A stretch of DNA of 64,000 bases from Nitrospirota bacterium (lineage in GTDB: Bacteria > Nitrospirota > UBA9217), in NCBI GenBank assembly GCA_963790205.1, contig CAWBNQ010000001.1, positions 544,001 to 608,000 of the forward strand. The letters are read 5' to 3'. The translations under genes and the position numbers were made by a program. Each line of letters begins with the position of its first letter. Position 1 is the stretch's first letter. Below are positions 1 through 64,000 of the stretch, one piece after another. The notes under the pieces were generated by a model. It ran no database searches, had not been told where the DNA came from, and saw only the letters and a list, made by a program, of their open reading frames with translations.

Positions 1-844
1 GGCAGGCAAGGAAGTTGTCGATCGTTCCGTACTTACTGTCCGCAACAACCGTTTCGGCCTCGACTTCCGTTGTTGCGTGGTGTTGCTCAAGCAGCGAAAG
101 CATCAGATGGGCTTCGTTCACATCGCCGGGCGCTACGTCGGTTGCAGTGATGATTTCTTTTTTACCGTCAACGGCCCGATGCACTTGGTAGGAAAGTTTG
201 GATTTCCCCCGGTTCACCAGGGCCGCGTCCGGGTCGGTGGTGGAGATATAGCGGTTGTTCTTTTTTTCGTAGGTCCTGGAAGGATCAGTGCTTTCGGTGC
301 GTTCTTCCAAGCGGGCTTCCAGCTTTTTATAATTTTTGTGCAACTGATGTTTCAGGTTCCGGGTATCGAGAACCGAACTGTTGGAGGCATTTGCATCCAC
401 CAGACTGGAGTCGACGAAGATCTTGCGGCCGTCAATAAGACCGGCTTCCGCGCACTGCAGAACAATACGTTCGAAGAACCTTTGAAAAACATCGAGGCCC
501 CATTTTTTGCGGGCCTTGGATAGCACGCTATGGTTGGGAATTTCAGAATCAAGGTCATACCCGAGAAACCAGAGCCAATCCATACGCTCTGGCAGGGTGT
601 CCATCAGCTCCCGCTCCGAGCGGACATTATAAAAGATCAGGAGTAGCATCAGTTTCAGGATAATTGGTGGTGGCACTGAAACGTTGCCGTTGTTGCCGTA
701 CAAGTCCTTGACTTCGTCATAGGCGAAGTTGAAATCGATCAGCGTATTGACTTTTCTCAAAGGATGGTTCTCACGAACCCGTTTTTCTATATTGATGCCG
801 ATATAGAACAAGCTGCTTTGAGGCGGTTGCTGCAATCCCATCAT
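1..844 (-). CDS. IS1182-family DDE transposase, N-terminal part (runs off window)
   Basis: Manual minus-strand translation from ATG 844: MMGLQQPPQSSLFY...HPLRKVNTLIDF...SVPPPIILKLMLL...SERELM...WFLGYDLDSEIPNHSVLSKAR...IFVDSSLVDANAS, a DUF772 + DDE pattern. The element end is probably near 920-930. Confidence 0.85.
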   Translation of the reverse strand, partial: MMGLQQPPQSSLFYIGINIEKRVRENHPLRKVNTLIDFNFAYDEVKDLYGNNGNVSVPPPIILKLMLLLIFYNVRSERELMDTLPERMDWLWFLGYDLDSEIPNHSVLSKARKKWGLDVFQRFFERIVLQCAEAGLIDGRKIFVDSSLVDANASNSSVLDTRNLKHQLHKNYKKLEARLEERTESTDPSRTYEKKNNRYISTTDPDAALVNRGKSKLSYQVHRAVDGKKEIITATDVAPGDVNEAHLMLSLLEQHHATTEVEAETVVADSKYGTIDNFLAC

Positions 845-976
845 GGCTATTGGCTCCTGATGTCGTGATTGACGTCGCAGCAATATAGCATTACTGAGTG
901 GCTTTCTCAATATCATTTGGGCAACAGCCCGTTGTAACTTGACAATTGCGTTGTGCTGTGATATCGTCGCGACATT

Positions 977-1849
977 ATGGCCCGTCCCCTTCGCATAGAG
1001 TATCCCGGTGCTGTTTACCAGGTCACCTCCCGCGGAAACGAAAAGAAGCCCGTCTTCAAGGACGAGCAGGACCGTCTGAACTTCCTCAATACTCTCCAGC
1101 ATGCCGGCAAACGCTACAACTGGATCTGCCACGCTTATTGTCTCATGACCAACCATTACCACCTCCTCATCGAGACCCCGGACGGCAATCTATCCATCGG
1201 CATGAGACAATTGAACGGCGTCTACACGCAGCTTTTTAACAATTGGCATGGCAGGACCGGTCACCTGTTCCAGGGACGATACAAAGCCATTCTGATCCAG
1301 AAGGACAGCCATCTCCTTGAGGTTTGCCGGTATGTGGTCCTGAATCCTGTACGGGCCAAGATGGTTGAGACGCCGGAGGGGTATCGCTGGTCTAGCTACC
1401 TGGCTACGGCGGGCAGAACAAAGCCCCATCCGTGCCTCACCACAGACTGGGTATTGGGCCAATTCAGCGGGAAGCGGGGCAAGGCGGAGCAAGAATACCG
1501 GCAGTTCGTCAAATGGGGGATCGGCAAACAATCCGTCTGGACCGACGTGCGGGGCCAGACGATACTCGGTGAAGAAGATTTTGCAGACCGCTTTATAGAT
1601 CATCTCAGGAAGCATAAAGAGGTGCCCGAGATCACCCGGAGTCAAAAATACCTGAAGAGGCCGGCCCTGGAAAAGCTGTTTTCGGAAGACATTTTGCGAA
1701 ATAAGCGCAAGCGGGACCGGCGCATAGCCGATGCGGTAGAACGCCATGGGTATCTTCAGAGAGAGCTCGCGGATCATCTGAGATTGAACTATGCAACCGT
1801 CAGCAGGTTGGTGAGTGCTCAAGAACAAATATCAAATAACAAGACGTGA
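977..1849 (+). CDS. Y1 (HUH) tyrosine transposase, RAYT-like, with C-terminal HTH
   Basis: MARPLRIEYPGAVYQVTSRGN, HUH motif NHYHLL, GHLFQGRYK, YVVLNPVRA, YRWSSY. A TTGACA-N17-TATCGT promoter lies upstream at about 939-967. Confidence 0.85.
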   Translation: MARPLRIEYPGAVYQVTSRGNEKKPVFKDEQDRLNFLNTLQHAGKRYNWICHAYCLMTNHYHLLIETPDGNLSIGMRQLNGVYTQLFNNWHGRTGHLFQGRYKAILIQKDSHLLEVCRYVVLNPVRAKMVETPEGYRWSSYLATAGRTKPHPCLTTDWVLGQFSGKRGKAEQEYRQFVKWGIGKQSVWTDVRGQTILGEEDFADRFIDHLRKHKEVPEITRSQKYLKRPALEKLFSEDILRNKRKRDRRIADAVERHGYLQRELADHLRLNYATVSRLVSAQEQISNNKT

Positions 1850-2155
1850 TAATCATAGGTTCTATAGGTTCCTTTCTCCCGCACATTTCTACCGGTCTTC
1901 AATCTGCACATTAGGATCAGTGGCGCGCAAACTTCATCCCGCAATTTCTATATGAAACACCCGTTTTGTGATATATTTTGTATGCAATTAGTTCTTCCAG
2001 AGGTCAGCAGCAGTTGTATCTTTTAGAAATCTAGAAATCGAATTTCATGCTAAAATCAGCAATATTAATTTTTTAAAAAATGAAGAACATGATGCAACTT
2101 TTTTAATTTAACGTGTCTAAAGTATATCCATCCATTCGCTTACAGGTTAGGAGCT

Positions 2156-3538
2156 GTGCTTATGAATAAATCCTTCACAAAGGGCTTTCTGCTGGCATTT
2201 ATTGTGTGCCTTTTAACGCTCCTATCCATCCAAGCCTGGGCGGACCCGGACCTGACATACTCGGTATCCTTCACGGACCAGGAGCTTGATGATCTTCTCG
2301 CCCCCGTCGCGCTCTACCCGGATCCTCTGCTTGCCCAGATACTGCCCGCTTCGACGTATCCGGCAGAGGTTGCCGATGCGGAAGCCTGGCTTAATAGCGG
2401 AGGGGACGCGTCCGGCATTGACGAGCAGACCTGGGATGAGTCCGTCAGGGCAATTGCCCACTACCCAGACATCCTCCAAATGATGGCCGGGAACATGGAT
2501 TGGACTGCCAACCTGGGAGATGCCTTTCTCAACCAGCCGGAAGACGTGACCAATTCGATCCAGCGGCTCAGGTGGCGGGCGAGGGCCGTCGGCAATCTGG
2601 TCAGTAATGCTGAACAAAGCGTCATTATCGAAGGAGACTATATCCAGATCGTTCCGGCCCAACCTCAGTACATGTACGTCCCTCAGTATGACACTGCAGT
2701 TGTATATGTCCAGGCTCCGGACGCGGGTTTCTCGCCGTTCGTCACCTTTGGCTTTGGCCTGATGATCGGGGACTGGCTGAGCATGGACTTTGACTGGGGT
2801 CACCACCACGTGATCTATCATGGCTGGGACCGCCCGGGCTGGGTCGATCATGCAAGGCCCTATGTTCACGTAACGAATGTTTATGTCAACAGAAGCAGGC
2901 CTTACATAAATCCGACATGGAGGCATGACCGGTCGCACGGCGACCCCGCCAGGTACCTGGCATCGCGACCCAGTGGTCCGAACGCCGACAGGTATGCACG
3001 CATGGGTGAAGCCAGGGGGAGCACTACGATGCAGCCCAGGCCCGACGGAGGGATATACGGCTACGGAGGGGACGCCCGCGCATTCAGCAATCGCGGCCGG
3101 GAAAGCCGTGGTATTGTCAATCAACAGCCGTCACCATCGACCCCACGTATCAGCGGACGGTCGAGTATACCGACTCCTCATGGCGGCCGGCGACCGACGA
3201 CCCCATCTCCAGGTTTCAGCGAGCAACGAACAATACCGGCCCCGAATGTCGGTGAACGGCCGCCAATGCCGGTTCCCGGCAGCAGTCGGCAACCCACACC
3301 AGTTCCTCCCTCTGTTCGCAGCAGCGGCTCGAATGAGGCCGGCTCTGCGCGAGCGAGCCAGCAGCCTGCCAGGACGCCATCCGTTACCTTTGGCGGTTAC
3401 CGGGGAGCTGGTGAAGCCAGGACACAGAGCCTTCGCGGCCAGGCCAGCCGTCAAAGCGTCGAACGAGCGCGGCCTTCCGCTCCCCCGGCGAGTCGAGGCA
3501 GAGGCAAGGACGATTCCGGTGGCAGGCAGCGCCGGTAG
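2156..3538 (+). CDS. DUF3300-family exported protein with Pro/Arg-rich tail
   Basis: Signal peptide; ELDDLLAPVALYPDPLLAQIL, WDESV, WTANLGDAFLNQ, IQRLR; adjacent to a DUF2950-like gene. Confidence 0.85.
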   Translation: MLMNKSFTKGFLLAFIVCLLTLLSIQAWADPDLTYSVSFTDQELDDLLAPVALYPDPLLAQILPASTYPAEVADAEAWLNSGGDASGIDEQTWDESVRAIAHYPDILQMMAGNMDWTANLGDAFLNQPEDVTNSIQRLRWRARAVGNLVSNAEQSVIIEGDYIQIVPAQPQYMYVPQYDTAVVYVQAPDAGFSPFVTFGFGLMIGDWLSMDFDWGHHHVIYHGWDRPGWVDHARPYVHVTNVYVNRSRPYINPTWRHDRSHGDPARYLASRPSGPNADRYARMGEARGSTTMQPRPDGGIYGYGGDARAFSNRGRESRGIVNQQPSPSTPRISGRSSIPTPHGGRRPTTPSPGFSEQRTIPAPNVGERPPMPVPGSSRQPTPVPPSVRSSGSNEAGSARASQQPARTPSVTFGGYRGAGEARTQSLRGQASRQSVERARPSAPPASRGRGKDDSGGRQRR

Positions 3539-3607
3539 AAAAAGACAGGCTTGCTTCAACTAATTTCCCTAACACGAAATATATTGGACTAAGAAAGGAA
3601 AAAATTT

Positions 3608-4579
3608 ATGGAGACGAAGCGACAGAAATCTCTCTTTCGTTCATCGCGGGGCATGGTTTTTATCGCTGCGCTTTTGGTCTGTGCAGCGTTTATCGTTGCC
3701 TGGAGCATGCCGCTCCTTGCGGCAGCGCCGCAACAACTTTTTTCCTCTCCCGAAGATGCCTTGAAAGGACTCGTTGAGGCCGTCAAGGCAAAAGACAAGG
3801 CCGCACTCGATCAGATATTCGGACCCTCCGCAAAAGACCTTCGCTCCAGTGACGATGTGCAGGCCGCCGCCGAATTCGAGGCATTTGCCAGACACGTAGC
3901 CGAGAAAACCAGCCTCGTGAAAGAAAGCGATTCAAAGGTGATCATTCACATAGGCAACGAGAACTGGCCATTTCCGATTCCCCTGGTAAAAAAGAATGAC
4001 AAATGGCTCTTTGATACCGAAGCGGGCAAAGAAGAGGTCCTGAACCGCAGGATCGGAGAAGACGAACTCACCGCCATACTGGTCTGTCGCACGTACGTCA
4101 AGGCGCAGCGCGAGTACGTCGTGAAGGACTGGGATGGCGACGGAATCCTTGCGTATGCGCAAAAACTTCGAAGTGATCCCGGCAAGAAGAACGGTCTCTT
4201 CTGGAGGCACGCGCCGGGCGAAGCAGCGAGCCCCCTGGGTGAACTCGTGGCGCGGGCCAGGATGGAAGGCTATAAGAAGGCAAAGACGGTGTTCAAGGAA
4301 CAGCCCGTGCCGTTTCATGGCTACTATTTCAAGATATTGACAAAGCAGGGAGCGCATGCGCCGGGCGGAAAATACGATTACGTCATCAACGGCAACATGG
4401 TCGGTGGCTTCAGCCTCGTCGCATTTCCCTCAAACTGGGGCAAGTCGGGAGTGATGGCCTTTATCGTCAACCAGCAAGGCAAAGTTTTTCAGAAGAACCT
4501 CGGACCGGACACTTTAAAGATCGCCCAAGAGATGCAATCGTACGATCCGGACGAGACCTGGACACCGGTTAAGGAATAA
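3608..4579 (+). CDS. DUF2950-family exported protein
   Basis: WPFPIPLVK, RRIGEDE, YAQKLRSDPGKKNGLFW, PFHGYYFKIL, GKSGVMAFIVNQQG. Confidence 0.85.
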   Translation: METKRQKSLFRSSRGMVFIAALLVCAAFIVAWSMPLLAAAPQQLFSSPEDALKGLVEAVKAKDKAALDQIFGPSAKDLRSSDDVQAAAEFEAFARHVAEKTSLVKESDSKVIIHIGNENWPFPIPLVKKNDKWLFDTEAGKEEVLNRRIGEDELTAILVCRTYVKAQREYVVKDWDGDGILAYAQKLRSDPGKKNGLFWRHAPGEAASPLGELVARARMEGYKKAKTVFKEQPVPFHGYYFKILTKQGAHAPGGKYDYVINGNMVGGFSLVAFPSNWGKSGVMAFIVNQQGKVFQKNLGPDTLKIAQEMQSYDPDETWTPVKE

Positions 4580-4770
4580 CAGGTTCTTTACATCATTCGA
4601 AGACCGTTTCAACCTGTCGAACTTACATGGGAGCGGGTGAAATATGCAGCATCCATCTTTTTGAACAGTGCTGACTTCACAACGATATCCCTCTCGAAAA
4701 ACCTCAATTGCTGTCACCCGGTTTGAATGAGCTTTTTCCCGGGGCCTGCCCGGTCCAAGCCATCCCGCTT

Positions 4771-5319
4771 TTACGCGGCCGATCGCTTCCGGACCACATC
4801 GAGTTCCGTCTTTACCGTCACCGGGCGGGAGAGTGTTATCCCGACTGGCGACGTTTTCACCACGTGGTCGTGCAGATCCCGCAGCATTCGGATATCTGCG
4901 TCAGCGTCGATCTGTACCCGCGCGAGCACGTTCTTAAACCCCGGAAGCCTGTCCATGTTGAGGTCAGCCGGAGGTTCAAGTCCAAGAAAACCGGGAAGGT
5001 CTATTTCACCCTCGATTTCTATCCGAAGCTTTTGGATTTTGATCCCCCGCACCGCGGCGTTCATGGCATAGCCGATGGCAAGGCATGCGCCGTAAGCCTG
5101 AAGCACCATCTCAACAGGGTTGGCGGCCGTGTTCGTTCCGACAAGCATCTCCGGCTCGTCGGCACGAAGCGTGAAGCCCCGGGACTCCGTTTCCACCCGG
5201 AACCCGTCCTTCCACGTTGCCGCCGCCTTCCAGACCGTTTTGCCCGTTTCCCAGTTCTTCTTGACCGACTCGACGACATTCAAAAGTTTTTCTGTTTCCA
5301 GTCCGTTGATTATCGGCAT
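4771..5319 (-). CDS. OsmC/Ohr-family protein
   Basis: ADEPEMLVGTNTAANPVE...GAC...GEIDLPGFLGL...TSPV; GGAGG RBS upstream. Confidence 0.8.
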   Translation of the reverse strand: MPIINGLETEKLLNVVESVKKNWETGKTVWKAAATWKDGFRVETESRGFTLRADEPEMLVGTNTAANPVEMVLQAYGACLAIGYAMNAAVRGIKIQKLRIEIEGEIDLPGFLGLEPPADLNMDRLPGFKNVLARVQIDADADIRMLRDLHDHVVKTSPVGITLSRPVTVKTELDVVRKRSAA

Positions 5320-5736
5320 GGCATTTCACCTCCAGGATTCGCAAGGACCATGCGATTTTTGCTTTATTTAAGTATATAATAACACTTTCCCTGTGCTTCA
5401 ACGTCCTGTCCTGAGTTGTTTCGATTGCTCCGTATTTTGAAATGGATAAGCCTTTTTTCGCACCCGTCACGTGCGGCAAAATTCCACAGGCAATGGGGAA
5501 TTTTTCATCTACTCTACAACTGGACATCGTCTCAATCCGTAGCTTTAATCCTCTCGCCGACCGCAGCGGCTCACGCCGACGCCTTTACTCAACGCTCAGA
5601 AACGGAAGCAGGAAATAAATCACCCATATTTACATATACTCCGGCCTGTGTAGACAACAGATACGTCCGCGCTCGCTGTTCGCCTGAGTAATGCATGCAG
5701 CGCCCTGCCGCCTTGTGCGTCTCCCTCTCTTTAACC

Positions 5737-5752
5737 TGGCATCGCAAATGCA
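5737..5752 (+). promoter_or_regulatory. putative sigma54 (-24/-12) promoter upstream of the methyltransferase cluster
   Basis: TGGCATCGCAAATGCA, with GG at 5738-39 and GC at 5750-51 separated by exactly 10 nt. Confidence 0.45.
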
Positions 5753-5766
5753 GAGAACTACCTGTC

Positions 5767-6096
5767 ATGAAGAACATCATTCTCTGCTCCTCAAATCCCA
5801 TATTGATAAAAAGCCTTTACGGGATCCTGAGAGACGAAGGGTACGCGGTAGAAACCATCGAGCACCCGGCCTTTGCCGTACAGAAGGTCATGAACGCACA
5901 ATACGACTTTATCATCATAGACTCTGAACCGTTCGGCCTTTCCGCGGAAGATGCGGCAGAGATCATCAAAACCGTCGCGCCCGGGATGCCCATCCTGTTC
6001 GTCGGCGGCGACCGCGAAAAGGAGCACGCCCCGGCTGTGGAGACGCCGATCGATCTTGAAAAGTTCAAGCGGACGATCCACAGTTTCGCAGTCTGA
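5767..6096 (+). CDS. stand-alone, atypical response-regulator receiver-domain protein
   Basis: MKNIILCSSN...YDFIIID...PILFVG...TPIDLE: CheY-like pattern lacking the acidic pocket and the conserved Lys. Confidence 0.6.
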   Translation: MKNIILCSSNPILIKSLYGILRDEGYAVETIEHPAFAVQKVMNAQYDFIIIDSEPFGLSAEDAAEIIKTVAPGMPILFVGGDREKEHAPAVETPIDLEKFKRTIHSFAV

Positions 6097-6140
6097 AGAA
6101 TGAAGGTTTTGACATTCCATTCCTTACGAAGGGAGACGTT

Positions 6141-7169
6141 ATGAAACCGAAAGAAGTGATCCTCAAGGCCTTTGAGGGGGGCAAGCCCGAGCGGCTTCCC
6201 GTGACCCTCTTCGGAGCGGGCATGTGGAGCATCAAGGGCTACGACACATCGTTCGAGGCCCTTTCTCACGATGCGGACAAGATGAGCGCCATGCTCGTGG
6301 ACATGAGCCCGAAGCTCCAATGCGACGTCGTTTATGCGGGCTCGGGATACAACAACTTCCATGCCTCGGCCCTCGGCGGAAAGATCAAGTTCCGGGAGGT
6401 CGGCGCGCCCGACCTGGAAAATCACTTCGTCTCTTCCGAGGAGGACCTTGCGAAGCTCAAGATCACCGATCTCGACAGGGACGATACCATCAATACCGTG
6501 AAGAAGGCGCTGCGCCTGACCAAGGCGAAAATAGGCGACACCTACGCCATGACCCTGACCGCCTGGGGACCCTTTACCCTCGGCGCCCGGCTCGTGGGCG
6601 AGGAGACCATGATGAAAGCCACGTTCAAGAAACCCGCTTTCGTCGAAAAGGTCGTTGACTTCGCCACCGACGTCCTGATCCACCTCTACGAGCCTCTCGT
6701 CAAGGACGGAACGCTCGAAGTCATCAGCCTGGCCGATCCCACGGCCTCGGGCGACCTCATCTCGCGCAAGCAGTTCGAGAAGTTCGCCGTGCCGTACCTT
6801 AAGAAATTTACCGACTGGGCGAAATCCAAAAACGTACATACGCTTGTCCACATCTGCGGCAACACCACGGACCGGCTGGACCTCTTCCCGAACACCGGCG
6901 CCTCCTGCATCAGCCTGGACCACAAAACGGACATGGCGAAGGCGAAGCAGACGCTCCACGGGAAGATGTGCTTCGGCGGGAACGTTGACCCCGTGAAGAT
7001 CATGCTCCAGGGCTCGGTCCAGGACGTGGAACACGCCTGCAAGGACGTCATCAAGATCGCCGGCAGTGACGGCGGCTTCGTGCTCATGCCGGGTTGCGAT
7101 ATCCCGCCGACCGTGCCCTATGACAATATCAAGAAGTTCATCCAAACGGCGCATGAATGGAAGATGTGA
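6141..7169 (+). CDS. MtaA/CmuA-type methylcobamide:thiol methyltransferase (URO-D fold)
   Basis: GPFTLG, ADPTASGDLIS, Zn ligands VHICG and PGCDI. Confidence 0.85.
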   Translation: MKPKEVILKAFEGGKPERLPVTLFGAGMWSIKGYDTSFEALSHDADKMSAMLVDMSPKLQCDVVYAGSGYNNFHASALGGKIKFREVGAPDLENHFVSSEEDLAKLKITDLDRDDTINTVKKALRLTKAKIGDTYAMTLTAWGPFTLGARLVGEETMMKATFKKPAFVEKVVDFATDVLIHLYEPLVKDGTLEVISLADPTASGDLISRKQFEKFAVPYLKKFTDWAKSKNVHTLVHICGNTTDRLDLFPNTGASCISLDHKTDMAKAKQTLHGKMCFGGNVDPVKIMLQGSVQDVEHACKDVIKIAGSDGGFVLMPGCDIPPTVPYDNIKKFIQTAHEWKM

Positions 7170-7334
7170 TCGCACGGCTTACGCAGGGGAGACCCCTTGT
7201 GGTCGCCCGCATTGAAAAGGAGGTGAGCGAATTCAGGTCAATGAGAGGAGGTCGATTCCACGGGAGTTTTAGAGGAGTTGAAAAAAATGTTTTCCCGGAC
7301 ACAGAAAGCGTCCGGGCAAGGGGAGGAAGGAAAA

Positions 7335-7778
7335 ATGGCTGATAAGAAAATGACAGTGGAAGAAGTAAACGAGTACATGAAGAAGCAGTGCGGTTTCGTA
7401 CCGCGCATGTTCCAGATCATCAACACCGTAACGCCCGAGCCGGGCAGGACCTTTGCTGATTTCTACGCCAGCATCTTCGGCGACGGGGCCCTTTCGCGCA
7501 AGGTGAAGGAGCTGATGTTCATGTCCGGCGGAGTGGGCTACTGCTCGCCCCGCTGCATCATCCACGTGATCCCGGCGATCAACGCGGGGGCGACCACGGG
7601 CGAGATCTTCGAGGCCGCATCGGTCGGCATGATCCTCGCGGGCTTCGTGCCCGGCGGGCCCGGCATTCCCTACGCCTTCGAGTACGCGTTGAAGTGCCTC
7701 GACATCGAAGCCAAGTACCGCAAGGGCGAGAAGTGGGAATACCTGCCGCAGCCCAAGTTCGACCACGGCGTGTTCTAA
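7335..7778 (+). CDS. carboxymuconolactone decarboxylase / AhpD-like protein
   Basis: GFVPRMF...GALSRKVKEL...CSPRCIIH...AGATTGEIFEA. Confidence 0.75.
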   Translation: MADKKMTVEEVNEYMKKQCGFVPRMFQIINTVTPEPGRTFADFYASIFGDGALSRKVKELMFMSGGVGYCSPRCIIHVIPAINAGATTGEIFEAASVGMILAGFVPGGPGIPYAFEYALKCLDIEAKYRKGEKWEYLPQPKFDHGVF

Positions 7779-7788
7779 ACACAATACG

Positions 7789-7824
7789 AGGGGGAGCGTT
7801 TCGAAGGCTCCCCCCGTTATTTTG
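7789..7824 (+). terminator. intrinsic terminator-like hairpin
   Basis: GGGGGGAGC-loop-GCTCCCCCC followed by GTTATTTT. Confidence 0.6.
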
Positions 7825-7960
7825 CAATCATAAATTTTTAATTCATTTTGTCACAGAGAACGCAGCGGTAAGACATTAAATTCGTAAGAAGTTTTTCACT
7901 GTGAGCCTGTATATGCGAACCTTCGCTTGTGGTTAAAAAAGATTTTTAAAGGGGAACCTG

Positions 7961-8908
7961 ATGTTTCGATTTAAACAGGAGCAAAAAATATTTACCCTCG
8001 ACGGCATCAAGGTGGGCGGTCAGCCGGGAGAGAACCCGCCGCTTCTGATCGCGTCCATGTTTCACAACAAAGACCGGATCGTAACGGACCGGAAGGGCAA
8101 CTTCGACCGCGTAAAGGCCGCGGAGCTCATCAAGACGCAGGAAGCGCTTTCCGCCTCAACGGGCATCCCGTCCATGGTGGCCATGGTGGCAAACTCGCCG
8201 GAAGAAGCGAAGATCTACATAGACTTTTACCGCGAGACCACGAAGATGCCCTTCGGCATCGACATGTGGGTCGCGGAAAAGCGGGCACAGGCCACGGAGT
8301 ACGTGGCCAAGCTGGGATTGCAGGACCAGTTCCTGTATAACAGCATCACGCCCTGGGACAAGGACATCAAAGGCCAGGTCCAAAAATTGAAAGACCTCGG
8401 GATCAAGCACGTCGTGGTCCAGGCTTTCGACGACGCCGATCAGTCCCCGCGCGGGCGTCTTAACTCATTGGAGAAGATCCTCGCGCAGGGCGCCGATAGT
8501 TTTGAGACCATCATCGTCGATACCTCGGTCATGAACCTGCCTGCCACATCGTTCTCGCTCGTCGCGAACCGTATGATCAAGGAGAAGCTCGGCCTTCCCT
8601 GCGGCGGCGCCTACTCGAACGGCACGCATATGTGGAAAGAGGCGAAGACCATCTGGAGCCTCGACGGGTTCAAAGCGATGGATGCCGTGGTACAAGGCAT
8701 GGCCTCGGCGATCTGGAGCGATTTCAATTTCTACGGCCCCATCGTCACGGCGCCGCGGATCTTCCCGGCAGTGGCGGCGGCCCAGATCCTGCTTTCCACC
8801 CTGGTGTACGATGAAACACAAAAGATCTCCGACAATGAGAACGTCCCGATCAAGAAATACTTTTCGGACTTCCTCGGAAAGCTGACGGCTGGAGCAGCGA
8901 GGAAATGA
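7961..8908 (+). CDS. MtrH/MtgA-family pterin (H4folate/H4MPT):corrinoid methyltransferase
   Basis: MFRFKQEQK...VGGQPGENPPLLIASMFH...YNSI...DF.FYGPI...PAVA pattern of MtrH; no other mtr subunits in the window. Confidence 0.8.
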   Translation: MFRFKQEQKIFTLDGIKVGGQPGENPPLLIASMFHNKDRIVTDRKGNFDRVKAAELIKTQEALSASTGIPSMVAMVANSPEEAKIYIDFYRETTKMPFGIDMWVAEKRAQATEYVAKLGLQDQFLYNSITPWDKDIKGQVQKLKDLGIKHVVVQAFDDADQSPRGRLNSLEKILAQGADSFETIIVDTSVMNLPATSFSLVANRMIKEKLGLPCGGAYSNGTHMWKEAKTIWSLDGFKAMDAVVQGMASAIWSDFNFYGPIVTAPRIFPAVAAAQILLSTLVYDETQKISDNENVPIKKYFSDFLGKLTAGAARK

Positions 8909-9192
8909 ACATTACCGCGACGCGGATCGACAAAGGGGGCCCCGATGATAGTTCACTCTCAGACAGTGGAAAATTGGCTGGCAACGTTGACCGAGGTTAA
9001 AGGAGTTTGCGGCAGGGTCATAGAACGTTCCCCCGGAAGGAAAGCGGAAAAGGCGGAGGGAGAGCGGGAAGGCGAGAAAAGGTCGTGTTGATCGATTTCT
9101 TCCGGCGTATTCCGTATCAAATGTTTTGCTTTCCTCCGCGTCATCCGGGGCGAACATGAATTTGATACCATATTCCTTTTAAAGGAGGCAGA

Positions 9193-10227
9193 ATGTCAAC
9201 GACAACACTAACAGCGCGGGAACGGGTGCTCAAGCTCTTCGCCGGGGATGCGGTAGACCGGCCGCCGTGCTTCAGCGGCATGGGCAACGTGACCACCGAA
9301 GGGCTGAAATCCCTGAACCAGAAGTTTGCGGCAACGCACCTTGACGCAAAGATGATGGCCGCGGCCGCGGCCTCGACCTACAAGCTGTTCGGGTTCGAGT
9401 GCGCGGTGGCCCCTTTCGACCTCTGCATCGAGGCAGAAGCCATGGGATGCGAGATCAACGTGTACGCCCATTCCGAGGACCTGCTGTACCCCACGATCAA
9501 GAAAAAACTGATCCACAACGAGGCCGAAATGGAGATATCCATCCCATCAGGCCTCACCAAACGCGGCAGGGTCCCGCTCATGAAGGAGGCGATCACGCTC
9601 ATAAAGAAGGACATCGGTGGTGAAGCGCCGGTCGGCTCCTACGTCCTGGGGCCCTTCACGCTTGCCGGCCAGGTCATGGAGCTGAACGATCTGTTGAAGC
9701 TGTCCTTCAAGAAGCCGGACAAGATCGGCAAGCTCCTGGACCAGCTCTCGGACGTGATCATCCAGGTCGCGGGAGAGTACGAAATGGCCGGTGTGGACTT
9801 CATCACCGTCCGCGAGATGGGAGCAACGTCGGACGTGCTCTCTCCCCGCGTGTTCAAGAGCCTCATCCTGCCCTATCTGAAAAAGATCTTCGAGAAGCTG
9901 ATGGTGCCGAGCGTGCTCCACATCTGCGGAAAAACGAATGACATCGTCCCCTTTATGGCCGAAAGCGGCGCGAAAGCGATCAGCGTGGACCAGAAGAACG
10001 ATCTTGCCGAGACGCGCAAGAAGCTCGGGCCCAGGGCCCTCGTGTTCGGGAACTACGACCCCTACAACGTTCTCGTGGCCGGCACGCCGGACCTGGTGCG
10101 CCAGACCATTAAGAAATGCATGGACGACGGCGCCAGCGCGGTCTGGCCCGGGTGCGACATCTGGCCCACGGTGCCGGCGGAGAATTTCAAGGCCATGATG
10201 GACGAAGTCAGAAAGTACAGGAGGTAA
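9193..10227 (+). CDS. second MtaA/CmuA-type methylcobamide:thiol methyltransferase
   Basis: APFDLCIEAEAMG, GPFTLAG, Zn ligands LHICG and WPGCDIWP. Confidence 0.85.
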   Translation: MSTTTLTARERVLKLFAGDAVDRPPCFSGMGNVTTEGLKSLNQKFAATHLDAKMMAAAAASTYKLFGFECAVAPFDLCIEAEAMGCEINVYAHSEDLLYPTIKKKLIHNEAEMEISIPSGLTKRGRVPLMKEAITLIKKDIGGEAPVGSYVLGPFTLAGQVMELNDLLKLSFKKPDKIGKLLDQLSDVIIQVAGEYEMAGVDFITVREMGATSDVLSPRVFKSLILPYLKKIFEKLMVPSVLHICGKTNDIVPFMAESGAKAISVDQKNDLAETRKKLGPRALVFGNYDPYNVLVAGTPDLVRQTIKKCMDDGASAVWPGCDIWPTVPAENFKAMMDEVRKYRR

Positions 10228-10231
10228 GCCC

Positions 10232-10924
10232 ATGGTAACCGAAGAGAAGAAAAAAGAGCTGTTGGCGAAATTACGCAGCGCCGTGATATCGTATGACGAG
10301 GACACCTCCAAAGAGGCGGCCCAGGAAGCGCTGGACGTGGGCATGGACGCGAACGACGCCATCTTCAACGGCCTCGTCTCCGGCATGGTGGAGGTCGGGA
10401 AGATGTTCGAGGCCCAGGAATACTTCGTTCCGGAGCTCCTCATGTGCGCCGACGCGCTCTATGCGGGCCTGGACATCCTGAAGCCCCACGTGACGCAGAT
10501 GGACCTCGGGGTGAAGGGTTCGGTCGTGATCGGGACCGTGGAAGGCGACGTGCACGACATCGGCAAGAATATCGTAAAGATGATGTTCGATGTGGCGGGT
10601 TTCACGGTCTATGACCTCGGCCGCGACGTGCCTCTCGACAAGTTCGTGGCCGAGCAGCTCCGGACCGACTCGGACCTGGTCTGCCTCTCAGCCATGATGA
10701 CCACCACCATGACAGGCATGAAGAAGGTCATCGACGACCTCCGGGCAAAGAACCCCAACGTCAAGATCATGATCGGAGGGGCGCCCGTGTCCCAGGACGT
10801 GGCCGACAAGTACGGCGCGGACGGGTATGCCAAGGACGCGACCAATGCATTGAAGGACGCGATCAACATGATCGCCTCGCTCAAGAAGATGAAGGACGAA
10901 GCTGAAGCGAGGAAACGCGCATAA
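10232..10924 (+). CDS. methyltransferase corrinoid protein (MtaC/MttC-like)
   Basis: Cap domain (YFVPELL) plus B12-binding motif EGDVHDIGKNIV...SAMMTTT...MIGGAP. Confidence 0.92.
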   Translation: MVTEEKKKELLAKLRSAVISYDEDTSKEAAQEALDVGMDANDAIFNGLVSGMVEVGKMFEAQEYFVPELLMCADALYAGLDILKPHVTQMDLGVKGSVVIGTVEGDVHDIGKNIVKMMFDVAGFTVYDLGRDVPLDKFVAEQLRTDSDLVCLSAMMTTTMTGMKKVIDDLRAKNPNVKIMIGGAPVSQDVADKYGADGYAKDATNALKDAINMIASLKKMKDEAEARKRA

Positions 10925-10948
10925 ATGCGATCGAGGTGGATGTATTAC

Positions 10949-11000
10949 CTCCCTCGCCTCGATCCTCGCCCCAGGGGGAGAGGGCCGGGGTGAAGGGGCT
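10949..11000. repeat. intergenic palindrome of the CCCTC...GAGAGGG...GTGAGGGG type
   Basis: ccctcgcctcgatcctcgccccagggggagagggccggggtgaagggg. Confidence 0.5.
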
Positions 11001-11016
11001 TTCGAGTGAAAATAAA

Positions 11017-11653
11017 ATGAAGATCGAACTCAAGACAGAGCTGCTCGGCCACGGCGCCGCAGTCGTGGGCATTGCCGGGCTCCGGGGCCACATGAGTGGA
11101 GAGCTCGCCCACCTGGACCAAGCCGTGTCCATCGGCGTGGACCGGAAGCTGAACGAGGACACGCTGAGCCTCCTCATGAAGCTCCAGAAGCGCGCGGTGC
11201 GCTATCTGAAGTCCCGGGGGTACCGTACGCTTGGCCATCCCGCCGGATTCGGACCGGAAGCAGGGGACGTTCGTATCGAAACTGTACTCCCTGTTCAACC
11301 ACAAGATGGCGGCCACCTCGGCCGGGCTGGGCTGGATCGGGAAGAACGGCCTCCTCATCAGTGCGGACTACGGTCCCCGGTTGTCTCTGGCCACGGTTCT
11401 GACCGATGCGCCGCTCAATGCGGATGCGCCCATGGAATACAGCCTCTGCGGCGACTGCGTCCTGTGCATGACCCACTGCCCGTCAAAGGCGATCACCGGC
11501 TCGGAATGGTCAAGGTCCGCGCCGTTCGTCGAGCTCGTGAGGCTTTCCGTCTGCAGGTCCCACAAGGCAACGAAGCGTGCCACGGACGGAAAGCCCAACT
11601 GCGGGCTGTGCATCAACATATGTCCCTATGGGAGAGAGAACAAGCGCCAATGA
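11017..11653 (+). CDS. QueG/reductive-dehalogenase-like cobalamin Fe-S protein (frameshift near 11233)
   Basis: N-part GAAVVGIAG...YLKSRGYRTL joins AIPPDSD...HKMAATSAGLGWIGKNGLL...YGPRLSLATVLTD...CGDCVLCMTHCP...C...CGLCINICP if one G is removed. Confidence 0.75.
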
Positions 11654-11741
11654 ACAAACGTTTGGAATTTGATATCTGAAATTTGAACATTATTTGAGAT
11701 GTGTGATTTGAGTTTTTGAATTTCGGCAGTCTGGAGGAAGC

Positions 11742-13718
11742 ATGTCTAAGAAACATAAAGTCATCTTTCAGCCCTCGGGCAGGCGCGGCGAAGTGGAGGA
11801 AGGCAAGACCATCCTCGAGGCCGCCCAGTCTTTGGGTGTGGATATCGAGGGGCTCTGCGGGAACAAAAAGGTCTGCGGCAAGTGCAAGGTCCGGATCGAA
11901 GAGGGGTATTTCGAGAAGGACAACATCGAATCGGGCATGGCCCACCTCTCGCCGCTGACGGAGGCGGAGAAAAAACACATAAAGCCCGAGGACGGCCCCG
12001 GCATGAGGCTGTCCTGCACCGCCGAGGTCCATGGCGACATCAAGGTCTTCGTACCCGAGCGATCGCGGGCAGGGAAGCAGGTCGTCAGGAAGGCCGCGAA
12101 GGAGCTCACGATCAAGCTCGACCCGGCTATCAGGAAATACAACGTGGAACTCGTGCCCCCGACGCTCCACGACATGACCACCGGAGACCGGGAGCGGGTC
12201 TTGAAGTTCCTCGAGGACGATTACGGACTTACAGAGCTTACGTTTGACTACCTGGTCCTGAAGGACCTTCAGGATGTTCTGCGCAAAGGCGGCTGGAAGG
12301 CAACGGTCACGGTATGGATGGACAAGGAAATCATTAAAGTTGAGTCTGGCTTCGTCGAAGCAAGCTATGGTCTTGCCGTGGACATCGGCACCACCACCTG
12401 CGTGGGCTACCTCACGGACCTGAACACGGGCAAGGTCGTGAACACCGAGTCGATCATGAACCCCCAGGTGCCCTACGGCGAGGACGTGATGTCGCGCATC
12501 ACCTTTGCCATGAGCAACCCGGGCGGCCTCGAGACCATGCAGAAGGCGATCATTCAGGGCCTGAACGAGATCATCGCGCGGGTGGTATCGGAGATCATCA
12601 AAGACGGCCCGGATCCCGGCCGCGTGATCGACGACCTCACGATCGTATTCAACACGGCCATGCACCATATCTTCCTCGGCTTGAACCCCGAATATATCGG
12701 CCGCTCGCCCTTCATCCCCGCGGTCCAGAGCTCCCTCGACATCAAGGCGCGCGACCTGGGCCTCAAGATCAATCCCTCGGCCTACATCCACGTACTGCCC
12801 ATTGAGGCGGGTTTTGTGGGCGCCGACAACGTGGGCGTCTTGATCGCCGAGGAACCCTATAATCAGGATGAGATGGTGCTGATCATCGACATCGGAACGA
12901 ACGGCGAGCTGCTCCTGGGCAACCGGAACAAGGTCTGCTCCACCTCGTGCGCAACCGGGCCGGCCTTTGAAGGCGCCCAGATCAAGTTCGGTATGCGCGC
13001 GGCCCCGGGCGCCATCGAGACCGTCGAGATCGATCCCGAGACCAAAGAACCGCGCTACAAGGTCATCGGCAAGGCGGACTGGCACACGCACATCGAGGCG
13101 GTGAATGCCAAGGGCCTCTGCGGCTCGGGCATCATCGGGGTCGTGGCGGAAATGTTCAAAGCCGGCGTCATCGACAAAAGCGGCAGGTTCGTCATGGACC
13201 TCGGCACGCCGCGGGTCAGGAAGGACGCTGACGGCAAACCCGAGTACGTGCTGGCCTGGGCGGCCGAGACCTCCATTGGCCAGGACATCACCATTACCCA
13301 GGGCGACGTACGGGCGCTGCAATTGGCGAAAGGGGCCCTCTATGCGGGCGCAAAGCTGATGATGAAGCGGCTCGGCGTCACCAAGCTCGATCGCGTGATC
13401 CTGGCGGGCGCCTTCGGGAGCCACATCGACAAGGTGGCTTCGATGACGCTCGGCATGTTCCCGGACTGCCCCATCGACATGGTCTACGCCGTGGGCAACG
13501 CTGCCGGAGACGGCTCGCGCATGGCGCTCTTGAACCGGGACAAGCGGCGCGAGGCGAACGAGCGGGCGCGGTGGGTCGAGTTCGTCGAGATCGCCACGGA
13601 CCCGGCGTTCGAGAAAGAGTTCATGCAGGCGATGCACATCCCCCACATGAAGGACAAGTTCCCGAATTTGAAGGAGCTGCTCGAGAGGTCGAGGAGCCCC
13701 GTGGAGATTAAAGCATAG
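11742..13718 (+). CDS. ASKHA-domain reductive activator of corrinoid proteins (RACo/RamA-like) with N-terminal 2Fe-2S domain
   Basis: CGNKKVCGKC...RLSC, AVDIGTTT, NPQVPYGEDVMSRI, DIGTNGE, ATGPAFEG, GLCGSG, LAGAFG, GNAA. Confidence 0.92.
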   Translation: MSKKHKVIFQPSGRRGEVEEGKTILEAAQSLGVDIEGLCGNKKVCGKCKVRIEEGYFEKDNIESGMAHLSPLTEAEKKHIKPEDGPGMRLSCTAEVHGDIKVFVPERSRAGKQVVRKAAKELTIKLDPAIRKYNVELVPPTLHDMTTGDRERVLKFLEDDYGLTELTFDYLVLKDLQDVLRKGGWKATVTVWMDKEIIKVESGFVEASYGLAVDIGTTTCVGYLTDLNTGKVVNTESIMNPQVPYGEDVMSRITFAMSNPGGLETMQKAIIQGLNEIIARVVSEIIKDGPDPGRVIDDLTIVFNTAMHHIFLGLNPEYIGRSPFIPAVQSSLDIKARDLGLKINPSAYIHVLPIEAGFVGADNVGVLIAEEPYNQDEMVLIIDIGTNGELLLGNRNKVCSTSCATGPAFEGAQIKFGMRAAPGAIETVEIDPETKEPRYKVIGKADWHTHIEAVNAKGLCGSGIIGVVAEMFKAGVIDKSGRFVMDLGTPRVRKDADGKPEYVLAWAAETSIGQDITITQGDVRALQLAKGALYAGAKLMMKRLGVTKLDRVILAGAFGSHIDKVASMTLGMFPDCPIDMVYAVGNAAGDGSRMALLNRDKRREANERARWVEFVEIATDPAFEKEFMQAMHIPHMKDKFPNLKELLERSRSPVEIKA

Positions 13719-13962
13719 GTTCAAAAAATATTCACCACAGAGTACGCAGAGAAGAACAGTAAGCTGATTGTTTTCGTTTCTCTGCCATACAGCACTATCT
13801 TTCTCGTCTTCCCCTGTGACCTCTGTGGTTAAAATTGATTTTTAAAAGAATTATCACCGGGCCCCCCCGGTGGTAATGGGGTTGCAGGGGCAGGGGGCCG
13901 GCACTTTCCCGGGGCCTTCCTGCCCCTTATACCTTAGGTTTTCAAAAAGACGAGTTCTCTCT

Positions 13963-14277
13963 ATGACAACGGTAATAGTAAACTCAGGGGCCTGCGGGTA
14001 TTCCGTCACGATCAAGGCGGAAAAGGGCAAGGACGGGAAGATCGCTCTTTCTCTCACGACGGACTGCGAGATGGTAACAAAGATGCTCGAGGACATCGCC
14101 GTTGTCGACCGTTTTGCCGCATTGACCGGGTTCCAGAACAATCCCGTGTACCGGTCCGCGTCAAAACACTTGAAACACGCGGCCTGCGTTGTGCCGTCCG
14201 CTATTTTGAAGGCCATCGAGGCCGAGGCGGGCTTGAATGTGCCGAAAGACGCGGTCATACGCTTCGTAAAAGAGTAA
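13963..14277 (+). CDS. small Cys/His-rich putative metal-binding protein (DUF6951-like)
   Basis: NSGACG...TDCE...HAACVVPSAILKAIEAEAGL..PKD. Confidence 0.6.
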   Translation: MTTVIVNSGACGYSVTIKAEKGKDGKIALSLTTDCEMVTKMLEDIAVVDRFAALTGFQNNPVYRSASKHLKHAACVVPSAILKAIEAEAGLNVPKDAVIRFVKE

Positions 14278-14341
14278 GCAAGACCATGGCCGACATCCGG
14301 ATATTTCGCGTGTTATACTTGCAGTGTCATCTGGTGAATGC

Positions 14342-15040
14342 ATGACTACCCTGGGAAAGATACTGGTTGTCGCGGCATACTGCGTGTACGCAGCGTTCTG
14401 GATACGGTTTTTCGCGCATTTGCTCGTGTGGTGGAGGGCCGCAAGGCGGCTTTCGGCGGGGGCCCCGGCGCCCGCCCCCCGATCGCGGTTGAAGGCCTGG
14501 GCGCTCACGGCCTCGGACGTGTTCCTTTTCGGACGGCTTCTGGTCGTGAACCCCGCGCTCTGGATCGGGGAGTGGGTCTTTCACGTTTCCTTTCTCCTGG
14601 TGCTCCTGCGGCATTTGCGGTATTTCCTGGACCCCGTGCCCGCGTGGGTATGGAGCGTTCAGTTCGCGGGCGCGATCGCGGGCTATATCCTGCCGCTCTC
14701 CCTCGTATACATCCTCGTCATCCGGCTGCTCACTGCACGGGAGAAATACGCTTCCCGCGCGAACGTGTTCCTCCTGGGCCTGGTGCTCGTCATCAGCTCG
14801 ATCGGGCTCATCATGCACGTGTGGCTCACGCCGAACCTCGTGGAGGTGAAGCTCTTCGCCCTCGGCTTGGCATGCTTCAAGCCGTCGCCCGCGCCGGGGA
14901 GCTTGTTGTTCATGGCGCACTTTATCCTGGTCCTGGTCCTGATTCCTTTTCTGCCCACGCACATCTTCACCGCGCCGCTCGTGATGATGGAGGCGAGAAA
15001 GAGGGAGCAGGCGCTCCACCTGGTGATGCATGAAGAATAA
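14342..15040 (+). CDS. NarI/HdrE/DsrM-like di-heme b membrane anchor
   Basis: About 5 TM helices with His residues in FHVSF..RHLRY, AHF and PTH; overlaps the downstream CCG protein. Confidence 0.75.
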   Translation: MTTLGKILVVAAYCVYAAFWIRFFAHLLVWWRAARRLSAGAPAPAPRSRLKAWALTASDVFLFGRLLVVNPALWIGEWVFHVSFLLVLLRHLRYFLDPVPAWVWSVQFAGAIAGYILPLSLVYILVIRLLTAREKYASRANVFLLGLVLVISSIGLIMHVWLTPNLVEVKLFALGLACFKPSPAPGSLLFMAHFILVLVLIPFLPTHIFTAPLVMMEARKREQALHLVMHEE

Positions 15041-16232
15041 ACGTTCATTCACGGAAGAGCTCCTGCCCCGGCAGGTCATCGAGCTCGACGCCTGCACCCA
15101 GTGCGGCGAGTGCTTGAAGCATTGCCCGGTCCAGGACGTTGCCGGGAATCCCGCGGTCTCGCCGCCCGAGAAGATCCGCATGTTCCGCGAGTTCATCCGC
15201 GCATCCGACGGTCTCAAGGCCACGCTCTTCGGCCCCCGCGAGGTTGACCGCAAACGGCTCGAGGACTTTACCAGGGCGGTGTATGAGTGCACGACCTGCG
15301 GCGCCTGCGGCCGGAAATGCCCGGTCGGGATCTTCACCCAGCGGCTCTGGCCCATGCTCAGAAAAGAAATGGTCAAGCGCGGACTCGGGCCCATCGGGAT
15401 CCAGGCGAACCTGCCCAAGGCGATCGAGCATTCCGGCAACCCTTATGACAAACCGGCGGCTGAACGCTACCAGCCCTGGTTCCCTGAACAGGTGAAGCTT
15501 GCAGAGCGGGCCGACATCGCCTATTACGCGGGATGCACGGGCGCTTACGAGGCGCAGCCCATGGTCAAGGGGGACGTGCTGGCATTACATGCGATCGGCG
15601 AGCCCTTTACCATGCTTCCGCCGGAGGAAGAGGTCTGCTGCGGCTTTCCTCTTTTTATTACGGGCCAGCACGACCTTCTCAAGGACCTTACGAAGAGGCT
15701 CGTGGAGGGATACAAGGCAAAGGGAGTGAAGGTCCTCGTCTGTTCCTGCCCCTGCTGCGTGAACATCATGACCAGGGACTGGCCGCTGTTCTACGGAGAG
15801 GCGCTCCCGTTCAAGATCCGGCATATCACGCAGTACGTGTCGGACGCGCTCTCAACAGGGAAACTCAGGCTGACGAAGGCATTAAACGAATCCGTCATCT
15901 ATCACGACCCCTGCTACCTCTCCCGGGGGGTCGGAGTGATCGAGGAGCCGCGCACGGTGCTCAAAAGCATCCCCGGCCTCACGCTCCTGGAGTTCGAGCG
16001 CCACGGGCTCAACTCCCGCTGCTGCGGCTCCGGCGGGGCCGCGAGGAAGGTCTTTCACGAAAACGCCATTGCCATGGGCAGGCTGACGATCGACGAGGCT
16101 GTGGCAAAGAAGGCGGACCGCCTGATCCTCGCCTGCCCAGCCTGCTACGCAAAGGTGAACGAGGCCATGCAGGGACACAAGAACCAGATACGGATCACGG
16201 ACATCATGGAACTGGTGAGCGGGTTGATTTAA
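15030..16232 (+). CDS. HdrD/DsrK-like heterodisulfide-reductase catalytic subunit
   Basis: Two CxxCxxCxxxCP motifs and two CCG domains (GCT..CCG..CPCC; HDPC..CCG..CPAC). Confidence 0.88.
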   Translation: MKNKRSFTEELLPRQVIELDACTQCGECLKHCPVQDVAGNPAVSPPEKIRMFREFIRASDGLKATLFGPREVDRKRLEDFTRAVYECTTCGACGRKCPVGIFTQRLWPMLRKEMVKRGLGPIGIQANLPKAIEHSGNPYDKPAAERYQPWFPEQVKLAERADIAYYAGCTGAYEAQPMVKGDVLALHAIGEPFTMLPPEEEVCCGFPLFITGQHDLLKDLTKRLVEGYKAKGVKVLVCSCPCCVNIMTRDWPLFYGEALPFKIRHITQYVSDALSTGKLRLTKALNESVIYHDPCYLSRGVGVIEEPRTVLKSIPGLTLLEFERHGLNSRCCGSGGAARKVFHENAIAMGRLTIDEAVAKKADRLILACPACYAKVNEAMQGHKNQIRITDIMELVSGLI

Positions 16233-16255
16233 AAGATGTACTAAGGCTATTTGGT

Positions 16256-16330
16256 CGTCATTCCTGCGAAAGCAGGAATCCAGGATCTTATTGAAAACTC
16301 ACTGGATTCCGGGTCAAGCCCGGAATGACG
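16256..16330. repeat. REP-like double hairpin (GTCATTCC...GGAATCCAG / CTGGATTCC...GGAATGAC)
   Basis: cgtcattcctgcgaaagcaggaatccag ... ctggattccgggtcaagcccggaatgacg. Confidence 0.75.
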
Positions 16331-16352
16331 GCGTAAGGGAAAGCAAAAAATC

Positions 16353-17612
16353 ATGAGCCATTTTTCGATTCAATGCAGAAAGTGCGGCAAAACCCTCGAA
16401 CACGCCTACTGCGCCTTCTGCGAACACTGCAAGGACGCGCTCCTCGTCACGAATTATCACGACACCAGGTTCGCGGAACGCGAAGCCGACGGTATCTGGA
16501 GGTTCAACTGGCTTCCGGTCCATGGCTCGCAGTTCTCCCAGCCGGGTCCGCTCGTATACCGATCGCAGCGCCTCGCGGAGCGCCTCGGCCTCGAAAAGCT
16601 CTACATTGCCTTCAACGGGTACTGGCCCGAGAAGGGAGCCTTGCTCGAAACGTGCACGTTCAAGGAGTTCGAAGCAGCGGTCGTGCTCCAGAACGCCCGG
16701 GAGAACGGCGTCGAGGGACTGATCGTGGCCTCGGCAGGGAACACGGCGCGGGCCTTCGCGCACCTCTCGACCGTAACGGGATTTCCGGTCGTCATTGTCG
16801 TGCCCCGGATGTGCCTCGAGGAAATGTGGTATCTCGAACGCTCGAGCGCGGTACCGACGCTCGCCGTTGGGGACGGGGACTACGCCGACTCCATCGACGT
16901 TGCCAGGAAGATCGCCCTGGCCCGGGGCTTTCCCTTCGAGGGAGGCGTAAAGAACATCGCCAAGCGGGACGGCCTCGGCATCGTGATGCTCGAAGCAGTA
17001 TCGAAGATAGGCAGGCTGCCGGACCATTACGCCCAGGCCGTGGGAAGCGGCACCGGCGCCATCGGCGCGTGGGAGATGGCCGAGCGGTTCGTGAAAGACG
17101 GCAGGTTCGGACCGCGGTTGCCGATCCTCCACTTGGGACAGAACCTTCCCTTCGCTCCCATGGTCCATGCCTGGGAGCGCCGGAGCCGGACGCTGTTCCC
17201 CGAGGACCTGAGGCCGGAGCTGATCGGTCAGATCACGACGCGCGTGCTCTCAACGCGCTATCCCGCCTACTCGGTCCAGGGCGGCTTGTACGACGCCCTC
17301 ACGGCAACGGGCGGAAAGATGTACGGCATCGAGAACGACGCCGTCTACGCCGGCATGGAGCTTTTCCACGAGGCCGAGGGCATCGACATCGTTCCCGCCT
17401 CGGGCGTGGCTGTTGCCGCGCTCGGCGAAGCCGTACGCACAAACGCTATCAGGAAGAACGAGACCGTGCTCTTGAACATCACCGGCGGGGGCGAGGCGCG
17501 GCTCCGGCAGGCGAAGAAGACCTACGCTGTTGAGCCGAAGTTCATATCCAAGAACGCCACTGACCAAGAGATAGAGGAGCTTCTGTGCCACGCCCTGAAG
17601 AAGAACTCATAA
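16353..17612 (+). CDS. cysteate synthase (threonine-synthase-like PLP enzyme; O-phosphoserine + sulfite)
   Basis: N-terminal Zn ribbon; FNGYWPEKGA..TCTFKEFEA (PLP Lys), ASAGNTARAF, EGGVKNIAKRDG, QAVGSGTG, RYPAYSVQGG, LLNITGGG; adjacent to comDE. Confidence 0.85.
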   Translation: MSHFSIQCRKCGKTLEHAYCAFCEHCKDALLVTNYHDTRFAEREADGIWRFNWLPVHGSQFSQPGPLVYRSQRLAERLGLEKLYIAFNGYWPEKGALLETCTFKEFEAAVVLQNARENGVEGLIVASAGNTARAFAHLSTVTGFPVVIVVPRMCLEEMWYLERSSAVPTLAVGDGDYADSIDVARKIALARGFPFEGGVKNIAKRDGLGIVMLEAVSKIGRLPDHYAQAVGSGTGAIGAWEMAERFVKDGRFGPRLPILHLGQNLPFAPMVHAWERRSRTLFPEDLRPELIGQITTRVLSTRYPAYSVQGGLYDALTATGGKMYGIENDAVYAGMELFHEAEGIDIVPASGVAVAALGEAVRTNAIRKNETVLLNITGGGEARLRQAKKTYAVEPKFISKNATDQEIEELLCHALKKNS

Positions 17613-18721
17613 CCATCCTCAAAAAGCACGGGGTTGACTTCACCGCCTCGCTTCCCTGCGAGAAGATCAAGACCCTCCTCGAGATAGTGGGTCTGTCTTT
17701 CTTTCACGTACCCCTGACAAGAGAAGAAGAAGGCGTCGGCATCTCCGCCGGGGCCGCGCTCTCGGGCAGAAGACCAGCCCTCTTCGTCCAGAGCTCGGGG
17801 CTGGGGAACATGATCAATGCCCTGCTTTCGCTCACGCAGTTCTACGAGCTTCCGCTCGCGCTGTTCGTCAGCAGGCGGGGGGTCTACAAGGAAAAGATCG
17901 AGGCCCAGGTCCCCATGGGTCAGAAGCTCCCCGGAATCCTCGCGGGCGCGGGAATCACGTACTCAAAAATAAACACAAAAAACGACATCAACCTGATGGA
18001 CCGGGAACTTCAGGAGGTCTACGGCAAAAACAGGATACATGCGTTCCTGATGAGCCCTGAAGTGTGGGAGGGGTCGAAGTGCGGGGGAGCAGATGCAGGA
18101 AGCAAGATACAGAATAATCAGGATGTTGTTCATCGTCCGCCGTCCGTCGTCCATCATCCATCGCGCGCCACCCTCACCCGGTACGATATCATCAGAATCC
18201 TCGCGCCGTATCTTGAAGGTAAGGCCGTAGTGAGCAATCTCGGCTGGCCCTCCAAGGAACTCTACGCCGTAAAACACCAGCCCTCGAACTTTTACATGCT
18301 CGGAAGCATGGGCATGGCCACGCCCATCGGTCTCGGCATTGCGCTCACGTCATCGAAGGAAATCATCGTGATCGACGGCGACGGCAGCCTGCTCATGAAT
18401 CCCGGCACGCTGGCAACGGCCGCCGACCGTGCGCCGCGAAATCTCACGATCGTCGCGATCGACAACAACGCCTACGGCTCCACGGGAAACCAGCCGACGT
18501 TAACGGGGACATGCGTTGATCTCGAAGCCGTCGCGCGCGGGTTCGGGTTCAGGAATACCGTTAAGGTTTCGAGTGAAGAGCAGATTGTGGAAACGATGAA
18601 ACAGCGAGAAGGTTTGACGTTTATTCACGCCCTGGCGATTCCCGGGAACAAGGACGTGCCGAATATCCCCGTGCATCATCTGGAGATCAAAAAGCAGGTG
18701 CAGGAGTTTCTGAAAAAGTGA
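17585..18721 (+). CDS. comDE: fused sulfopyruvate decarboxylase alpha/beta (ThDP-dependent)
   Basis: ComD part LPCEK..TREEEGVGISAG..QSSGLGNMINALLSL; ComE part SNLGWPSKELY..NFYMLGSMG..GDGSLLMN..DNNAYGSTGNQPT; GTG start after GAGGAG. Confidence 0.82.
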   Translation: MPRPEEELITILKKHGVDFTASLPCEKIKTLLEIVGLSFFHVPLTREEEGVGISAGAALSGRRPALFVQSSGLGNMINALLSLTQFYELPLALFVSRRGVYKEKIEAQVPMGQKLPGILAGAGITYSKINTKNDINLMDRELQEVYGKNRIHAFLMSPEVWEGSKCGGADAGSKIQNNQDVVHRPPSVVHHPSRATLTRYDIIRILAPYLEGKAVVSNLGWPSKELYAVKHQPSNFYMLGSMGMATPIGLGIALTSSKEIIVIDGDGSLLMNPGTLATAADRAPRNLTIVAIDNNAYGSTGNQPTLTGTCVDLEAVARGFGFRNTVKVSSEEQIVETMKQREGLTFIHALAIPGNKDVPNIPVHHLEIKKQVQEFLKK

Positions 18722-18882
18722 TCGGCCTACCCATGTATACCGCGTGGTTTTAACTGACAGTATAAGAGTGAAGGATTACCTCGAACTCTTGCCTATCCAT
18801 TTGACGTGTCTTTGCTTAGCTCACCTACTACTTCGCAGAGCAGGTTGTAAAATAATATGAGAATTTCCAGCAGTAACTCACG

Positions 18883-18939
18883 CTTGAACGCGCGCCTGAC
18901 GCGCCGCAGGGCGCGTCGCTGTCGAGGCGCTTGTTATTT
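18883..18939 (-). other. integron attC site 1 (57 bp)
   Basis: Minus strand AAATAAC-AA-GCGCCT(C)GAC...GTCAGGCGC-GC-GTTCAAG; overlaps the upstream stop codon; has an extrahelical base. Confidence 0.7.
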
Positions 18940-19218
18940 TTTTAATAAGGTTGGGACTCCGTTATTGAAGTAATAGTAACCACATGTTTCTGAAATTATA
19001 ATTAAGCTGATGAAGCCGCCAAATGCCAACAGAACACCTATGATTAGCATTGACTTCTCAGTTTTAGAATATTCTCTTATCGCTGCAATTGGATTAAGAA
19101 TAAGAAGCTTTCGAGTCCTGGTCTGATATAAGATCGGCGCTAAAACGAGTAGAATTAATCCAGCAAAGAAACTGAGAAACGACGGAATAAGATGCTTGTT
19201 GATTAATAACCAATCCAT
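18934..19218 (-). CDS. small AT-rich 2-TM hypothetical protein (gene cassette)
   Basis: ORF with GAGGAGG RBS, bounded by attC sites. Confidence 0.7.
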   Translation of the reverse strand: MDWLLINKHLIPSFLSFFAGLILLVLAPILYQTRTRKLLILNPIAAIREYSKTEKSMLIIGVLLAFGGFISLIIISETCGYYYFNNGVPTLLKK

Positions 19219-19253
19219 AGCTATTTCTATTCCTCCTCAGGTGTTTCTCTTAG

Positions 19254-19312
19254 ATATAACACACGGGTCACGCGCCGCCTGTGGCGCGACACTGTGGACT
19301 CGCATGTTGGAT
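19254..19312 (-). other. integron attC site 2 (59 bp)
   Basis: Minus strand ATCCAAC-AT-GCGAGT(C)CAC...GTGACCCGT-GT-GTTATAT. Confidence 0.75.
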
Positions 19313-19318
19313 ACGTCT

Positions 19319-19819
19319 TCAGAAAAACTTACGAACAACATTTTCGAGCAAATATTGCTCAAATTCATAGTCATTGAACTTCAGTCCATCTTTTCTAGGT
19401 TTTGACGTAGGATCGGTTGACATAAAGAAATGGTATCTGCCTTCAGGGTGTTGCTGTGCGAGCTTTGGTAAGAGCATCGTTTCAACGAGCCACACCCTTT
19501 CTCTTTCGAGCTCAACGAACGCAAGCAAATCAGAGGGTGAATTTTCTGGAACCCACCAATCAATTGAAAGCTTGCCTTTACCACCCCCGGGTTTTGGTTT
19601 CTGATTCGTTTTAACCTAGATCGTAACAGCCATATTCTTTTTATTGGAAAAAGCAACAAGGTCAATGCCAGCATCGGTAGTTAATGGCGCGGACTCAATC
19701 CCATTTGAAAGAAGTCTATACTGAACAATAAGCTCTCCGCACTTCCCGATTTGTTGAGTGGTTAGTTTCAATTTACGCACCTCCAATGATGACCGGTATT
19801 GAGCCGCATTGGGAGTCAT
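19319..19819 (-). pseudogene. PD-(D/E)XK-type endonuclease with in-frame TAG at 19616-19618
   Basis: GKCGELIV..GIDLVA..TI*VKT..: both track ORFs share one frame, and the stop replaces the Q of the QxK motif. Confidence 0.7.
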
Positions 19820-20340
19820 CTCTCTGAATCAACATTGAACCAGGGGCGCCACTTGCCAATTAGAAGATCTTCTTTGAAGAACCGCTCTGCAATGTCATTT
19901 GATGAATAGACGGCATAACTGAATCCGACGCTCTTGGCAATAAGGGCCAGTGGCTTCTTCTCATTGGGGAAAATGTGTTCAATTCCGTAACGCAATTGAC
20001 AGCTCGTAGTGGCGGCCTTTTGTTTCCTGCCCGTTTTAGGTATGGTATGAACGCGACCCGAAGAACCTCTCAACAAATGCTGCCCAAAGCGCTTTCTCAG
20101 ATTGGTTGACTTCCCAACATAAAGGCAGGGATAGATTAGGTCTTTAGGCCACCAATCGCCAAAATGGACAGCAACCTCATTGCCACCAGGGCCAGCTAAA
20201 ACAATGCGTGTGTTCGCTGCAAGAAGCTTCGAGCGTTTGTCGATCCACCAGAAAGCATAAACGCCGGGATCCCCTGGAACCTCAAGCCGCGACCTTCGAG
20301 TTATGGTTTCAATGCTTTTTATGTTGCGTTTCAAATTCAT
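19816..20340 (-). CDS. GIY-YIG-like nuclease (gene cassette)
   Basis: PGVYAFW...LYVGKSTNLRKRFGQH...E...P.FN. Confidence 0.7.
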   Translation of the reverse strand: MNLKRNIKSIETITRRSRLEVPGDPGVYAFWWIDKRSKLLAANTRIVLAGPGGNEVAVHFGDWWPKDLIYPCLYVGKSTNLRKRFGQHLLRGSSGRVHTIPKTGRKQKAATTSCQLRYGIEHIFPNEKKPLALIAKSVGFSYAVYSSNDIAERFFKEDLLIGKWRPWFNVDSER

Positions 20341-20346
20341 CGGGAT

Positions 20347-20405
20347 GCCCAGCAAATAAATCAGTGGCGCATCTTATTTGCAGCCGCTGAATTATTAAGT
20401 TAGCG
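20347..20405 (-). other. integron attC site 3 (59 bp, degenerate R')
   Basis: Minus strand CGCTAAC-TTAATAATTCAG...CTGATTTATTT-GCTGGGC; overlaps the stop of 20400..21140. Confidence 0.6.
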
Positions 20406-21140
20406 GGGATAGTTCAACTCACCTTTTTCATTAAAAATGATATCGTGAATACCGGCGAAATAAAGATCAAGCAAATCACTTAATGCACTTTTATTGCGTT
20501 GAATTATATCTATCCAATGACGTCGAGCATCTTGATAGGCAATATCGTAATGCGTTACAAAATCTGGTTCATCCCCGAACCGAGCAAGAAGTTCTAAAGA
20601 TGCCAACCTATCCAAATACTTATCCGAAAATCGTGCATGGTGTACATGTGAGCCGCGAGTTTCGATTAAACCAGATAACGAATTATTCACTAGATCGGTT
20701 ATAACCGTGGCTTTTTGCTTTGTGACACTCTCCTTGATAGTTCCTCGATATTGCCGTTGAATAATTTTCAAGTAAGATAAGAGACGTTCTTTGAGTATGT
20801 AAATTTCATGCAGATAGGCTTCGACATGTTGCCTTAGATATCGCTCTTTGGTGACTGAGGATTTAGCGAAGGGGAAAGTTTCTAGATAGACTTCAACATC
20901 CTGCAAGATTTCAAATGACTTATAGATTTCCGTAAATCCATAAAATATTTTTCGAAAAAAAAGCTCATTGCCTGAGAATTCCCTATTCAAAGTTGTGGGT
21001 CCATTATGGCCTAAGAGGTGATTATTAAGAACGGTTTCAAAATCGCCTCGATTGTCGCGAAGTATCTGCAAAGCGGCCTTGGAAGCAGTTTCTGCCATTA
21101 AGGACAAGAATTTATCGAGTGCACCTGTTACTTTATCCAA
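20400..21140 (-). CDS. putative HEPN-domain protein (Cthe_2314-like)
   Basis: AT-rich helical protein with EAYLHEIYILKERL and an RxxxxH motif (RGSHVH). Confidence 0.55.
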   Translation of the reverse strand: MDKVTGALDKFLSLMAETASKAALQILRDNRGDFETVLNNHLLGHNGPTTLNREFSGNELFFRKIFYGFTEIYKSFEILQDVEVYLETFPFAKSSVTKERYLRQHVEAYLHEIYILKERLLSYLKIIQRQYRGTIKESVTKQKATVITDLVNNSLSGLIETRGSHVHHARFSDKYLDRLASLELLARFGDEPDFVTHYDIAYQDARRHWIDIIQRNKSALSDLLDLYFAGIHDIIFNEKGELNYPR

Positions 21141-21481
21141 TATTTACTCCACTATTGCGGGTCGTTTCTGTTTATAGTAGCGCCCGATCTCATAATCTTT
21201 CAAAGAAATATACCCTGTGTTTATCTAGCCGTCTCCGGCTAGGAAAGATCGATTTTTCGGTATTTACCAGTTTAGCAATGATTGTGCCCAGTTTCGATAA
21301 TTTAAAAGACTATATTCCTGATCGACGCTATTGTCAATCACCGGGGAGGGTATTGGCGGGGTATCATCGGTTGTTTAGTCCCGGATGTACTATTGACTGT
21401 TTCTGAGAGTGGAAACTCCACTAGTGCAGGAAGATTTCTTGACTACTAACTTCAAAAACATTACCGCTTCTTCATGAAATT

Positions 21482-21808
21482 TCATAGTCCTCCAAGTAAC
21501 TTGTAATACTCCTTGATTGTACGAATGGATTCCATCGTAGTTCGGAACAAGATCCAACTGAGAACAAGGATCACAATGGTGAGCCCGATCTTCCATGCCC
21601 GCGTCGTCTGTGGACGCCACCAAATCAGCGGCAACGCCAGAGGCCCGACGGATAAGACCGCGATGACAATAAAGGACTTTCCGAAATACCATGGGATCTT
21701 TTCTTGTGCAAAGCCGGGGCGGGTGGAGGCATCCAGAAACTCACCGCAGTGTTTACACTTTATAGCGGCGTCTTGAATATCTTCAGCGCAAAAGGGACAC
21801 TTTTTCAT
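21482..21808 (-). CDS. zinc-ribbon membrane protein
   Basis: KKCPFCAEDIQDAAIKCKHCGE plus 2 TM segments. Confidence 0.8.
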   Translation of the reverse strand: MKKCPFCAEDIQDAAIKCKHCGEFLDASTRPGFAQEKIPWYFGKSFIVIAVLSVGPLALPLIWWRPQTTRAWKIGLTIVILVLSWILFRTTMESIRTIKEYYKLLGGL

Positions 21809-21923
21809 TATCATCTCTCTCGGCAGAATCATGTGCTGAGGGGCGCGGCGTTTTTTGTTGAGTCCCGCTCGGACGACAAGCTAGAAATCGTTCCGCCACC
21901 CTGGCTTTGCTTACACGTGATTC

Positions 21924-22520
21924 CTACAATTTTCCCGTCTTTTGATATTCCTCGACATAAACCTTGATTGCCCGAAGGATGATCCAGTCCATCGTAACAC
22001 TATTGTTCTTTGCAATTTGAATGAGCGCGTCGACCAGCTCCTTATCGATCGTAGGCTGATCAACAGGTTGAGGGGTGGTAGTCTCTTCCGGCGGCTTTAT
22101 CTCTTCACCGGGCATCCTTTTCTGATGCTCTCTGCGAAGAAGGTCCATAAGCCCTCTTACATCACCGCCCTGGATCGCTTTTTTTACCTCCTCCGGCACC
22201 TCTTCCGCGGAAGGTGTCTGACTTGAGGCCGCGTTTTCCGGAGGCAGCGGCTGCTCCCTGTTCTCAGGCGAATGCGAGAAAGCGGGAGCGCCTCCCGGGG
22301 GCATCATCCCCGTCATGCCCATCATCATGGTGGCCAGGTTTCGCGCGTATTCGTTATCCGGCATTTCCTGTTTCAGAAATTCCTCGAGCTTTCCCTCTGC
22401 CATGGCCGCGGCCATGCGGTCCGCGAGCAGCGCGCCCTGTTCCTCCTCCTGCCCAAACTGTTTTTTTCTTCCGAAGGCCGTGTTGGGCGGCTTCGGCAAT
22501 GGTTTTTCCTTCTTTGACAT
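21924..22520 (-). CDS. hypothetical protein, possible C-terminal ribbon-helix-helix
   Basis: Genome-typical ORF; C-terminus TIDKELVDALIQIAK...DWIILRAIKVY. Confidence 0.65.
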   Translation of the reverse strand: MSKKEKPLPKPPNTAFGRKKQFGQEEEQGALLADRMAAAMAEGKLEEFLKQEMPDNEYARNLATMMMGMTGMMPPGGAPAFSHSPENREQPLPPENAASSQTPSAEEVPEEVKKAIQGGDVRGLMDLLRREHQKRMPGEEIKPPEETTTPQPVDQPTIDKELVDALIQIAKNNSVTMDWIILRAIKVYVEEYQKTGKL

Positions 22521-22956
22521 ATCGACTAACCTTTCCTGGCGATTTGCGTATTCCCGGATTTATTCCTTGTTTTCCTTCGCGCCTTCGCGGGAAATTATTT
22601 TGTTTGCTCTGTGTCGTTACGCTTCTTTGATAGATACGAAGAAAAATAGGGCTTGATCGCGTTGAATGTTTTTGTCGAGCTGTTTTTAAACCGGTAAGAA
22701 TAAGCGATTCTGATAAGATCGGTCATGAAGCCCTCACTTCGTTACCATTACATTATACCCCGGCAGGTGCGATGTCAAGACAGCCGGTTTCCGGACGCCG
22801 CATTCGGGGATGACGATCTCGTGGTCAATCGATACTACTTTGATATGATTGATATCCTCACTTGCGAAGGATCAGCTCTTATGCCATAAAAATTATTGCA
22901 CTCGACACCAAGATGAGGTACATTGTACGGCACATCACCGAACAAAAGGAGATCCA

Positions 22957-23385
22957 ATGGCACAGGCAAAAAAGGGAGACACGGTCCAGGTGCATTACAC
23001 CGGAAAACTGGAGGACGGCACCGTGTTCGATACATCGCGGGAGCGGCATCCGCTCCAGTTCACGCTCGGCAACGGCCAGGTGATCGCCGGGTTCGAGAAC
23101 GCGATAACCGGCATGAATGTCGGCGAGTCAAAGACCGCGATAATTCCGGTGGAGCAGGGCTATGGTCCGCGGCGTGACGATATGATCGTCACCGTAAAGA
23201 GGGACCAGCTTCCACCGGACCTGCCAGCCAAGGTCGGTCAGCGGCTCGAGATCACCCAGACCGACGATCAGGTCATGCTCGTCACCGTAACGGGCGTCAC
23301 GGAATCGAGCATCACGCTCGACTCCAATCATCCCCTCGCGGGAAAAACCCTGACCTTCGACCTCGAGCTGGTGGGTATCATCTGA
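22957..23385 (+). CDS. FKBP-type peptidyl-prolyl isomerase (SlyD/FkpB-like)
   Basis: GDTVQVHYTGKLEDGTVFDTS...NHPLAGKTLTF. Confidence 0.92.
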   Translation: MAQAKKGDTVQVHYTGKLEDGTVFDTSRERHPLQFTLGNGQVIAGFENAITGMNVGESKTAIIPVEQGYGPRRDDMIVTVKRDQLPPDLPAKVGQRLEITQTDDQVMLVTVTGVTESSITLDSNHPLAGKTLTFDLELVGII

Positions 23386-23627
23386 ACCTTTCGGACAGAG
23401 CAAGCGCCAGGTCCCAACGCCCCGCATCTTTGCGGGGCGTTACTTCCTCGCTCAGCCATTCAGCAGTAAAATCTAGCTTATAGCCGGTAAGCCGGCCATC
23501 CGAAACGCCCTATCTCACGAGCTTTGTAATTTTTTTCTCCTCTTCCGTGGTAATATATGTTTAGAGCTACCGGCTGGATACAAATAATACTTTGTTCTTA
23601 TCCCCGGTATGTTCATGGTGAAACGGG

Positions 23628-25751
23628 ATGAAACGAATTATTGCAACCTTTTCCCTGTTCCGAATAGTCTTCCTCTACCTCCTTTTCGGCGGCCTCTGGA
23701 TCACGGTGTCAGACCGGGTCCTCGAGGCGCTCGTTACGGATGAGCACAAGTTCACACGTCTGCAGACCTATAAGGGATGGTTTTTTGTTGCGGCAAGCGC
23801 TTTACTCCTCTATCTTGTCACCCGCCGGGAATTCAGACACCGCGAGCGGGCCGAGGCTGCGCTCCGCGATTCCGAGGAAAAATACCGGATGCTCATGCAG
23901 CACGCGAACGACGGCGTCGTTATCGCCGACGCGGAGACCGGCTCGATCCTCGACGTGAACCAAAGGATCGAGGAACTGACCGGCCGGCCCGCGGGCGACC
24001 TCATCGGAAAACACATCGCGGAGCTTCATCCGGACCGGGAAAGGGACCGCTGCCGGAAGCTGTTTCAGGATGTCGTGGAGCGGGAAAGCACCATCAGGGG
24101 AGACCTTTGCGTAGTGCATCGTGGCGCAAAAGATATCGATGTCCCCGTCGAGATAAGCGCCAGCATCGTGGAGATCAACGGGAGGAAGATCGTCCAGGGC
24201 ATCTTTCGGGACATTACGCGGCGCCTGGCCGCCGAAGAGGCCGAGCGAAAAGAGAAGGAACGGGCCGAGCAATATCTTGATGTGGCGGGGGTCGTGATCC
24301 GGGTCCTCGATCGCACGGGGAACGTAATCCTTATCAACAGAAAAGGCGGTGAAATTCTTGGATACGAAGAAGAGGAGATCGTCGGCAAAAACTGGTTTGA
24401 TGCTTTTGTCCCGGAACGGTCGAGGAACGAGATTCGCGCGGTCTTCAATGGACTGATAAACGGAGAACTCGGGTACGCCGAATATTATGAGAACCCGGTT
24501 ATTACCCGGAGCGGTGAGGAACGGCTGATCGCCTGGCACAATTCCCTGCTCAAGGACAACGCGGGACAGGTGATCGCTACGCTCAGCTCAGGCGAGGACA
24601 TCACGGTTCGCAAAAAAGCGGAAAAGCAGGCCCAATATCGGCTCGAACACCTCTCCGCGCTTCATACCATCGATATGATCATCAGTTCGAGCCTGGACCT
24701 CAGAGAGACTCTCCGGGAATTCCTCGACCTTGTAATCATTCAGCTTCATGTCGATGCCGCCGATGTCCTGCTGCTGAACCCGCACACGCAGATGCTTGAA
24801 TATGCCGCGATGCAAGGCTTTCGAAAGGCGGGTATTCAACACTCCCGACGCCGGCTCGGAGAGGGCATTGCCGGCCGCGCCGCCCTCGAACACCGCAGCA
24901 TCGGAATTCCGAATCTCCTGAATCGGGCCGGCGGTTCCGTGCGGGCGCCGCTCCTCGAAGGGGAGGGGTTCGTCGGCTACTACGTTGTTCCGCTCGTTGC
25001 CAAAGGGCGCGTCATGGGCGTACTCGAGGTCTTGCACCGCTCGCCGCTTATCTTTGACGAAGAGGGGAAGGGCTTCCTCGAAGCGCTCGCCGCGCAGGCC
25101 GCTATCGCCATCGACAATGCCACGCTGTTCAATGACCTTCAGCAATCCAATGCCAGGCTCGTCCTCGCCTACGACACCACGATCGAAGGCTGGGCCCGGG
25201 CCCTTGAGTTGCGCGACCAGGAGACCCAGGGCCATACCCAGCGCGCCGCGGAGATGACGCTGCGCCTCGCCCGAGCCATGGGCATGACCGAGGAGGAGCT
25301 CGTGCACGTGCGCCGCGGGGCGATGCTCCACGACATCGGCAAGATGAGCATCCCCGACAGCATCCTGCTCAAGACCGGCCCGCTCAGCAAGGAAGAATGG
25401 GCGATCATGCGCCGCCACCCGGCCTATGCCTTCGAGCTTCTCTCGCCGATCGCCTACCTCCGGCCGGCCCTCGATATCCCGTACTGCCACCACGAGCGGT
25501 GGGACGGCGCCGGCTATCCGCGCGGCCTGAAAGGCGAGCAGATTCCTCTTGCCGCGCGCATCTTTGCGCTGGCCGATACCTGGGACGCGCTCTACTCCGA
25601 ACGGCGCTACCACCCTGCCTGGCCGGAAGACCGCGTGCGGAAGCACATCCGCTCTCTCGCCGGCACCCAGCTGGACCCGAAGGTCGTCGAGGTGTTCCTC
25701 CGCATGGAGCAGGAGCTCAAGGAACAAATTCAGGAAAACGTGAAGACCTGA
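23628..25751 (+). CDS. membrane PAS-PAS-GAF-HD-GYP cyclic-dinucleotide phosphodiesterase
   Basis: 2 TM, two PAS/PAC, GAF, LHDIGK, HHERWDGAGYPRGL. Confidence 0.9.
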   Translation: MKRIIATFSLFRIVFLYLLFGGLWITVSDRVLEALVTDEHKFTRLQTYKGWFFVAASALLLYLVTRREFRHRERAEAALRDSEEKYRMLMQHANDGVVIADAETGSILDVNQRIEELTGRPAGDLIGKHIAELHPDRERDRCRKLFQDVVERESTIRGDLCVVHRGAKDIDVPVEISASIVEINGRKIVQGIFRDITRRLAAEEAERKEKERAEQYLDVAGVVIRVLDRTGNVILINRKGGEILGYEEEEIVGKNWFDAFVPERSRNEIRAVFNGLINGELGYAEYYENPVITRSGEERLIAWHNSLLKDNAGQVIATLSSGEDITVRKKAEKQAQYRLEHLSALHTIDMIISSSLDLRETLREFLDLVIIQLHVDAADVLLLNPHTQMLEYAAMQGFRKAGIQHSRRRLGEGIAGRAALEHRSIGIPNLLNRAGGSVRAPLLEGEGFVGYYVVPLVAKGRVMGVLEVLHRSPLIFDEEGKGFLEALAAQAAIAIDNATLFNDLQQSNARLVLAYDTTIEGWARALELRDQETQGHTQRAAEMTLRLARAMGMTEEELVHVRRGAMLHDIGKMSIPDSILLKTGPLSKEEWAIMRRHPAYAFELLSPIAYLRPALDIPYCHHERWDGAGYPRGLKGEQIPLAARIFALADTWDALYSERRYHPAWPEDRVRKHIRSLAGTQLDPKVVEVFLRMEQELKEQIQENVKT

Positions 25752-26004
25752 TTCAGGATCTCAAACTTATAAAAAGACGTTTCGGGAAGTTCACGATCCT
25801 TTGTTTTTTTTCTGCACCGCTGTTCTCCGGTCCGCGCAGGCATGCCGATTTAACCTCTGGTTTTTCAGATCGCTTCACCCACCCGCAGCACTTTCGCTGC
25901 GCCCCGTGCTGCTCTGGCACTTTGGGTTTATCACTTTTTTCGAAGCATGCTGGTGCACGATGCAGGGATATTTGCACTGCGGAAGAGCCGAGAGTCAGGT
26001 TCAA

Positions 26005-26050
26005 ACGAGAAAAGAAAAACGTTCCGCCCCGGATGACCCCGGGCGGAACG
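26005..26050 (-). terminator. intrinsic terminator of the yidC operon
   Basis: CGTTCCGCCC...GGGCGGAACG hairpin followed by a T-rich run on the minus strand. Confidence 0.7.
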
Positions 26051-26117
26051 ATGGAGAGCTGGCAGTATTTATCGAGCTGTTCAAAAAAGACCTCTCTCGC
26101 ACTTCTGCGGGAGGTCT

Positions 26118-27812
26118 TTATGCAGGGCTCGCGTTTCCCCTGTCTGCAGAAATTCCGAGAAGCCTTCTCACATACAACTGCTGTACAATCGAAAGAATGT
26201 TGCTCAGCGTGATATAGAGCAGGAGTCCCGCCGGCAGCCAGGCAAAGAGGAAAATGAAGGCGATATTCATAAACATCATGATTTTCTGCTGCTGCGGGTC
26301 CACCGTGGTCGAGGTCATCCTCATCGTAAAGATCATGCTCACGCCCATGAGCACCGGCAGGATGTAAAAAGGGTCGTAGACCGAGAGGTCCTTGATCCAG
26401 AACGAGATGAACGGCGACTGGCGAAGCTCGATGGAGACGGACAGCACGTTATACAGCGCGACGAAGAACGGAAGTTGAAGGAGCATGGGTAGGCACCCCC
26501 CGAGAGGGTTCACCTTGTGCTCCTTGTACATCTTCATCATTTCCTGGTTCATGCGCTGCGGGTCCTTCTTGTACTTTTCCTTCAGCGCCGCCAGCTGCGG
26601 CTGGAGCTTTCTCATCTCCTCCATGGCCGTGGCGCTCTTGAGCGACGGATAGAACAGGAGGGCCCTTACCACGAGTGTCAGAAGAATGATGGCGACGCCA
26701 TAGTTGCCGGTAAACCGGTGAAACTGGCGCAGAAGCCAGAACATGGGTTTGGCCAGGATGCCAAACCAGCCGTAGTCGACCAACCGCTCAAGGCCATGGC
26801 CCTCGGTCTGAAGCAGCGTATAGCTCTTCGGTCCGGCGTAGATGGAGAACGCATGCGATTCGGCCTTCTCTTTGACGGTAAGGTCGGTCGTCAGAAGGTC
26901 GCCCACTTCACTCGGGGCAGGGGTTTTCTTGGCGGTGATGATACCGTAGTCCCCGTAGAGCATGGTGGCCGTGAAGTACTTGTCCTCTAGGCCGAACCAC
27001 TCGATAACGCCGCTGTGTTGCACCTCGCCCTTGATGCTTGCGAACTTGTCCGCCGCCGTCTTGCCGTCCACCTGCGAAACCAGGCCCACGCGGCCTTTGG
27101 CGTCCCGGCTCAGCTTGTCCGAGATCCCGAAGTCCGTGCCGAGAAACAGATCATAACCGTCAAGACCATGCGTCTTGATCTCGACGTCGATCTTGTAGTT
27201 GCTGTTATAAAAGGTCAACCGCTTCTCGATCATGATGCCCGCCGGCCCGGCGTAAGTGAGCACTAGGGTTCCCGACGGTCTGTCCTTGCCAAGCAGGACA
27301 GAGTCCCGGTCCGCGCGGTACTCCACCTGTCCCAGTTTAAACAGCTCTTTATCGAGGGGCACAATGGTCAACGGCCTGATCAGGTCCTTGGGGTCAATGC
27401 CTTCATAGGACGGCACGAGCTGCACATTGCCCAGCTCCTTTTTCGGCTGCACCTTCGGGGCCTGCCCCGTGATCTTTTTGTACAGGGCGCCCAGGCCGAC
27501 CTCGGTTTTGTCCGCTTCGCGGTAGTTCTTGAGTTCGAGACCGGTAATTACGCCCCCCGCGGTGTTCACCACTGCTTTGACCAGGTCCGTTTCGATGACG
27601 ATGTCCCTGCCTTTTGTCGCCGGTTCGATCTTCGCTGCAACAGCCTCGGGACGCTTCGTTGACGGCAGTTCCGCCTTCTGCGGTACCGTCTCCTGTTGTG
27701 CGGCTTCTGGAACAACCGGTTTCTGCGGCGGCTTGGGTGCGAAGAAGCGTACATAGACGACGAACACTATTAAGGACAGGGATAGGGCCAGTATAAATCT
27801 TCGTGTTTCCAT
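26118..27812 (-). CDS. yidC: membrane protein insertase YidC
   Basis: YAGPK, VDYGWF, NPLGGCLPMLLQLP, WIKDLS..DP; conserved synteny. Confidence 0.97.
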   Translation of the reverse strand: METRRFILALSLSLIVFVVYVRFFAPKPPQKPVVPEAAQQETVPQKAELPSTKRPEAVAAKIEPATKGRDIVIETDLVKAVVNTAGGVITGLELKNYREADKTEVGLGALYKKITGQAPKVQPKKELGNVQLVPSYEGIDPKDLIRPLTIVPLDKELFKLGQVEYRADRDSVLLGKDRPSGTLVLTYAGPAGIMIEKRLTFYNSNYKIDVEIKTHGLDGYDLFLGTDFGISDKLSRDAKGRVGLVSQVDGKTAADKFASIKGEVQHSGVIEWFGLEDKYFTATMLYGDYGIITAKKTPAPSEVGDLLTTDLTVKEKAESHAFSIYAGPKSYTLLQTEGHGLERLVDYGWFGILAKPMFWLLRQFHRFTGNYGVAIILLTLVVRALLFYPSLKSATAMEEMRKLQPQLAALKEKYKKDPQRMNQEMMKMYKEHKVNPLGGCLPMLLQLPFFVALYNVLSVSIELRQSPFISFWIKDLSVYDPFYILPVLMGVSMIFTMRMTSTTVDPQQQKIMMFMNIAFIFLFAWLPAGLLLYITLSNILSIVQQLYVRRLLGISADRGNASPA

Positions 27813-27849
27813 GAATCCTCCGGAATCATTTACCCCGTTAGAAAGTTGC

Positions 27850-28146
27850 CTAGTGCGGGCGTGTGTGCGTATTGGAACCCGAAGACGATAGCGCCAACTC
27901 CCGGTCTATGCCGGCTTCAGAGCCCGGCTTTCCAACGGGGTCAACGGGGTCGTAGCCGCCGGGATGAAAGGGATGACACTTTGCGAGCCGTACCAGCGTC
28001 ATCCGGATCGCGGTCATCGTACTCTTGCGTGAAAAGGCTTCGGCTGCATATTCCGAGCAGGTCGGAGTAAACCGGCAGGTCGGCGGCAAGAGGGGGGAAA
28101 TATAGCGCCGGTACAGTCCGATGGTGTCGATAAAAAACGTTTTCAT
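27850..28146 (-). CDS. yidD: membrane protein insertion efficiency factor YidD
   Basis: YISPLLPPTCRFTPTCSEY...KCHPFHPGGYDPV. Confidence 0.95.
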   Translation of the reverse strand: MKTFFIDTIGLYRRYISPLLPPTCRFTPTCSEYAAEAFSRKSTMTAIRMTLVRLAKCHPFHPGGYDPVDPVGKPGSEAGIDRELALSSSGSNTHTRPH

Positions 28147-28511
28147 GGTGCTATGCCTTCCGCCTTCCGGCTGCGAAGCGTGGCGCGCTGAAGGACCGTC
28201 TCGACGGCCTTCAGGATTTGTTCATATCCGGCGGAGTAAAGCTCCCGCCGTGCTACAAAAACCAGGTCGTAACCGGACGACTGATCTTTCAACAGCTTCA
28301 TAATACAGGCCCGGATCCGTCGTTTCAGCCGGTTTCTCTTGACGGCGTTTGCCAGCCTTTTGCTGACCGAGATCCCGACCCTGAAATTCCCCCTATCGTT
28401 CCCGGCATAAAAAAGAGAAAGACCGTCAGCCGACAGTCTTTTTCCCTTCATGACAGAAACGAATTCTTTATTTTTTCTTATCCGTTCGTTCTTTCGGTAT
28501 GCGTAGGGCAT
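28143..28511 (-). CDS. rnpA: ribonuclease P protein component
   Basis: RVGISVSKRLANAVKRNRLKR. Confidence 0.95.
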   Translation of the reverse strand: MPYAYRKNERIRKNKEFVSVMKGKRLSADGLSLFYAGNDRGNFRVGISVSKRLANAVKRNRLKRRIRACIMKLLKDQSSGYDLVFVARRELYSAGYEQILKAVETVLQRATLRSRKAEGIAP

Positions 28512-28531
28512 CGCTCACATCCCGCAGAGCG

Positions 28532-28669
28532 TTATACCGCGAGACGCTTTCTTCCCTTGGCCCTGCGGCGGTTGATGACGTTCCTGCCCGTGGCGGAGCT
28601 CATCCTCTTCCTGAAACCCTGCGCCCGCTTCTGCTTGAGATTGCTCTTTTGTGCTGTAGTTTCAGACAT
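28532..28669 (-). CDS. rpmH: 50S ribosomal protein L34
   Basis: [33 protein letters not shown]; upstream of rnpA. Confidence 0.93.
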
Positions 28670-28706
28670 CGTCCAACTCCTTGTGATTAGTGATGAATAG
28701 GCGGGT

Positions 28707-28734
28707 ATTATAAGACAAAACGCAAATATGTCAA
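28707..28734 (-). promoter_or_regulatory. sigma70 promoter of the rpmH operon
   Basis: TTGACA-N16-TATAAT on the minus strand. Confidence 0.7.
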
Positions 28735-29019
28735 GCAAAAAAACCGGTTTTGGCCGCGCTTGGATTTTTTGGCATCATGCATTACGCATGTGAAAAAAGG
28801 AGCGATGACCTTGGTACGGGCGCCGTCCTATTCAACGCCGCAGGCCAAAGAAAAGCACTTCGAGCCTGTTCAAAGCCCGTTATTTTGTTCTTGAACAAGC
28901 CTGTTGTCCGTCCCCTTTAGTTCCCGCGCGAGCCCTCGCGCAAGACTAATAATTGACTTGCTTGTCCTTTTTTGTGATAATATATAAAATATATTTTCTT
29001 CTGGGGGAGGTCTTTTGCC

Positions 29020-29316
29020 ATGGAAAAGGTCTTTCTGGCTTTGAGCGTGTCATCCATCTTTGTCATGTTTTATGCCTTGTATACCGCTCTGGTCCTGAGA
29101 AATAAAGTGCCGGGAGGGAAGGTAAAATCCACTTGGGGATTTTTGACGATGCTTATTGTGATCTTTACGGCAGGCTACCTTACGACCCCCTTTTTTCGTC
29201 TCCTGTCGCAGGAGATCAAGGATCTGCTGGTGGGCGTCATTTTTCTTGCCGGCGCCGTTTTTGTTGTTATCGTGATCAAGCTGTTCTATAAGATCGTCGA
29301 GGACCTTGGTCTATGA
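29020..29316 (+). CDS. small 3-TM membrane protein
   Basis: Hydrophobic ORF; GGGGGAGG RBS; TTGACT-N17-GATAAT upstream. Confidence 0.75.
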   Translation: MEKVFLALSVSSIFVMFYALYTALVLRNKVPGGKVKSTWGFLTMLIVIFTAGYLTTPFFRLLSQEIKDLLVGVIFLAGAVFVVIVIKLFYKIVEDLGL

Positions 29317-29573
29317 GCCCTGTTCCAAAAGAACATGTTGATCAGATGCGCAACGTTATAAAAGAGGTCCTGGGCGGCAGCGCAAGTGATATATTTCTCA
29401 AGCGGCTCGACCCGATCCTGAATGACTGGGCTGCGGGCACCACCAGCGCTGCCCAAGCCTGCGAAAAGGTTCAGAAGACCGTTGGTCTCTTCTTTGATGC
29501 GGACAAGGCCCGAGAGATCGGTTATCGCTGTGCGTCGATTGTCATGAAAGAATCCGCCACACCGAAGAAATAA
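29313..29573 (+). CDS. hypothetical protein
   Basis: ATGA overlap with the upstream gene. Confidence 0.65.
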   Translation: MSPVPKEHVDQMRNVIKEVLGGSASDIFLKRLDPILNDWAAGTTSAAQACEKVQKTVGLFFDADKAREIGYRCASIVMKESATPKK

Positions 29574-29589
29574 CTAAGGTTTCCCGATC

Positions 29590-30285
29590 TTGATAACCGC
29601 TCAACAACCATTGCCTTCGAACTTTTTTCCCGTCCCCGCCGTTCTGTTGCTCGGCCCTACCGGCGTCGGAAAAAGCCCGCTCGGCGATGCGATCGCGCGA
29701 AACGGCCTGTTCGGCCGACGATGCCATCACCTTGATTTCGGGTTGGAATTGAGGGGCGCTGTTTCGCGTGCAGATCTGTCTTCTGCCTACTCGTCGAAAG
29801 AACTCCATTTCATTCACGGCGTGCTCGAACAAGGACTCTTGCTCGAAAATGAACACTTTCCGCTTGCCGAAAAGATATTCGGTCTGTTCCTAGACCGGGC
29901 AGGATTTGCCTCCCTTGATCTGCTTATTCTGAACGGCATCCCCCGCCACACGGGCCAGTCAAAAGATATCGCGAGCATTGCCCGGATTCATGCTCTCATT
30001 GTCCTTGATTGCACCGCGGATGACGTGTTCCATCGCATCCGGGACAATGTCGGGGGGGACAGGGTGGAACGACTTGACGATGATAAGAAGTTAATAGCAA
30101 AAAAATTGGAAATATTCAGGGAAAGAACTGCGCCGCTTGTCGATTACTATTCACAAGACGACTGTCGTATCTATCGAGTGAACGTATCGGCTACGACGAC
30201 CACGGAACAAGCGTATCAAAGCTTGTCATCGCTTGCCGCCGCTCACCCACCAGTCTCCCTTGTCGCTGAACCACCACAGCGATGA
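29590..30285 (+). CDS. adenylate-kinase-like nucleoside monophosphate kinase
   Basis: P-loop GPTGVGKS, DFGLELR, LNGIPR, R.DD, TAPLVDYY. Confidence 0.75.
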   Translation: MITAQQPLPSNFFPVPAVLLLGPTGVGKSPLGDAIARNGLFGRRCHHLDFGLELRGAVSRADLSSAYSSKELHFIHGVLEQGLLLENEHFPLAEKIFGLFLDRAGFASLDLLILNGIPRHTGQSKDIASIARIHALIVLDCTADDVFHRIRDNVGGDRVERLDDDKKLIAKKLEIFRERTAPLVDYYSQDDCRIYRVNVSATTTTEQAYQSLSSLAAAHPPVSLVAEPPQR

Positions 30286-30801
30286 ATCTGTGTCCAGGAT
30301 TGTCTTTGCCAGTTCCCGCGCCGCGTCCGTTTGAAGCCGTTTCAGGGAGAATTCAAGCCATTCGTCGGCATACTTGTTGCCGAGGTCCTTGTATTCCTTG
30401 AGCGCAAGGATGAATTCCAGTTGGTCCGCATCGCGCGCTAATCGTGCTTCCTCGGTTTCGCCTTGGCTGAACTCCAGAATCAATTCCTTAATCTCATTGC
30501 CGAAGGGCAGTGTTTGCGCCAGGTCTTCGACCGCCCTTTTCTCATTCGCTTCCACGTACTTTTTATTCACGTAATTGAGATCGCCGGTCCGCGCCTCCGG
30601 CAGATCGTGGAACAGGCACATTTTGATCAACCGGTCAACATCGATATTTTTTCCCAGTCTGCCGAGTGCATATCCGATGCACGTGGTCCGGAAGATATGT
30701 TCCGCAACCGACTCCGCCCCGGAGCCGAGAAACTGAAACCCGCTTCGCGGCGTGCGCTTGAGCATTCCCGTTTCAAATAAAAAATTAGCGATGTTTTTCA
30801 T
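30226..30801 (-). CDS. HD-domain hydrolase (YfbR/HDDC2-like 5'-deoxynucleotidase)
   Basis: LKRTPRSG...ESVAEH...FHDLPEARTGD...DADQLE. Confidence 0.88.
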   Translation of the reverse strand: MKNIANFLFETGMLKRTPRSGFQFLGSGAESVAEHIFRTTCIGYALGRLGKNIDVDRLIKMCLFHDLPEARTGDLNYVNKKYVEANEKRAVEDLAQTLPFGNEIKELILEFSQGETEEARLARDADQLEFILALKEYKDLGNKYADEWLEFSLKRLQTDAARELAKTILDTDSSLWWFSDKGDWWVSGGKR

Positions 30802-30899
30802 AACAGGGCTTTATACCACGAATTCCAGTATCTGTAAATATTATCTTGAAAAGTGATCATTAATGAGGAGATCCTTGAGAAACACCAGGATTGTAATGA

Positions 30900-31145
30900 T
30901 GATAAAAAAAGAGGTTGTTCCACAGTTTTGTTTTGCTTTAATTACTATTAATATATATAAATAAAATTAGTAGCAGTAGTAGTAAGCAATGTGAATATGT
31001 TGGAACCGCAAAGAAGACCTTGAAAAGGAACGAAAAAAAAGAATAGATAAACTGTCGGTTTGCTTGTGCGCGAAAACGGGGCGCCCTGTTAATATCCGGG
31101 AACTCCTCGTTTTACACACTTTATGAAACAGGAGTTCACAGGGAG
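30900..31145. other. probable chromosomal replication origin (oriC)
   Basis: AT-rich DUE (about 30938-30968), trinucleotide run TAG TAG CAG TAG TAG TAA (30968-30985), then DnaA-box-like TGTGAATAT/TGTTGGAAC (30990-31006); further degenerate boxes, e.g. TGTTCCACA 30916-30924. Confidence 0.7.
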
Positions 31146-31151
31146 TTGTTA

Positions 31152-31505
31152 TTAACCCGGAGGCCAGGAAAAATGACGGCCCGACAGGACATGGAGATGA
31201 ATGTGAAATACGGTCTGCCCGGCGCCGGCGCCGTTGTTGATGACCATCCGGTATCCCTTCGAGTCCAGCCCCCTGTCCTCAGCAATTTTTCTTGCAGTCA
31301 GGAAAAGATGGCCGATCAGGTCTCTGTCGGATTCGGTCATGCTATGAATGTCGGGAATATGTTTTTTTGGAACGATGAGAGTGTGGACGGGCGCCTGCGG
31401 GTTCACATCCTCGAAGGCGGTCACGAGATCATCTTCGTAAACGATTTTGGAAGGGATTTTTTTCGCGATGATCCTGCAGAAAATGCAGCCTGGATCGGAG
31501 CTCAC
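31152..31505 (-). CDS. hinT: HIT-family nucleotide-binding protein (HinT-like)
   Basis: [17 protein letters not shown]. Confidence 0.92.
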
Positions 31506-31852
31506 TTGCTCCCCCCCCTTTTTTTTTCAGAAAAGCTTCTGAAGAAGCAGCTCCGCTCTCCGGTGTGGCATGCGGACCCCGTCTGCTCCACCTTGACCAG
31601 AAGCGTGTCCTGATCGCAATCGTAGAGGATGTCCTTGACGCGCTGGACATGGCCCGACGTTTCCCCCTTCTGCCAGAACTTCTGGCGTGACCGGCTCCAG
31701 AACCAGGTGAGGCCCGTATCGACTGTTCTACGCACGGACTCCGCGTTCATGTATGCGACCATCAACACCTCACCGCTCCGCCAGTCCTGGACGACGGCGG
31801 GTATCAGGCCTTTTTCATCGAATTTCAAGTTTTCGGGAATCTTCATATTCAT
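31502..31852 (-). CDS. hisI: phosphoribosyl-AMP cyclohydrolase
   Basis: [17 protein letters not shown]...DCDQD...[10 protein letters not shown]. Confidence 0.95.
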
Positions 31853-31907
31853 GAAAGTTTTTTATCATAAATCGGGGAAAATGTCCAGAGGAGAGGGCGC
31901 CGTAAAT

Positions 31908-31941
31908 AAAAAACCGGTTCTCTGAACAGAACCGGTTTTTG
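31908..31941. terminator. bidirectional intrinsic terminator
   Basis: AAAAAACCGGTTCT-ctgaac-AGAACCGGTTTTT. Confidence 0.75.
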
Positions 31942-31970
31942 TGATATTCGCAGGTTGAGCCATACGCAGC

Positions 31971-32444
31971 TTAAATGAAAAGATTGATCTGAGAATCAGC
32001 CGCCACATCCAGCCACGTGGCAGCGCCGCCGAACTCAACGCCGTCGATGATGTTTTCCTGCTTGACGCCCATCACGTCCATGGTCATCTGACAGGCGATG
32101 AGCTTCACGCCGCTTTCCTTGGCAAGCTCAAGCAGCTGGCCGATCGTCGCAACGCCGTGCTTTTTGAACATGGACTTCATCATGGCACCGGCAAAAGCCT
32201 GCATGCCCGGCAACGCTGCAACGAGCGCTGGAACAGGCACCGGCATGGGCATGGCGGGATTTCCCAGGGGGGAGATTTTAAGACTGTCCGCGTTCCCTTT
32301 TTTAATCAGCTCAAGCCCGTAGAATGTAAAAAATATGGTCACGTCAAAGTCCATGGCTGCGGCCGTGGTGGCAAGGATCAGAGGAGGATAAGCCATGTCC
32401 AAGGCGCCCTTGGACGCGATAATCGTCATTTTTTTCTGTGCCAT
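31971..32444 (-). CDS. DsrE2/DrsE-like sulfur-relay protein
   Basis: SKGALDMAYPPLILA...FFTFYGL...IACQMTMDVMG. Confidence 0.9.
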   Translation of the reverse strand: MAQKKMTIIASKGALDMAYPPLILATTAAAMDFDVTIFFTFYGLELIKKGNADSLKISPLGNPAMPMPVPVPALVAALPGMQAFAGAMMKSMFKKHGVATIGQLLELAKESGVKLIACQMTMDVMGVKQENIIDGVEFGGAATWLDVAADSQINLFI

Positions 32445-32459
32445 TGCGGATGATCTCCT

Positions 32460-32702
32460 TTATGCGGTCTTTTTAATGTAAAACGTGAACGTTCCCGAGC
32501 TTTCCTCCACACTCAAAATCTCATTCCCCGTTCTCTTTGCCCAGGACGCCATATCGTTCTTAGACCCCGGGTCCGTTGTTAAGACTTTTAAAACCTGGTC
32601 CTTTGCAAGCGCTTCCACGGCCTTCTTGGTTTTCAAAATCGGCAGCGGGCAGCTTAATCCCTTTGCATCGAGTGTCTGGTCCACCTTAATATCCACTGGC
32701 AT
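32460..32702 (-). CDS. tusA: TusA-family sulfurtransferase
   Basis: LDAKGLSCPLPIL...TDPGS. Confidence 0.9.
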   Translation of the reverse strand: MPVDIKVDQTLDAKGLSCPLPILKTKKAVEALAKDQVLKVLTTDPGSKNDMASWAKRTGNEILSVEESSGTFTFYIKKTA

Positions 32703-33179
32703 GTTCGTTGACCTCCTCTTAAAAATATAATTAATATTATTTTTTATTGATGCGTTCATCCAGAAACACGTGTTTTATTATATCTCATGCATAGTTTCAA
32801 AGTCAAGCAATTTTTAAACTGGCTCGTGGGTGAGGTTGTCGCTTGCGGCGCCTCCCGGCGCAAAATTTGGTTTTGTAACTACTGAAAAAAAAGCACTACC
32901 AGGCCGCGAAGCGCGCTTAAAAAAGCACGAGATATCGATATGTGCTGTTGGTTGCCGGCGGAGAAAAATACCTTGCCAGAGAGTCAGCGTTCTGGTATAG
33001 TCTAGCCTCGCTGGCATGAGATTCATGGCAACATCCCGCTTAATACTGAAATTTTGCAAGATGCGTGCTAGGCACAATCCGCCAGTGTCACAGAAAATCG
33101 CGCAAAACAAGGCTTCAAAAAGCGGACAATAAGCCTCCGTACGAGAACAAAACAGCCTGAAAACAATAGAATAAATTGG

Positions 33180-33199
33180 TTGTTCACACCTGTGGACAA
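33180..33199. promoter_or_regulatory. pair of inverted DnaA-box-like sites upstream of dnaA (autoregulation)
   Basis: TTGTTCACA (33180-88) and TGTGGACAA (33191-99). Confidence 0.6.
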
Positions 33200-33235
33200 G
33201 CATGTTTGTAACCAAGGCTGTTTTTTGGGGTTTTT

Positions 33236-34567
33236 ATGGATCAGGAACGGGTTTGGGAAGAAATACTGCTGCTGATAGAAAACCGAATGTCTAAGCAGGG
33301 TTATGACACCTGGTTCAGCCAATCAAAGCTCATGTCTCTTGACGGCAGCAAGCTCGTTATAGAGGTGCCGAGCAAATTTCACCGGGACTGGATCAAAGAG
33401 CATCACTGGACCACACTCACCGATGTGATCAAGGAAGTAACAAAAAGAAACGACATGGAAATAGATTTTTTCGTCCAGCCCCAGCAGCAGCCGAAAAAGT
33501 CGGCCCGCACCGTGAAAGAGGATAAAAAAGAGGGGCGAGAGGAGAAGTTCGGCCTCTTCGAGAGGAAATATACGTTCAACAACTTCGTGGTGGGGCCGAG
33601 CAACCAGTTCGCGCATGCCGCGGCCAAGGCCGTTGCTGATGCGCCGGGACGGTCATATAACCCGCTGTTTATCTACAGCGGCGTGGGCCTGGGCAAGACC
33701 CATCTTGTCAACGCCATCGGTCACCACATCCAGAGCAAGTCGCCGCGGACCAGGGTCGCGTATCTTTCTTCAGAACAGTTCACGAACGAGCTCATCAACC
33801 GCATGACCCACCAGCGCATGGAGGAATTCCGCCAGAAATACCGAAACATGGACGTGCTGCTGATCGACGACATACAGTTTATCGCGGGCAAGGAGCGGAC
33901 GCAGGAAGAGTTCTTTCATACGTTCAATGCCCTCTACGAGGCACAGAAGCAGATCGTGCTCACGAGCGACCGTCAGCCCAAGGAGATCCCGGACATCGAA
34001 GAACGGCTCCGTTCCCGGTTCGAGTGCGGGCTTATTTCGGACATTCAGCCGCCGGACCTGGAAACAAGAATCGCGATCCTTAAGAAAAAAGCGGACTTCT
34101 GGGGGATCCGCCTGCCCGATGACGTGGCGGAATTTCTTGCCTCGATGATGAAAAACAATATCAGGGAGCTCGAAGGCGGCCTCGTCAAGCTTGGAGCGGT
34201 TTCGTCTCTCACGAATACGGAGATAACCCAGGAACTTGCCCAGAGCGAACTCAAATATCTTCTTGATAATCGGGAAAAGGTCATCACCAACGAACTCGTG
34301 CAAAAGGTCGTGGCCGAGGCCTTCGGTGTTAAAATTTCGGACTTGAAATCAAAACGTCGCACCAGAGCGGTGGTGTTGCCACGGCAAGTGGCCATGTACC
34401 TTTGCAGAAATCATGCTGGTTCGTCGCTCCCGGAGATAGGAAATTTCTTTGGCGGCAAGGACCACAGCACGGTCATCCATGCCTGTAAAGTGATCGAAGA
34501 AAAGAAGGAAAAGGACCCTGAGCTTCGGGCCAGGATAGAGATGTTAATTAAGCAGTTAAGATATTGA
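33236..34567 (+). CDS. dnaA: chromosomal replication initiator
   Basis: YNPLFIYSGVGLGKTHL, LLIDDIQF, GGKDHSTVIHA. Confidence 0.99.
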   Translation: MDQERVWEEILLLIENRMSKQGYDTWFSQSKLMSLDGSKLVIEVPSKFHRDWIKEHHWTTLTDVIKEVTKRNDMEIDFFVQPQQQPKKSARTVKEDKKEGREEKFGLFERKYTFNNFVVGPSNQFAHAAAKAVADAPGRSYNPLFIYSGVGLGKTHLVNAIGHHIQSKSPRTRVAYLSSEQFTNELINRMTHQRMEEFRQKYRNMDVLLIDDIQFIAGKERTQEEFFHTFNALYEAQKQIVLTSDRQPKEIPDIEERLRSRFECGLISDIQPPDLETRIAILKKKADFWGIRLPDDVAEFLASMMKNNIRELEGGLVKLGAVSSLTNTEITQELAQSELKYLLDNREKVITNELVQKVVAEAFGVKISDLKSKRRTRAVVLPRQVAMYLCRNHAGSSLPEIGNFFGGKDHSTVIHACKVIEEKKEKDPELRARIEMLIKQLRY

Positions 34568-34654
34568 TTGTAAATGATAAATAAGGATAAAAACTTATTG
34601 CTATTTGGCATCGATTCTGCTAGTATTCTTCCACGTGACAGGAGGCTTCCCTAG

Positions 34655-35770
34655 ATGAAACTGACGATCAAGAAAGAGGAAATCCTGAAGGGGTTGCAGA
34701 GAATCCAGGGCGTTGTGGAGAAGAAGAACACCATGCCCATTCTCTCGAACATGCTTCTTACTGCCGACGGCAAGGGTGTGGAGATCGTTGCCACGGACCT
34801 CGAGATTGGCTTGCGCGGCCGCTATGCGGCGGAGGTTGAGAAACCCGGCGCCGTTACGGTGTCGGCGAAGAAAATGTACGAGATCGTGCGCGAGCTGCCG
34901 GCGGAAGATATTCAGATCAACGTGGAAGACGGCAACTGGGTCAAGATCGTATCGGGCCAGTCGCAGTTCAAGCTCGTGGCGCTTCCCAAAGACGAGTTTC
35001 CCGCGCTTCCCGATGTGGCCGAAGACGGCATGATCGCCATTGAAGGAGAGACGCTCCGGGAGATGATCAAAAAGACGCTTTATTCCGTGGGAGAGAACGA
35101 CGCGCGCTACGTGCTGAACGGCCTGTTCGTCCACATGTCGCCCGCCAAGAACGGTCTCAACATCCGTATGGTCGGCACCGACGGCCATCGTTTGTCCATG
35201 ATTGACCGGGTGATCGATGCGAAACACAAAGAAGAAAGCATGATCATCCCCAAGAAGGCGATGATGGAACTCCGGCGGCTCCTCGAGGAGGACTCGTCCA
35301 CGGCCGAGCTGCGGCTCGGGTTCAGCAAGAACCACGCTCTGTTCAAACGCGACGGGCTGGTCATGGTGTCGAAGCTCATCGACGGCAACTATCCCAACTA
35401 TCTCCAGGTAGTGCCCGCGAAGAGCACGAAGAAGGTCGCGGTGTCCAAGGACGTGTTCACCCATGCGGTGAAGCGCGTCTCCATCCTGTCCAAGGAAAAG
35501 ACCAACGCCGTAAAGCTGCAGCTCGAAAAAGACAGGCTTGTTCTCTCTACCAACAACCCGGAGGTGGGCGAGGCGAGTGAAGAGCTGTCCGTGGACTACA
35601 AGGGTGAGGAGATCACCATCGGATTCAACTCGCGCTACCTCATGGACGTGCTGACGGCCATGGACCGGGCGAACATTGCCCTTGAGCTGAGCGACGCCTT
35701 AAGCCCCTGCCTGATCACTGAAGAAGGCGACGATCACTACAAATGCGTTGTGATGCCCATGAGGGTGTGA
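34655..35770 (+). CDS. dnaN: DNA polymerase III beta clamp
   Basis: ATDLEIG, TDGHRL, VVMPMR. Confidence 0.99.
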   Translation: MKLTIKKEEILKGLQRIQGVVEKKNTMPILSNMLLTADGKGVEIVATDLEIGLRGRYAAEVEKPGAVTVSAKKMYEIVRELPAEDIQINVEDGNWVKIVSGQSQFKLVALPKDEFPALPDVAEDGMIAIEGETLREMIKKTLYSVGENDARYVLNGLFVHMSPAKNGLNIRMVGTDGHRLSMIDRVIDAKHKEESMIIPKKAMMELRRLLEEDSSTAELRLGFSKNHALFKRDGLVMVSKLIDGNYPNYLQVVPAKSTKKVAVSKDVFTHAVKRVSILSKEKTNAVKLQLEKDRLVLSTNNPEVGEASEELSVDYKGEEITIGFNSRYLMDVLTAMDRANIALELSDALSPCLITEEGDDHYKCVVMPMRV

Positions 35771-35813
35771 GAAAGTCAATCTCGAATTTCTAAGCCCGAA
35801 ATCCTAACGATAA

Positions 35814-38330
<2,517 letters not shown>

Positions 38331-38427
38331 ACGTGCGGATTGCGCCCTGCTCTCGCCAGGCACCCGTAAACGCTGGGTGCAGGCGGAGTGCGAAATAAAT
38401 TAAAACCGCAGAAAGAAAAAGAGCTAG

Positions 38428-40918
38428 ATGGAACCACAGGAAATAAAATCGCAGATCAACATCGAGCAGGAGATGAAGACCTCTTACCTCGATTACTCCA
38501 TGAGCGTGATCGTGGGGCGGGCGCTTCCGGATGTGCGCGACGGGCTGAAGCCTGTGCACCGGCGCATCCTCTACGCCATGTTCCGGGAAGGGCTCCTGCA
38601 TAATAAAAAATATTCCAAGAGCGCCGGCGTGGTCGGCGAAGTGCTGAAGAAATATCATCCTCATGGCGACAGCGCGGTTTATGATACCATGGTCAGGATG
38701 GCCCAGGACTTCAACATGCGCTACCCCCTTGTCGACGGCCAGGGAAACTTCGGGTCAGTGGACGGCGATCCGGCCGCAGCCTACCGGTATACGGAAGCCA
38801 GGCTCACGAAATTGGCGGAAGAGCTGCTTGCGGACATCGACAAGGAGACCGTGGATTTCGTCCCGAACTTCGACGACACGACGGTCGAGCCGTCCGTGCT
38901 GCCGACGCGCGTGCCGAACCTCCTGATCAACGGTTCCGCCGGCATCGCCGTGGGCATGGCCACGAATATCCCGCCGCATAATCTGTCCGAAGTCGTTGAC
39001 GGGCTCATCCTGATGATCGATAATCCCGAGGTCTCGATCCAGGAGCTCATGGCCGTGATCAAGGGGCCCGACTTCCCGACAGCCGGTTTCATCCACGGTT
39101 ATGAAGGGATCAAGCAGGCTTATCTCACTGGCCGGGGCATCATCCAGATGCGGGCCCGGGCCGTGATCGAGGAAGGGAAGGGAGACCGCGAGAGCATCAT
39201 CGTGACCGAGCTCCCCTACCAGGTGAACAAGGCGAGGCTCTTGGAGCGGATCGCCGAACTCGTGCAGGAGAAAAAGATCACCGGCATCTCCGAGATCCGC
39301 GATGAATCGGACCGCGAAGGCATGCGCATCGCGATCGATCTCAAAAAGGGCGAGATCTCGACCATGATCCTGAACCAGCTTTACAAGCACACGGCCATGC
39401 AGTCCACCTTCGGCGTGATCATGCTGGCGCTCGTGAACAACCAGCCGCGGGTGCTCAATCTTCGAAAACTCCTGTCCAACTTCATTCAGCATCGCAGAGA
39501 AGTCGTCGTGCGCAGGACCAAGTTCGACCTCAGGAAAGCGGAGGAGCGCGCCCATATTCTCCTCGGCCTCAAGATCGCTCTCGATAACCTCGACGCCGTG
39601 ATCGCGCTCATCAAGGCATCGGCAAATCCGGACGAGGCAAAGACCGGCTTAGTGCGTGAATTCAAGCTCTCCGAGATACAGGCCCAGGCCATCCTCGATA
39701 TGCGTCTCCAGCGACTCACCGGTCTTGAGCGCGACAAGATCATCGCTGAATATGAAGAAGTGTTGAAGGAGATCGCACGTCTGAACGAAATCCTGGCGTC
39801 GGACGCGCTTGTCATGAAGATCATCAGGGACGAGCTTCTCGCCGTCAAGCAGGAGTATGGCGATCCTCGACGGACCGAGATCGTGGCCCAGGCCTCGGAG
39901 ATCGACATCGAGGACCTCATCAAAGATGAAGACATGGTCATAACGATCTCCCACGCCGGCTATATCAAACGCAATCCACTCACTACGTACCGGGCGCAAA
40001 AACGCGGAGGCAAGGGCAAAATCGGCATGGAGACCAAGGAAGAGGATTTCGTGGAGCGGCTCTTCACGGCCACGGCGCACAGCTACATCCTCTTCTTTAC
40101 GAACAAGGGGAGAGTGTACTGGCTCAAGGTGCACCAGATCCCCGAGGCGAGCAGCCAGGCAAAGGGCAAAGCGATCGTGAATCTGATCCAGATCAGCCAG
40201 GACGAGCGCGTCACGGCGGCCCTCCCGGTTCGCGAGTTTACGCCGGGACACTTTATCCTGATGGCGACAAAGAAGGGCATCGTTAAAAAGACTGAGCTCG
40301 AATCGTACAGCCATCCGCGGCCGTCGGGCATCATCGCGATTACCCTCGAAGAGGGTGACGAGCTCATCTCGGCGGAGGTGACCGACGGCAAGCGCGATGT
40401 GTTCCTCGGCTCCCGTGACGGACTCTCGATCCGGTTCTCCGAAACCGACGTGCGCGAGATCGGCCGCACGGGCAAGGGCGTGATCGGCATCCGTCTCGAA
40501 GAAGGCAACGGGGTCGTGGGCATGGAGATCGTGCGCGACGACTCGACGATCCTGACCGTGACCGAGAACGGTTACGGCAAACGGAGCACGCTCGAAGACT
40601 ACCGGAGCCAGGGGCGCGGCGGCAAGGGCATCATCACGATCAAGATCACGGAGAAGAACGGCAAAGTGATCGGCATGGCCCAGGTGTCTGCGGACGACGA
40701 GATCATCCTCATCACCTCGAACGGCAAGGTGCTGCGTATCCGGGCCGAAGGATATTTCCGTCCAGGGCAGAAACACCCAGGGCGTACGTCTCTTCGATAT
40801 CGACGGGGGAGACAAAGTGGTCAGCTTTGCCAAGGTGGTGGAGCGTGAGGAAGAGAAAGAACCGGCGGAGAAAAGCACCCCGGAACCTTCTCCCGGGCAG
40901 GATACCGGAGTATCATGA
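38428..40918 (+). CDS. gyrA: DNA gyrase subunit A (apparent extra base near 40746)
   Basis: [22 protein letters not shown], GyrA-box QKRGGKG; the last blade [15 protein letters not shown] continues in the shifted frame to TGA 40918. Confidence 0.97.
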
Positions 40919-41704
40919 AGAAGCTGCTGATCGTTCTCCTGCTTGGAATCACTTTAGCAGGATGCGACGTCTTCGATAAGACCGCAATCAACGAGTACGA
41001 GGCGGCAACCAAGTAGCTGGAATGCCGGTGACTACCCGACTGCGGTCAGAATGTATTTTTCAATCGCCAAGGATCATCCCTACAGCTCGCGGGCGGATGA
41101 TGCGCTCTACTGGGCGGGCGTGACCCAGTTTCTCTACCTGGGCCAGACCGAGAAGGCCCTGCAGACGCTGCAGTTACTGCTAAAACGATACCCGCACCGC
41201 GACATGGCGCCCCAGGCCCAGTGGTATATCGCCCAGATTTATGAGCTCGGCTACAGCGATTACGCACGGGCCATCGAGGAATACCGCAAGGCTGCCGCAT
41301 ATTCGGACCGAGAGGTGAGGGAAAAAAGCTTGTACAGTCTTGCCGATTGTCTGTTCCGGACCGGCAAGGTCGACGAGGCAAAGGACGTCTGGACCCGCCA
41401 GGTAACGGAGTTCCCGAACGGGCCGAATGTCAGGCTTGGCTATTACCGGCTCGGCACCGCGGCTTTCTCCAAGGGCGAGCTCGACAAGGCCGAAGCCTTT
41501 TACCGGAAAACGCTCGAAAACAACGCGGACCACGAGCTCGTCGTGAAGGCCAAATTTGCCCTCGCAGGCTGTCTCGAGGCAGGCGATAATCTGACGGAGG
41601 CGCTCAAGCTCTATAAGGAGATCGAGCCCGCATATTCAAACAAAGAAGCCATTCAGATCAAGATCAAAGCGCTCGAGACCAGGATCATCAAGAAAAGTTA
41701 TTGA
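40915..41704 (+). CDS. TPR-repeat lipoprotein (frameshift near 41014)
   Basis: [17 protein letters not shown] lipobox from ATG 40915 joins the TPR ORF 41051..41704 if one base is removed. Confidence 0.8.
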
Positions 41705-41731
41705 CAACGTACAAGGAGAATGATACTTTAA

Positions 41732-43027
<1,296 letters not shown>

Positions 43028-43050
43028 ACGGTTTAAACCGTCAAAAGAAT

Positions 43051-43136
<86 letters not shown>

Positions 43137-43204
43137 TACAATTAAATAAATAACTGTTTAAACGTTTGAACGGTTCAAACTGTTTAAACCGCGTCAAAAA
43201 AAAC

Positions 43205-43294
43205 GGAGAGGTGGCCGAGCGGCTGAAGGCAGCTGCCTGCTAAGCAGTTGTGGGGGTAACTCCACCCCGGGTTCGAATCCCGGCCTCTCCGCCA
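43205..43294 (+). tRNA. tRNA-Ser(GCT)
   Basis: Anticodon loop CTGCTAA; long variable arm; CCA. Confidence 0.95.
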
Positions 43295-43396
43295 GTTTAA
43301 TGAAAAAAATGCCCCAGGTACTCGGGTACTGCAGTAATGTAGTTATCGAAAGCCAGCCGGCTTGAATCCATGAATTTTTTAAGGAGGAAGCTTACA

Positions 43397-43918
43397 ATGC
43401 AGAAGAAGATCGTCGCAGTACTCGTAGTGTTGGTTCTTGCCGTTGCTTTCGGAGCGTGCAAGAAAAAAGAAGAGCAACCGTTAATGCCGCCGGCACATCC
43501 GGGCATGGAAGGCGGAATGCCTCCTGCCGGCATGCAGACTATGCCCAATGTGCCCAAGGTGGAACGGACGGTCGTTGTTTCGAAGGAAGTTGCTGCAAAG
43601 TGGAAGGCCGTTAAGCTTGCCGTTGCGGACAAGACCGCCAAGACGACTAAAGAGTATACGGTCAATGTCGGTTCGGAGTTGGCCATTCCCAATACGAAGA
43701 TGAGCGTGAAAGTGCTCAACTTTCTGCCGGACTTCAAGATGTCTGATAAGGAGTTTTACTCCTCGTCTGACAAGCCGAACATGCCCGCCGCACAGGTGGT
43801 CGTCAGCGAGAACGGCAAGGAGATCTGGAGCAATTGGCTGTTTTCCCTGCAGCCCGGCATCCACCCGTTCCAGCACGAGAGAATCGGTATCGTTCTCATC
43901 GGCGGCGTTTCAAAATAA
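43397..43918 (+). CDS. lipoprotein, DUF2155-like
   Basis: Lipobox FGAC; C-terminal N.PAAQV...WLFSLQPGIHPFQHE. Confidence 0.7.
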   Translation: MQKKIVAVLVVLVLAVAFGACKKKEEQPLMPPAHPGMEGGMPPAGMQTMPNVPKVERTVVVSKEVAAKWKAVKLAVADKTAKTTKEYTVNVGSELAIPNTKMSVKVLNFLPDFKMSDKEFYSSSDKPNMPAAQVVVSENGKEIWSNWLFSLQPGIHPFQHERIGIVLIGGVSK

Positions 43919-43992
43919 TCGCCGCTTTGGCCGTGTGAAAAAAGGCACAGCTGCGCAAACGCTAACCAGATTTACCCGAGAGTTTTTTATGA

Positions 43993-44069
43993 GCGCCCAT
44001 AGCTCAGCTGGATAGAGCAACGGACTACGAATCCGTAGGCCAGAGGTTCGAATCCTCTTGGGCGCACCA
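43993..44069 (+). tRNA. tRNA-Arg(ACG)
   Basis: Anticodon loop CTACGAA; TTCGAAT; CCA. Confidence 0.95.
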
Positions 44070-44211
44070 TTATGCCATAATCATCGCTGAGAACGCGGGG
44101 CGTTCTGAAGATCGTTTCGGGTTTTTAGCTTCGGGCTCGGGTTAATAAAAAACCTCGACCAGGAAACTACAAGCTGCTGTTTCTGCGCGATCTCTGCGAC
44201 AAATAGTTTTT

Positions 44212-44721
44212 ATGAATTATAGGGCGCACAAAACCGATGATGATTTCATGCGACTAGCCCTTGCCGAGGCCGAAAAGGCGGCGGCCTGTGGCGAGACGCC
44301 GGTCGGCGCCGTGCTTGTTATCGGCGGTGAGGTTATCGCCGCAGCGCACAACATGCGCGAAACCTGGCAGGACCCAACAGCCCACGCCGAGCTGCTCGTC
44401 GTGCGCGAGGCTTCAGCGCGCCTCGGCACCTGGCGGCTGCAGGATGCCGTGCTCTATGTGACCCTCGAACCATGTCTTATGTGTGCCGGTGCTTTAGTGC
44501 TTGCACGGGTCAGCCGGCTTGTGTATGGCTGCCGCGACCCGAAGGCCGGCGCGCTCGGCTCGGTCTATGATGTGGTCCGCGACGGCAGGCTGAATCATAC
44601 TGTTCGAATAACTCCGGGTATCGTTGAAACAGAGTGCCGTGCGGTGCTCCAGGAGTTTTTTGGGAAACTGCGGCAGAAAGAGGGCCACAGAAGTCTCTCG
44701 AGTTCGGAGTCTAACGGGTAA
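44212..44721 (+). CDS. tadA: tRNA adenosine(34) deaminase
   Basis: DPTAHAE, TLEPCLMCAGA, DPKAGA. Confidence 0.95.
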   Translation: MNYRAHKTDDDFMRLALAEAEKAAACGETPVGAVLVIGGEVIAAAHNMRETWQDPTAHAELLVVREASARLGTWRLQDAVLYVTLEPCLMCAGALVLARVSRLVYGCRDPKAGALGSVYDVVRDGRLNHTVRITPGIVETECRAVLQEFFGKLRQKEGHRSLSSSESNG

Positions 44722-44779
44722 TGGAAATAACGACGCTGCAGACACGACGGACTCAAAAAACTCAGTAGACCAGAATTTC

Positions 44780-44869
44780 GGAGAGGTGGCCGAGTGGTTG
44801 AAGGCGGCAGTCTCGAAAACTGTTGTGGGGGTAACTCCACCGGGGGTTCAAATCCCCCCCTCTCCGCCA
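44780..44869 (+). tRNA. tRNA-Ser(CGA)
   Basis: Anticodon loop CTCGAAA; long variable arm; CCA. Confidence 0.95.
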
Positions 44870-44932
44870 TACATTTCAATAACTGTTTAAACGTTTGAAC
44901 GGTTCAAGCTGTTTAAACCGCATTCATCAAAC

Positions 44933-45020
44933 GGAGAGGTGGCCGAGCGGCTGAAGGCGCACGCTTGGAAAGCGTGTTTAGGGAAACCTAACGTGGGTTC
45001 GAACCCCACCCTCTCCGCCA
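44933..45020 (+). tRNA. tRNA-Ser(GGA)
   Basis: Anticodon loop TTGGAAA; long variable arm; CCA. Confidence 0.95.
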
Positions 45021-45085
45021 TATTCGTAATAACCGCTTAAGCAGTTTGAACGGTTTAAGCGGTTTAAACGGTCAGTGAATAACGC

Positions 45086-45198
45086 GCTCATGAGCCCGGG
45101 TCCTGCGCAATCACGGTCCCGTGAACCCCGTCAGGTCCGGAAGGAAGCAGCGGTAAACGGGTTCCGGGTGTGCCGCAGGGAAGCCCGGGTTTATGAGC
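45086..45198 (+). ncRNA. ffs: signal recognition particle small (4.5S-type) RNA
   Basis: Core TCAGGTCCGGAAGGAAGCAGC inside a long hairpin GCTCATGAGCCCGGG...CCCGGGTTTATGAGC; upstream of dnaX. Confidence 0.93.
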
Positions 45199-45407
45199 TT
45201 TTTATTTTTTAACGACAACAACCCCAAATATCACAAAGAACAAGTCTATGGAACGCAGATGAGCACGGTAAAAAAAGGAAGCCCCACAAGTTTTGCAGCG
45301 CACGTTTCTACCAATCGGGAGAGGCGCTTACTCCCTATAAGTTTTTTTGGCTCTAAACCGTGTTTATTCGCGGTTAACAAGCCTCTCCGAGTTGTCGCGA
45401 GGTTGCT

Positions 45408-47043
45408 ATGAGTTACCAGGTCCTGGCAAGAAAATGGAGGCCGCAGGTATTCGATGACGTGGTCGGCCAGGGACACATCACGCGTACGCTCCAGAACGCG
45501 ATTGTCTCGGGAAGACTGGCGCATGCCTTCCTGTTCTCCGGACCGCGCGGCGTGGGCAAGACCACGACGGCGCGTATTCTTGCCAAAGCCCTGAACTGCG
45601 TTCAAGGGCCCCACACCGACGCCCTGTGGCAAATGCGATTCGTGCATCGAGACCACGGCCGGCACCTCGGTGGACGTCATCGAGATCGACGGCGCATCGA
45701 ACCGCGGCATCGAGCACATCCGTGAGCTGCGGGAGGCCGTAAAGTACGCTCCTGTTGGCGGCAAGTACAAGGTCTATGTGATCGATGAGGTCCACATGCT
45801 CACGAACGAGGCCTTTAATGCGCTCCTCAAGACCCTCGAAGAGCCGCCGCCGCACGTGATCTTCATCTTCGCTACCACTGAGCCGCAAAAGATTCCTGCC
45901 ACCATTCATTCCCGCTGTCAGCGCTACGGGTTTAAACGTGTTGCACTTCACGAGATTTCCGGCAGGCTCCGCACGATCGCCGACGCCGAGGGCATCAAGA
46001 TCACCGACCAGGGGCTCGGTATGATCGCCCGGGCCGCTGAGGGCAGCATGCGCGACTCGCAGAGTCTTCTGGACCAGGCCGTGTCGTACAGCGGCATGGA
46101 GATCAGCGACGAGGACCTCCAGGCCACCCTCGGTTCCGTGGCCCAGGAAGCGCTTACAAAATTCACCGCCGGCCTGTTGTCCCGCGATACCGCGGGACTG
46201 CTCGGGCAGGTGGACGCCCTGCTCGAGCAGGGACAGGACATGCGCCAGTTCCTCGCGGGCGTCGTGGAGCACCTGCGAAACCTTTTGGTCGTAAAGATTG
46301 TGTCCACCCCCGCGCAGATCATAGAACTCCCTGCTTCGGACATCGAGGCCATCAGGCAGCAGGCCGCAGGCGCGGAGGCCGAGCGCCTTCTCATGCTCTT
46401 CGACAGCCTGTCCAAGACACTCGACGACCTCCGCTGGTCGCCGCACCAGCGCTTTACCTTTGAAGTCGGGCTTATCAAGGCATGCAATCTCGCCCCGCTC
46501 AAGCCTCTTGCCGACGTGCTCGCCCACGTAAAGGAGCTCGAAGCGAGATTTGCAACCGGTCATCTGTCCACGGCTGCGCCGGCAACCGGCATCAGCGAGC
46601 CCCGCGCATCTTATACGACTGCGCCGAAAACGACGGCCCTTTCATCTCAGCCCGTCACAGACGCTGGAGGCGGGGAGCACGGCGACCTCTGGGGCAAGGT
46701 CATGAGCGCTCTCAAGACGAAAAAGCCGGGTCTCGCATCATTTCTCGCGCACAGCAGACTGATGGAACATTCGGACACGAAACTAGTTATCGGCGTTCAG
46801 AGTGGTTTTCGAATAGAACAGGTCGAAAAACCTGAAAATCGCGGTATTATCGAGCAGATTGCCGGCGAGATACTCGGCCGGAACGTGCAGGTCAGGGTCC
46901 GGCCGCTCACAGACGAAGTAATGCCCGCAGCAACGTCAAAAACACCGTTAAAAAAGAAATCCGACGATCAGGATCCCATGGTCCAGGACGCCCTCCGGAT
47001 ATTCGGCGGTGAGGTTATTGAACCGGAGCACGCTGACGAGTGA
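45408..47043 (+). CDS. dnaX: DNA polymerase III gamma/tau (apparent extra base near 45603-45612)
   Basis: [20 protein letters not shown]; the shifted frame gives [13 protein letters not shown]...EIDGASN, IDEVHML, SRCQ. Confidence 0.95.
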
Positions 47044-47198
47044 CAGGGCAGGCGCGCTTGGAGCGCCCGACGACACCATTTAATTTTCTTATATTTTCAT
47101 AAACCCCCGCATTTTTTGTTGCAAAACCATAAAATTTCTTTTATTATAAATATCCTTTATTGTGGAGCAGACTATCACTCGCGTACGCGGGAAACCCT

Positions 47199-47519
47199 AT
47201 GTCAAAAAATATCATCAGTAATCTCATGAAACAGGCCCAGCAGATGCAGGAGCGGGTGAAGAAGCTCCAGGAAGAGGCAGCGGGCAAGACCGTGGAGGCG
47301 TCTTCGGGCGGCGGCATGGTGACGGTCATTGCCAATGGCCGCCAGGAAGTGCTTTCCATCAAGATAGACCCTTCGGTAGTCGACCCGAAGGACATCGAAA
47401 TGCTTCAGGACCTGGTCACGGCGGCGGTGAATGAGGCCCTCCGGAAATCGCAGGACCTCATGAAAGAAGAGATGTCCAGGCTTACCGCCGGCATGGGGCT
47501 GCCCCCGGGATTGCTTTAG
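47199..47519 (+). CDS. ybaB: YbaB/EbfC nucleoid-associated protein
   Basis: MKQAQQMQ..SSGGGMV..EMLQDLVTAAVNEA. Confidence 0.95.
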   Translation: MSKNIISNLMKQAQQMQERVKKLQEEAAGKTVEASSGGGMVTVIANGRQEVLSIKIDPSVVDPKDIEMLQDLVTAAVNEALRKSQDLMKEEMSRLTAGMGLPPGLL

Positions 47520-47657
47520 AAATTGCGGAGTTCAACCTGTACGTGGCGGCATGCGGCATGTCGGAGCCGCGGGCTCGGTGTGGCCAATGTCCATTAACCA
47601 ATGTTTGCGGCTTAACGCAAAAATAGGGAGCGCGGCGGTCAGGACAGGACAGCGGCG

Positions 47658-48329
47658 GTGAAAGAGCACGACGACGAGTCACAGACTCCTGCGCATGCGA
47701 GACGTCAGGTCAAGGCCGGCGCGCGAGCGGCTGAAATCTCAGGCAAGGCCCTGGGCGGGATGATCGAAGCCTTCATGAAACTGCCCGGCATCGGCAAGAA
47801 GAGCGCCGAGCGGCTCGCCTTTGCCGTGCTCGGCATGCCGCGGGAAGAAGCGGCGGGGATCGCCCAGGCAATCCTGGACCTCAAGAACAACAGCCGCTAC
47901 TGCACCGCCTGCAACAACATTACCGAGGACGAGCTGTGCGGCATCTGCCGCGACCTTACGCGGGACAGTTCCCGTATCTGCGTGGTGGAAGAACCGAGCA
48001 ACATTCTTATCCTCGAAAAGACCGGTGTCTTTCGCGGCCGCTACCACGCCCTGCTCGGCGCCATCGCGCCGCTCGACGGCATCGGTCCCGAAGACCTGAA
48101 GATCGACGGTCTCATGGAACGGCTCAGAGCGGGCGGGATCAAAGAAGTCATCATCGCAACGAACCCCACGGTAAAGGGCGAGACCACGGCCCTCTATCTT
48201 TCGAAACTGATCAAGCCCCTGGGTATCAGCGTCAGCCGCATCGCGTACGGCCTCCCGGTGGGAGGGGACATCGAGTACGCGGACGAGAACACGGTACAGC
48301 GGGCGCTCGAAGGCCGGAGAGAAATGTAG
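47658..48329 (+). CDS. recR: recombination mediator RecR (start uncertain; ATG 47760 possible)
   Basis: LPGIGKKSAERLA, C4 zinc finger, ATNPTVKGETTA, YADENT. Confidence 0.95.
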   Translation: MKEHDDESQTPAHARRQVKAGARAAEISGKALGGMIEAFMKLPGIGKKSAERLAFAVLGMPREEAAGIAQAILDLKNNSRYCTACNNITEDELCGICRDLTRDSSRICVVEEPSNILILEKTGVFRGRYHALLGAIAPLDGIGPEDLKIDGLMERLRAGGIKEVIIATNPTVKGETTALYLSKLIKPLGISVSRIAYGLPVGGDIEYADENTVQRALEGRREM

Positions 48330-48425
48330 GCTAATTGCGGAATGCGGAATGCGGAATGCGGAATGAAAACCACTCTTCCGTTCTCGACACTCCACACTCC
48401 GAATTGAAGTCAGGAGGATATTGCT

Positions 48426-49001
48426 ATGGCAGAAACAATTGAGATCAGGTGGCACGGCAGGGGCGGTCAGGGCACCGTGACGGCGGCAAAAGTGCTTGCA
48501 GACGCGTGTCTTTCCGGCGGCCGCAACGTGCAGGCGTTCCCGGAATACGGGCCGGAGCGCGCGGGTGCGCCGCTTCGCGCCTACAACCGGATCAGCGAGA
48601 AGATACTCCGGATGCATTGCCCGGTTCTGAACCCCGGCGTCGTGGCGGTGGTGGACGCAACGCTTCTTGACGCGATCAACGTCGCCGAAGGCGCGAAGGA
48701 CGACGCGGTCTTTGTCATCAACACGAGCAAAGACCCGAAGAATGTGCGGGCGAAGTTGAAGGCAAAGCCCACTCAGAAGGTCTTCACCGTTGATGCTTCG
48801 AAGATCGCGATCGAGACCATCGGCAGGGCCATGCCGAACTCGTGCATGCTCGGTGCGGTAAACCGGGCCACGGCGATCGTGACCATGGAAGTGCTGCTTG
48901 ATGACGTGAAGGGCAGCTTTGGCAAGAAGTTCGCCCAGAAGATCATTGACGGGAATCTCGCCGCGGTGAAGCGCGGGTACGAGGAGGTACGTGAAGGATG
49001 A
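48426..49001 (+). CDS. porC: pyruvate/2-oxoacid:ferredoxin oxidoreductase gamma subunit
   Basis: EIRWHGRGGQG, FPEYGPERAGAP. Confidence 0.92.
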   Translation: MAETIEIRWHGRGGQGTVTAAKVLADACLSGGRNVQAFPEYGPERAGAPLRAYNRISEKILRMHCPVLNPGVVAVVDATLLDAINVAEGAKDDAVFVINTSKDPKNVRAKLKAKPTQKVFTVDASKIAIETIGRAMPNSCMLGAVNRATAIVTMEVLLDDVKGSFGKKFAQKIIDGNLAAVKRGYEEVREG

Positions 49002-49291
49002 AACAGATGAACTGGAAAGAGCTGCCCCATGCCGGAACGATATTGAAGGCCGGAAATGCGAATGAATATAAGACCGGATCGTGGCGTTCGCTCAAGCCGC
49101 GCTGGATCGAGGAAAACTGCATTCAGTGCCTGTTCTGCTGGATTTACTGCCCTGATTCTGCCGTCACGGTGAAGGACGAGAAGATGACGGGCTTCGATTA
49201 CGACCACTGCAAGGGCTGCGGCGTCTGCGCCATGGAGTGCCCGGGCAAAAAGGGCAACAAGGCCATCGTCATGGAAGAGGAGGGCAAATAA
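48998..49291 (+). CDS. porD: pyruvate/2-oxoacid:ferredoxin oxidoreductase delta subunit
   Basis: KTGSWR, CIQCLFCWIYCPD, CKGCGVCAMECP. Confidence 0.92.
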   Translation: MKQMNWKELPHAGTILKAGNANEYKTGSWRSLKPRWIEENCIQCLFCWIYCPDSAVTVKDEKMTGFDYDHCKGCGVCAMECPGKKGNKAIVMEEEGK

Positions 49292-49292
49292 C

Positions 49293-50483
49293 ATGGCAGT
49301 TACGACGACAAAGACCGTGGCGGTTACCGGCAACCAGGCTGTTGCCGAAGCTCTTCGCCAGCTGAATCCAGACGTGATGCCGGCATATCCTATCACGCCG
49401 TCAACAGGCATCATGGAGTCCTTCACCAAGTTCGTGTCCGACGGCAAGGTTGACACCGAGACGATCCTCGTGGAGAGCGAGCATAGCGCCATGAGCGCCT
49501 GCATCGGCGCCTCTGCGGCGGGAGGACGCGTGGCAACGGCCACGAGCGCACAGGGGCTGGCACTCATGTGGGAAATGCTCCATATCGCTTCGGGCTACCG
49601 CCTGCCGATCCTGATGGCCCTCGTGAACCGGGCGCTGTCTGCGCCGCTCAACATTCATGGCGACCATTCGGACGGTATGGGCATGCGCGACTGCGGATGG
49701 ATCCAGCTCTTCTGCGAGAACGCCCAGGAAGCGTACGACAATACCATCATGGCGTACCGCATTGCCGAGCACAAGGACGTGCGGCTGCCGATCGCGGTAA
49801 ACATGGACGGGTTCATCATCAGCCATTCCATCGAGAGCATGCAGTTCATAACCGATGAGGACGTAAAGAAGTTCGTGGGCGAGTACCTTGCGATCGACCC
49901 GCTCCTTGATCTCGACCATCCCAAGAGCATCGGCGCCCTGGTGTTGCCGGACTATTATATGGAACACAAGCGCGCCCAGCATGAGGCCATGCTGAATGCG
50001 AAGAAGGTCATTCAGGACGTGTCCGCTGAATTCGCAAGGCTCTTCGGCCGGAAATACGAATTGTTCGAAACCTACCGTCTCGAAGACGCGGAGGTAGTGC
50101 TCGTGGCGCTTAACTCGGCCGCGGGCACGATCAAGGACGAGGTCGACCGCTACCGCGACAAGGGCGTAAAGGCCGGGCTCTTGAAGCCACGGATGTTCAG
50201 ACCCTTCCCGTACGAGGAAGTCGGCGCCGCGCTCAAGAACGCGAAGGCTGTCTGCGTCATGGACCGCGCGGATTCCTACGGCGGCTACGGCCCGCTCTTC
50301 ATGGAGATCGCATCGGCAGTGTATCCCTACCGGCAGGGGCCGCTGATGTTCAACAAGATCTACGGCCTCGGCGGCAGGGACCTGATGCCGCTGGATGTCG
50401 ACCAGGTGATCGAAGAGACCGCCGAGGTCGCGAAGACCGGCAAGGTCAAGATGCTGAAAGAATATATAACGGTTAGAAATTAA
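49293..50483 (+). CDS. porA: pyruvate/2-oxoacid:ferredoxin oxidoreductase alpha subunit
   Basis: AYPITPST, VESEHSAMS, VNRALSAP, GLGGRD. Confidence 0.93.
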   Translation: MAVTTTKTVAVTGNQAVAEALRQLNPDVMPAYPITPSTGIMESFTKFVSDGKVDTETILVESEHSAMSACIGASAAGGRVATATSAQGLALMWEMLHIASGYRLPILMALVNRALSAPLNIHGDHSDGMGMRDCGWIQLFCENAQEAYDNTIMAYRIAEHKDVRLPIAVNMDGFIISHSIESMQFITDEDVKKFVGEYLAIDPLLDLDHPKSIGALVLPDYYMEHKRAQHEAMLNAKKVIQDVSAEFARLFGRKYELFETYRLEDAEVVLVALNSAAGTIKDEVDRYRDKGVKAGLLKPRMFRPFPYEEVGAALKNAKAVCVMDRADSYGGYGPLFMEIASAVYPYRQGPLMFNKIYGLGGRDLMPLDVDQVIEETAEVAKTGKVKMLKEYITVRN

Positions 50484-50605
50484 GCACGAAATCCGAAATC
50501 CTAAATTCGAAACAATATCGAATGACCAAATCTCAAAATTAGAATTTTGAAATTATTTAGGATTTCGATATTAGAATTTAGAGTTTCTCTCCGGAGGAGA
50601 AGATT

Positions 50606-51559
50606 ATGAGCCCGACACAGGAAAAACCCTTGACCCTGAAATCGCTCACGCACAAGCCGGTCCTGCTGACCGGCGGACACCGGATGTGTTCCGGCTGCGG
50701 CGCTCCGACCATCGTTCGCCAGGTCCTCATGGCCATCGACGAGCCGGTCGTGATCGCGAACGCCACGGGCTGCCTCGAGGTCTCGACCTGCCTGTTCCCG
50801 TACACGGCCTGGAAGGTGCCGTGGATGCACAGCGCCTTCGAGAACGCGGCGGCAACGGCCTCCGGGATCGAGACCATGTACCGTTCGCTCCGGAAACAGG
50901 GAAAGCTCAAGAAGGAGATGAAGTTCATCGCCTTCGGCGGCGACGGCGGCACCTATGACATCGGGTTCCAGGCGCTCTCCGGCGCCATGGAGCGCGGTCA
51001 CCAGCTGCTCTACATCTGCTATGACAACGGCGCGTACATGAACACCGGCATCCAGCGCTCGAGCGCCACGCCTTTCGGCGCGGACACGACCACTCAGCCG
51101 GTCGGCTCCAAGGTGCCGGGCAAAACGCAGCGGCGCAAGGACCTTACCCGCATCATGGCGGCGCACAACGTGGCCTATGCGGCCCAGGCCTCGCCGCACA
51201 ACTGGAAGGACCTCATGACCAAGGTAAAGAAAGCCCTTGCCACGAACGGCCCGGCGTACATGGGCGTTGTCTCCCCCTGCAACCGCGGGTGGCGTTCCCA
51301 GACGAATGACTCGATCCTGCTTTCCAGGCTGGCGGTCGAGACCTGCTATTGGCCGCTCTATGAGGTGCAGGACGGCAAGTGGACGATCAACTACGATCCC
51401 AAGGACAAGAAGAAGCCGGTGGCCGAGTGGCTGAAACCCCAGGGCAGGTTCAAACATCTCTTTGCTCCGGGCAACGAGGCTTTGCTCGCGCGCTTCCAGG
51501 AGCTTGTGGACAAGGATTGGGAAAGCCTCAAGAAGCTCCAGGAGATGTCCAAAAGCTAA
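50606..51559 (+). CDS. porB: pyruvate/2-oxoacid:ferredoxin oxidoreductase beta subunit
   Basis: GHRMCSGCG, ATGC, GGDGGTYDIG, YMNTGIQRS, SPC. Confidence 0.93.
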   Translation: MSPTQEKPLTLKSLTHKPVLLTGGHRMCSGCGAPTIVRQVLMAIDEPVVIANATGCLEVSTCLFPYTAWKVPWMHSAFENAAATASGIETMYRSLRKQGKLKKEMKFIAFGGDGGTYDIGFQALSGAMERGHQLLYICYDNGAYMNTGIQRSSATPFGADTTTQPVGSKVPGKTQRRKDLTRIMAAHNVAYAAQASPHNWKDLMTKVKKALATNGPAYMGVVSPCNRGWRSQTNDSILLSRLAVETCYWPLYEVQDGKWTINYDPKDKKKPVAEWLKPQGRFKHLFAPGNEALLARFQELVDKDWESLKKLQEMSKS

Positions 51560-51585
51560 CAAGCGCGTCTCCATAAATCAGAATA

Positions 51586-51620
51586 AAAATAGCCGGGTGA
51601 AGGTTGCCCGGCTATTTTTC
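51586..51620 (+). terminator. intrinsic terminator after porB
   Basis: AAAAATAGCCGGG-loop-CCCGGCTATTTTT. Confidence 0.75.
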
Positions 51621-51733
51621 TGAAGGCCAACCGGTCAAAAAAACGCTTGAAATCTGGGCGTTACTATGGTTTAATAGCTCCTAATCGCAGTAAGGCCTGC
51701 GGGGCTGCACATCGTGAGCGAGGAGAGATACAC

Positions 51734-52228
51734 ATGCTGGGTTCCGACTTGGTAATGTATGATGAAGAGTTCAAGCTGATAGACGCGGAAATCCAGCGTC
51801 TCCTTGCCCAGGCCAACGCAAAGGTCGTGTTCCTCGTGGATAAGAACGGCCAGCTCATCGCGGCCACCGGCGAGACGGAAAACCTCGACACCACGTCGCT
51901 TGCGTCGCTCACCGCGGGCAACATCGCGGCGACGGGCGGGATGGCAAAACTGCTGGGCGAAAAAGAGTTTTCCATCCTCTTCCACGAAGGCCAGCGGGAC
52001 AACATCCATATCTCCATCATCGGCCAGCGTGTAATCCTGGTAGTGATCTTCGACCAGCGCTCATCGCTCGGGCTCGTCCGGCTGCGGGTCAAGAAGAGCG
52101 CCGATGTGCTCGGCGGCATATTCGACCAACTCCTTCAAAAAGTGGAAACGGAAAAGGGTACGGGCAAAGCCGCCGACTCTCCCTTTGCTGAGATAACCGA
52201 CGAGGATATCGATAAGCTCTTCGGTTAG
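51734..52228 (+). CDS. mglB: roadblock/LC7 GTPase-activating protein MglB
   Basis: LVDKNGQLIA..LDTTSLASLTAGNIAATGG..SSLGLVRLRVKK. Confidence 0.95.
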   Translation: MLGSDLVMYDEEFKLIDAEIQRLLAQANAKVVFLVDKNGQLIAATGETENLDTTSLASLTAGNIAATGGMAKLLGEKEFSILFHEGQRDNIHISIIGQRVILVVIFDQRSSLGLVRLRVKKSADVLGGIFDQLLQKVETEKGTGKAADSPFAEITDEDIDKLFG

Positions 52229-52278
52229 ACCAGCCTCGCTTATTTCCCTGAACACGTAAGAAGAGGAATTACCGACCA

Positions 52279-52875
<597 letters not shown>

Positions 52876-53140
52876 CAGGCGATTGCGGAATGCGGATTTC
52901 ACACTGTACTCGCGCCGGGCACAATACTTAGACCCATTGTCGTACCATCTCGCTGAGAATCGTGAGACGGGAATCAAGGGCCTCATAAGCGCTGGGCGCA
53001 GGTGGAATGCGGAATTAATAAAAGAACGTTGCAGCCGGCTTCCCTCGATGCTTTTCTGTAAATATCCCGTTGACAGTAATCATTATATATGGTATTTATA
53101 CCAGCCTGATTTGATTCTGTCATAACACAAACCAAAACAT

Positions 53141-53216
53141 TCCCGAATAGCTCAGTTGGTAGAGCGGGTGACTGTTAATCACCATGTCGCAGGTTCGAGT
53201 CCTGCTTCGGGAGCCA
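53141..53216 (+). tRNA. tRNA-Asn(GTT)
   Basis: Anticodon loop CTGTTAA; CCA; TTGACA-N17-TATTTA promoter at 53070-53098. Confidence 0.95.
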
Positions 53217-53870
53217 AACAGAACGCAGGGCACTTTTCTCACGAAGAGTGCCCTGTTCTTTTTTGTATGTATCGTTGGTAACTGCAAGTAATTGAAACGG
53301 ATTTCTGAACACGGGATTCAGCCGATCATCGCTCCAGGAAGAGTTCGAGTACACAAAACTCAGAATCTTTCGCTTAGTCGTCACACTTTCCTTTTTATAC
53401 ATATTTGCGGCATTTTGAGCGAGTTCTATGAGCTGTACGCCGTCTTCGATATAGACCCGATTCGCGTTTTGATAGTTTTCGATTTCCCGTAAAATGCCTG
53501 CCTGTTCCCGCCGCCATGCTTCATGCTTACTGTCAAAGAAATCCTGAGATATCTTACCGTCGAGCTTGTCGAGATACATAGCATCGATGCGCTCTTGGAT
53601 TACTCGGCTTTTCTGATGGAGGGAAGCTATTTTCTCCTCATGGTATGTTTTTTCGTCCCGGTGGCTTTGTTTCAAGGCTACCACAACGCAGTCCAGGATT
53701 TCTTGATCCACCTGAATACGCTTTAGAGACTCCACGAACTGCCGATCCACTTCCTCTTCCCGGACATAGGTCGGAGGACACTTACCCTTGTTACCTGTAC
53801 AGTGGTAATAAATATATTTCCCCTTTTTCTTTTCAGCGACCATAGCGCAGCCACAATAGCCACAGACAAG
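53175..53870 (-). pseudogene. C-terminal remnant of a large serine recombinase reading into tRNA-Asn
   Basis: LVCGYCGCAM..YIYYHC..C zinc ribbon, coiled coil, MYLDKLDG; ends WLPKQDSNL inside the tRNA; catalytic domain absent. Confidence 0.8.
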
Positions 53871-55789
53871 TGAAAAACCGACACCGGCTAAATGCTGTGG
53901 TTGTCCGAAGAACGAAAGCTGATGCATGTGAGTCTGATGGCAGTCCGTTGTTTGCTCGCAGGGTTGTGCATACAGAGGCGTTCACACTTTCAGACAAAGA
54001 ACGGGATTTCTACGATAGTCTGCTTGAATACCTCAGGGACGGATACAACCTCGCTGCGAAGCAAGGGAGCACAGGGCGTGCCCTTGGATTCATCATGACA
54101 ATTTTCCAAAAGATTGCAGCTAGTAGTTTCGCCGCAATACGCACGACTTTGCAGAGGCGAATGTTGGCACTAACAATTCAGGAGGCCATTGAACGGGATG
54201 AACTTCTGGATGTCGATGGACGCAATAAGGTTCTTGACCAGGCACGGCAACTCATCCACGAGATGTATTCACTACCGTTTGAACCGGTTGGAAAGGCCCA
54301 GGCAGATCAAATCTTAGCAGATGCCAAGGTTCAAATGCTGAAGAAACAGGCAGAGGTACAAGAATTTGTTAAATCCTCTGATAGATTCTCGGATGCAGAG
54401 AGTATTGCTGCCATGGGGGAAGAATCCGCCGCAATGCTGGCAGTTGCCGCTCTGCCAGAGGAACGCACAAGAATTCGGGAGCTATTGGGGAAATTCCCAC
54501 TAGGAACCGAGACGAAATCGCAAGTCCTGACAAAAGCCCTGAGGCAGATTTGGGATCAGAATTCAAATGAAAAGGTCGTTGTGTTCGCAACGTATCTTGG
54601 AAGCGTGGACGCGATAAAGAAGAGCCTCGATGATGTGTTTCCTGGAAAGGGTGTTGATGTCCTTAAAGGTGGAGATCACGGCGCTAAAACGGCTGCACAG
54701 AAGCGGTTTCGACGTAAGGACGGACCGAACGTGCTGGTCTGTACAGCTGCCGGTCGAGAAGGTATAAATCTTCAGTTTGCTCGTATCCTGTTTAACTACG
54801 ATTTGCCTTGGAATCCGATGGATCTTGAACAGCGTATCGGGCGCATCCATCGTTATGGCCAGCAATCCACAGCGCAGGTCTATAACCTGGTTGCAAAAGA
54901 TACCATTGAAGGACAGATTTTCCTACTTCTTGAGGAAAAGCTCCACGAAATAGCACAGGCCTTGGGTAAAGTAGACGAAAAAGGCCAAATAGCTGAGGAC
55001 CTGCGAGGTCAGGTGCTGGGACAGCTCGGGAGCCAGCTTAGTTATGATCGGCTTTATCAGGATGCATTAGCAGATCCTACTTTGAAACGAACTCGCCAAG
55101 AGTTAGAGGTTGCTCTTTCTAACGCTGACACAGCACGTCAGGTTGTGTTTGAACTTTTCCAGGACATCGACCGCTTCAATATCGGTGACTACAAGAAGCA
55201 TGATGATCAGGGACGCGGAATGCAGCGCTTAATTTCTTTTATGACAAGAGCTGAGAAACTTGCAAACCACGAATTCCGGAAGAAAGACGATACCCTGTGG
55301 GAGATTGGTTCTGATTCACAGCCTGCCACATTATTTACCTCTGATCGAGATCGAGCATTGCAGGATGAGAAATTGGAGCTGCTCGGTCTTGAGCATCCAA
55401 TTGTGCGCGACCGTCTTCGAGCATTCCTCGGCCTCAATGATGTATCAAGATCTCTTATAGGTAAAATGGATAACATCCCGGGCGGGGGATTGCTAACAGT
55501 TTGGAAGATTGTAACCAACTCCGCTGGCGGCAAAACAAGTCAACATATTGTCAGAATCGCTATCACATCATCTGGTGAGCGCGCTCCCTGGTTGGAAAGG
55601 CTTGGTGATCGTCTCATGGCCATGACTCCAACAGCTATTGAGAATATATCGACACTGAATACATCACTACTCCAGAGTAAGGATAAAATACAGGAGCTGT
55701 TACATCGGGAGTTGGTGTACTCGGGCATTATAGCTGAAGGGACGGATTATTCGGCTACCGTACTGGGAGTGTTTGCAATCGAGAAGTAA
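53870..55789 (+). pseudogene. SNF2-like helicase, C-terminal half (5'-truncated)
   Basis: EKVVVFATY, TAAGREGINLQ, NYDLPWNPMDLEQRIGRIHRYGQ; no Walker A or DEAH motif; abuts the recombinase remnant. Confidence 0.8.
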
Positions 55790-55841
55790 GGGCAAATTAA
55801 AGACTTCCGATGCCCCTTTGCACTTTTTATGAATTATGTAA

Positions 55842-56405
55842 ATGATGAGGCCAGCGATGCTAGTTGATGAATTAGTTCAAACAGCTTGTCTTAAGCTAAA
55901 GCAGATGGTGTACCACGATAAAACGGATGTGTTTCTACGAAAGCGTGTTGCCGAGTTTGAATGCTCTACAGATTTTGAGGCTAGGCTGTCTTCTATTTCA
56001 CAAATAATTGTGAGTAAGGAACCTTATAATGACAACCATTTTAAGGCATGGTTAGACAAAATATCATTTCGGATAGTTCCGAAAACTATGCCTAAAATGA
56101 CGCCTGGTAATAGTGGAAATTTCATCACCAACTTGACGAGTGCCAAGCAATATAATCTTGAACGTGTAAATTATTTTTTTGATGGCCCTGTAGAGCTCCA
56201 TGTGCTGGCTGTTCTTTGGATTTTAATTCAGGGGCGAATTCTCGATAGACAACTGAGCAGGGATTGTTATGGCACTCGGATTGCGAGTAGTATTGGCGCA
56301 AAGGGGACCAAATCTCTAAATCTCTTTAAAAAATATCATGAGCTGTATGCGGAATGGCGCGATGCGGGAATTCGCACAGCCAAGACAATACTTACAGAGA
56401 ATAAG
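55842..56405 (+). pseudogene. N-terminus of a probable defence-associated (UG/Abi-like) reverse transcriptase, cut by an IS
   Basis: KLKQMVYHD..FLRKRVAEFE..FDGPVELHVLAVLWI..CYGTRI..LFKKY..Y..WRD resembles RT motifs 0-2; the ORF runs into the IS terminus before any catalytic Asp. Confidence 0.5.
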
Positions 56406-56435
56406 TGTGCACGCTAGCAGTTTATGATAAAAATC

Positions 56436-57479
56436 CTAGAGAAAATTGGGTGACACTTTTCCGTTGATCGTAACGGTAATAAACCCTTTCATCCTCAGCC
56501 AGGCCTCGACGGCGATCCGCCAGGCTGCTTGCGACTGAACACTACCATCACTGCATAGTATATCACCTTGCAAGTTTGTCATCCAGTCATAGGCAGCGCT
56601 CCTTTCCCATTTGGTAAACGTTTTTTTGTTCGTGAAGTACACTTGGCAGGCGTTGCCGCCATGCAGGCACGGACGGGGTTGGTGGTTAAGGTCATGTTCA
56701 ACCGTCGATGCATATGCCTCCATGTGCTCGCGCGGACAACTGGACTTATACAAGAGTTTTGCAGCAAGCCCGTTCTTCAGCTCGGTTTGTGCCTCTTCGA
56801 TCGCGCCGTTGTAGGGCGGATAATGGACTGGACTGTTCAACGGCAGGACGAAGTAGTCGGCGAGCACAGCATTGACCGCTGCATGATTCAGGTTCGCGCC
56901 ATTGTCGCGCTTGAGGAACAGAGGCGCACCGAAGCGATCGAAGGTCGCTGCGAGATAGCCGGATATCTCTTCGCCGCAGGGCACATCTCCCGTCATAGGA
57001 GTGAACTTGTAGCGAGACGCGAGGTCCTGCATATGGTTCAGGTACACCTTGCCACCGTCTGTGTCACGATGTTTGTATTCACAGGGGTCCATTGACCACG
57101 CGACGTTTGGCACGTTCCAGCTGATCCGCCGCAGATTCTGACGATGGAGTGTATTGAGGTCATGCCTCGCCATAGCGACCATGCTCTGCAGGTCTCGCCG
57201 TGACACAGAGGACGCGTGGCTCCCGTATAATGCGCCCGTGCCCTGCGTGCGGCTCTGCCCGTGAGACAGCTTTGCGATATCCCCTGTAATCCCCTCAAGA
57301 TCCGGAGGCTTGACCTTGGGAGGACCCGGTTGCCGCACGAGGGGCGTGGCGTTCTTCTGTCGCAGACGCCAACGGATAAAGCTCGGGTAGGGGAGCCTCA
57401 CGGCACTGCAGATCTCCTGGTAGTGCATACCGGTTTTCTCTCTCATCCGGTCAACAACGGCAAGCATACTGGTTATCAT
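56436..57479 (-). CDS. rve/DDE integrase-type transposase
   Basis: AWSMD, QDLASRY, KRDNG, PPYNGAIE, NHQPRPCL. Confidence 0.8.
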   Translation of the reverse strand: MITSMLAVVDRMREKTGMHYQEICSAVRLPYPSFIRWRLRQKNATPLVRQPGPPKVKPPDLEGITGDIAKLSHGQSRTQGTGALYGSHASSVSRRDLQSMVAMARHDLNTLHRQNLRRISWNVPNVAWSMDPCEYKHRDTDGGKVYLNHMQDLASRYKFTPMTGDVPCGEEISGYLAATFDRFGAPLFLKRDNGANLNHAAVNAVLADYFVLPLNSPVHYPPYNGAIEEAQTELKNGLAAKLLYKSSCPREHMEAYASTVEHDLNHQPRPCLHGGNACQVYFTNKKTFTKWERSAAYDWMTNLQGDILCSDGSVQSQAAWRIAVEAWLRMKGFITVTINGKVSPNFL

Positions 57480-57862
57480 TTCTTCCTTCGCTTTCGTTTT
57501 TTTTCCTCCGACTCGTCAGCTCTTTTTTTCACACGGGCATTGTGGAGTTCATACGCGTGCAGCATGTCCCGCACTTCTACCGTTTTCTTAGCGACAAAGA
57601 GCTTGTTCTGGAGCTCAGCGATTTGCTCCTGTAAACGCTGTTTCTCCTCGTCCTGCGGTATACTCGGCCTTCCAGGGGATTTATCCTCCATGGCCTCGGT
57701 CATCGCCTGTAATGCCCGGCGCTCCCACTCGTAGTAGGTCTTCCGCGACACGCCGAGCCTCCGTGCGCCTTCCTCGGCCGTGATCTGGCCGCTGCGCACT
57801 GCAAACACCACCGCAGTCCGCTTTCGGGCAAGCTCCTTGTCTTCTGAGTCGCTCATGCACAC
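57476..57862 (-). CDS. HTH + coiled-coil protein (IS OrfA-like)
   Basis: ITAEEGARRLGVSRKTYYEWE..PGRP; ATGA overlap with the integrase gene. Confidence 0.75.
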   Translation of the reverse strand: MCMSDSEDKELARKRTAVVFAVRSGQITAEEGARRLGVSRKTYYEWERRALQAMTEAMEDKSPGRPSIPQDEEKQRLQEQIAELQNKLFVAKKTVEVRDMLHAYELHNARVKKRADESEEKKRKRRKK

Positions 57863-57873
57863 CGACCTTTCCG

Positions 57874-58269
57874 TTATGGGGTCTCAGCCTTGCGCAGGGG
57901 GGAGCTTTCGGGCTTCAGGTCCTTTAGCTTCTCCGGTTTCCTTGCTTCCTGCGCCTTCGACAGCGTCTTTTCCAGCCTGTTCTGTACCGGGAGCATCAGG
58001 CGCTTTTTCTCCAGCATCGTCTGCAGCCGCGGGCTGAGCGCCGGCCCCTTGTCCAGGATCACCCGGGGTTCCAGAGCCTGGAGCATTCCCTCCATCGCCC
58101 GTTTCTGCCACTGGGAGAGCACCATCCACGGTATCCCCATCTCCCGGCATACTTCCGCCGGCCTCCGCCGCTCCGTCCATATTGAGAGAACCGCCCGGCA
58201 TTTCTCCATCGCCCCGTGGTTTGTCATCTGCCGCTTCTTCTCGCTTTTTATCTTCTCCGTTTTTTCCAT
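57874..58269 (-). CDS. HTH protein overlapping the tail of the large transposase
   Basis: EKCRAVLSIW..PAEVCREMGI..LSQWQKRAMEGM; AAGGGG RBS upstream. Confidence 0.65.
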   Translation of the reverse strand: MEKTEKIKSEKKRQMTNHGAMEKCRAVLSIWTERRRPAEVCREMGIPWMVLSQWQKRAMEGMLQALEPRVILDKGPALSPRLQTMLEKKRLMLPVQNRLEKTLSKAQEARKPEKLKDLKPESSPLRKAETP

Positions 58270-59431
58270 GGCCGGCCCCTTCTTCGTTTAGATTGTAGAC
58301 TACTTCCTGCGTGGTGTCATCCTCTTCATCGTCAACCGATAGACGCAGCTTGCCCTTTTCCGCCCGCAGCACTACCGACTGCCCCTCCATGCGGCCCACC
58401 ATGTAGAACGGCAGCTTGGGCTTCCCGCGGAGCGCCATCTCGAGGAGATTCTCCTGGATGCCATGCTCGATCGTCTTCCTGAGCTCGCTCTGGATCTCAA
58501 AATACCGGTCCGCGGGACACAGGCCGCCGATCCCCTGGTGCGGTCGTTTGTGGTTGTAATACTTCACCCACTGCCGTATCCGCTCGGCGGCGTCCTCGAA
58601 GCTATCGAACTGCGCTCTGACAAGAAACTCCAGGTAGATCGTCTTCCAGAACCGTTCGATTTTGCCCAGGGTCATAGGGTGGTGTGGTTGGGATTTGATG
58701 TGGTGGATCTTGTCTTTCTTGAGCTCCAGCTCAAAACGGCTGTGCCCGCGCCAGCTCGTATACTGCCGCCCGTTATCCGTGAGCATCTCTTTCGGCGGGT
58801 TGTACTCGGAGGACGCCCGGCGGTATACCTCGATAACGTTCTGGCCCGTCTGAGTGCGGAAAAGCTCGAGCCCCGTGATGTAGCGGGAGTAATCATCGAT
58901 GTAGCCGATCAGGTACGCATAGTGGCCGCCAAGACGGAACGTGAAGATGTCCGTTTGCCACAGCTGGTTCGGCGTTGATCGTTCGAAAAAACGGGGACGG
59001 GTGATATTACGCTGACGCTTCTTAGGCGGGGACTTGATGAGGGATGAATCGTGAAGGGTCTTGCGGACTGTTTCAGGGCTGGCGGAAAGAAAAAACGCCC
59101 TCTTTAAAACCTGTGAAATGCGCTTGATGCCGAAGAGCGGGTTGGCTTCTTTTACCTCGACGATCTTCTGCCTTACCGGAGAAGGAAGACTGCGCCCCTT
59201 ACCTCTGTAATGCGTTGCGAGCCCCGCTTCGCCATGACGACGATAGTCGCGCACCCAGCGCCCGACCGTCCCACTGCTCAATCCGCATTCCTGCCGAATC
59301 ACCGAAGCAGGGACGCTTTCTTCAACAAACTTTTTGACGACTTGAAGCTTGAAATCCGGTCCATACCGCTTGCTTCGTTTCGGGAACTTCCTTTTCCTGC
59401 CTACTTGCTGTATACTCTTTTCTGGTTTCAT
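57884..59431 (-). CDS. IS481-like transposase (HTH + rve)
   Basis: YGPDFKLQVV, PNQLWQTD, IDDYSRY, LTDNG, GKIERF, YNHKRPHQGI. Confidence 0.88.
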   Translation of the reverse strand: MKPEKSIQQVGRKRKFPKRSKRYGPDFKLQVVKKFVEESVPASVIRQECGLSSGTVGRWVRDYRRHGEAGLATHYRGKGRSLPSPVRQKIVEVKEANPLFGIKRISQVLKRAFFLSASPETVRKTLHDSSLIKSPPKKRQRNITRPRFFERSTPNQLWQTDIFTFRLGGHYAYLIGYIDDYSRYITGLELFRTQTGQNVIEVYRRASSEYNPPKEMLTDNGRQYTSWRGHSRFELELKKDKIHHIKSQPHHPMTLGKIERFWKTIYLEFLVRAQFDSFEDAAERIRQWVKYYNHKRPHQGIGGLCPADRYFEIQSELRKTIEHGIQENLLEMALRGKPKLPFYMVGRMEGQSVVLRAEKGKLRLSVDDEEDDTTQEVVYNLNEEGAGHGKNGEDKKREEAADDKPRGDGEMPGGSLNMDGAAEAGGSMPGDGDTVDGALPVAETGDGGNAPGSGTPGDPGQGAGAQPAAADDAGEKAPDAPGTEQAGKDAVEGAGSKETGEAKGPEARKLPPAQG

Positions 59432-59515
59432 GATGACACTCCTTTCAAAACCTAACTTTGGAGTGTCACCCTATTTCCTCAAATCCTTGTTATCATAAAC
59501 TGGTCGCTAGGACAC

Positions 59516-59624
59516 CACGAAGAGTGCCCTGTTCTTTTCTGTACTCACCATTCGCAACTACAAATAAATCGAAAGGTTTTCTGAAAACCGGATTAAGCTG
59601 GCCGTTGCTCCAAGTAGAGTTCTG
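59516..59624 (-). pseudogene. second, diverged copy of the serine-recombinase 3' end
   Basis: Starts CACGAAGAGTGCCCTGTTCTTTT, identical to 53240-53262, and stays alignable up to GAGTTC (53240-53346). Confidence 0.75.
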
Positions 59625-59650
59625 GTAAGGGGAATTACGGCATTCTCAGT

Positions 59651-59679
59651 TTGACAAGGTGTGCCATAAGTGTTACACT
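59651..59679 (+). promoter_or_regulatory. TA operon sigma70 promoter with a palindromic operator
   Basis: TTGACA-N17-TACACT; the palindrome AGTGT-T-ACACT (59669-79) covers the -10 box. Confidence 0.65.
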
Positions 59680-59701
59680 ATGTCTCGTGGAGGTGATGGT
59701 T

Positions 59702-59926
59702 ATGCCGGTAAAAAATCCAAGGATCAATGTGGTTTTTGAAAAGCCGATTTACAGCACAATCGAACGACTTGCAATAAAGGAAGGTATTTCTCTGTCGCTC
59801 AAGGTGCGTGATCTCGTAAAAGAAGCGCTTGAGATCGAAGAGGATATCGCGCTTTCTGCATTTGCGGAGAAAAGAGAGAAGACGTTCACAAAGTCTAAAG
59901 CTTTGAAACACCACGAGGTCTGGTGA
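59702..59926 (+). CDS. RHH-type antitoxin (RelB-like)
   Basis: KNPRINVVFE..SLSLKVRDLVKEALEIEED; GTGA overlap with the toxin gene. Confidence 0.8.
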   Translation: MPVKNPRINVVFEKPIYSTIERLAIKEGISLSLKVRDLVKEALEIEEDIALSAFAEKREKTFTKSKALKHHEVW

Positions 59927-60205
59927 TCGTGCCGTTTGGGCTGAGATATCATCCGGACGTCAAGGCAATTGATATTCTCCGACTTGACGCAAAGCTGAAA
60001 ACCCGCATTAAGCACGCCATTGAAACGAGACTCACAACGGAACCTCAGCAGTATGGCGCACCTTTACGGAAAACACTTCATGGTTACTGGAAGCTGCGCG
60101 TAGGTGATTACCGTGTTGTTTTTAAGATCGTCGGGTCAGAAGTCTGGATACTGGGCATCATACATAGAAAGTAAGGTCTATGAAGCAATAGAAAAGAGGC
60201 TCTGA
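59923..60205 (+). CDS. RelE/ParE-family toxin (extra base near 60172 truncates the last ~10 aa)
   Basis: GAPLRKTLHGYWKLRVGDYRVVF..IIHRK; the shifted frame continues KVYEAIEKRL*. Confidence 0.85.
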
Positions 60206-60448
60206 TTAATAGCCAGGCTCTTTTAGGAGTTTTTTTGCCAGGGTTTGTAGCAGGCATATCGCATTTGGAGAAGGGAAGATATTACTTGCTTCGTCTACAA
60301 AGGGAGCCATACCTTTCCAAGGGGCTGCTTTAAAGCGGCGAAACCGGCCCTTTTCATTTCCCTGCCTTTCAACTTGCCTTTTCCTGCTAATTATATTATC
60401 GTTATCACCTTGTGATGCATTCGTAATATATAAGGAAGCGACTCGCTA

Positions 60449-61927
60449 ATGGCCTCGTTGATCATTAAAAAACGGATACAGCTCCCGCTGCCGTCGGACG
60501 ACGACCGGCGGGCGGACGCCGAGCGCATTAAAGACACGCTCGGGCTTGCGCCAGTCGCGATCCCGCTTTCGGTCTTGAAAAAGGTCTCCGCGCAGATCAA
60601 GAAGCAGAAGGGCGCCCTCTCGTGCATCGTAGGACGCACGGGGAACAGTTATAAGCTCATCGATACCGGGTGCGAGCACTCGTACTCCCTCGCCCTCGAC
60701 CTCGGCACCACGAATCTCGTTCTTCTCCTCTACGACAATATCTCTCAGCAAACGCTCCTCTCCCAGAGCTTCGAGAACCCCCAGATCGCCTTCGGGAGCG
60801 ACATCCTCACGCGTATGCACCATGCCATGTCCGCGCGCGCGAACGAGGTCTACGGCTCGCTCAAGGAAGGCATCAATCGGGCCGCGAAAACGCTGTGCGA
60901 AAAAGCAGGGATCGCAGCCGATGACGTGCACACCTTCGTCGTTGCCGGCAACACGGTTATGAGCCATTTCTTTCTCGGCCTTGATATCAGCACCATCCCG
61001 GTGGACCCTTTCGTGCCCGTGGTCAGGACGCCGGGGTTCTTCACGGCTTCTGAGCTCGGCCTGGACATAAATCCCGAAGCGCTCGTGTACGTGTTCCCGA
61101 ATGCAGGCAGCTACGTGGGGGGCGATACCGTGGCCGGGATCATCGCGGCGGGGATCCACCGTTCAACCAGGATATCGGTCCTGATCGACGTGGGAACCAA
61201 TGCCGAGATCGTGATCGGGAACAAAGACTGGATGCTGGTCGGCGCCGGGGCCGCCGGTCCGGCGCTTGAAGAGGGTATTACGCGGATCGGGAAGCGGGCG
61301 AGCAAGGGCATCATCTACGACGTCGAGATCAAAAGCGGATCGATCGCCTGCAAGACTTTCGACGAGCACGCGCCCGAGGGCATTTGCGGCTCGGGCATGG
61401 TGAGCCTGCTCTTTGAGCTCTACAACGCCGGGACCATAGACAAGAGCGGCGTGCTGAACCCCGCCAAAAAAAATGTGGTGCTTGTCGAAGGCGAGCCCGC
61501 CTACGCCATCGTCTGCGGCTGCGGCGACGCGCTTTATATCCGGCAGAGCGAGCTCCAGAACTTCATGAAGTCGAAGGCGGCCATGTTCACCCTGCTCCTG
61601 GTGCTCGTACGCTCCGTGGGGATCGGGTTCAAGGACATCGCCCGCGTCTTTGTCTCCGGCGCGCTCGGCACCGGCATCGACGCGAACAAGGCCGTGGCCA
61701 TCGGCATGCTCCCTGCCTGGCCCGCGGCAATCGTGAAACCCCTCGGCAACTCGTCTCTTGAAGGCGCGCGCCTGCTGCTCGTCGACGGCGAGCTGGTCCA
61801 AACGATCGACGCGGTCACTGCGAAGATCACCTACAAGCATATGCACGACGACCCGGAATTCATGAAGGAATACCTCGGTGCGGTGTTCATCCCCCATACG
61901 AACCTCGAGCTGCTGAAGGCGACGTAA
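60449..61927 (+). CDS. second ASKHA/RACo-like protein lacking the N-terminal 2Fe-2S domain
   Basis: ALDLGTTN, NPQIAFGSDILTR, DVGTNAE, AAGPALE, GICGSG, SGALG, GNSS. Confidence 0.85.
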   Translation: MASLIIKKRIQLPLPSDDDRRADAERIKDTLGLAPVAIPLSVLKKVSAQIKKQKGALSCIVGRTGNSYKLIDTGCEHSYSLALDLGTTNLVLLLYDNISQQTLLSQSFENPQIAFGSDILTRMHHAMSARANEVYGSLKEGINRAAKTLCEKAGIAADDVHTFVVAGNTVMSHFFLGLDISTIPVDPFVPVVRTPGFFTASELGLDINPEALVYVFPNAGSYVGGDTVAGIIAAGIHRSTRISVLIDVGTNAEIVIGNKDWMLVGAGAAGPALEEGITRIGKRASKGIIYDVEIKSGSIACKTFDEHAPEGICGSGMVSLLFELYNAGTIDKSGVLNPAKKNVVLVEGEPAYAIVCGCGDALYIRQSELQNFMKSKAAMFTLLLVLVRSVGIGFKDIARVFVSGALGTGIDANKAVAIGMLPAWPAAIVKPLGNSSLEGARLLLVDGELVQTIDAVTAKITYKHMHDDPEFMKEYLGAVFIPHTNLELLKAT

Positions 61928-62038
61928 TGGAAATCAACCTTTGATGAACTCGTAATAAGTCAAGATTTGCTACAAAAATCCACAAAAAGCACAAAGGTAA
62001 AACCTTAAAAAACCCAAAGGATTTTTTTGAGAGACGTC

Positions 62039-62109
62039 TATCCGCAGATTACGCAGATAAAAGCGAATCCGAATTCTGGTTTTAAAATCTGCGTCCATCT
62101 GCGTAATCT
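62039..62109. repeat. 9-bp-periodic palindromic repeat, interrupted by IS110 (remainder at 63531-63539)
   Basis: TATCCGCAGATTACGCAGAT ... ATCTGCGTCCATCTGCGTAATCT | GCGGATA. Confidence 0.75.
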
Positions 62110-62184
62110 TCTATGTTAAAAAGCAAGTCTTTCTTTTGGCATAAACGCATCTCTTTTATTAAGGAGCGATTTATAGCGAACGCA

Positions 62185-62340
62185 ATCTTCAAACCCAATC
62201 TTCTATGAGCAGACAGTCTTCGTTGATGAAGAAAACGCTGCATTGCCTTGATTAATTATGAAGGCGTGGGTTCGTAGTCTGTGGAAGCACAGACGGCATC
62301 TTTCGATCCGCTGTAGATTACGCAAGACGATACCCACGGT
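62185..62340 (-). ncRNA. putative bridge/seek RNA of the IS1111-type element
   Basis: Two stem-internal-loop-stem modules; loop strands match the target (TGCGTAATCT, TCCACAGA) and the element end (CATAGAAGA). Confidence 0.7.
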
Positions 62341-62378
62341 GAAACACGGGTTTAAGATCGGCTATAAATATCGGTTTT

Positions 62379-63449
62379 TTATTGAACAACCGCCGTAGTG
62401 TATTCTTGTTGGTTCTTTAAAACGTACCGGACGCGGTTTAACAGCTTCCGGGCGATCCGAACGATAGCTTTGGTCTTTGTCATGTGTTTGCACAGCTCAT
62501 TGAACGCCATCATTAGGGCAGGGTCTTTTCGCACCGCCGTCCAAGCGCTTTCGATCAAGACGAAGCGAAGCTGGGCGTTCCGCCTGCCGGTCATGCCGGT
62601 TTTAAGGTCCTTTTCCCCGCTGGAATCGGTATCGGGGATAAGGCCAACGTAGCTGCAGAGTTTGTCGAGCGTCTTGAAACGATTGATGTCATACAGCTCC
62701 GTCAAGAGCATCATCGCGGTCAAGGTACTGATTCCCGGCACGGTCTTAAGTATCCGGACATTGTTCCGATAGTCGTCCGAATTGGCCAGGGCGCGGATCG
62801 CCCGGTTCATCTCGGCAATGATATGCCGAAGATGCTTAAGCTCGTCTAAGTGTATCTTGAGTGATAGGTTGCCGCTGGCCCGCTCCATTTGTACGGACTC
62901 GATCCAATTGATGAAGCGTTTGGACCAGTAACCGTTGATGAAATCGTCCGGTATGTCGATACCGTAAAAGCTCAGGATCGACTTGATCTGGTTCTTGCAG
63001 CGAGTTTGTTTCCTTACCATGCTATTTCGAGTACGAAGGAGGCTGCGGTCCTCGACTTTTGGTCGCGTAGGGACATAGATCCCTTCGATGTCGCCGTTTC
63101 TGAGGCTCCGGGCTAGCTTGCGGCAGTCCACCCGGTCGGTCTTGCCTGCGCGCTCTTTGTCTTTTGTGGGCACATCCGCCGGATTGACCACGAGACATTG
63201 TATGCCTCGCTCCTGAAGCCGGTCATGTATCCAGAAACCGGAGTAACCGGCCTCATAGACCGACTTATAGGCTGCACCCGGAAAATTGCGTTTGAGATAG
63301 TTTACCAGCACCCCGACCTCCGGAGGTTGTGAAAAGGTCTTATGCTCGAACTGATCGGTAAAAATACTGATGCTCCAACTTTTCTTATGAATGTCCATAC
63401 CGACATAAATTTGTTGACCAGTGAAATCGAGTCTGCTAACGTTATTCAT
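62379..63449 (-). CDS. IS110-family DEDD recombinase/transposase
   Basis: YVGMDIHK, YEAG, KTDRVDC, TVPGI, YVGLIP..SSG. Confidence 0.95.
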   Translation of the reverse strand: MNNVSRLDFTGQQIYVGMDIHKKSWSISIFTDQFEHKTFSQPPEVGVLVNYLKRNFPGAAYKSVYEAGYSGFWIHDRLQERGIQCLVVNPADVPTKDKERAGKTDRVDCRKLARSLRNGDIEGIYVPTRPKVEDRSLLRTRNSMVRKQTRCKNQIKSILSFYGIDIPDDFINGYWSKRFINWIESVQMERASGNLSLKIHLDELKHLRHIIAEMNRAIRALANSDDYRNNVRILKTVPGISTLTAMMLLTELYDINRFKTLDKLCSYVGLIPDTDSSGEKDLKTGMTGRRNAQLRFVLIESAWTAVRKDPALMMAFNELCKHMTKTKAIVRIARKLLNRVRYVLKNQQEYTTAVVQ

Positions 63450-63636
63450 GGCAAGTCTCCTTTTGGTGTATTTTGGTCCGGGATAGACCTAATATACCTT
63501 AAGTCAGACTTGCCTTTTTAATCATAAGGTCTGCGGATAAAAAATGACCCGAGTAGTTACGGAGGATTTAAAATTACTCACTTCAAATCCTCAATTTGGC
63601 GCTTGAGATTCGGCATTTGCCAGATCGGAGCAGACC

Positions 63637-64000
63637 ATAAAGACCTATTTCGAGTTCGAGAAGCACAATACGGATTTTAAGAAAGAAACTTTGGCGGGGA
63701 TCACGACTTTCCTCACCATGTCCTACATCATCGTGGTAAACCCCGCGATCCTGGAGGCGGCGGGCATTCCCAAGGGGCCGTCAATGACCGCCACGATCCT
63801 CGCGGCCGCGTTCGGCACGCTTCTCATGGGCGTCTACGCCAAACGGCCGTTCGCCGTGGCGCCCTATATGGGCGAGAACGCCTTCATCGCCTTCACCGTG
63901 GTCAGGGCGTTCGGCGCCTCCTGGCAGACGGCGCTCGGCGCGATCTTCATCGCCGGCGTCCTGTTCACGCTGCTCACGGTCTTAAAAATACGCGGGTGGC
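63637..64000 (+). CDS. NCS2/AzgA-type purine permease (partial, runs off window)
   Basis: Manual translation KTYFEFEKHNTDFKKETLAGITTFLTMSYIIVVNPAIL..APYMGENAF; only ATA (63637, after GGAG) is available as an in-frame start. Confidence 0.88.
   Translation, partial: MKTYFEFEKHNTDFKKETLAGITTFLTMSYIIVVNPAILEAAGIPKGPSMTATILAAAFGTLLMGVYAKRPFAVAPYMGENAFIAFTVVRAFGASWQTALGAIFIAGVLFTLLTVLKIRGW

Follow-up and report, generated by a model that had tools for sequence, protein, structure and literature searches.

Why should a sulfate-reducing bacterium carry genes reminiscent of the coenzyme M (CoM) and methyl-transfer machinery of methanogens? The question is raised by a window of 64,000 nucleotides (the whole stretch of DNA analysed), in which the original prediction had seen a self-contained module that makes CoM or a related sulfonated thiol, uses it as a methyl carrier linked to folate and recycles its disulfide at the membrane. 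The synteny, the identity of the CoM-route enzymes and the folate link were borne out; the self-containment and the MtaA-type identity of the methyltransferases were not. No paper on such an operon was found in the literature searched. The explanation that we favour, at slightly less than an even chance for both reaction and setting, is a soluble, corrinoid-dependent system that would exchange methyl groups between tetrahydrofolate (THF) and a CoM-like sulfonated thiol made by the cell itself, under sigma54 control in anaerobes that have Dsr and the Wood-Ljungdahl pathway but no MCR. The operon suggests that non-methanogenic anaerobes may make and use such a thiol, by a route that lacks the known last-step enzymes.

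A native sigma54-type operon

All 13 predicted co-oriented genes are present at positions 5767-18721 and form a single sigma54-type transcription unit. The window also holds dnaA, dnaN, rnpA and yidC, as had been noted, and gyrBA. The proposed genome scan showed that the host, a sulfate-reducing Nitrospirota bacterium, has Dsr and a folate (THF-type) Wood-Ljungdahl pathway; the absence of mcr from the window extends to the whole genome (98.3% complete), where mcrA was not found.

The operon is native to its host and not chimeric, because its gene order, with the MT2 methyltransferase, corrinoid protein, RACo and MtrH genes upstream of cysteate synthase, is kept in 45 of the 46 relatives' loci with enough DNA. 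The coding style, noted as similar to that of the window's bacterial genes, is also that of the genome: the nine operon genes scored have a GC3 of 0.72-0.86, where the genome median is 0.74, and in tetranucleotide distance the operon ranks at the 85th percentile of 326 genome windows. IS elements on the left flank and frameshifts in the assembly might have pointed to an artefact or a recent functionless archaeal insert. However, this reading, to which we give a negligible probability, is refuted by the synteny counts. The operon is conserved in dozens of independent assemblies, eight of 80 relatives' loci run on to yidC, the composition is native, the cysteate synthases of Nitrospirota fall into a single clade (support 100) and metatranscriptome contigs of relatives cover all 30 bins.

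The unit is larger than predicted. A sigma54-type (-24/-12) promoter (5737-5752, forward strand) lies 15 nt upstream of the first ATG, so the first gene is probably leaderless; at 33 of 43 loci the motif lies 27-33 nt 5' of where the receiver gene starts, versus six of 860 control windows. This first gene, also first in relatives, codes for a stand-alone receiver-like protein of 109 residues (5767-6096, forward strand like all genes of the operon; PF00072, E 2e-6, under the gathering score). Beyond the left edge of the window, at a distance of 3-8 kb, the unit also takes in regulators and an NMT1-like gene. A divergent gene for an OsmC-like protein of 182 residues (4771-5319, reverse strand; PF02566, E 6e-16) had been missed. 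This protein is 56% identical to the product of a gene within the Geoglobus methyltransferase locus L160, and OsmC, with or without DsrE, is encoded upstream of the operon in many relatives. A 198-residue protein of no known family (21924-22520, reverse strand; no Pfam or NCBIfam match), encoded 3' of comDE in many relatives and present in 33 of 80 loci, may belong to the unit.

Methyl-transfer genes

The MtrH/MtgA-family methyl-corrinoid:pterin methyltransferase (7961-8908; NF002142, 329 bits against a cut-off of 287) scores below the TIGR01114 and MtgA cut-offs, and its PDB matches are MtrH and MtgA. It is probably THF-linked. The predicted folate link is backed by the THF-type Wood-Ljungdahl pathway, by FolD genes within the operon in eight of 80 loci and adjoining MetF genes in seven of 50, and by an MtrH-MT2 fusion protein (P0001). 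The cognate corrinoid protein (10232-10924, 230 residues; PF02310 and PF02607) falls short of TIGR02370 (208 against 215 bits). A RACo/AcsV-type ATP-dependent corrinoid reductive activator of 658 residues (11742-13718; Fer2, PF17650, PF17651 and PF14574; NF040756, 473 bits) is followed by a small DUF6951 Cys protein (13963-14277, 104 residues; PF22263), with which an Atlas search returned DUF6951 clusters only. The QueG/reductive-dehalogenase-like 2x[4Fe-4S] gene (11017-11653; weak TIGR00276 and TIGR02486 matches) is in two frames in this assembly owing to one extra base near 11232, which had been overlooked. The base is absent from an RNA contig of a relative, and an assembly error is likely, since the gene is intact in 52 of 53 relatives and dsrA is split too.

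The two predicted URO-D-fold zinc methyltransferases, MT1 (6141-7169; PF01208) and MT2 (9193-10227), both carry the H-x-C-G ... C motif. At the level of the MtaA/CmuA subfamily, MT2 qualifies (TIGR01463, 250 bits against 235; NF004889, 272 against 244) and MT1 does not (TIGR01463, 179 bits). Neither is MtaA or MtbA by cut-off, tree or pocket residues. MT2 scores below both equivalog cut-offs, although its best PDB match is MtaA (4ay7), and the enzymes form separate clades (MT1, 16 rows, support 99; MT2, 39 rows, support 98). T28, Q29, R70 and Q94 are kept in 7/7 MtaA-like and 13/13 MtbA-like sequences and in none of the 39 MT2 or 16 MT1 rows, in a comparison in which MtsA and MtpA were not identifiable. 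This loss counts against a plain CoM reading, and MtpA of Methanosarcina acetivorans illustrates that homology to MtaA need not mean acceptance of CoM (10.1101/548461). On the other hand, Arg207 of MT2 sits at the position of MtaA A201, and an Arg at this pocket position in 38 of 39 MT2 rows fits an anionic thiol, in favour of our preferred reading. MT1, whose pocket has no basic residue, is a candidate for the entry of methyl groups from a small, uncharged donor. The operon shares with the Methanosarcina MtaA/MtbA, MtsA, MtpA and MtsD/F/H systems the fold, the zinc site, a cognate corrinoid protein and an activator; unlike the MtaA/MtbA systems, it lacks an MtaB/MttB-type entry enzyme and is coupled to an MtrH-like pterin enzyme.

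Bacterial corrinoid systems that likewise end in a pterin-binding methyltransferase (MecF, MtgA) include mec, cdmBCA and the glycine-betaine system MtgBCA, which have other gene sets and neither sulfonate biosynthesis nor an Hdr-like pair. Could the operon then dehalogenate haloalkanes, as the mec (dichloromethane) or cdm (chloromethane) cassettes do, with the thiol as nucleophile or trap? The uncharged MT1 pocket and the weak dehalogenase matches of the QueG-like gene would agree with this, and mec, as described in PMC9768040, likewise combines URO-D methyltransferases with a corrinoid protein, a pterin-binding methyltransferase and two-component regulation. We nevertheless find it improbable. 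The Ca. Formimonas warabiya locus L101 (RACo, MtrH, MT2 and corrinoid genes) differs in gene set and lengths from the mec cassette described for that strain in the passages available, and the searched passages of the mec/cdm literature mention neither cysteate nor Nitrospirota.

The direction of flow was a further question. The downhill direction of Mtr is from methyl-pterin to thiol, which favours an outward flow in which methyl-THF from CO2/CO reduction would pass via the corrinoid to CoM, sulfide or methanethiol. The methyl-CoM, methanethiol or dimethyl sulfide so formed would be a methyl/electron overflow or serve sulfide detoxification, like M. acetivorans MtsF/CmtA. Consistent with this, MtsF has a preference for methyl-H4MPT as methyl donor (cited in 10.1101/548461), and a second MT2 paralogue adjoins a CO-dehydrogenase-like gene (named by eye) in genomes G142 and G058 (L393, L394). 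We regard outward flow as unlikely, since a dedicated importer, together with a sensor kinase/sigma54 activator, fits the use of a substrate better, and in Bacillota (L100, L103, L112 and L114) the core lies 3' of methanol-entry genes. These Bacillota loci encode MtaB, a further corrinoid protein and another MtaA-type enzyme ahead of the core, as a methyl-thiol relay would need, which speaks for our preferred reading. Several Nitrospirota and Archaeoglobi loci encode NitT/TauT-type importers, as do the loci of two Anaerolineae genomes in which cysteate synthase was not found. In addition, the methanol methyltransferase operon of Desulfofundulus kuznetsovii 17T (Desku_0050-60; PMC5770442, PMC10907483) is methanol-induced according to the part of PMC5770442 consulted. 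In gene order, its downstream part (B12-binding, ASKHA activator, MtrH, PNPOx-like, MtaA/CmuA) matches L106 (D. thermosubterraneus). The MtaA-type gene of L106 is an MT2, 56% identical to that of the window. Unlike the window operon, the D. kuznetsovii operon as described there has MtaB/MtaC, and neither cysteate synthase nor ComDE was found in the relatives tested.

Sulfonate branch and thiol/disulfide genes

The CoM-route identity of the last two genes was upheld: both products exceed curated cut-offs and group with archaeal orthologues. Cysteate synthase (16353-17612, 419 residues) scores 474 bits with TIGR03844 (cut-off 325) and at most 89 with threonine synthase models, and lies in a clade (support 96) with methanogen-type orthologues and that of archaeal locus L273. 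Its gene overlaps by 28 nt that of the fused sulfopyruvate decarboxylase ComDE (17585-18721, 378 residues; TIGR03845, 181 against 148 bits; TIGR03846, 226 against 221.5), which stays under the phosphonopyruvate decarboxylase cut-off (209 against 312). In the phosphoserine ('type 2') route of M. acetivorans, MA3297 (cysteate synthase) and MA3298 (ComDE) are likewise adjacent, and MA3299 is MMP16/ComF (PMC12068725). In contrast, the window genome is bacterial, lacks MMP16, L-ASST and MCR, and has the pair joined to a methyl-transfer operon and accompanied by an NMT1-like gene. The only known bacterial CoM synthesis and use, that of Xanthobacter autotrophicus xcbA-E (PMC9457059), starts from PEP with a ComA-type enzyme, absent from the host genome, and serves aerobic alkene/epoxide metabolism, not methyl transfer.

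Phosphoserine and sulfite would very probably be converted to cysteate, then by a general aminotransferase to sulfopyruvate and by ComDE to sulfoacetaldehyde. Neither ComF/MMP16 nor L-ASST was found, whether in the host or among the 41 Nitrospirota genomes that encode cysteate synthase; thus, the module is not self-contained, which also counts against a plain CoM reading. On balance we expect that a non-ComF enzyme converts sulfoacetaldehyde to a thiol, putatively CoM and a methyl carrier. A doubtful candidate for this enzyme is the NMT1-like protein that the prediction missed, a cytoplasmic protein without signal peptide that has the sulfonate-binding NMT1/TauA/SsuA fold and invariant Cys and His. 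Its predicted structure (pLDDT 93) best matches TauA and SsuA, then Thi5. Methanogen-type genomes also encode it (26/151 Halobacteriota), and therefore it need not replace ComF.

The predicted HdrDE-like pair comprises a NarI/DsrM/HdrE-like membrane anchor (14342-15040, 232 residues; weak NF038037 match, 61 bits) and, overlapping by 11 nt, an HdrD-like CCG protein (15030-16232, 400 residues; PF02754 twice) with a 4Fe-4S dicluster and two complete CCG domains, the layout of Methanosarcinales HdrDE. The best NCBIfam model is TfrB (182 against 385). HdrD-type proteins, labelled so from gene arrangement, are the closest archaeal matches in five genomes searched (38-39% identity, versus 23% to the host's DsrK); disulfide reduction, the direction proposed, may apply. 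Against our preferred reading, the CCG clade does not come out as a resolved sister of HdrD in the IQ-TREE analysis, the CCG gene of Geoglobus clusters with DsrK, and L023, L296 and L328 have no Hdr-like pair in the locus. Unlike methanogens, the host has no MCR to make CoM-S-S-CoB. The AhpD/CMD-like protein (7260-7778; PF02627), of 172 residues from ACG at 7260 or 147 from ATG at 7335, has an invariant C70-x3-C74-x2-H77 motif and co-travels with MT1; it has 550 homologues at E<=1e-10, 72-100% identical among the 120 matches listed.

Linkage of the two halves

The predicted synteny of cysteate synthase/comDE with the methyltransferases is conserved across many Nitrospirota and in an archaeon of another phylum. 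In counts that include kin genomes and so are not independent, cysteate synthase is followed by comDE at 76 of 78 loci and preceded by the CCG gene at 70 of 76. Among 201 Nitrospirota genomes, 41 encode cysteate synthase, 44 the NMT1-like protein and 45 MT2, and all 41 cysteate synthase genomes hold both others; acsB occurs in 42 of the 45 MT2 genomes and dsrB in 39 of the 41. A single locus of a Ca. Hydrothermarchaeales archaeon (Hydrothermarchaeota), L273, holds almost all of these genes in another order (MT1, AhpD, CCG, NarI-like, MT2, corrinoid, RACo, MtrH, cysteate synthase, ComDE and NMT1-like); mcrA was not found in this archaeon's small, probably incomplete genome. Four Archaeoglobi-type genomes have both parts at separate sites, without mcrA.

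Conserved as the linkage is in Nitrospirota, each half also occurs alone. The methyl-transfer core lacks cysteate synthase/ComDE in 25/25 non-Nitrospirota bacterial genomes tested, Bacillota included, and 26 of the 29 genomes tested outside Nitrospirota have the MT2 core but no cysteate synthase, which counts against our reading; the same holds for G029 and G036 (94-97% complete). ComA occurs in three of five Bacillota, not near the methyl-transfer module in the regions read. Conversely, G303 and G311 have cysteate synthase-comDE-NMT1 and no MT2 match.

In the exchange that we favour, MT2 would move methyl groups between thiol and corrinoid protein, its use of the home-made thiol having an even chance, and the MtrH-like enzyme between corrinoid and THF, with RACo keeping Co(I): a counterpart of the Mtr reaction without ion pump. 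MT1 would load the same corrinoid, possibly from methanethiol or dimethyl sulfide as the likeliest donors. The Wood-Ljungdahl pathway would oxidise or assimilate methyl-THF, the methyl-thioether acting as buffer and sink, while the HdrDE-like pair and the AhpD- and OsmC-like proteins may set the thiol/disulfide state against the quinone pool.

With a single corrinoid protein, however, MT1 and MtrH could bypass any thiol, and two co-regulated, chemically separate jobs are conceivable, though rather unlikely. MT1 and MT2 would be entry enzymes for methyl-sulfur substrates (methanethiol/dimethyl sulfide; anionic ones such as methylmercaptopropionate) feeding THF directly, and the sulfoacetaldehyde branch would supply CoM or a different sulfonate as a redox buffer, protecting the Co(I) enzymes together with AhpD, OsmC and the Hdr-like pair. 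The separate occurrence of the halves, the lost CoM-pocket residues, the thiol-peroxidase-like genes of the module and the precedent of MtpA as an entry-only MtaA homologue fit this division, as does the higher peroxide resistance that CoM gives to M. acetivorans (PMC12713407). Yet a general redox buffer would be expected neither at the tail of a methyl-transfer operon nor to be missing from 70-odd other Dsr/Wood-Ljungdahl Nitrospirota, and the halves co-occur without exception in the 41 Nitrospirota genomes with cysteate synthase, their physical linkage being kept in two domains.

The operon and its host genome

The combination of sulfonate synthesis of the methanogen type with corrinoid methyl transfer is real and conserved in MCR-less anaerobes of both domains. 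In the Nitrospirota bacterium, every one of the 13 genes of the original prediction was found, on the + strand at 5767-18721. The QueG-like gene is present, but it has one base more near 11232 than its six closest relatives. Since 52 of 53 loci have an intact copy of this gene and dsrA is also split in the same assembly, the frameshift is probably an assembly error. The apparently split genes for DsrA (C14:63.7-64.9 kb), an oxidoreductase and the formate dehydrogenase alpha subunit (L087:2475-3927, 18005-L088:673) point to indel errors in the assembly.

The host assembly (G000) comprises 4.34 Mb in 14 contigs and is 98.3% complete and 4.0% contaminated; the window corresponds to C1:544001-608000. 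The operon has a composition native to it, as judged from codon GC3 and tetranucleotide usage, and its cysteate synthase gene (cs) has 405 relatives, of which the best 80, up to 89% identical, are nearly all labelled Nitrospirota. A genome scan for Wood-Ljungdahl and dsr genes had been proposed, and both sets are present, namely dsrA (split), dsrB, dsrC and dsrMKJOP for the one and, for the other, fhs, a metF-like gene, acsE, acsCD, acsB and fdh of a THF-type pathway, which lie some 100 kb away from the operon. The absence of mcr noted for the window extends to the whole genome (no mcrA). Control searches for the absences in G000 (mcrA, ComF, COG1900 and ComA) behaved as expected.

The gene order is kept in relatives. 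In a set of 80 loci, the best of a longer list and a few of them from one and the same genome, comDE follows cs in 76 of the 78 loci with enough DNA, and the gene for the CCG protein precedes cs in 70 of 76. The MT2 methyltransferase, corrinoid protein, RACo and MtrH-like genes lie upstream of cs in 45 of 46 loci. Downstream, a yidC-like gene (cluster 33, named by resemblance) is reached in 8/80 loci, as in the window. No cultured Nitrospirota appeared among the matches listed in three sets of 80 loci and a cluster look-up, and an archaeal cs used as query returned two loci only.

The first gene is preceded by a sigma54-type motif, at a distance of 27-33 nt, in 33 of 43 loci (5737-5752 in the window), vs 6 of 860 control windows; most of the other 10 loci have near matches. 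The counts from a sigma70 and terminator scan were at chance level. A PAS-GAF-PAS kinase is encoded upstream in 18 of 50 loci and a sigma54 activator in 24 of 50. Their G000 counterparts (C1:537.4-541.1 kb) are separated from the operon by IS elements. The segment to the left of the window that holds them (C1:536300-541100; L093:6301-11762) also carries genes for an NMT1-like protein and a second CMD/AhpD-like protein. Genes of this type adjoin the operon in relatives; in G000, IS elements and DUF3300/DUF2950 genes intervene. In a freshwater-sediment metatranscriptome (X1, share 0.06), contigs of relatives span 30 of 30 bins of the operon region, which hints at expression; one run, with contigs of relatives only, allows neither a ranking of genes nor a proof of transcription.

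Several minor features were seen in and around the operon. By eye, a GC-rich hairpin follows the AhpD-like gene (7786-7815), and two REP-like inverted repeats lie between genes (13735-13830 and 16255-16335); a REP-associated transposase is encoded at 977-1849. The right part of the window (53870-59431 and 62379-63449) contains a truncated SNF2/DrmD-like helicase gene and several IS481/IS110 transposase genes. Three further RACo/AcsV-type activators are encoded at 60449-61927 in the window, at C1:796.6-798.5 kb and at C4:11.5-13.4 kb; the C1 and C4 copies share similar neighbours (speD/speE) and may represent a duplication or a contaminating contig. In 9/80 loci (L016, L026, L058, L059, L064, L074, L076, L077 and L079), a gene of ~516 codons whose product resembles, by eye, a methyl-accepting chemotaxis protein follows the RACo/DUF6951 genes.

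Methyltransferases and the MtrH-like protein

The two URO-D-fold methyltransferases, MT1 (6141-7169) and MT2 (9193-10227), carry the predicted H-x-C...C zinc ligands, which are found in 39/39 MT2 rows and 16/16 MT1 rows. MT2 scores above the cut-offs of the methylcobalamin:CoM subfamily (272/244) and MtaA/CmuA (250/235) models, and MT1 reaches none of these. The label 'MtaA-type' could not be upheld at the level of the equivalogs NF040654 and NF041608: MT2 scored 247 (cut-off 400) and 180 (cut-off 600), and MT1 150 and 160. The MtaA/MtbA reference proteins pass NF040654/NF041608, and the group labels in our tree were confirmed by NCBIfam. In this tree of 106 URO-D proteins, MT2 forms its own clade inside the MtaA/MtbA radiation (39 rows from five phyla, support 98), and MT1 forms a more distant one (16 rows, support 99). 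In FastTree, the one method used, MT1 and MT2 are thus separate clades rather than nested in the MtaA or MtbA groups.

Six MtaA pocket residues are given from an AF3 model in excerpts of PMC13618148, whose numbering matched our MtaA reference exactly. T28, Q29, R70 and Q94 are kept in 7/7 MtaA-like and 13/13 MtbA-like rows and in none of the 39 MT2 rows (M, G, V and Y there) or 16 MT1 rows. In our reading, R70 would be a ligand of the CoM sulfonate. The alignment places an Arg at position 201 in 38 of 39 MT2 rows (Arg207 in the window), and MT1 has no basic residue at pocket position 70 or 201. These altered residues suggest that MT2 would bind an anionic thiol, in another way than MtaA/MtbA, and that the substrate of MT1 would be an uncharged thiol. 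MT1 and MT2 thus share fold and zinc ligands with MtaA/MtbA but differ from them in equivalog scores, clades and T28/Q29/R70/Q94.

The MtrH-like protein (7961-8908) passes a subfamily model only. It differs from the Mtr complex in that the MtrH equivalog cut-off is not reached (TIGR01114, 169 vs 271) and mtrA-G are missing from the operon. One protein (P0001) combines MtrH and MT2 in a single chain; its two parts share 47% and 57% identity with the window proteins. In four loci (L100, L103, L112 and L114), the core genes lie behind genes for MtaB, another corrinoid protein and another MtaA-type enzyme. According to excerpts of PMC5770442 and PMC10907483, MtrH and ASKHA activator genes accompany two of MtaA type in the methanol operon of D. 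kuznetsovii, and methanol with cobalt induces this operon. A relay of methyl groups via a thiol to THF would call for just such a layout of MtaB, two MtaA-type enzymes and MtrH. The Bacillota with this layout show no cs or ComDE, so their thiol would be different or imported. Identity with a mec cassette, our first idea, was dropped on gene content, which differs from the published table.

Sulfonate branch, last step and Hdr-like pair

The assignments of cs (16353-17612) and ComDE (17585-18721) held against curated cut-offs. Cs passes TIGR03844 (474 > 325 bits), in agreement with its tree position, and the scores rule out a threonine synthase. ComDE, one fused protein, passes TIGR03845 (181 > 148) and, by a narrow margin, TIGR03846 (226 > 221.5); phosphonopyruvate decarboxylase, with a score below the cut-off, was rejected as its identity. 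Aminotransferase and phosphoserine-supply genes are not in the operon; the aminotransferase step of the type 2 CoM route is non-specific in M. acetivorans (excerpts of PMC12068725). The bacterial xcb route to CoM has the phosphosulfolactate synthase ComA/XcbB, whereas G000 is without it (no PF02679 match). In Ca. Formimonas warabiya (G208:C1:5257-5268 kb, L389), three tandem ComA-family paralogues, out of five genome-wide, lie among PrpF/aconitase-like and transporter genes.

The original prediction of a 'self-contained' CoM module did not hold for the last step, as the known enzyme is absent from G000. The ComF/MMP16 model TIGR03287 gave ferredoxin-motif matches only, and COG1900/L-ASST (PF01837) is found in 8 of 201 Nitrospirota genomes, with no match in G000 or in any of the 41 cs genomes. 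Excerpts of PMC12068725 describe MMP16 as the main CoM synthase in M. acetivorans, for which L-ASST or an abiotic sulfide reaction may compensate. The abiotic sulfide route to CoM is open to sulfate reducers. The operon falls outside MtaA/MtbA membership and the complete type 2 CoM pathway, yet plausibly works like them.

A genetic candidate for the missing CoM-forming step is the NMT1-like protein (313 residues; C1:536300-537238, 7 kb left of the window). Its gene adjoins comDE in 13/80 loci, in a Ca. Hydrothermarchaeales locus (L273) and in four Archaeoglobi-type loci. The protein has no signal peptide, and 31 sequences all share H13, C74, H79, E81, H121, H216, C257, H300 and H305. Its structural model (pLDDT 92.8) best matches taurine- and alkanesulfonate-binding proteins, followed by the enzyme Thi5; ESM Atlas gave no function for it or for DUF6951. 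Because 26 of 151 Halobacteriota genomes have it too, 24 of these together with cs, its role may be that of an accessory binder or sensor instead of a synthase. Two other candidates for the last step were weakened: the Hdr-like pair by three loci devoid of it (L023, L296 and L328) and by a genome with the CCG gene and no cs (G029), and the QueG-like protein by Bacillota loci that have QueG-like and DUF6951 genes without cs.

The Hdr-like pair consists of a NarI-like anchor (14342-15040) encoded directly upstream of the CCG protein (15030-16232), with an 11-nt overlap. The CCG protein has a 4Fe-4S dicluster (Pfam) and two CCG domains, both with the full cysteine pattern as read from the spacing. 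This architecture is common to GlpC/TfrB-type proteins and thus not diagnostic of HdrDE. In three methylotrophic-methanogen-type genomes, it is matched best by ~414-residue proteins, 38-39% identical and encoded behind a NarI-like gene. We take these to be HdrD from gene arrangement and general knowledge; NCBIfam gave no HdrD model. Identity to the host DsrK is 23%. FastTree placed the CCG protein as sister to HdrD (92), a relation that did not hold in IQ-TREE on 24 rows, where it was left unsettled; IQ-TREE also groups the CCG gene of a Geoglobus locus with DsrK. DsrMK was rejected as the identity of the pair (96 < 400 and 61 < 300 bits), the true dsrMKJOP being on C14. It is reasonable to suppose that the pair works like HdrDE, a more modest claim than that it is HdrDE itself.

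In an Anaerolineae locus (L122:11434-17661), genes for Rieske, cytochrome b and cytochrome c proteins accompany the orthologous CCG/NarI pair, an arrangement that hints at thiol oxidation towards a high-potential chain. In several Thermodesulfovibrionia-type loci (L053, L124, L141, L142, L171 and others), the operon contains or adjoins another, distinct NarI/CCG pair (29-31% identical).

Distribution, modularity and implications

Among 201 Nitrospirota genomes (at least 85% complete; kin genomes not independent), we counted 41 with cs, 45 with MT2, 44 with the NMT1-like gene, 115 with acsB and 114 with dsrB. All 41 cs genomes hold MT2 and the NMT1-like gene, and 39 of them dsrB; acsB is present in 42 of the 45 MT2 genomes. 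Four genomes have MT2 without cs, two of which (G029 and G036, one genus, 94-97% complete) are also devoid of the NMT1-like gene; the rest of the operon is the same in the G029 locus.

Beyond the phylum, the MT2-corrinoid-RACo-MtrH core is found in Bacillota (Desulfofundulus thermosubterraneus, Desulfotruncus arcticus, Desulfosporosinus sp. I2, Ca. Formimonas warabiya and MAGs), an Armatimonadota MAG, Anaerolineae, Archaeoglobi and Hydrothermarchaeota. Among 29 non-Nitrospirota core genomes, cs with full-length ComDE occurs in the three Archaeoglobi only, one cs being above the cut-off. The Ca. Hydrothermarchaeales locus L273 encodes DUF6951, MT1, CCG, NarI-like, AhpD, MT2, corrinoid, RACo, MtrH, cs, ComDE and NMT1-like proteins, in a gene order different from that of the window and with 42-66% identity. 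Its 1.3-Mb genome has no mcrA and no COG1900, and mcrA was found in none of the five archaeal carriers tested. The closed genome G287 has the methyltransferase module with TusA, AhpD, OsmC, DsrE and an ABC importer, and cs-comDE at another site; G303 and G311 have cs-comDE-NMT1 without an MT2 match. MT2 is also carried by JdFR-42 (L268), whose mtrH loci are reportedly listed in the supplement of 10.1101/390617.

The separate occurrence of these gene sets shows that the system is modular. Core A comprises MT2, the corrinoid protein, RACo and MtrH; module B comprises MT1 and AhpD, often with OsmC/DsrE/TusA and an Hdr-like pair; and module C comprises cs, ComDE and the NMT1-like protein.

The system is built from known enzyme families and is apparently undescribed. 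Its gene identities, their linkage and co-occurrence, the lack of the known last-step enzymes and the changed pocket residues are established here, whereas the thiol as product, its use by MT2, the MT1 substrate and the directions of methyl flow and of the Hdr-like pair are predicted. We found no description of the operon, mostly in literature outside subscription journals, which makes its novelty provisional, and no report joining Nitrospirota, comDE, coenzyme M and heterodisulfide reductase; the operon is not mentioned in the excerpted text and searchable supplements of PMC5812927. Excerpts of PMC9457059 place CoM in methane- and alkane-metabolising archaea and also in aerobic alkene oxidisers, which make it by an unrelated route. 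The methanogen-type route is present in about one-third of the sampled Dsr/Wood-Ljungdahl Nitrospirota (41 genomes, compared with 114-115 with dsrB or acsB), frequent inhabitants of soils, sediments and groundwater; it is linked there to methyl transfer and is without the known last enzyme. Should a CoM-like thiol be the methyl carrier in these bacteria, cofactor biology would be widened beyond MCR, and anoxic habitats would have an unrecognised bacterial sink or source of methylated sulfur. Neither cs, comDE nor 'mtaA' could then be relied on to mark methanogens in metagenomes, and the conversion of sulfoacetaldehyde to a thiol could be studied on a small number of named proteins.

A more specific reading, which we consider rather improbable, is that MCR-less anaerobic Nitrospirota, Hydrothermarchaeota and some Archaeoglobi would produce true CoM by a phosphoserine route with a third kind of ending, a cytoplasmic sulfonate-binding-fold protein taking the place of ComF. 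Methyl-CoM would be the hub of soluble methanethiol/DMS (or scavenged methyl-CoM) oxidation via folate, with sulfate as acceptor. If true, this would be the first methyl-carrier role for CoM in bacteria, would provide genes for methyl-sulfide degradation in sulfate reducers and would identify the bacterial 'two MtaA + MtrH' operons as methyl-thiol relays.

Two further gene arrangements were observed. A second MT2 paralogue (~51% identical), present in 6 of the 45 MT2 genomes, lies beside CO-dehydrogenase-like, two-component and CobW-like genes (L393 in G142, L394 in G058). In another locus (L037:3340-12697), cs-comDE is flanked by a sulfur-carrier set (sulfite-reductase-like, TusA, OsmC, DsrE, ThiF, JAB and ThiS genes). 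The G000 ThiF, encoded at C3:868105 beside a thrC-like gene, is 78% identical to the ThiF of this locus.
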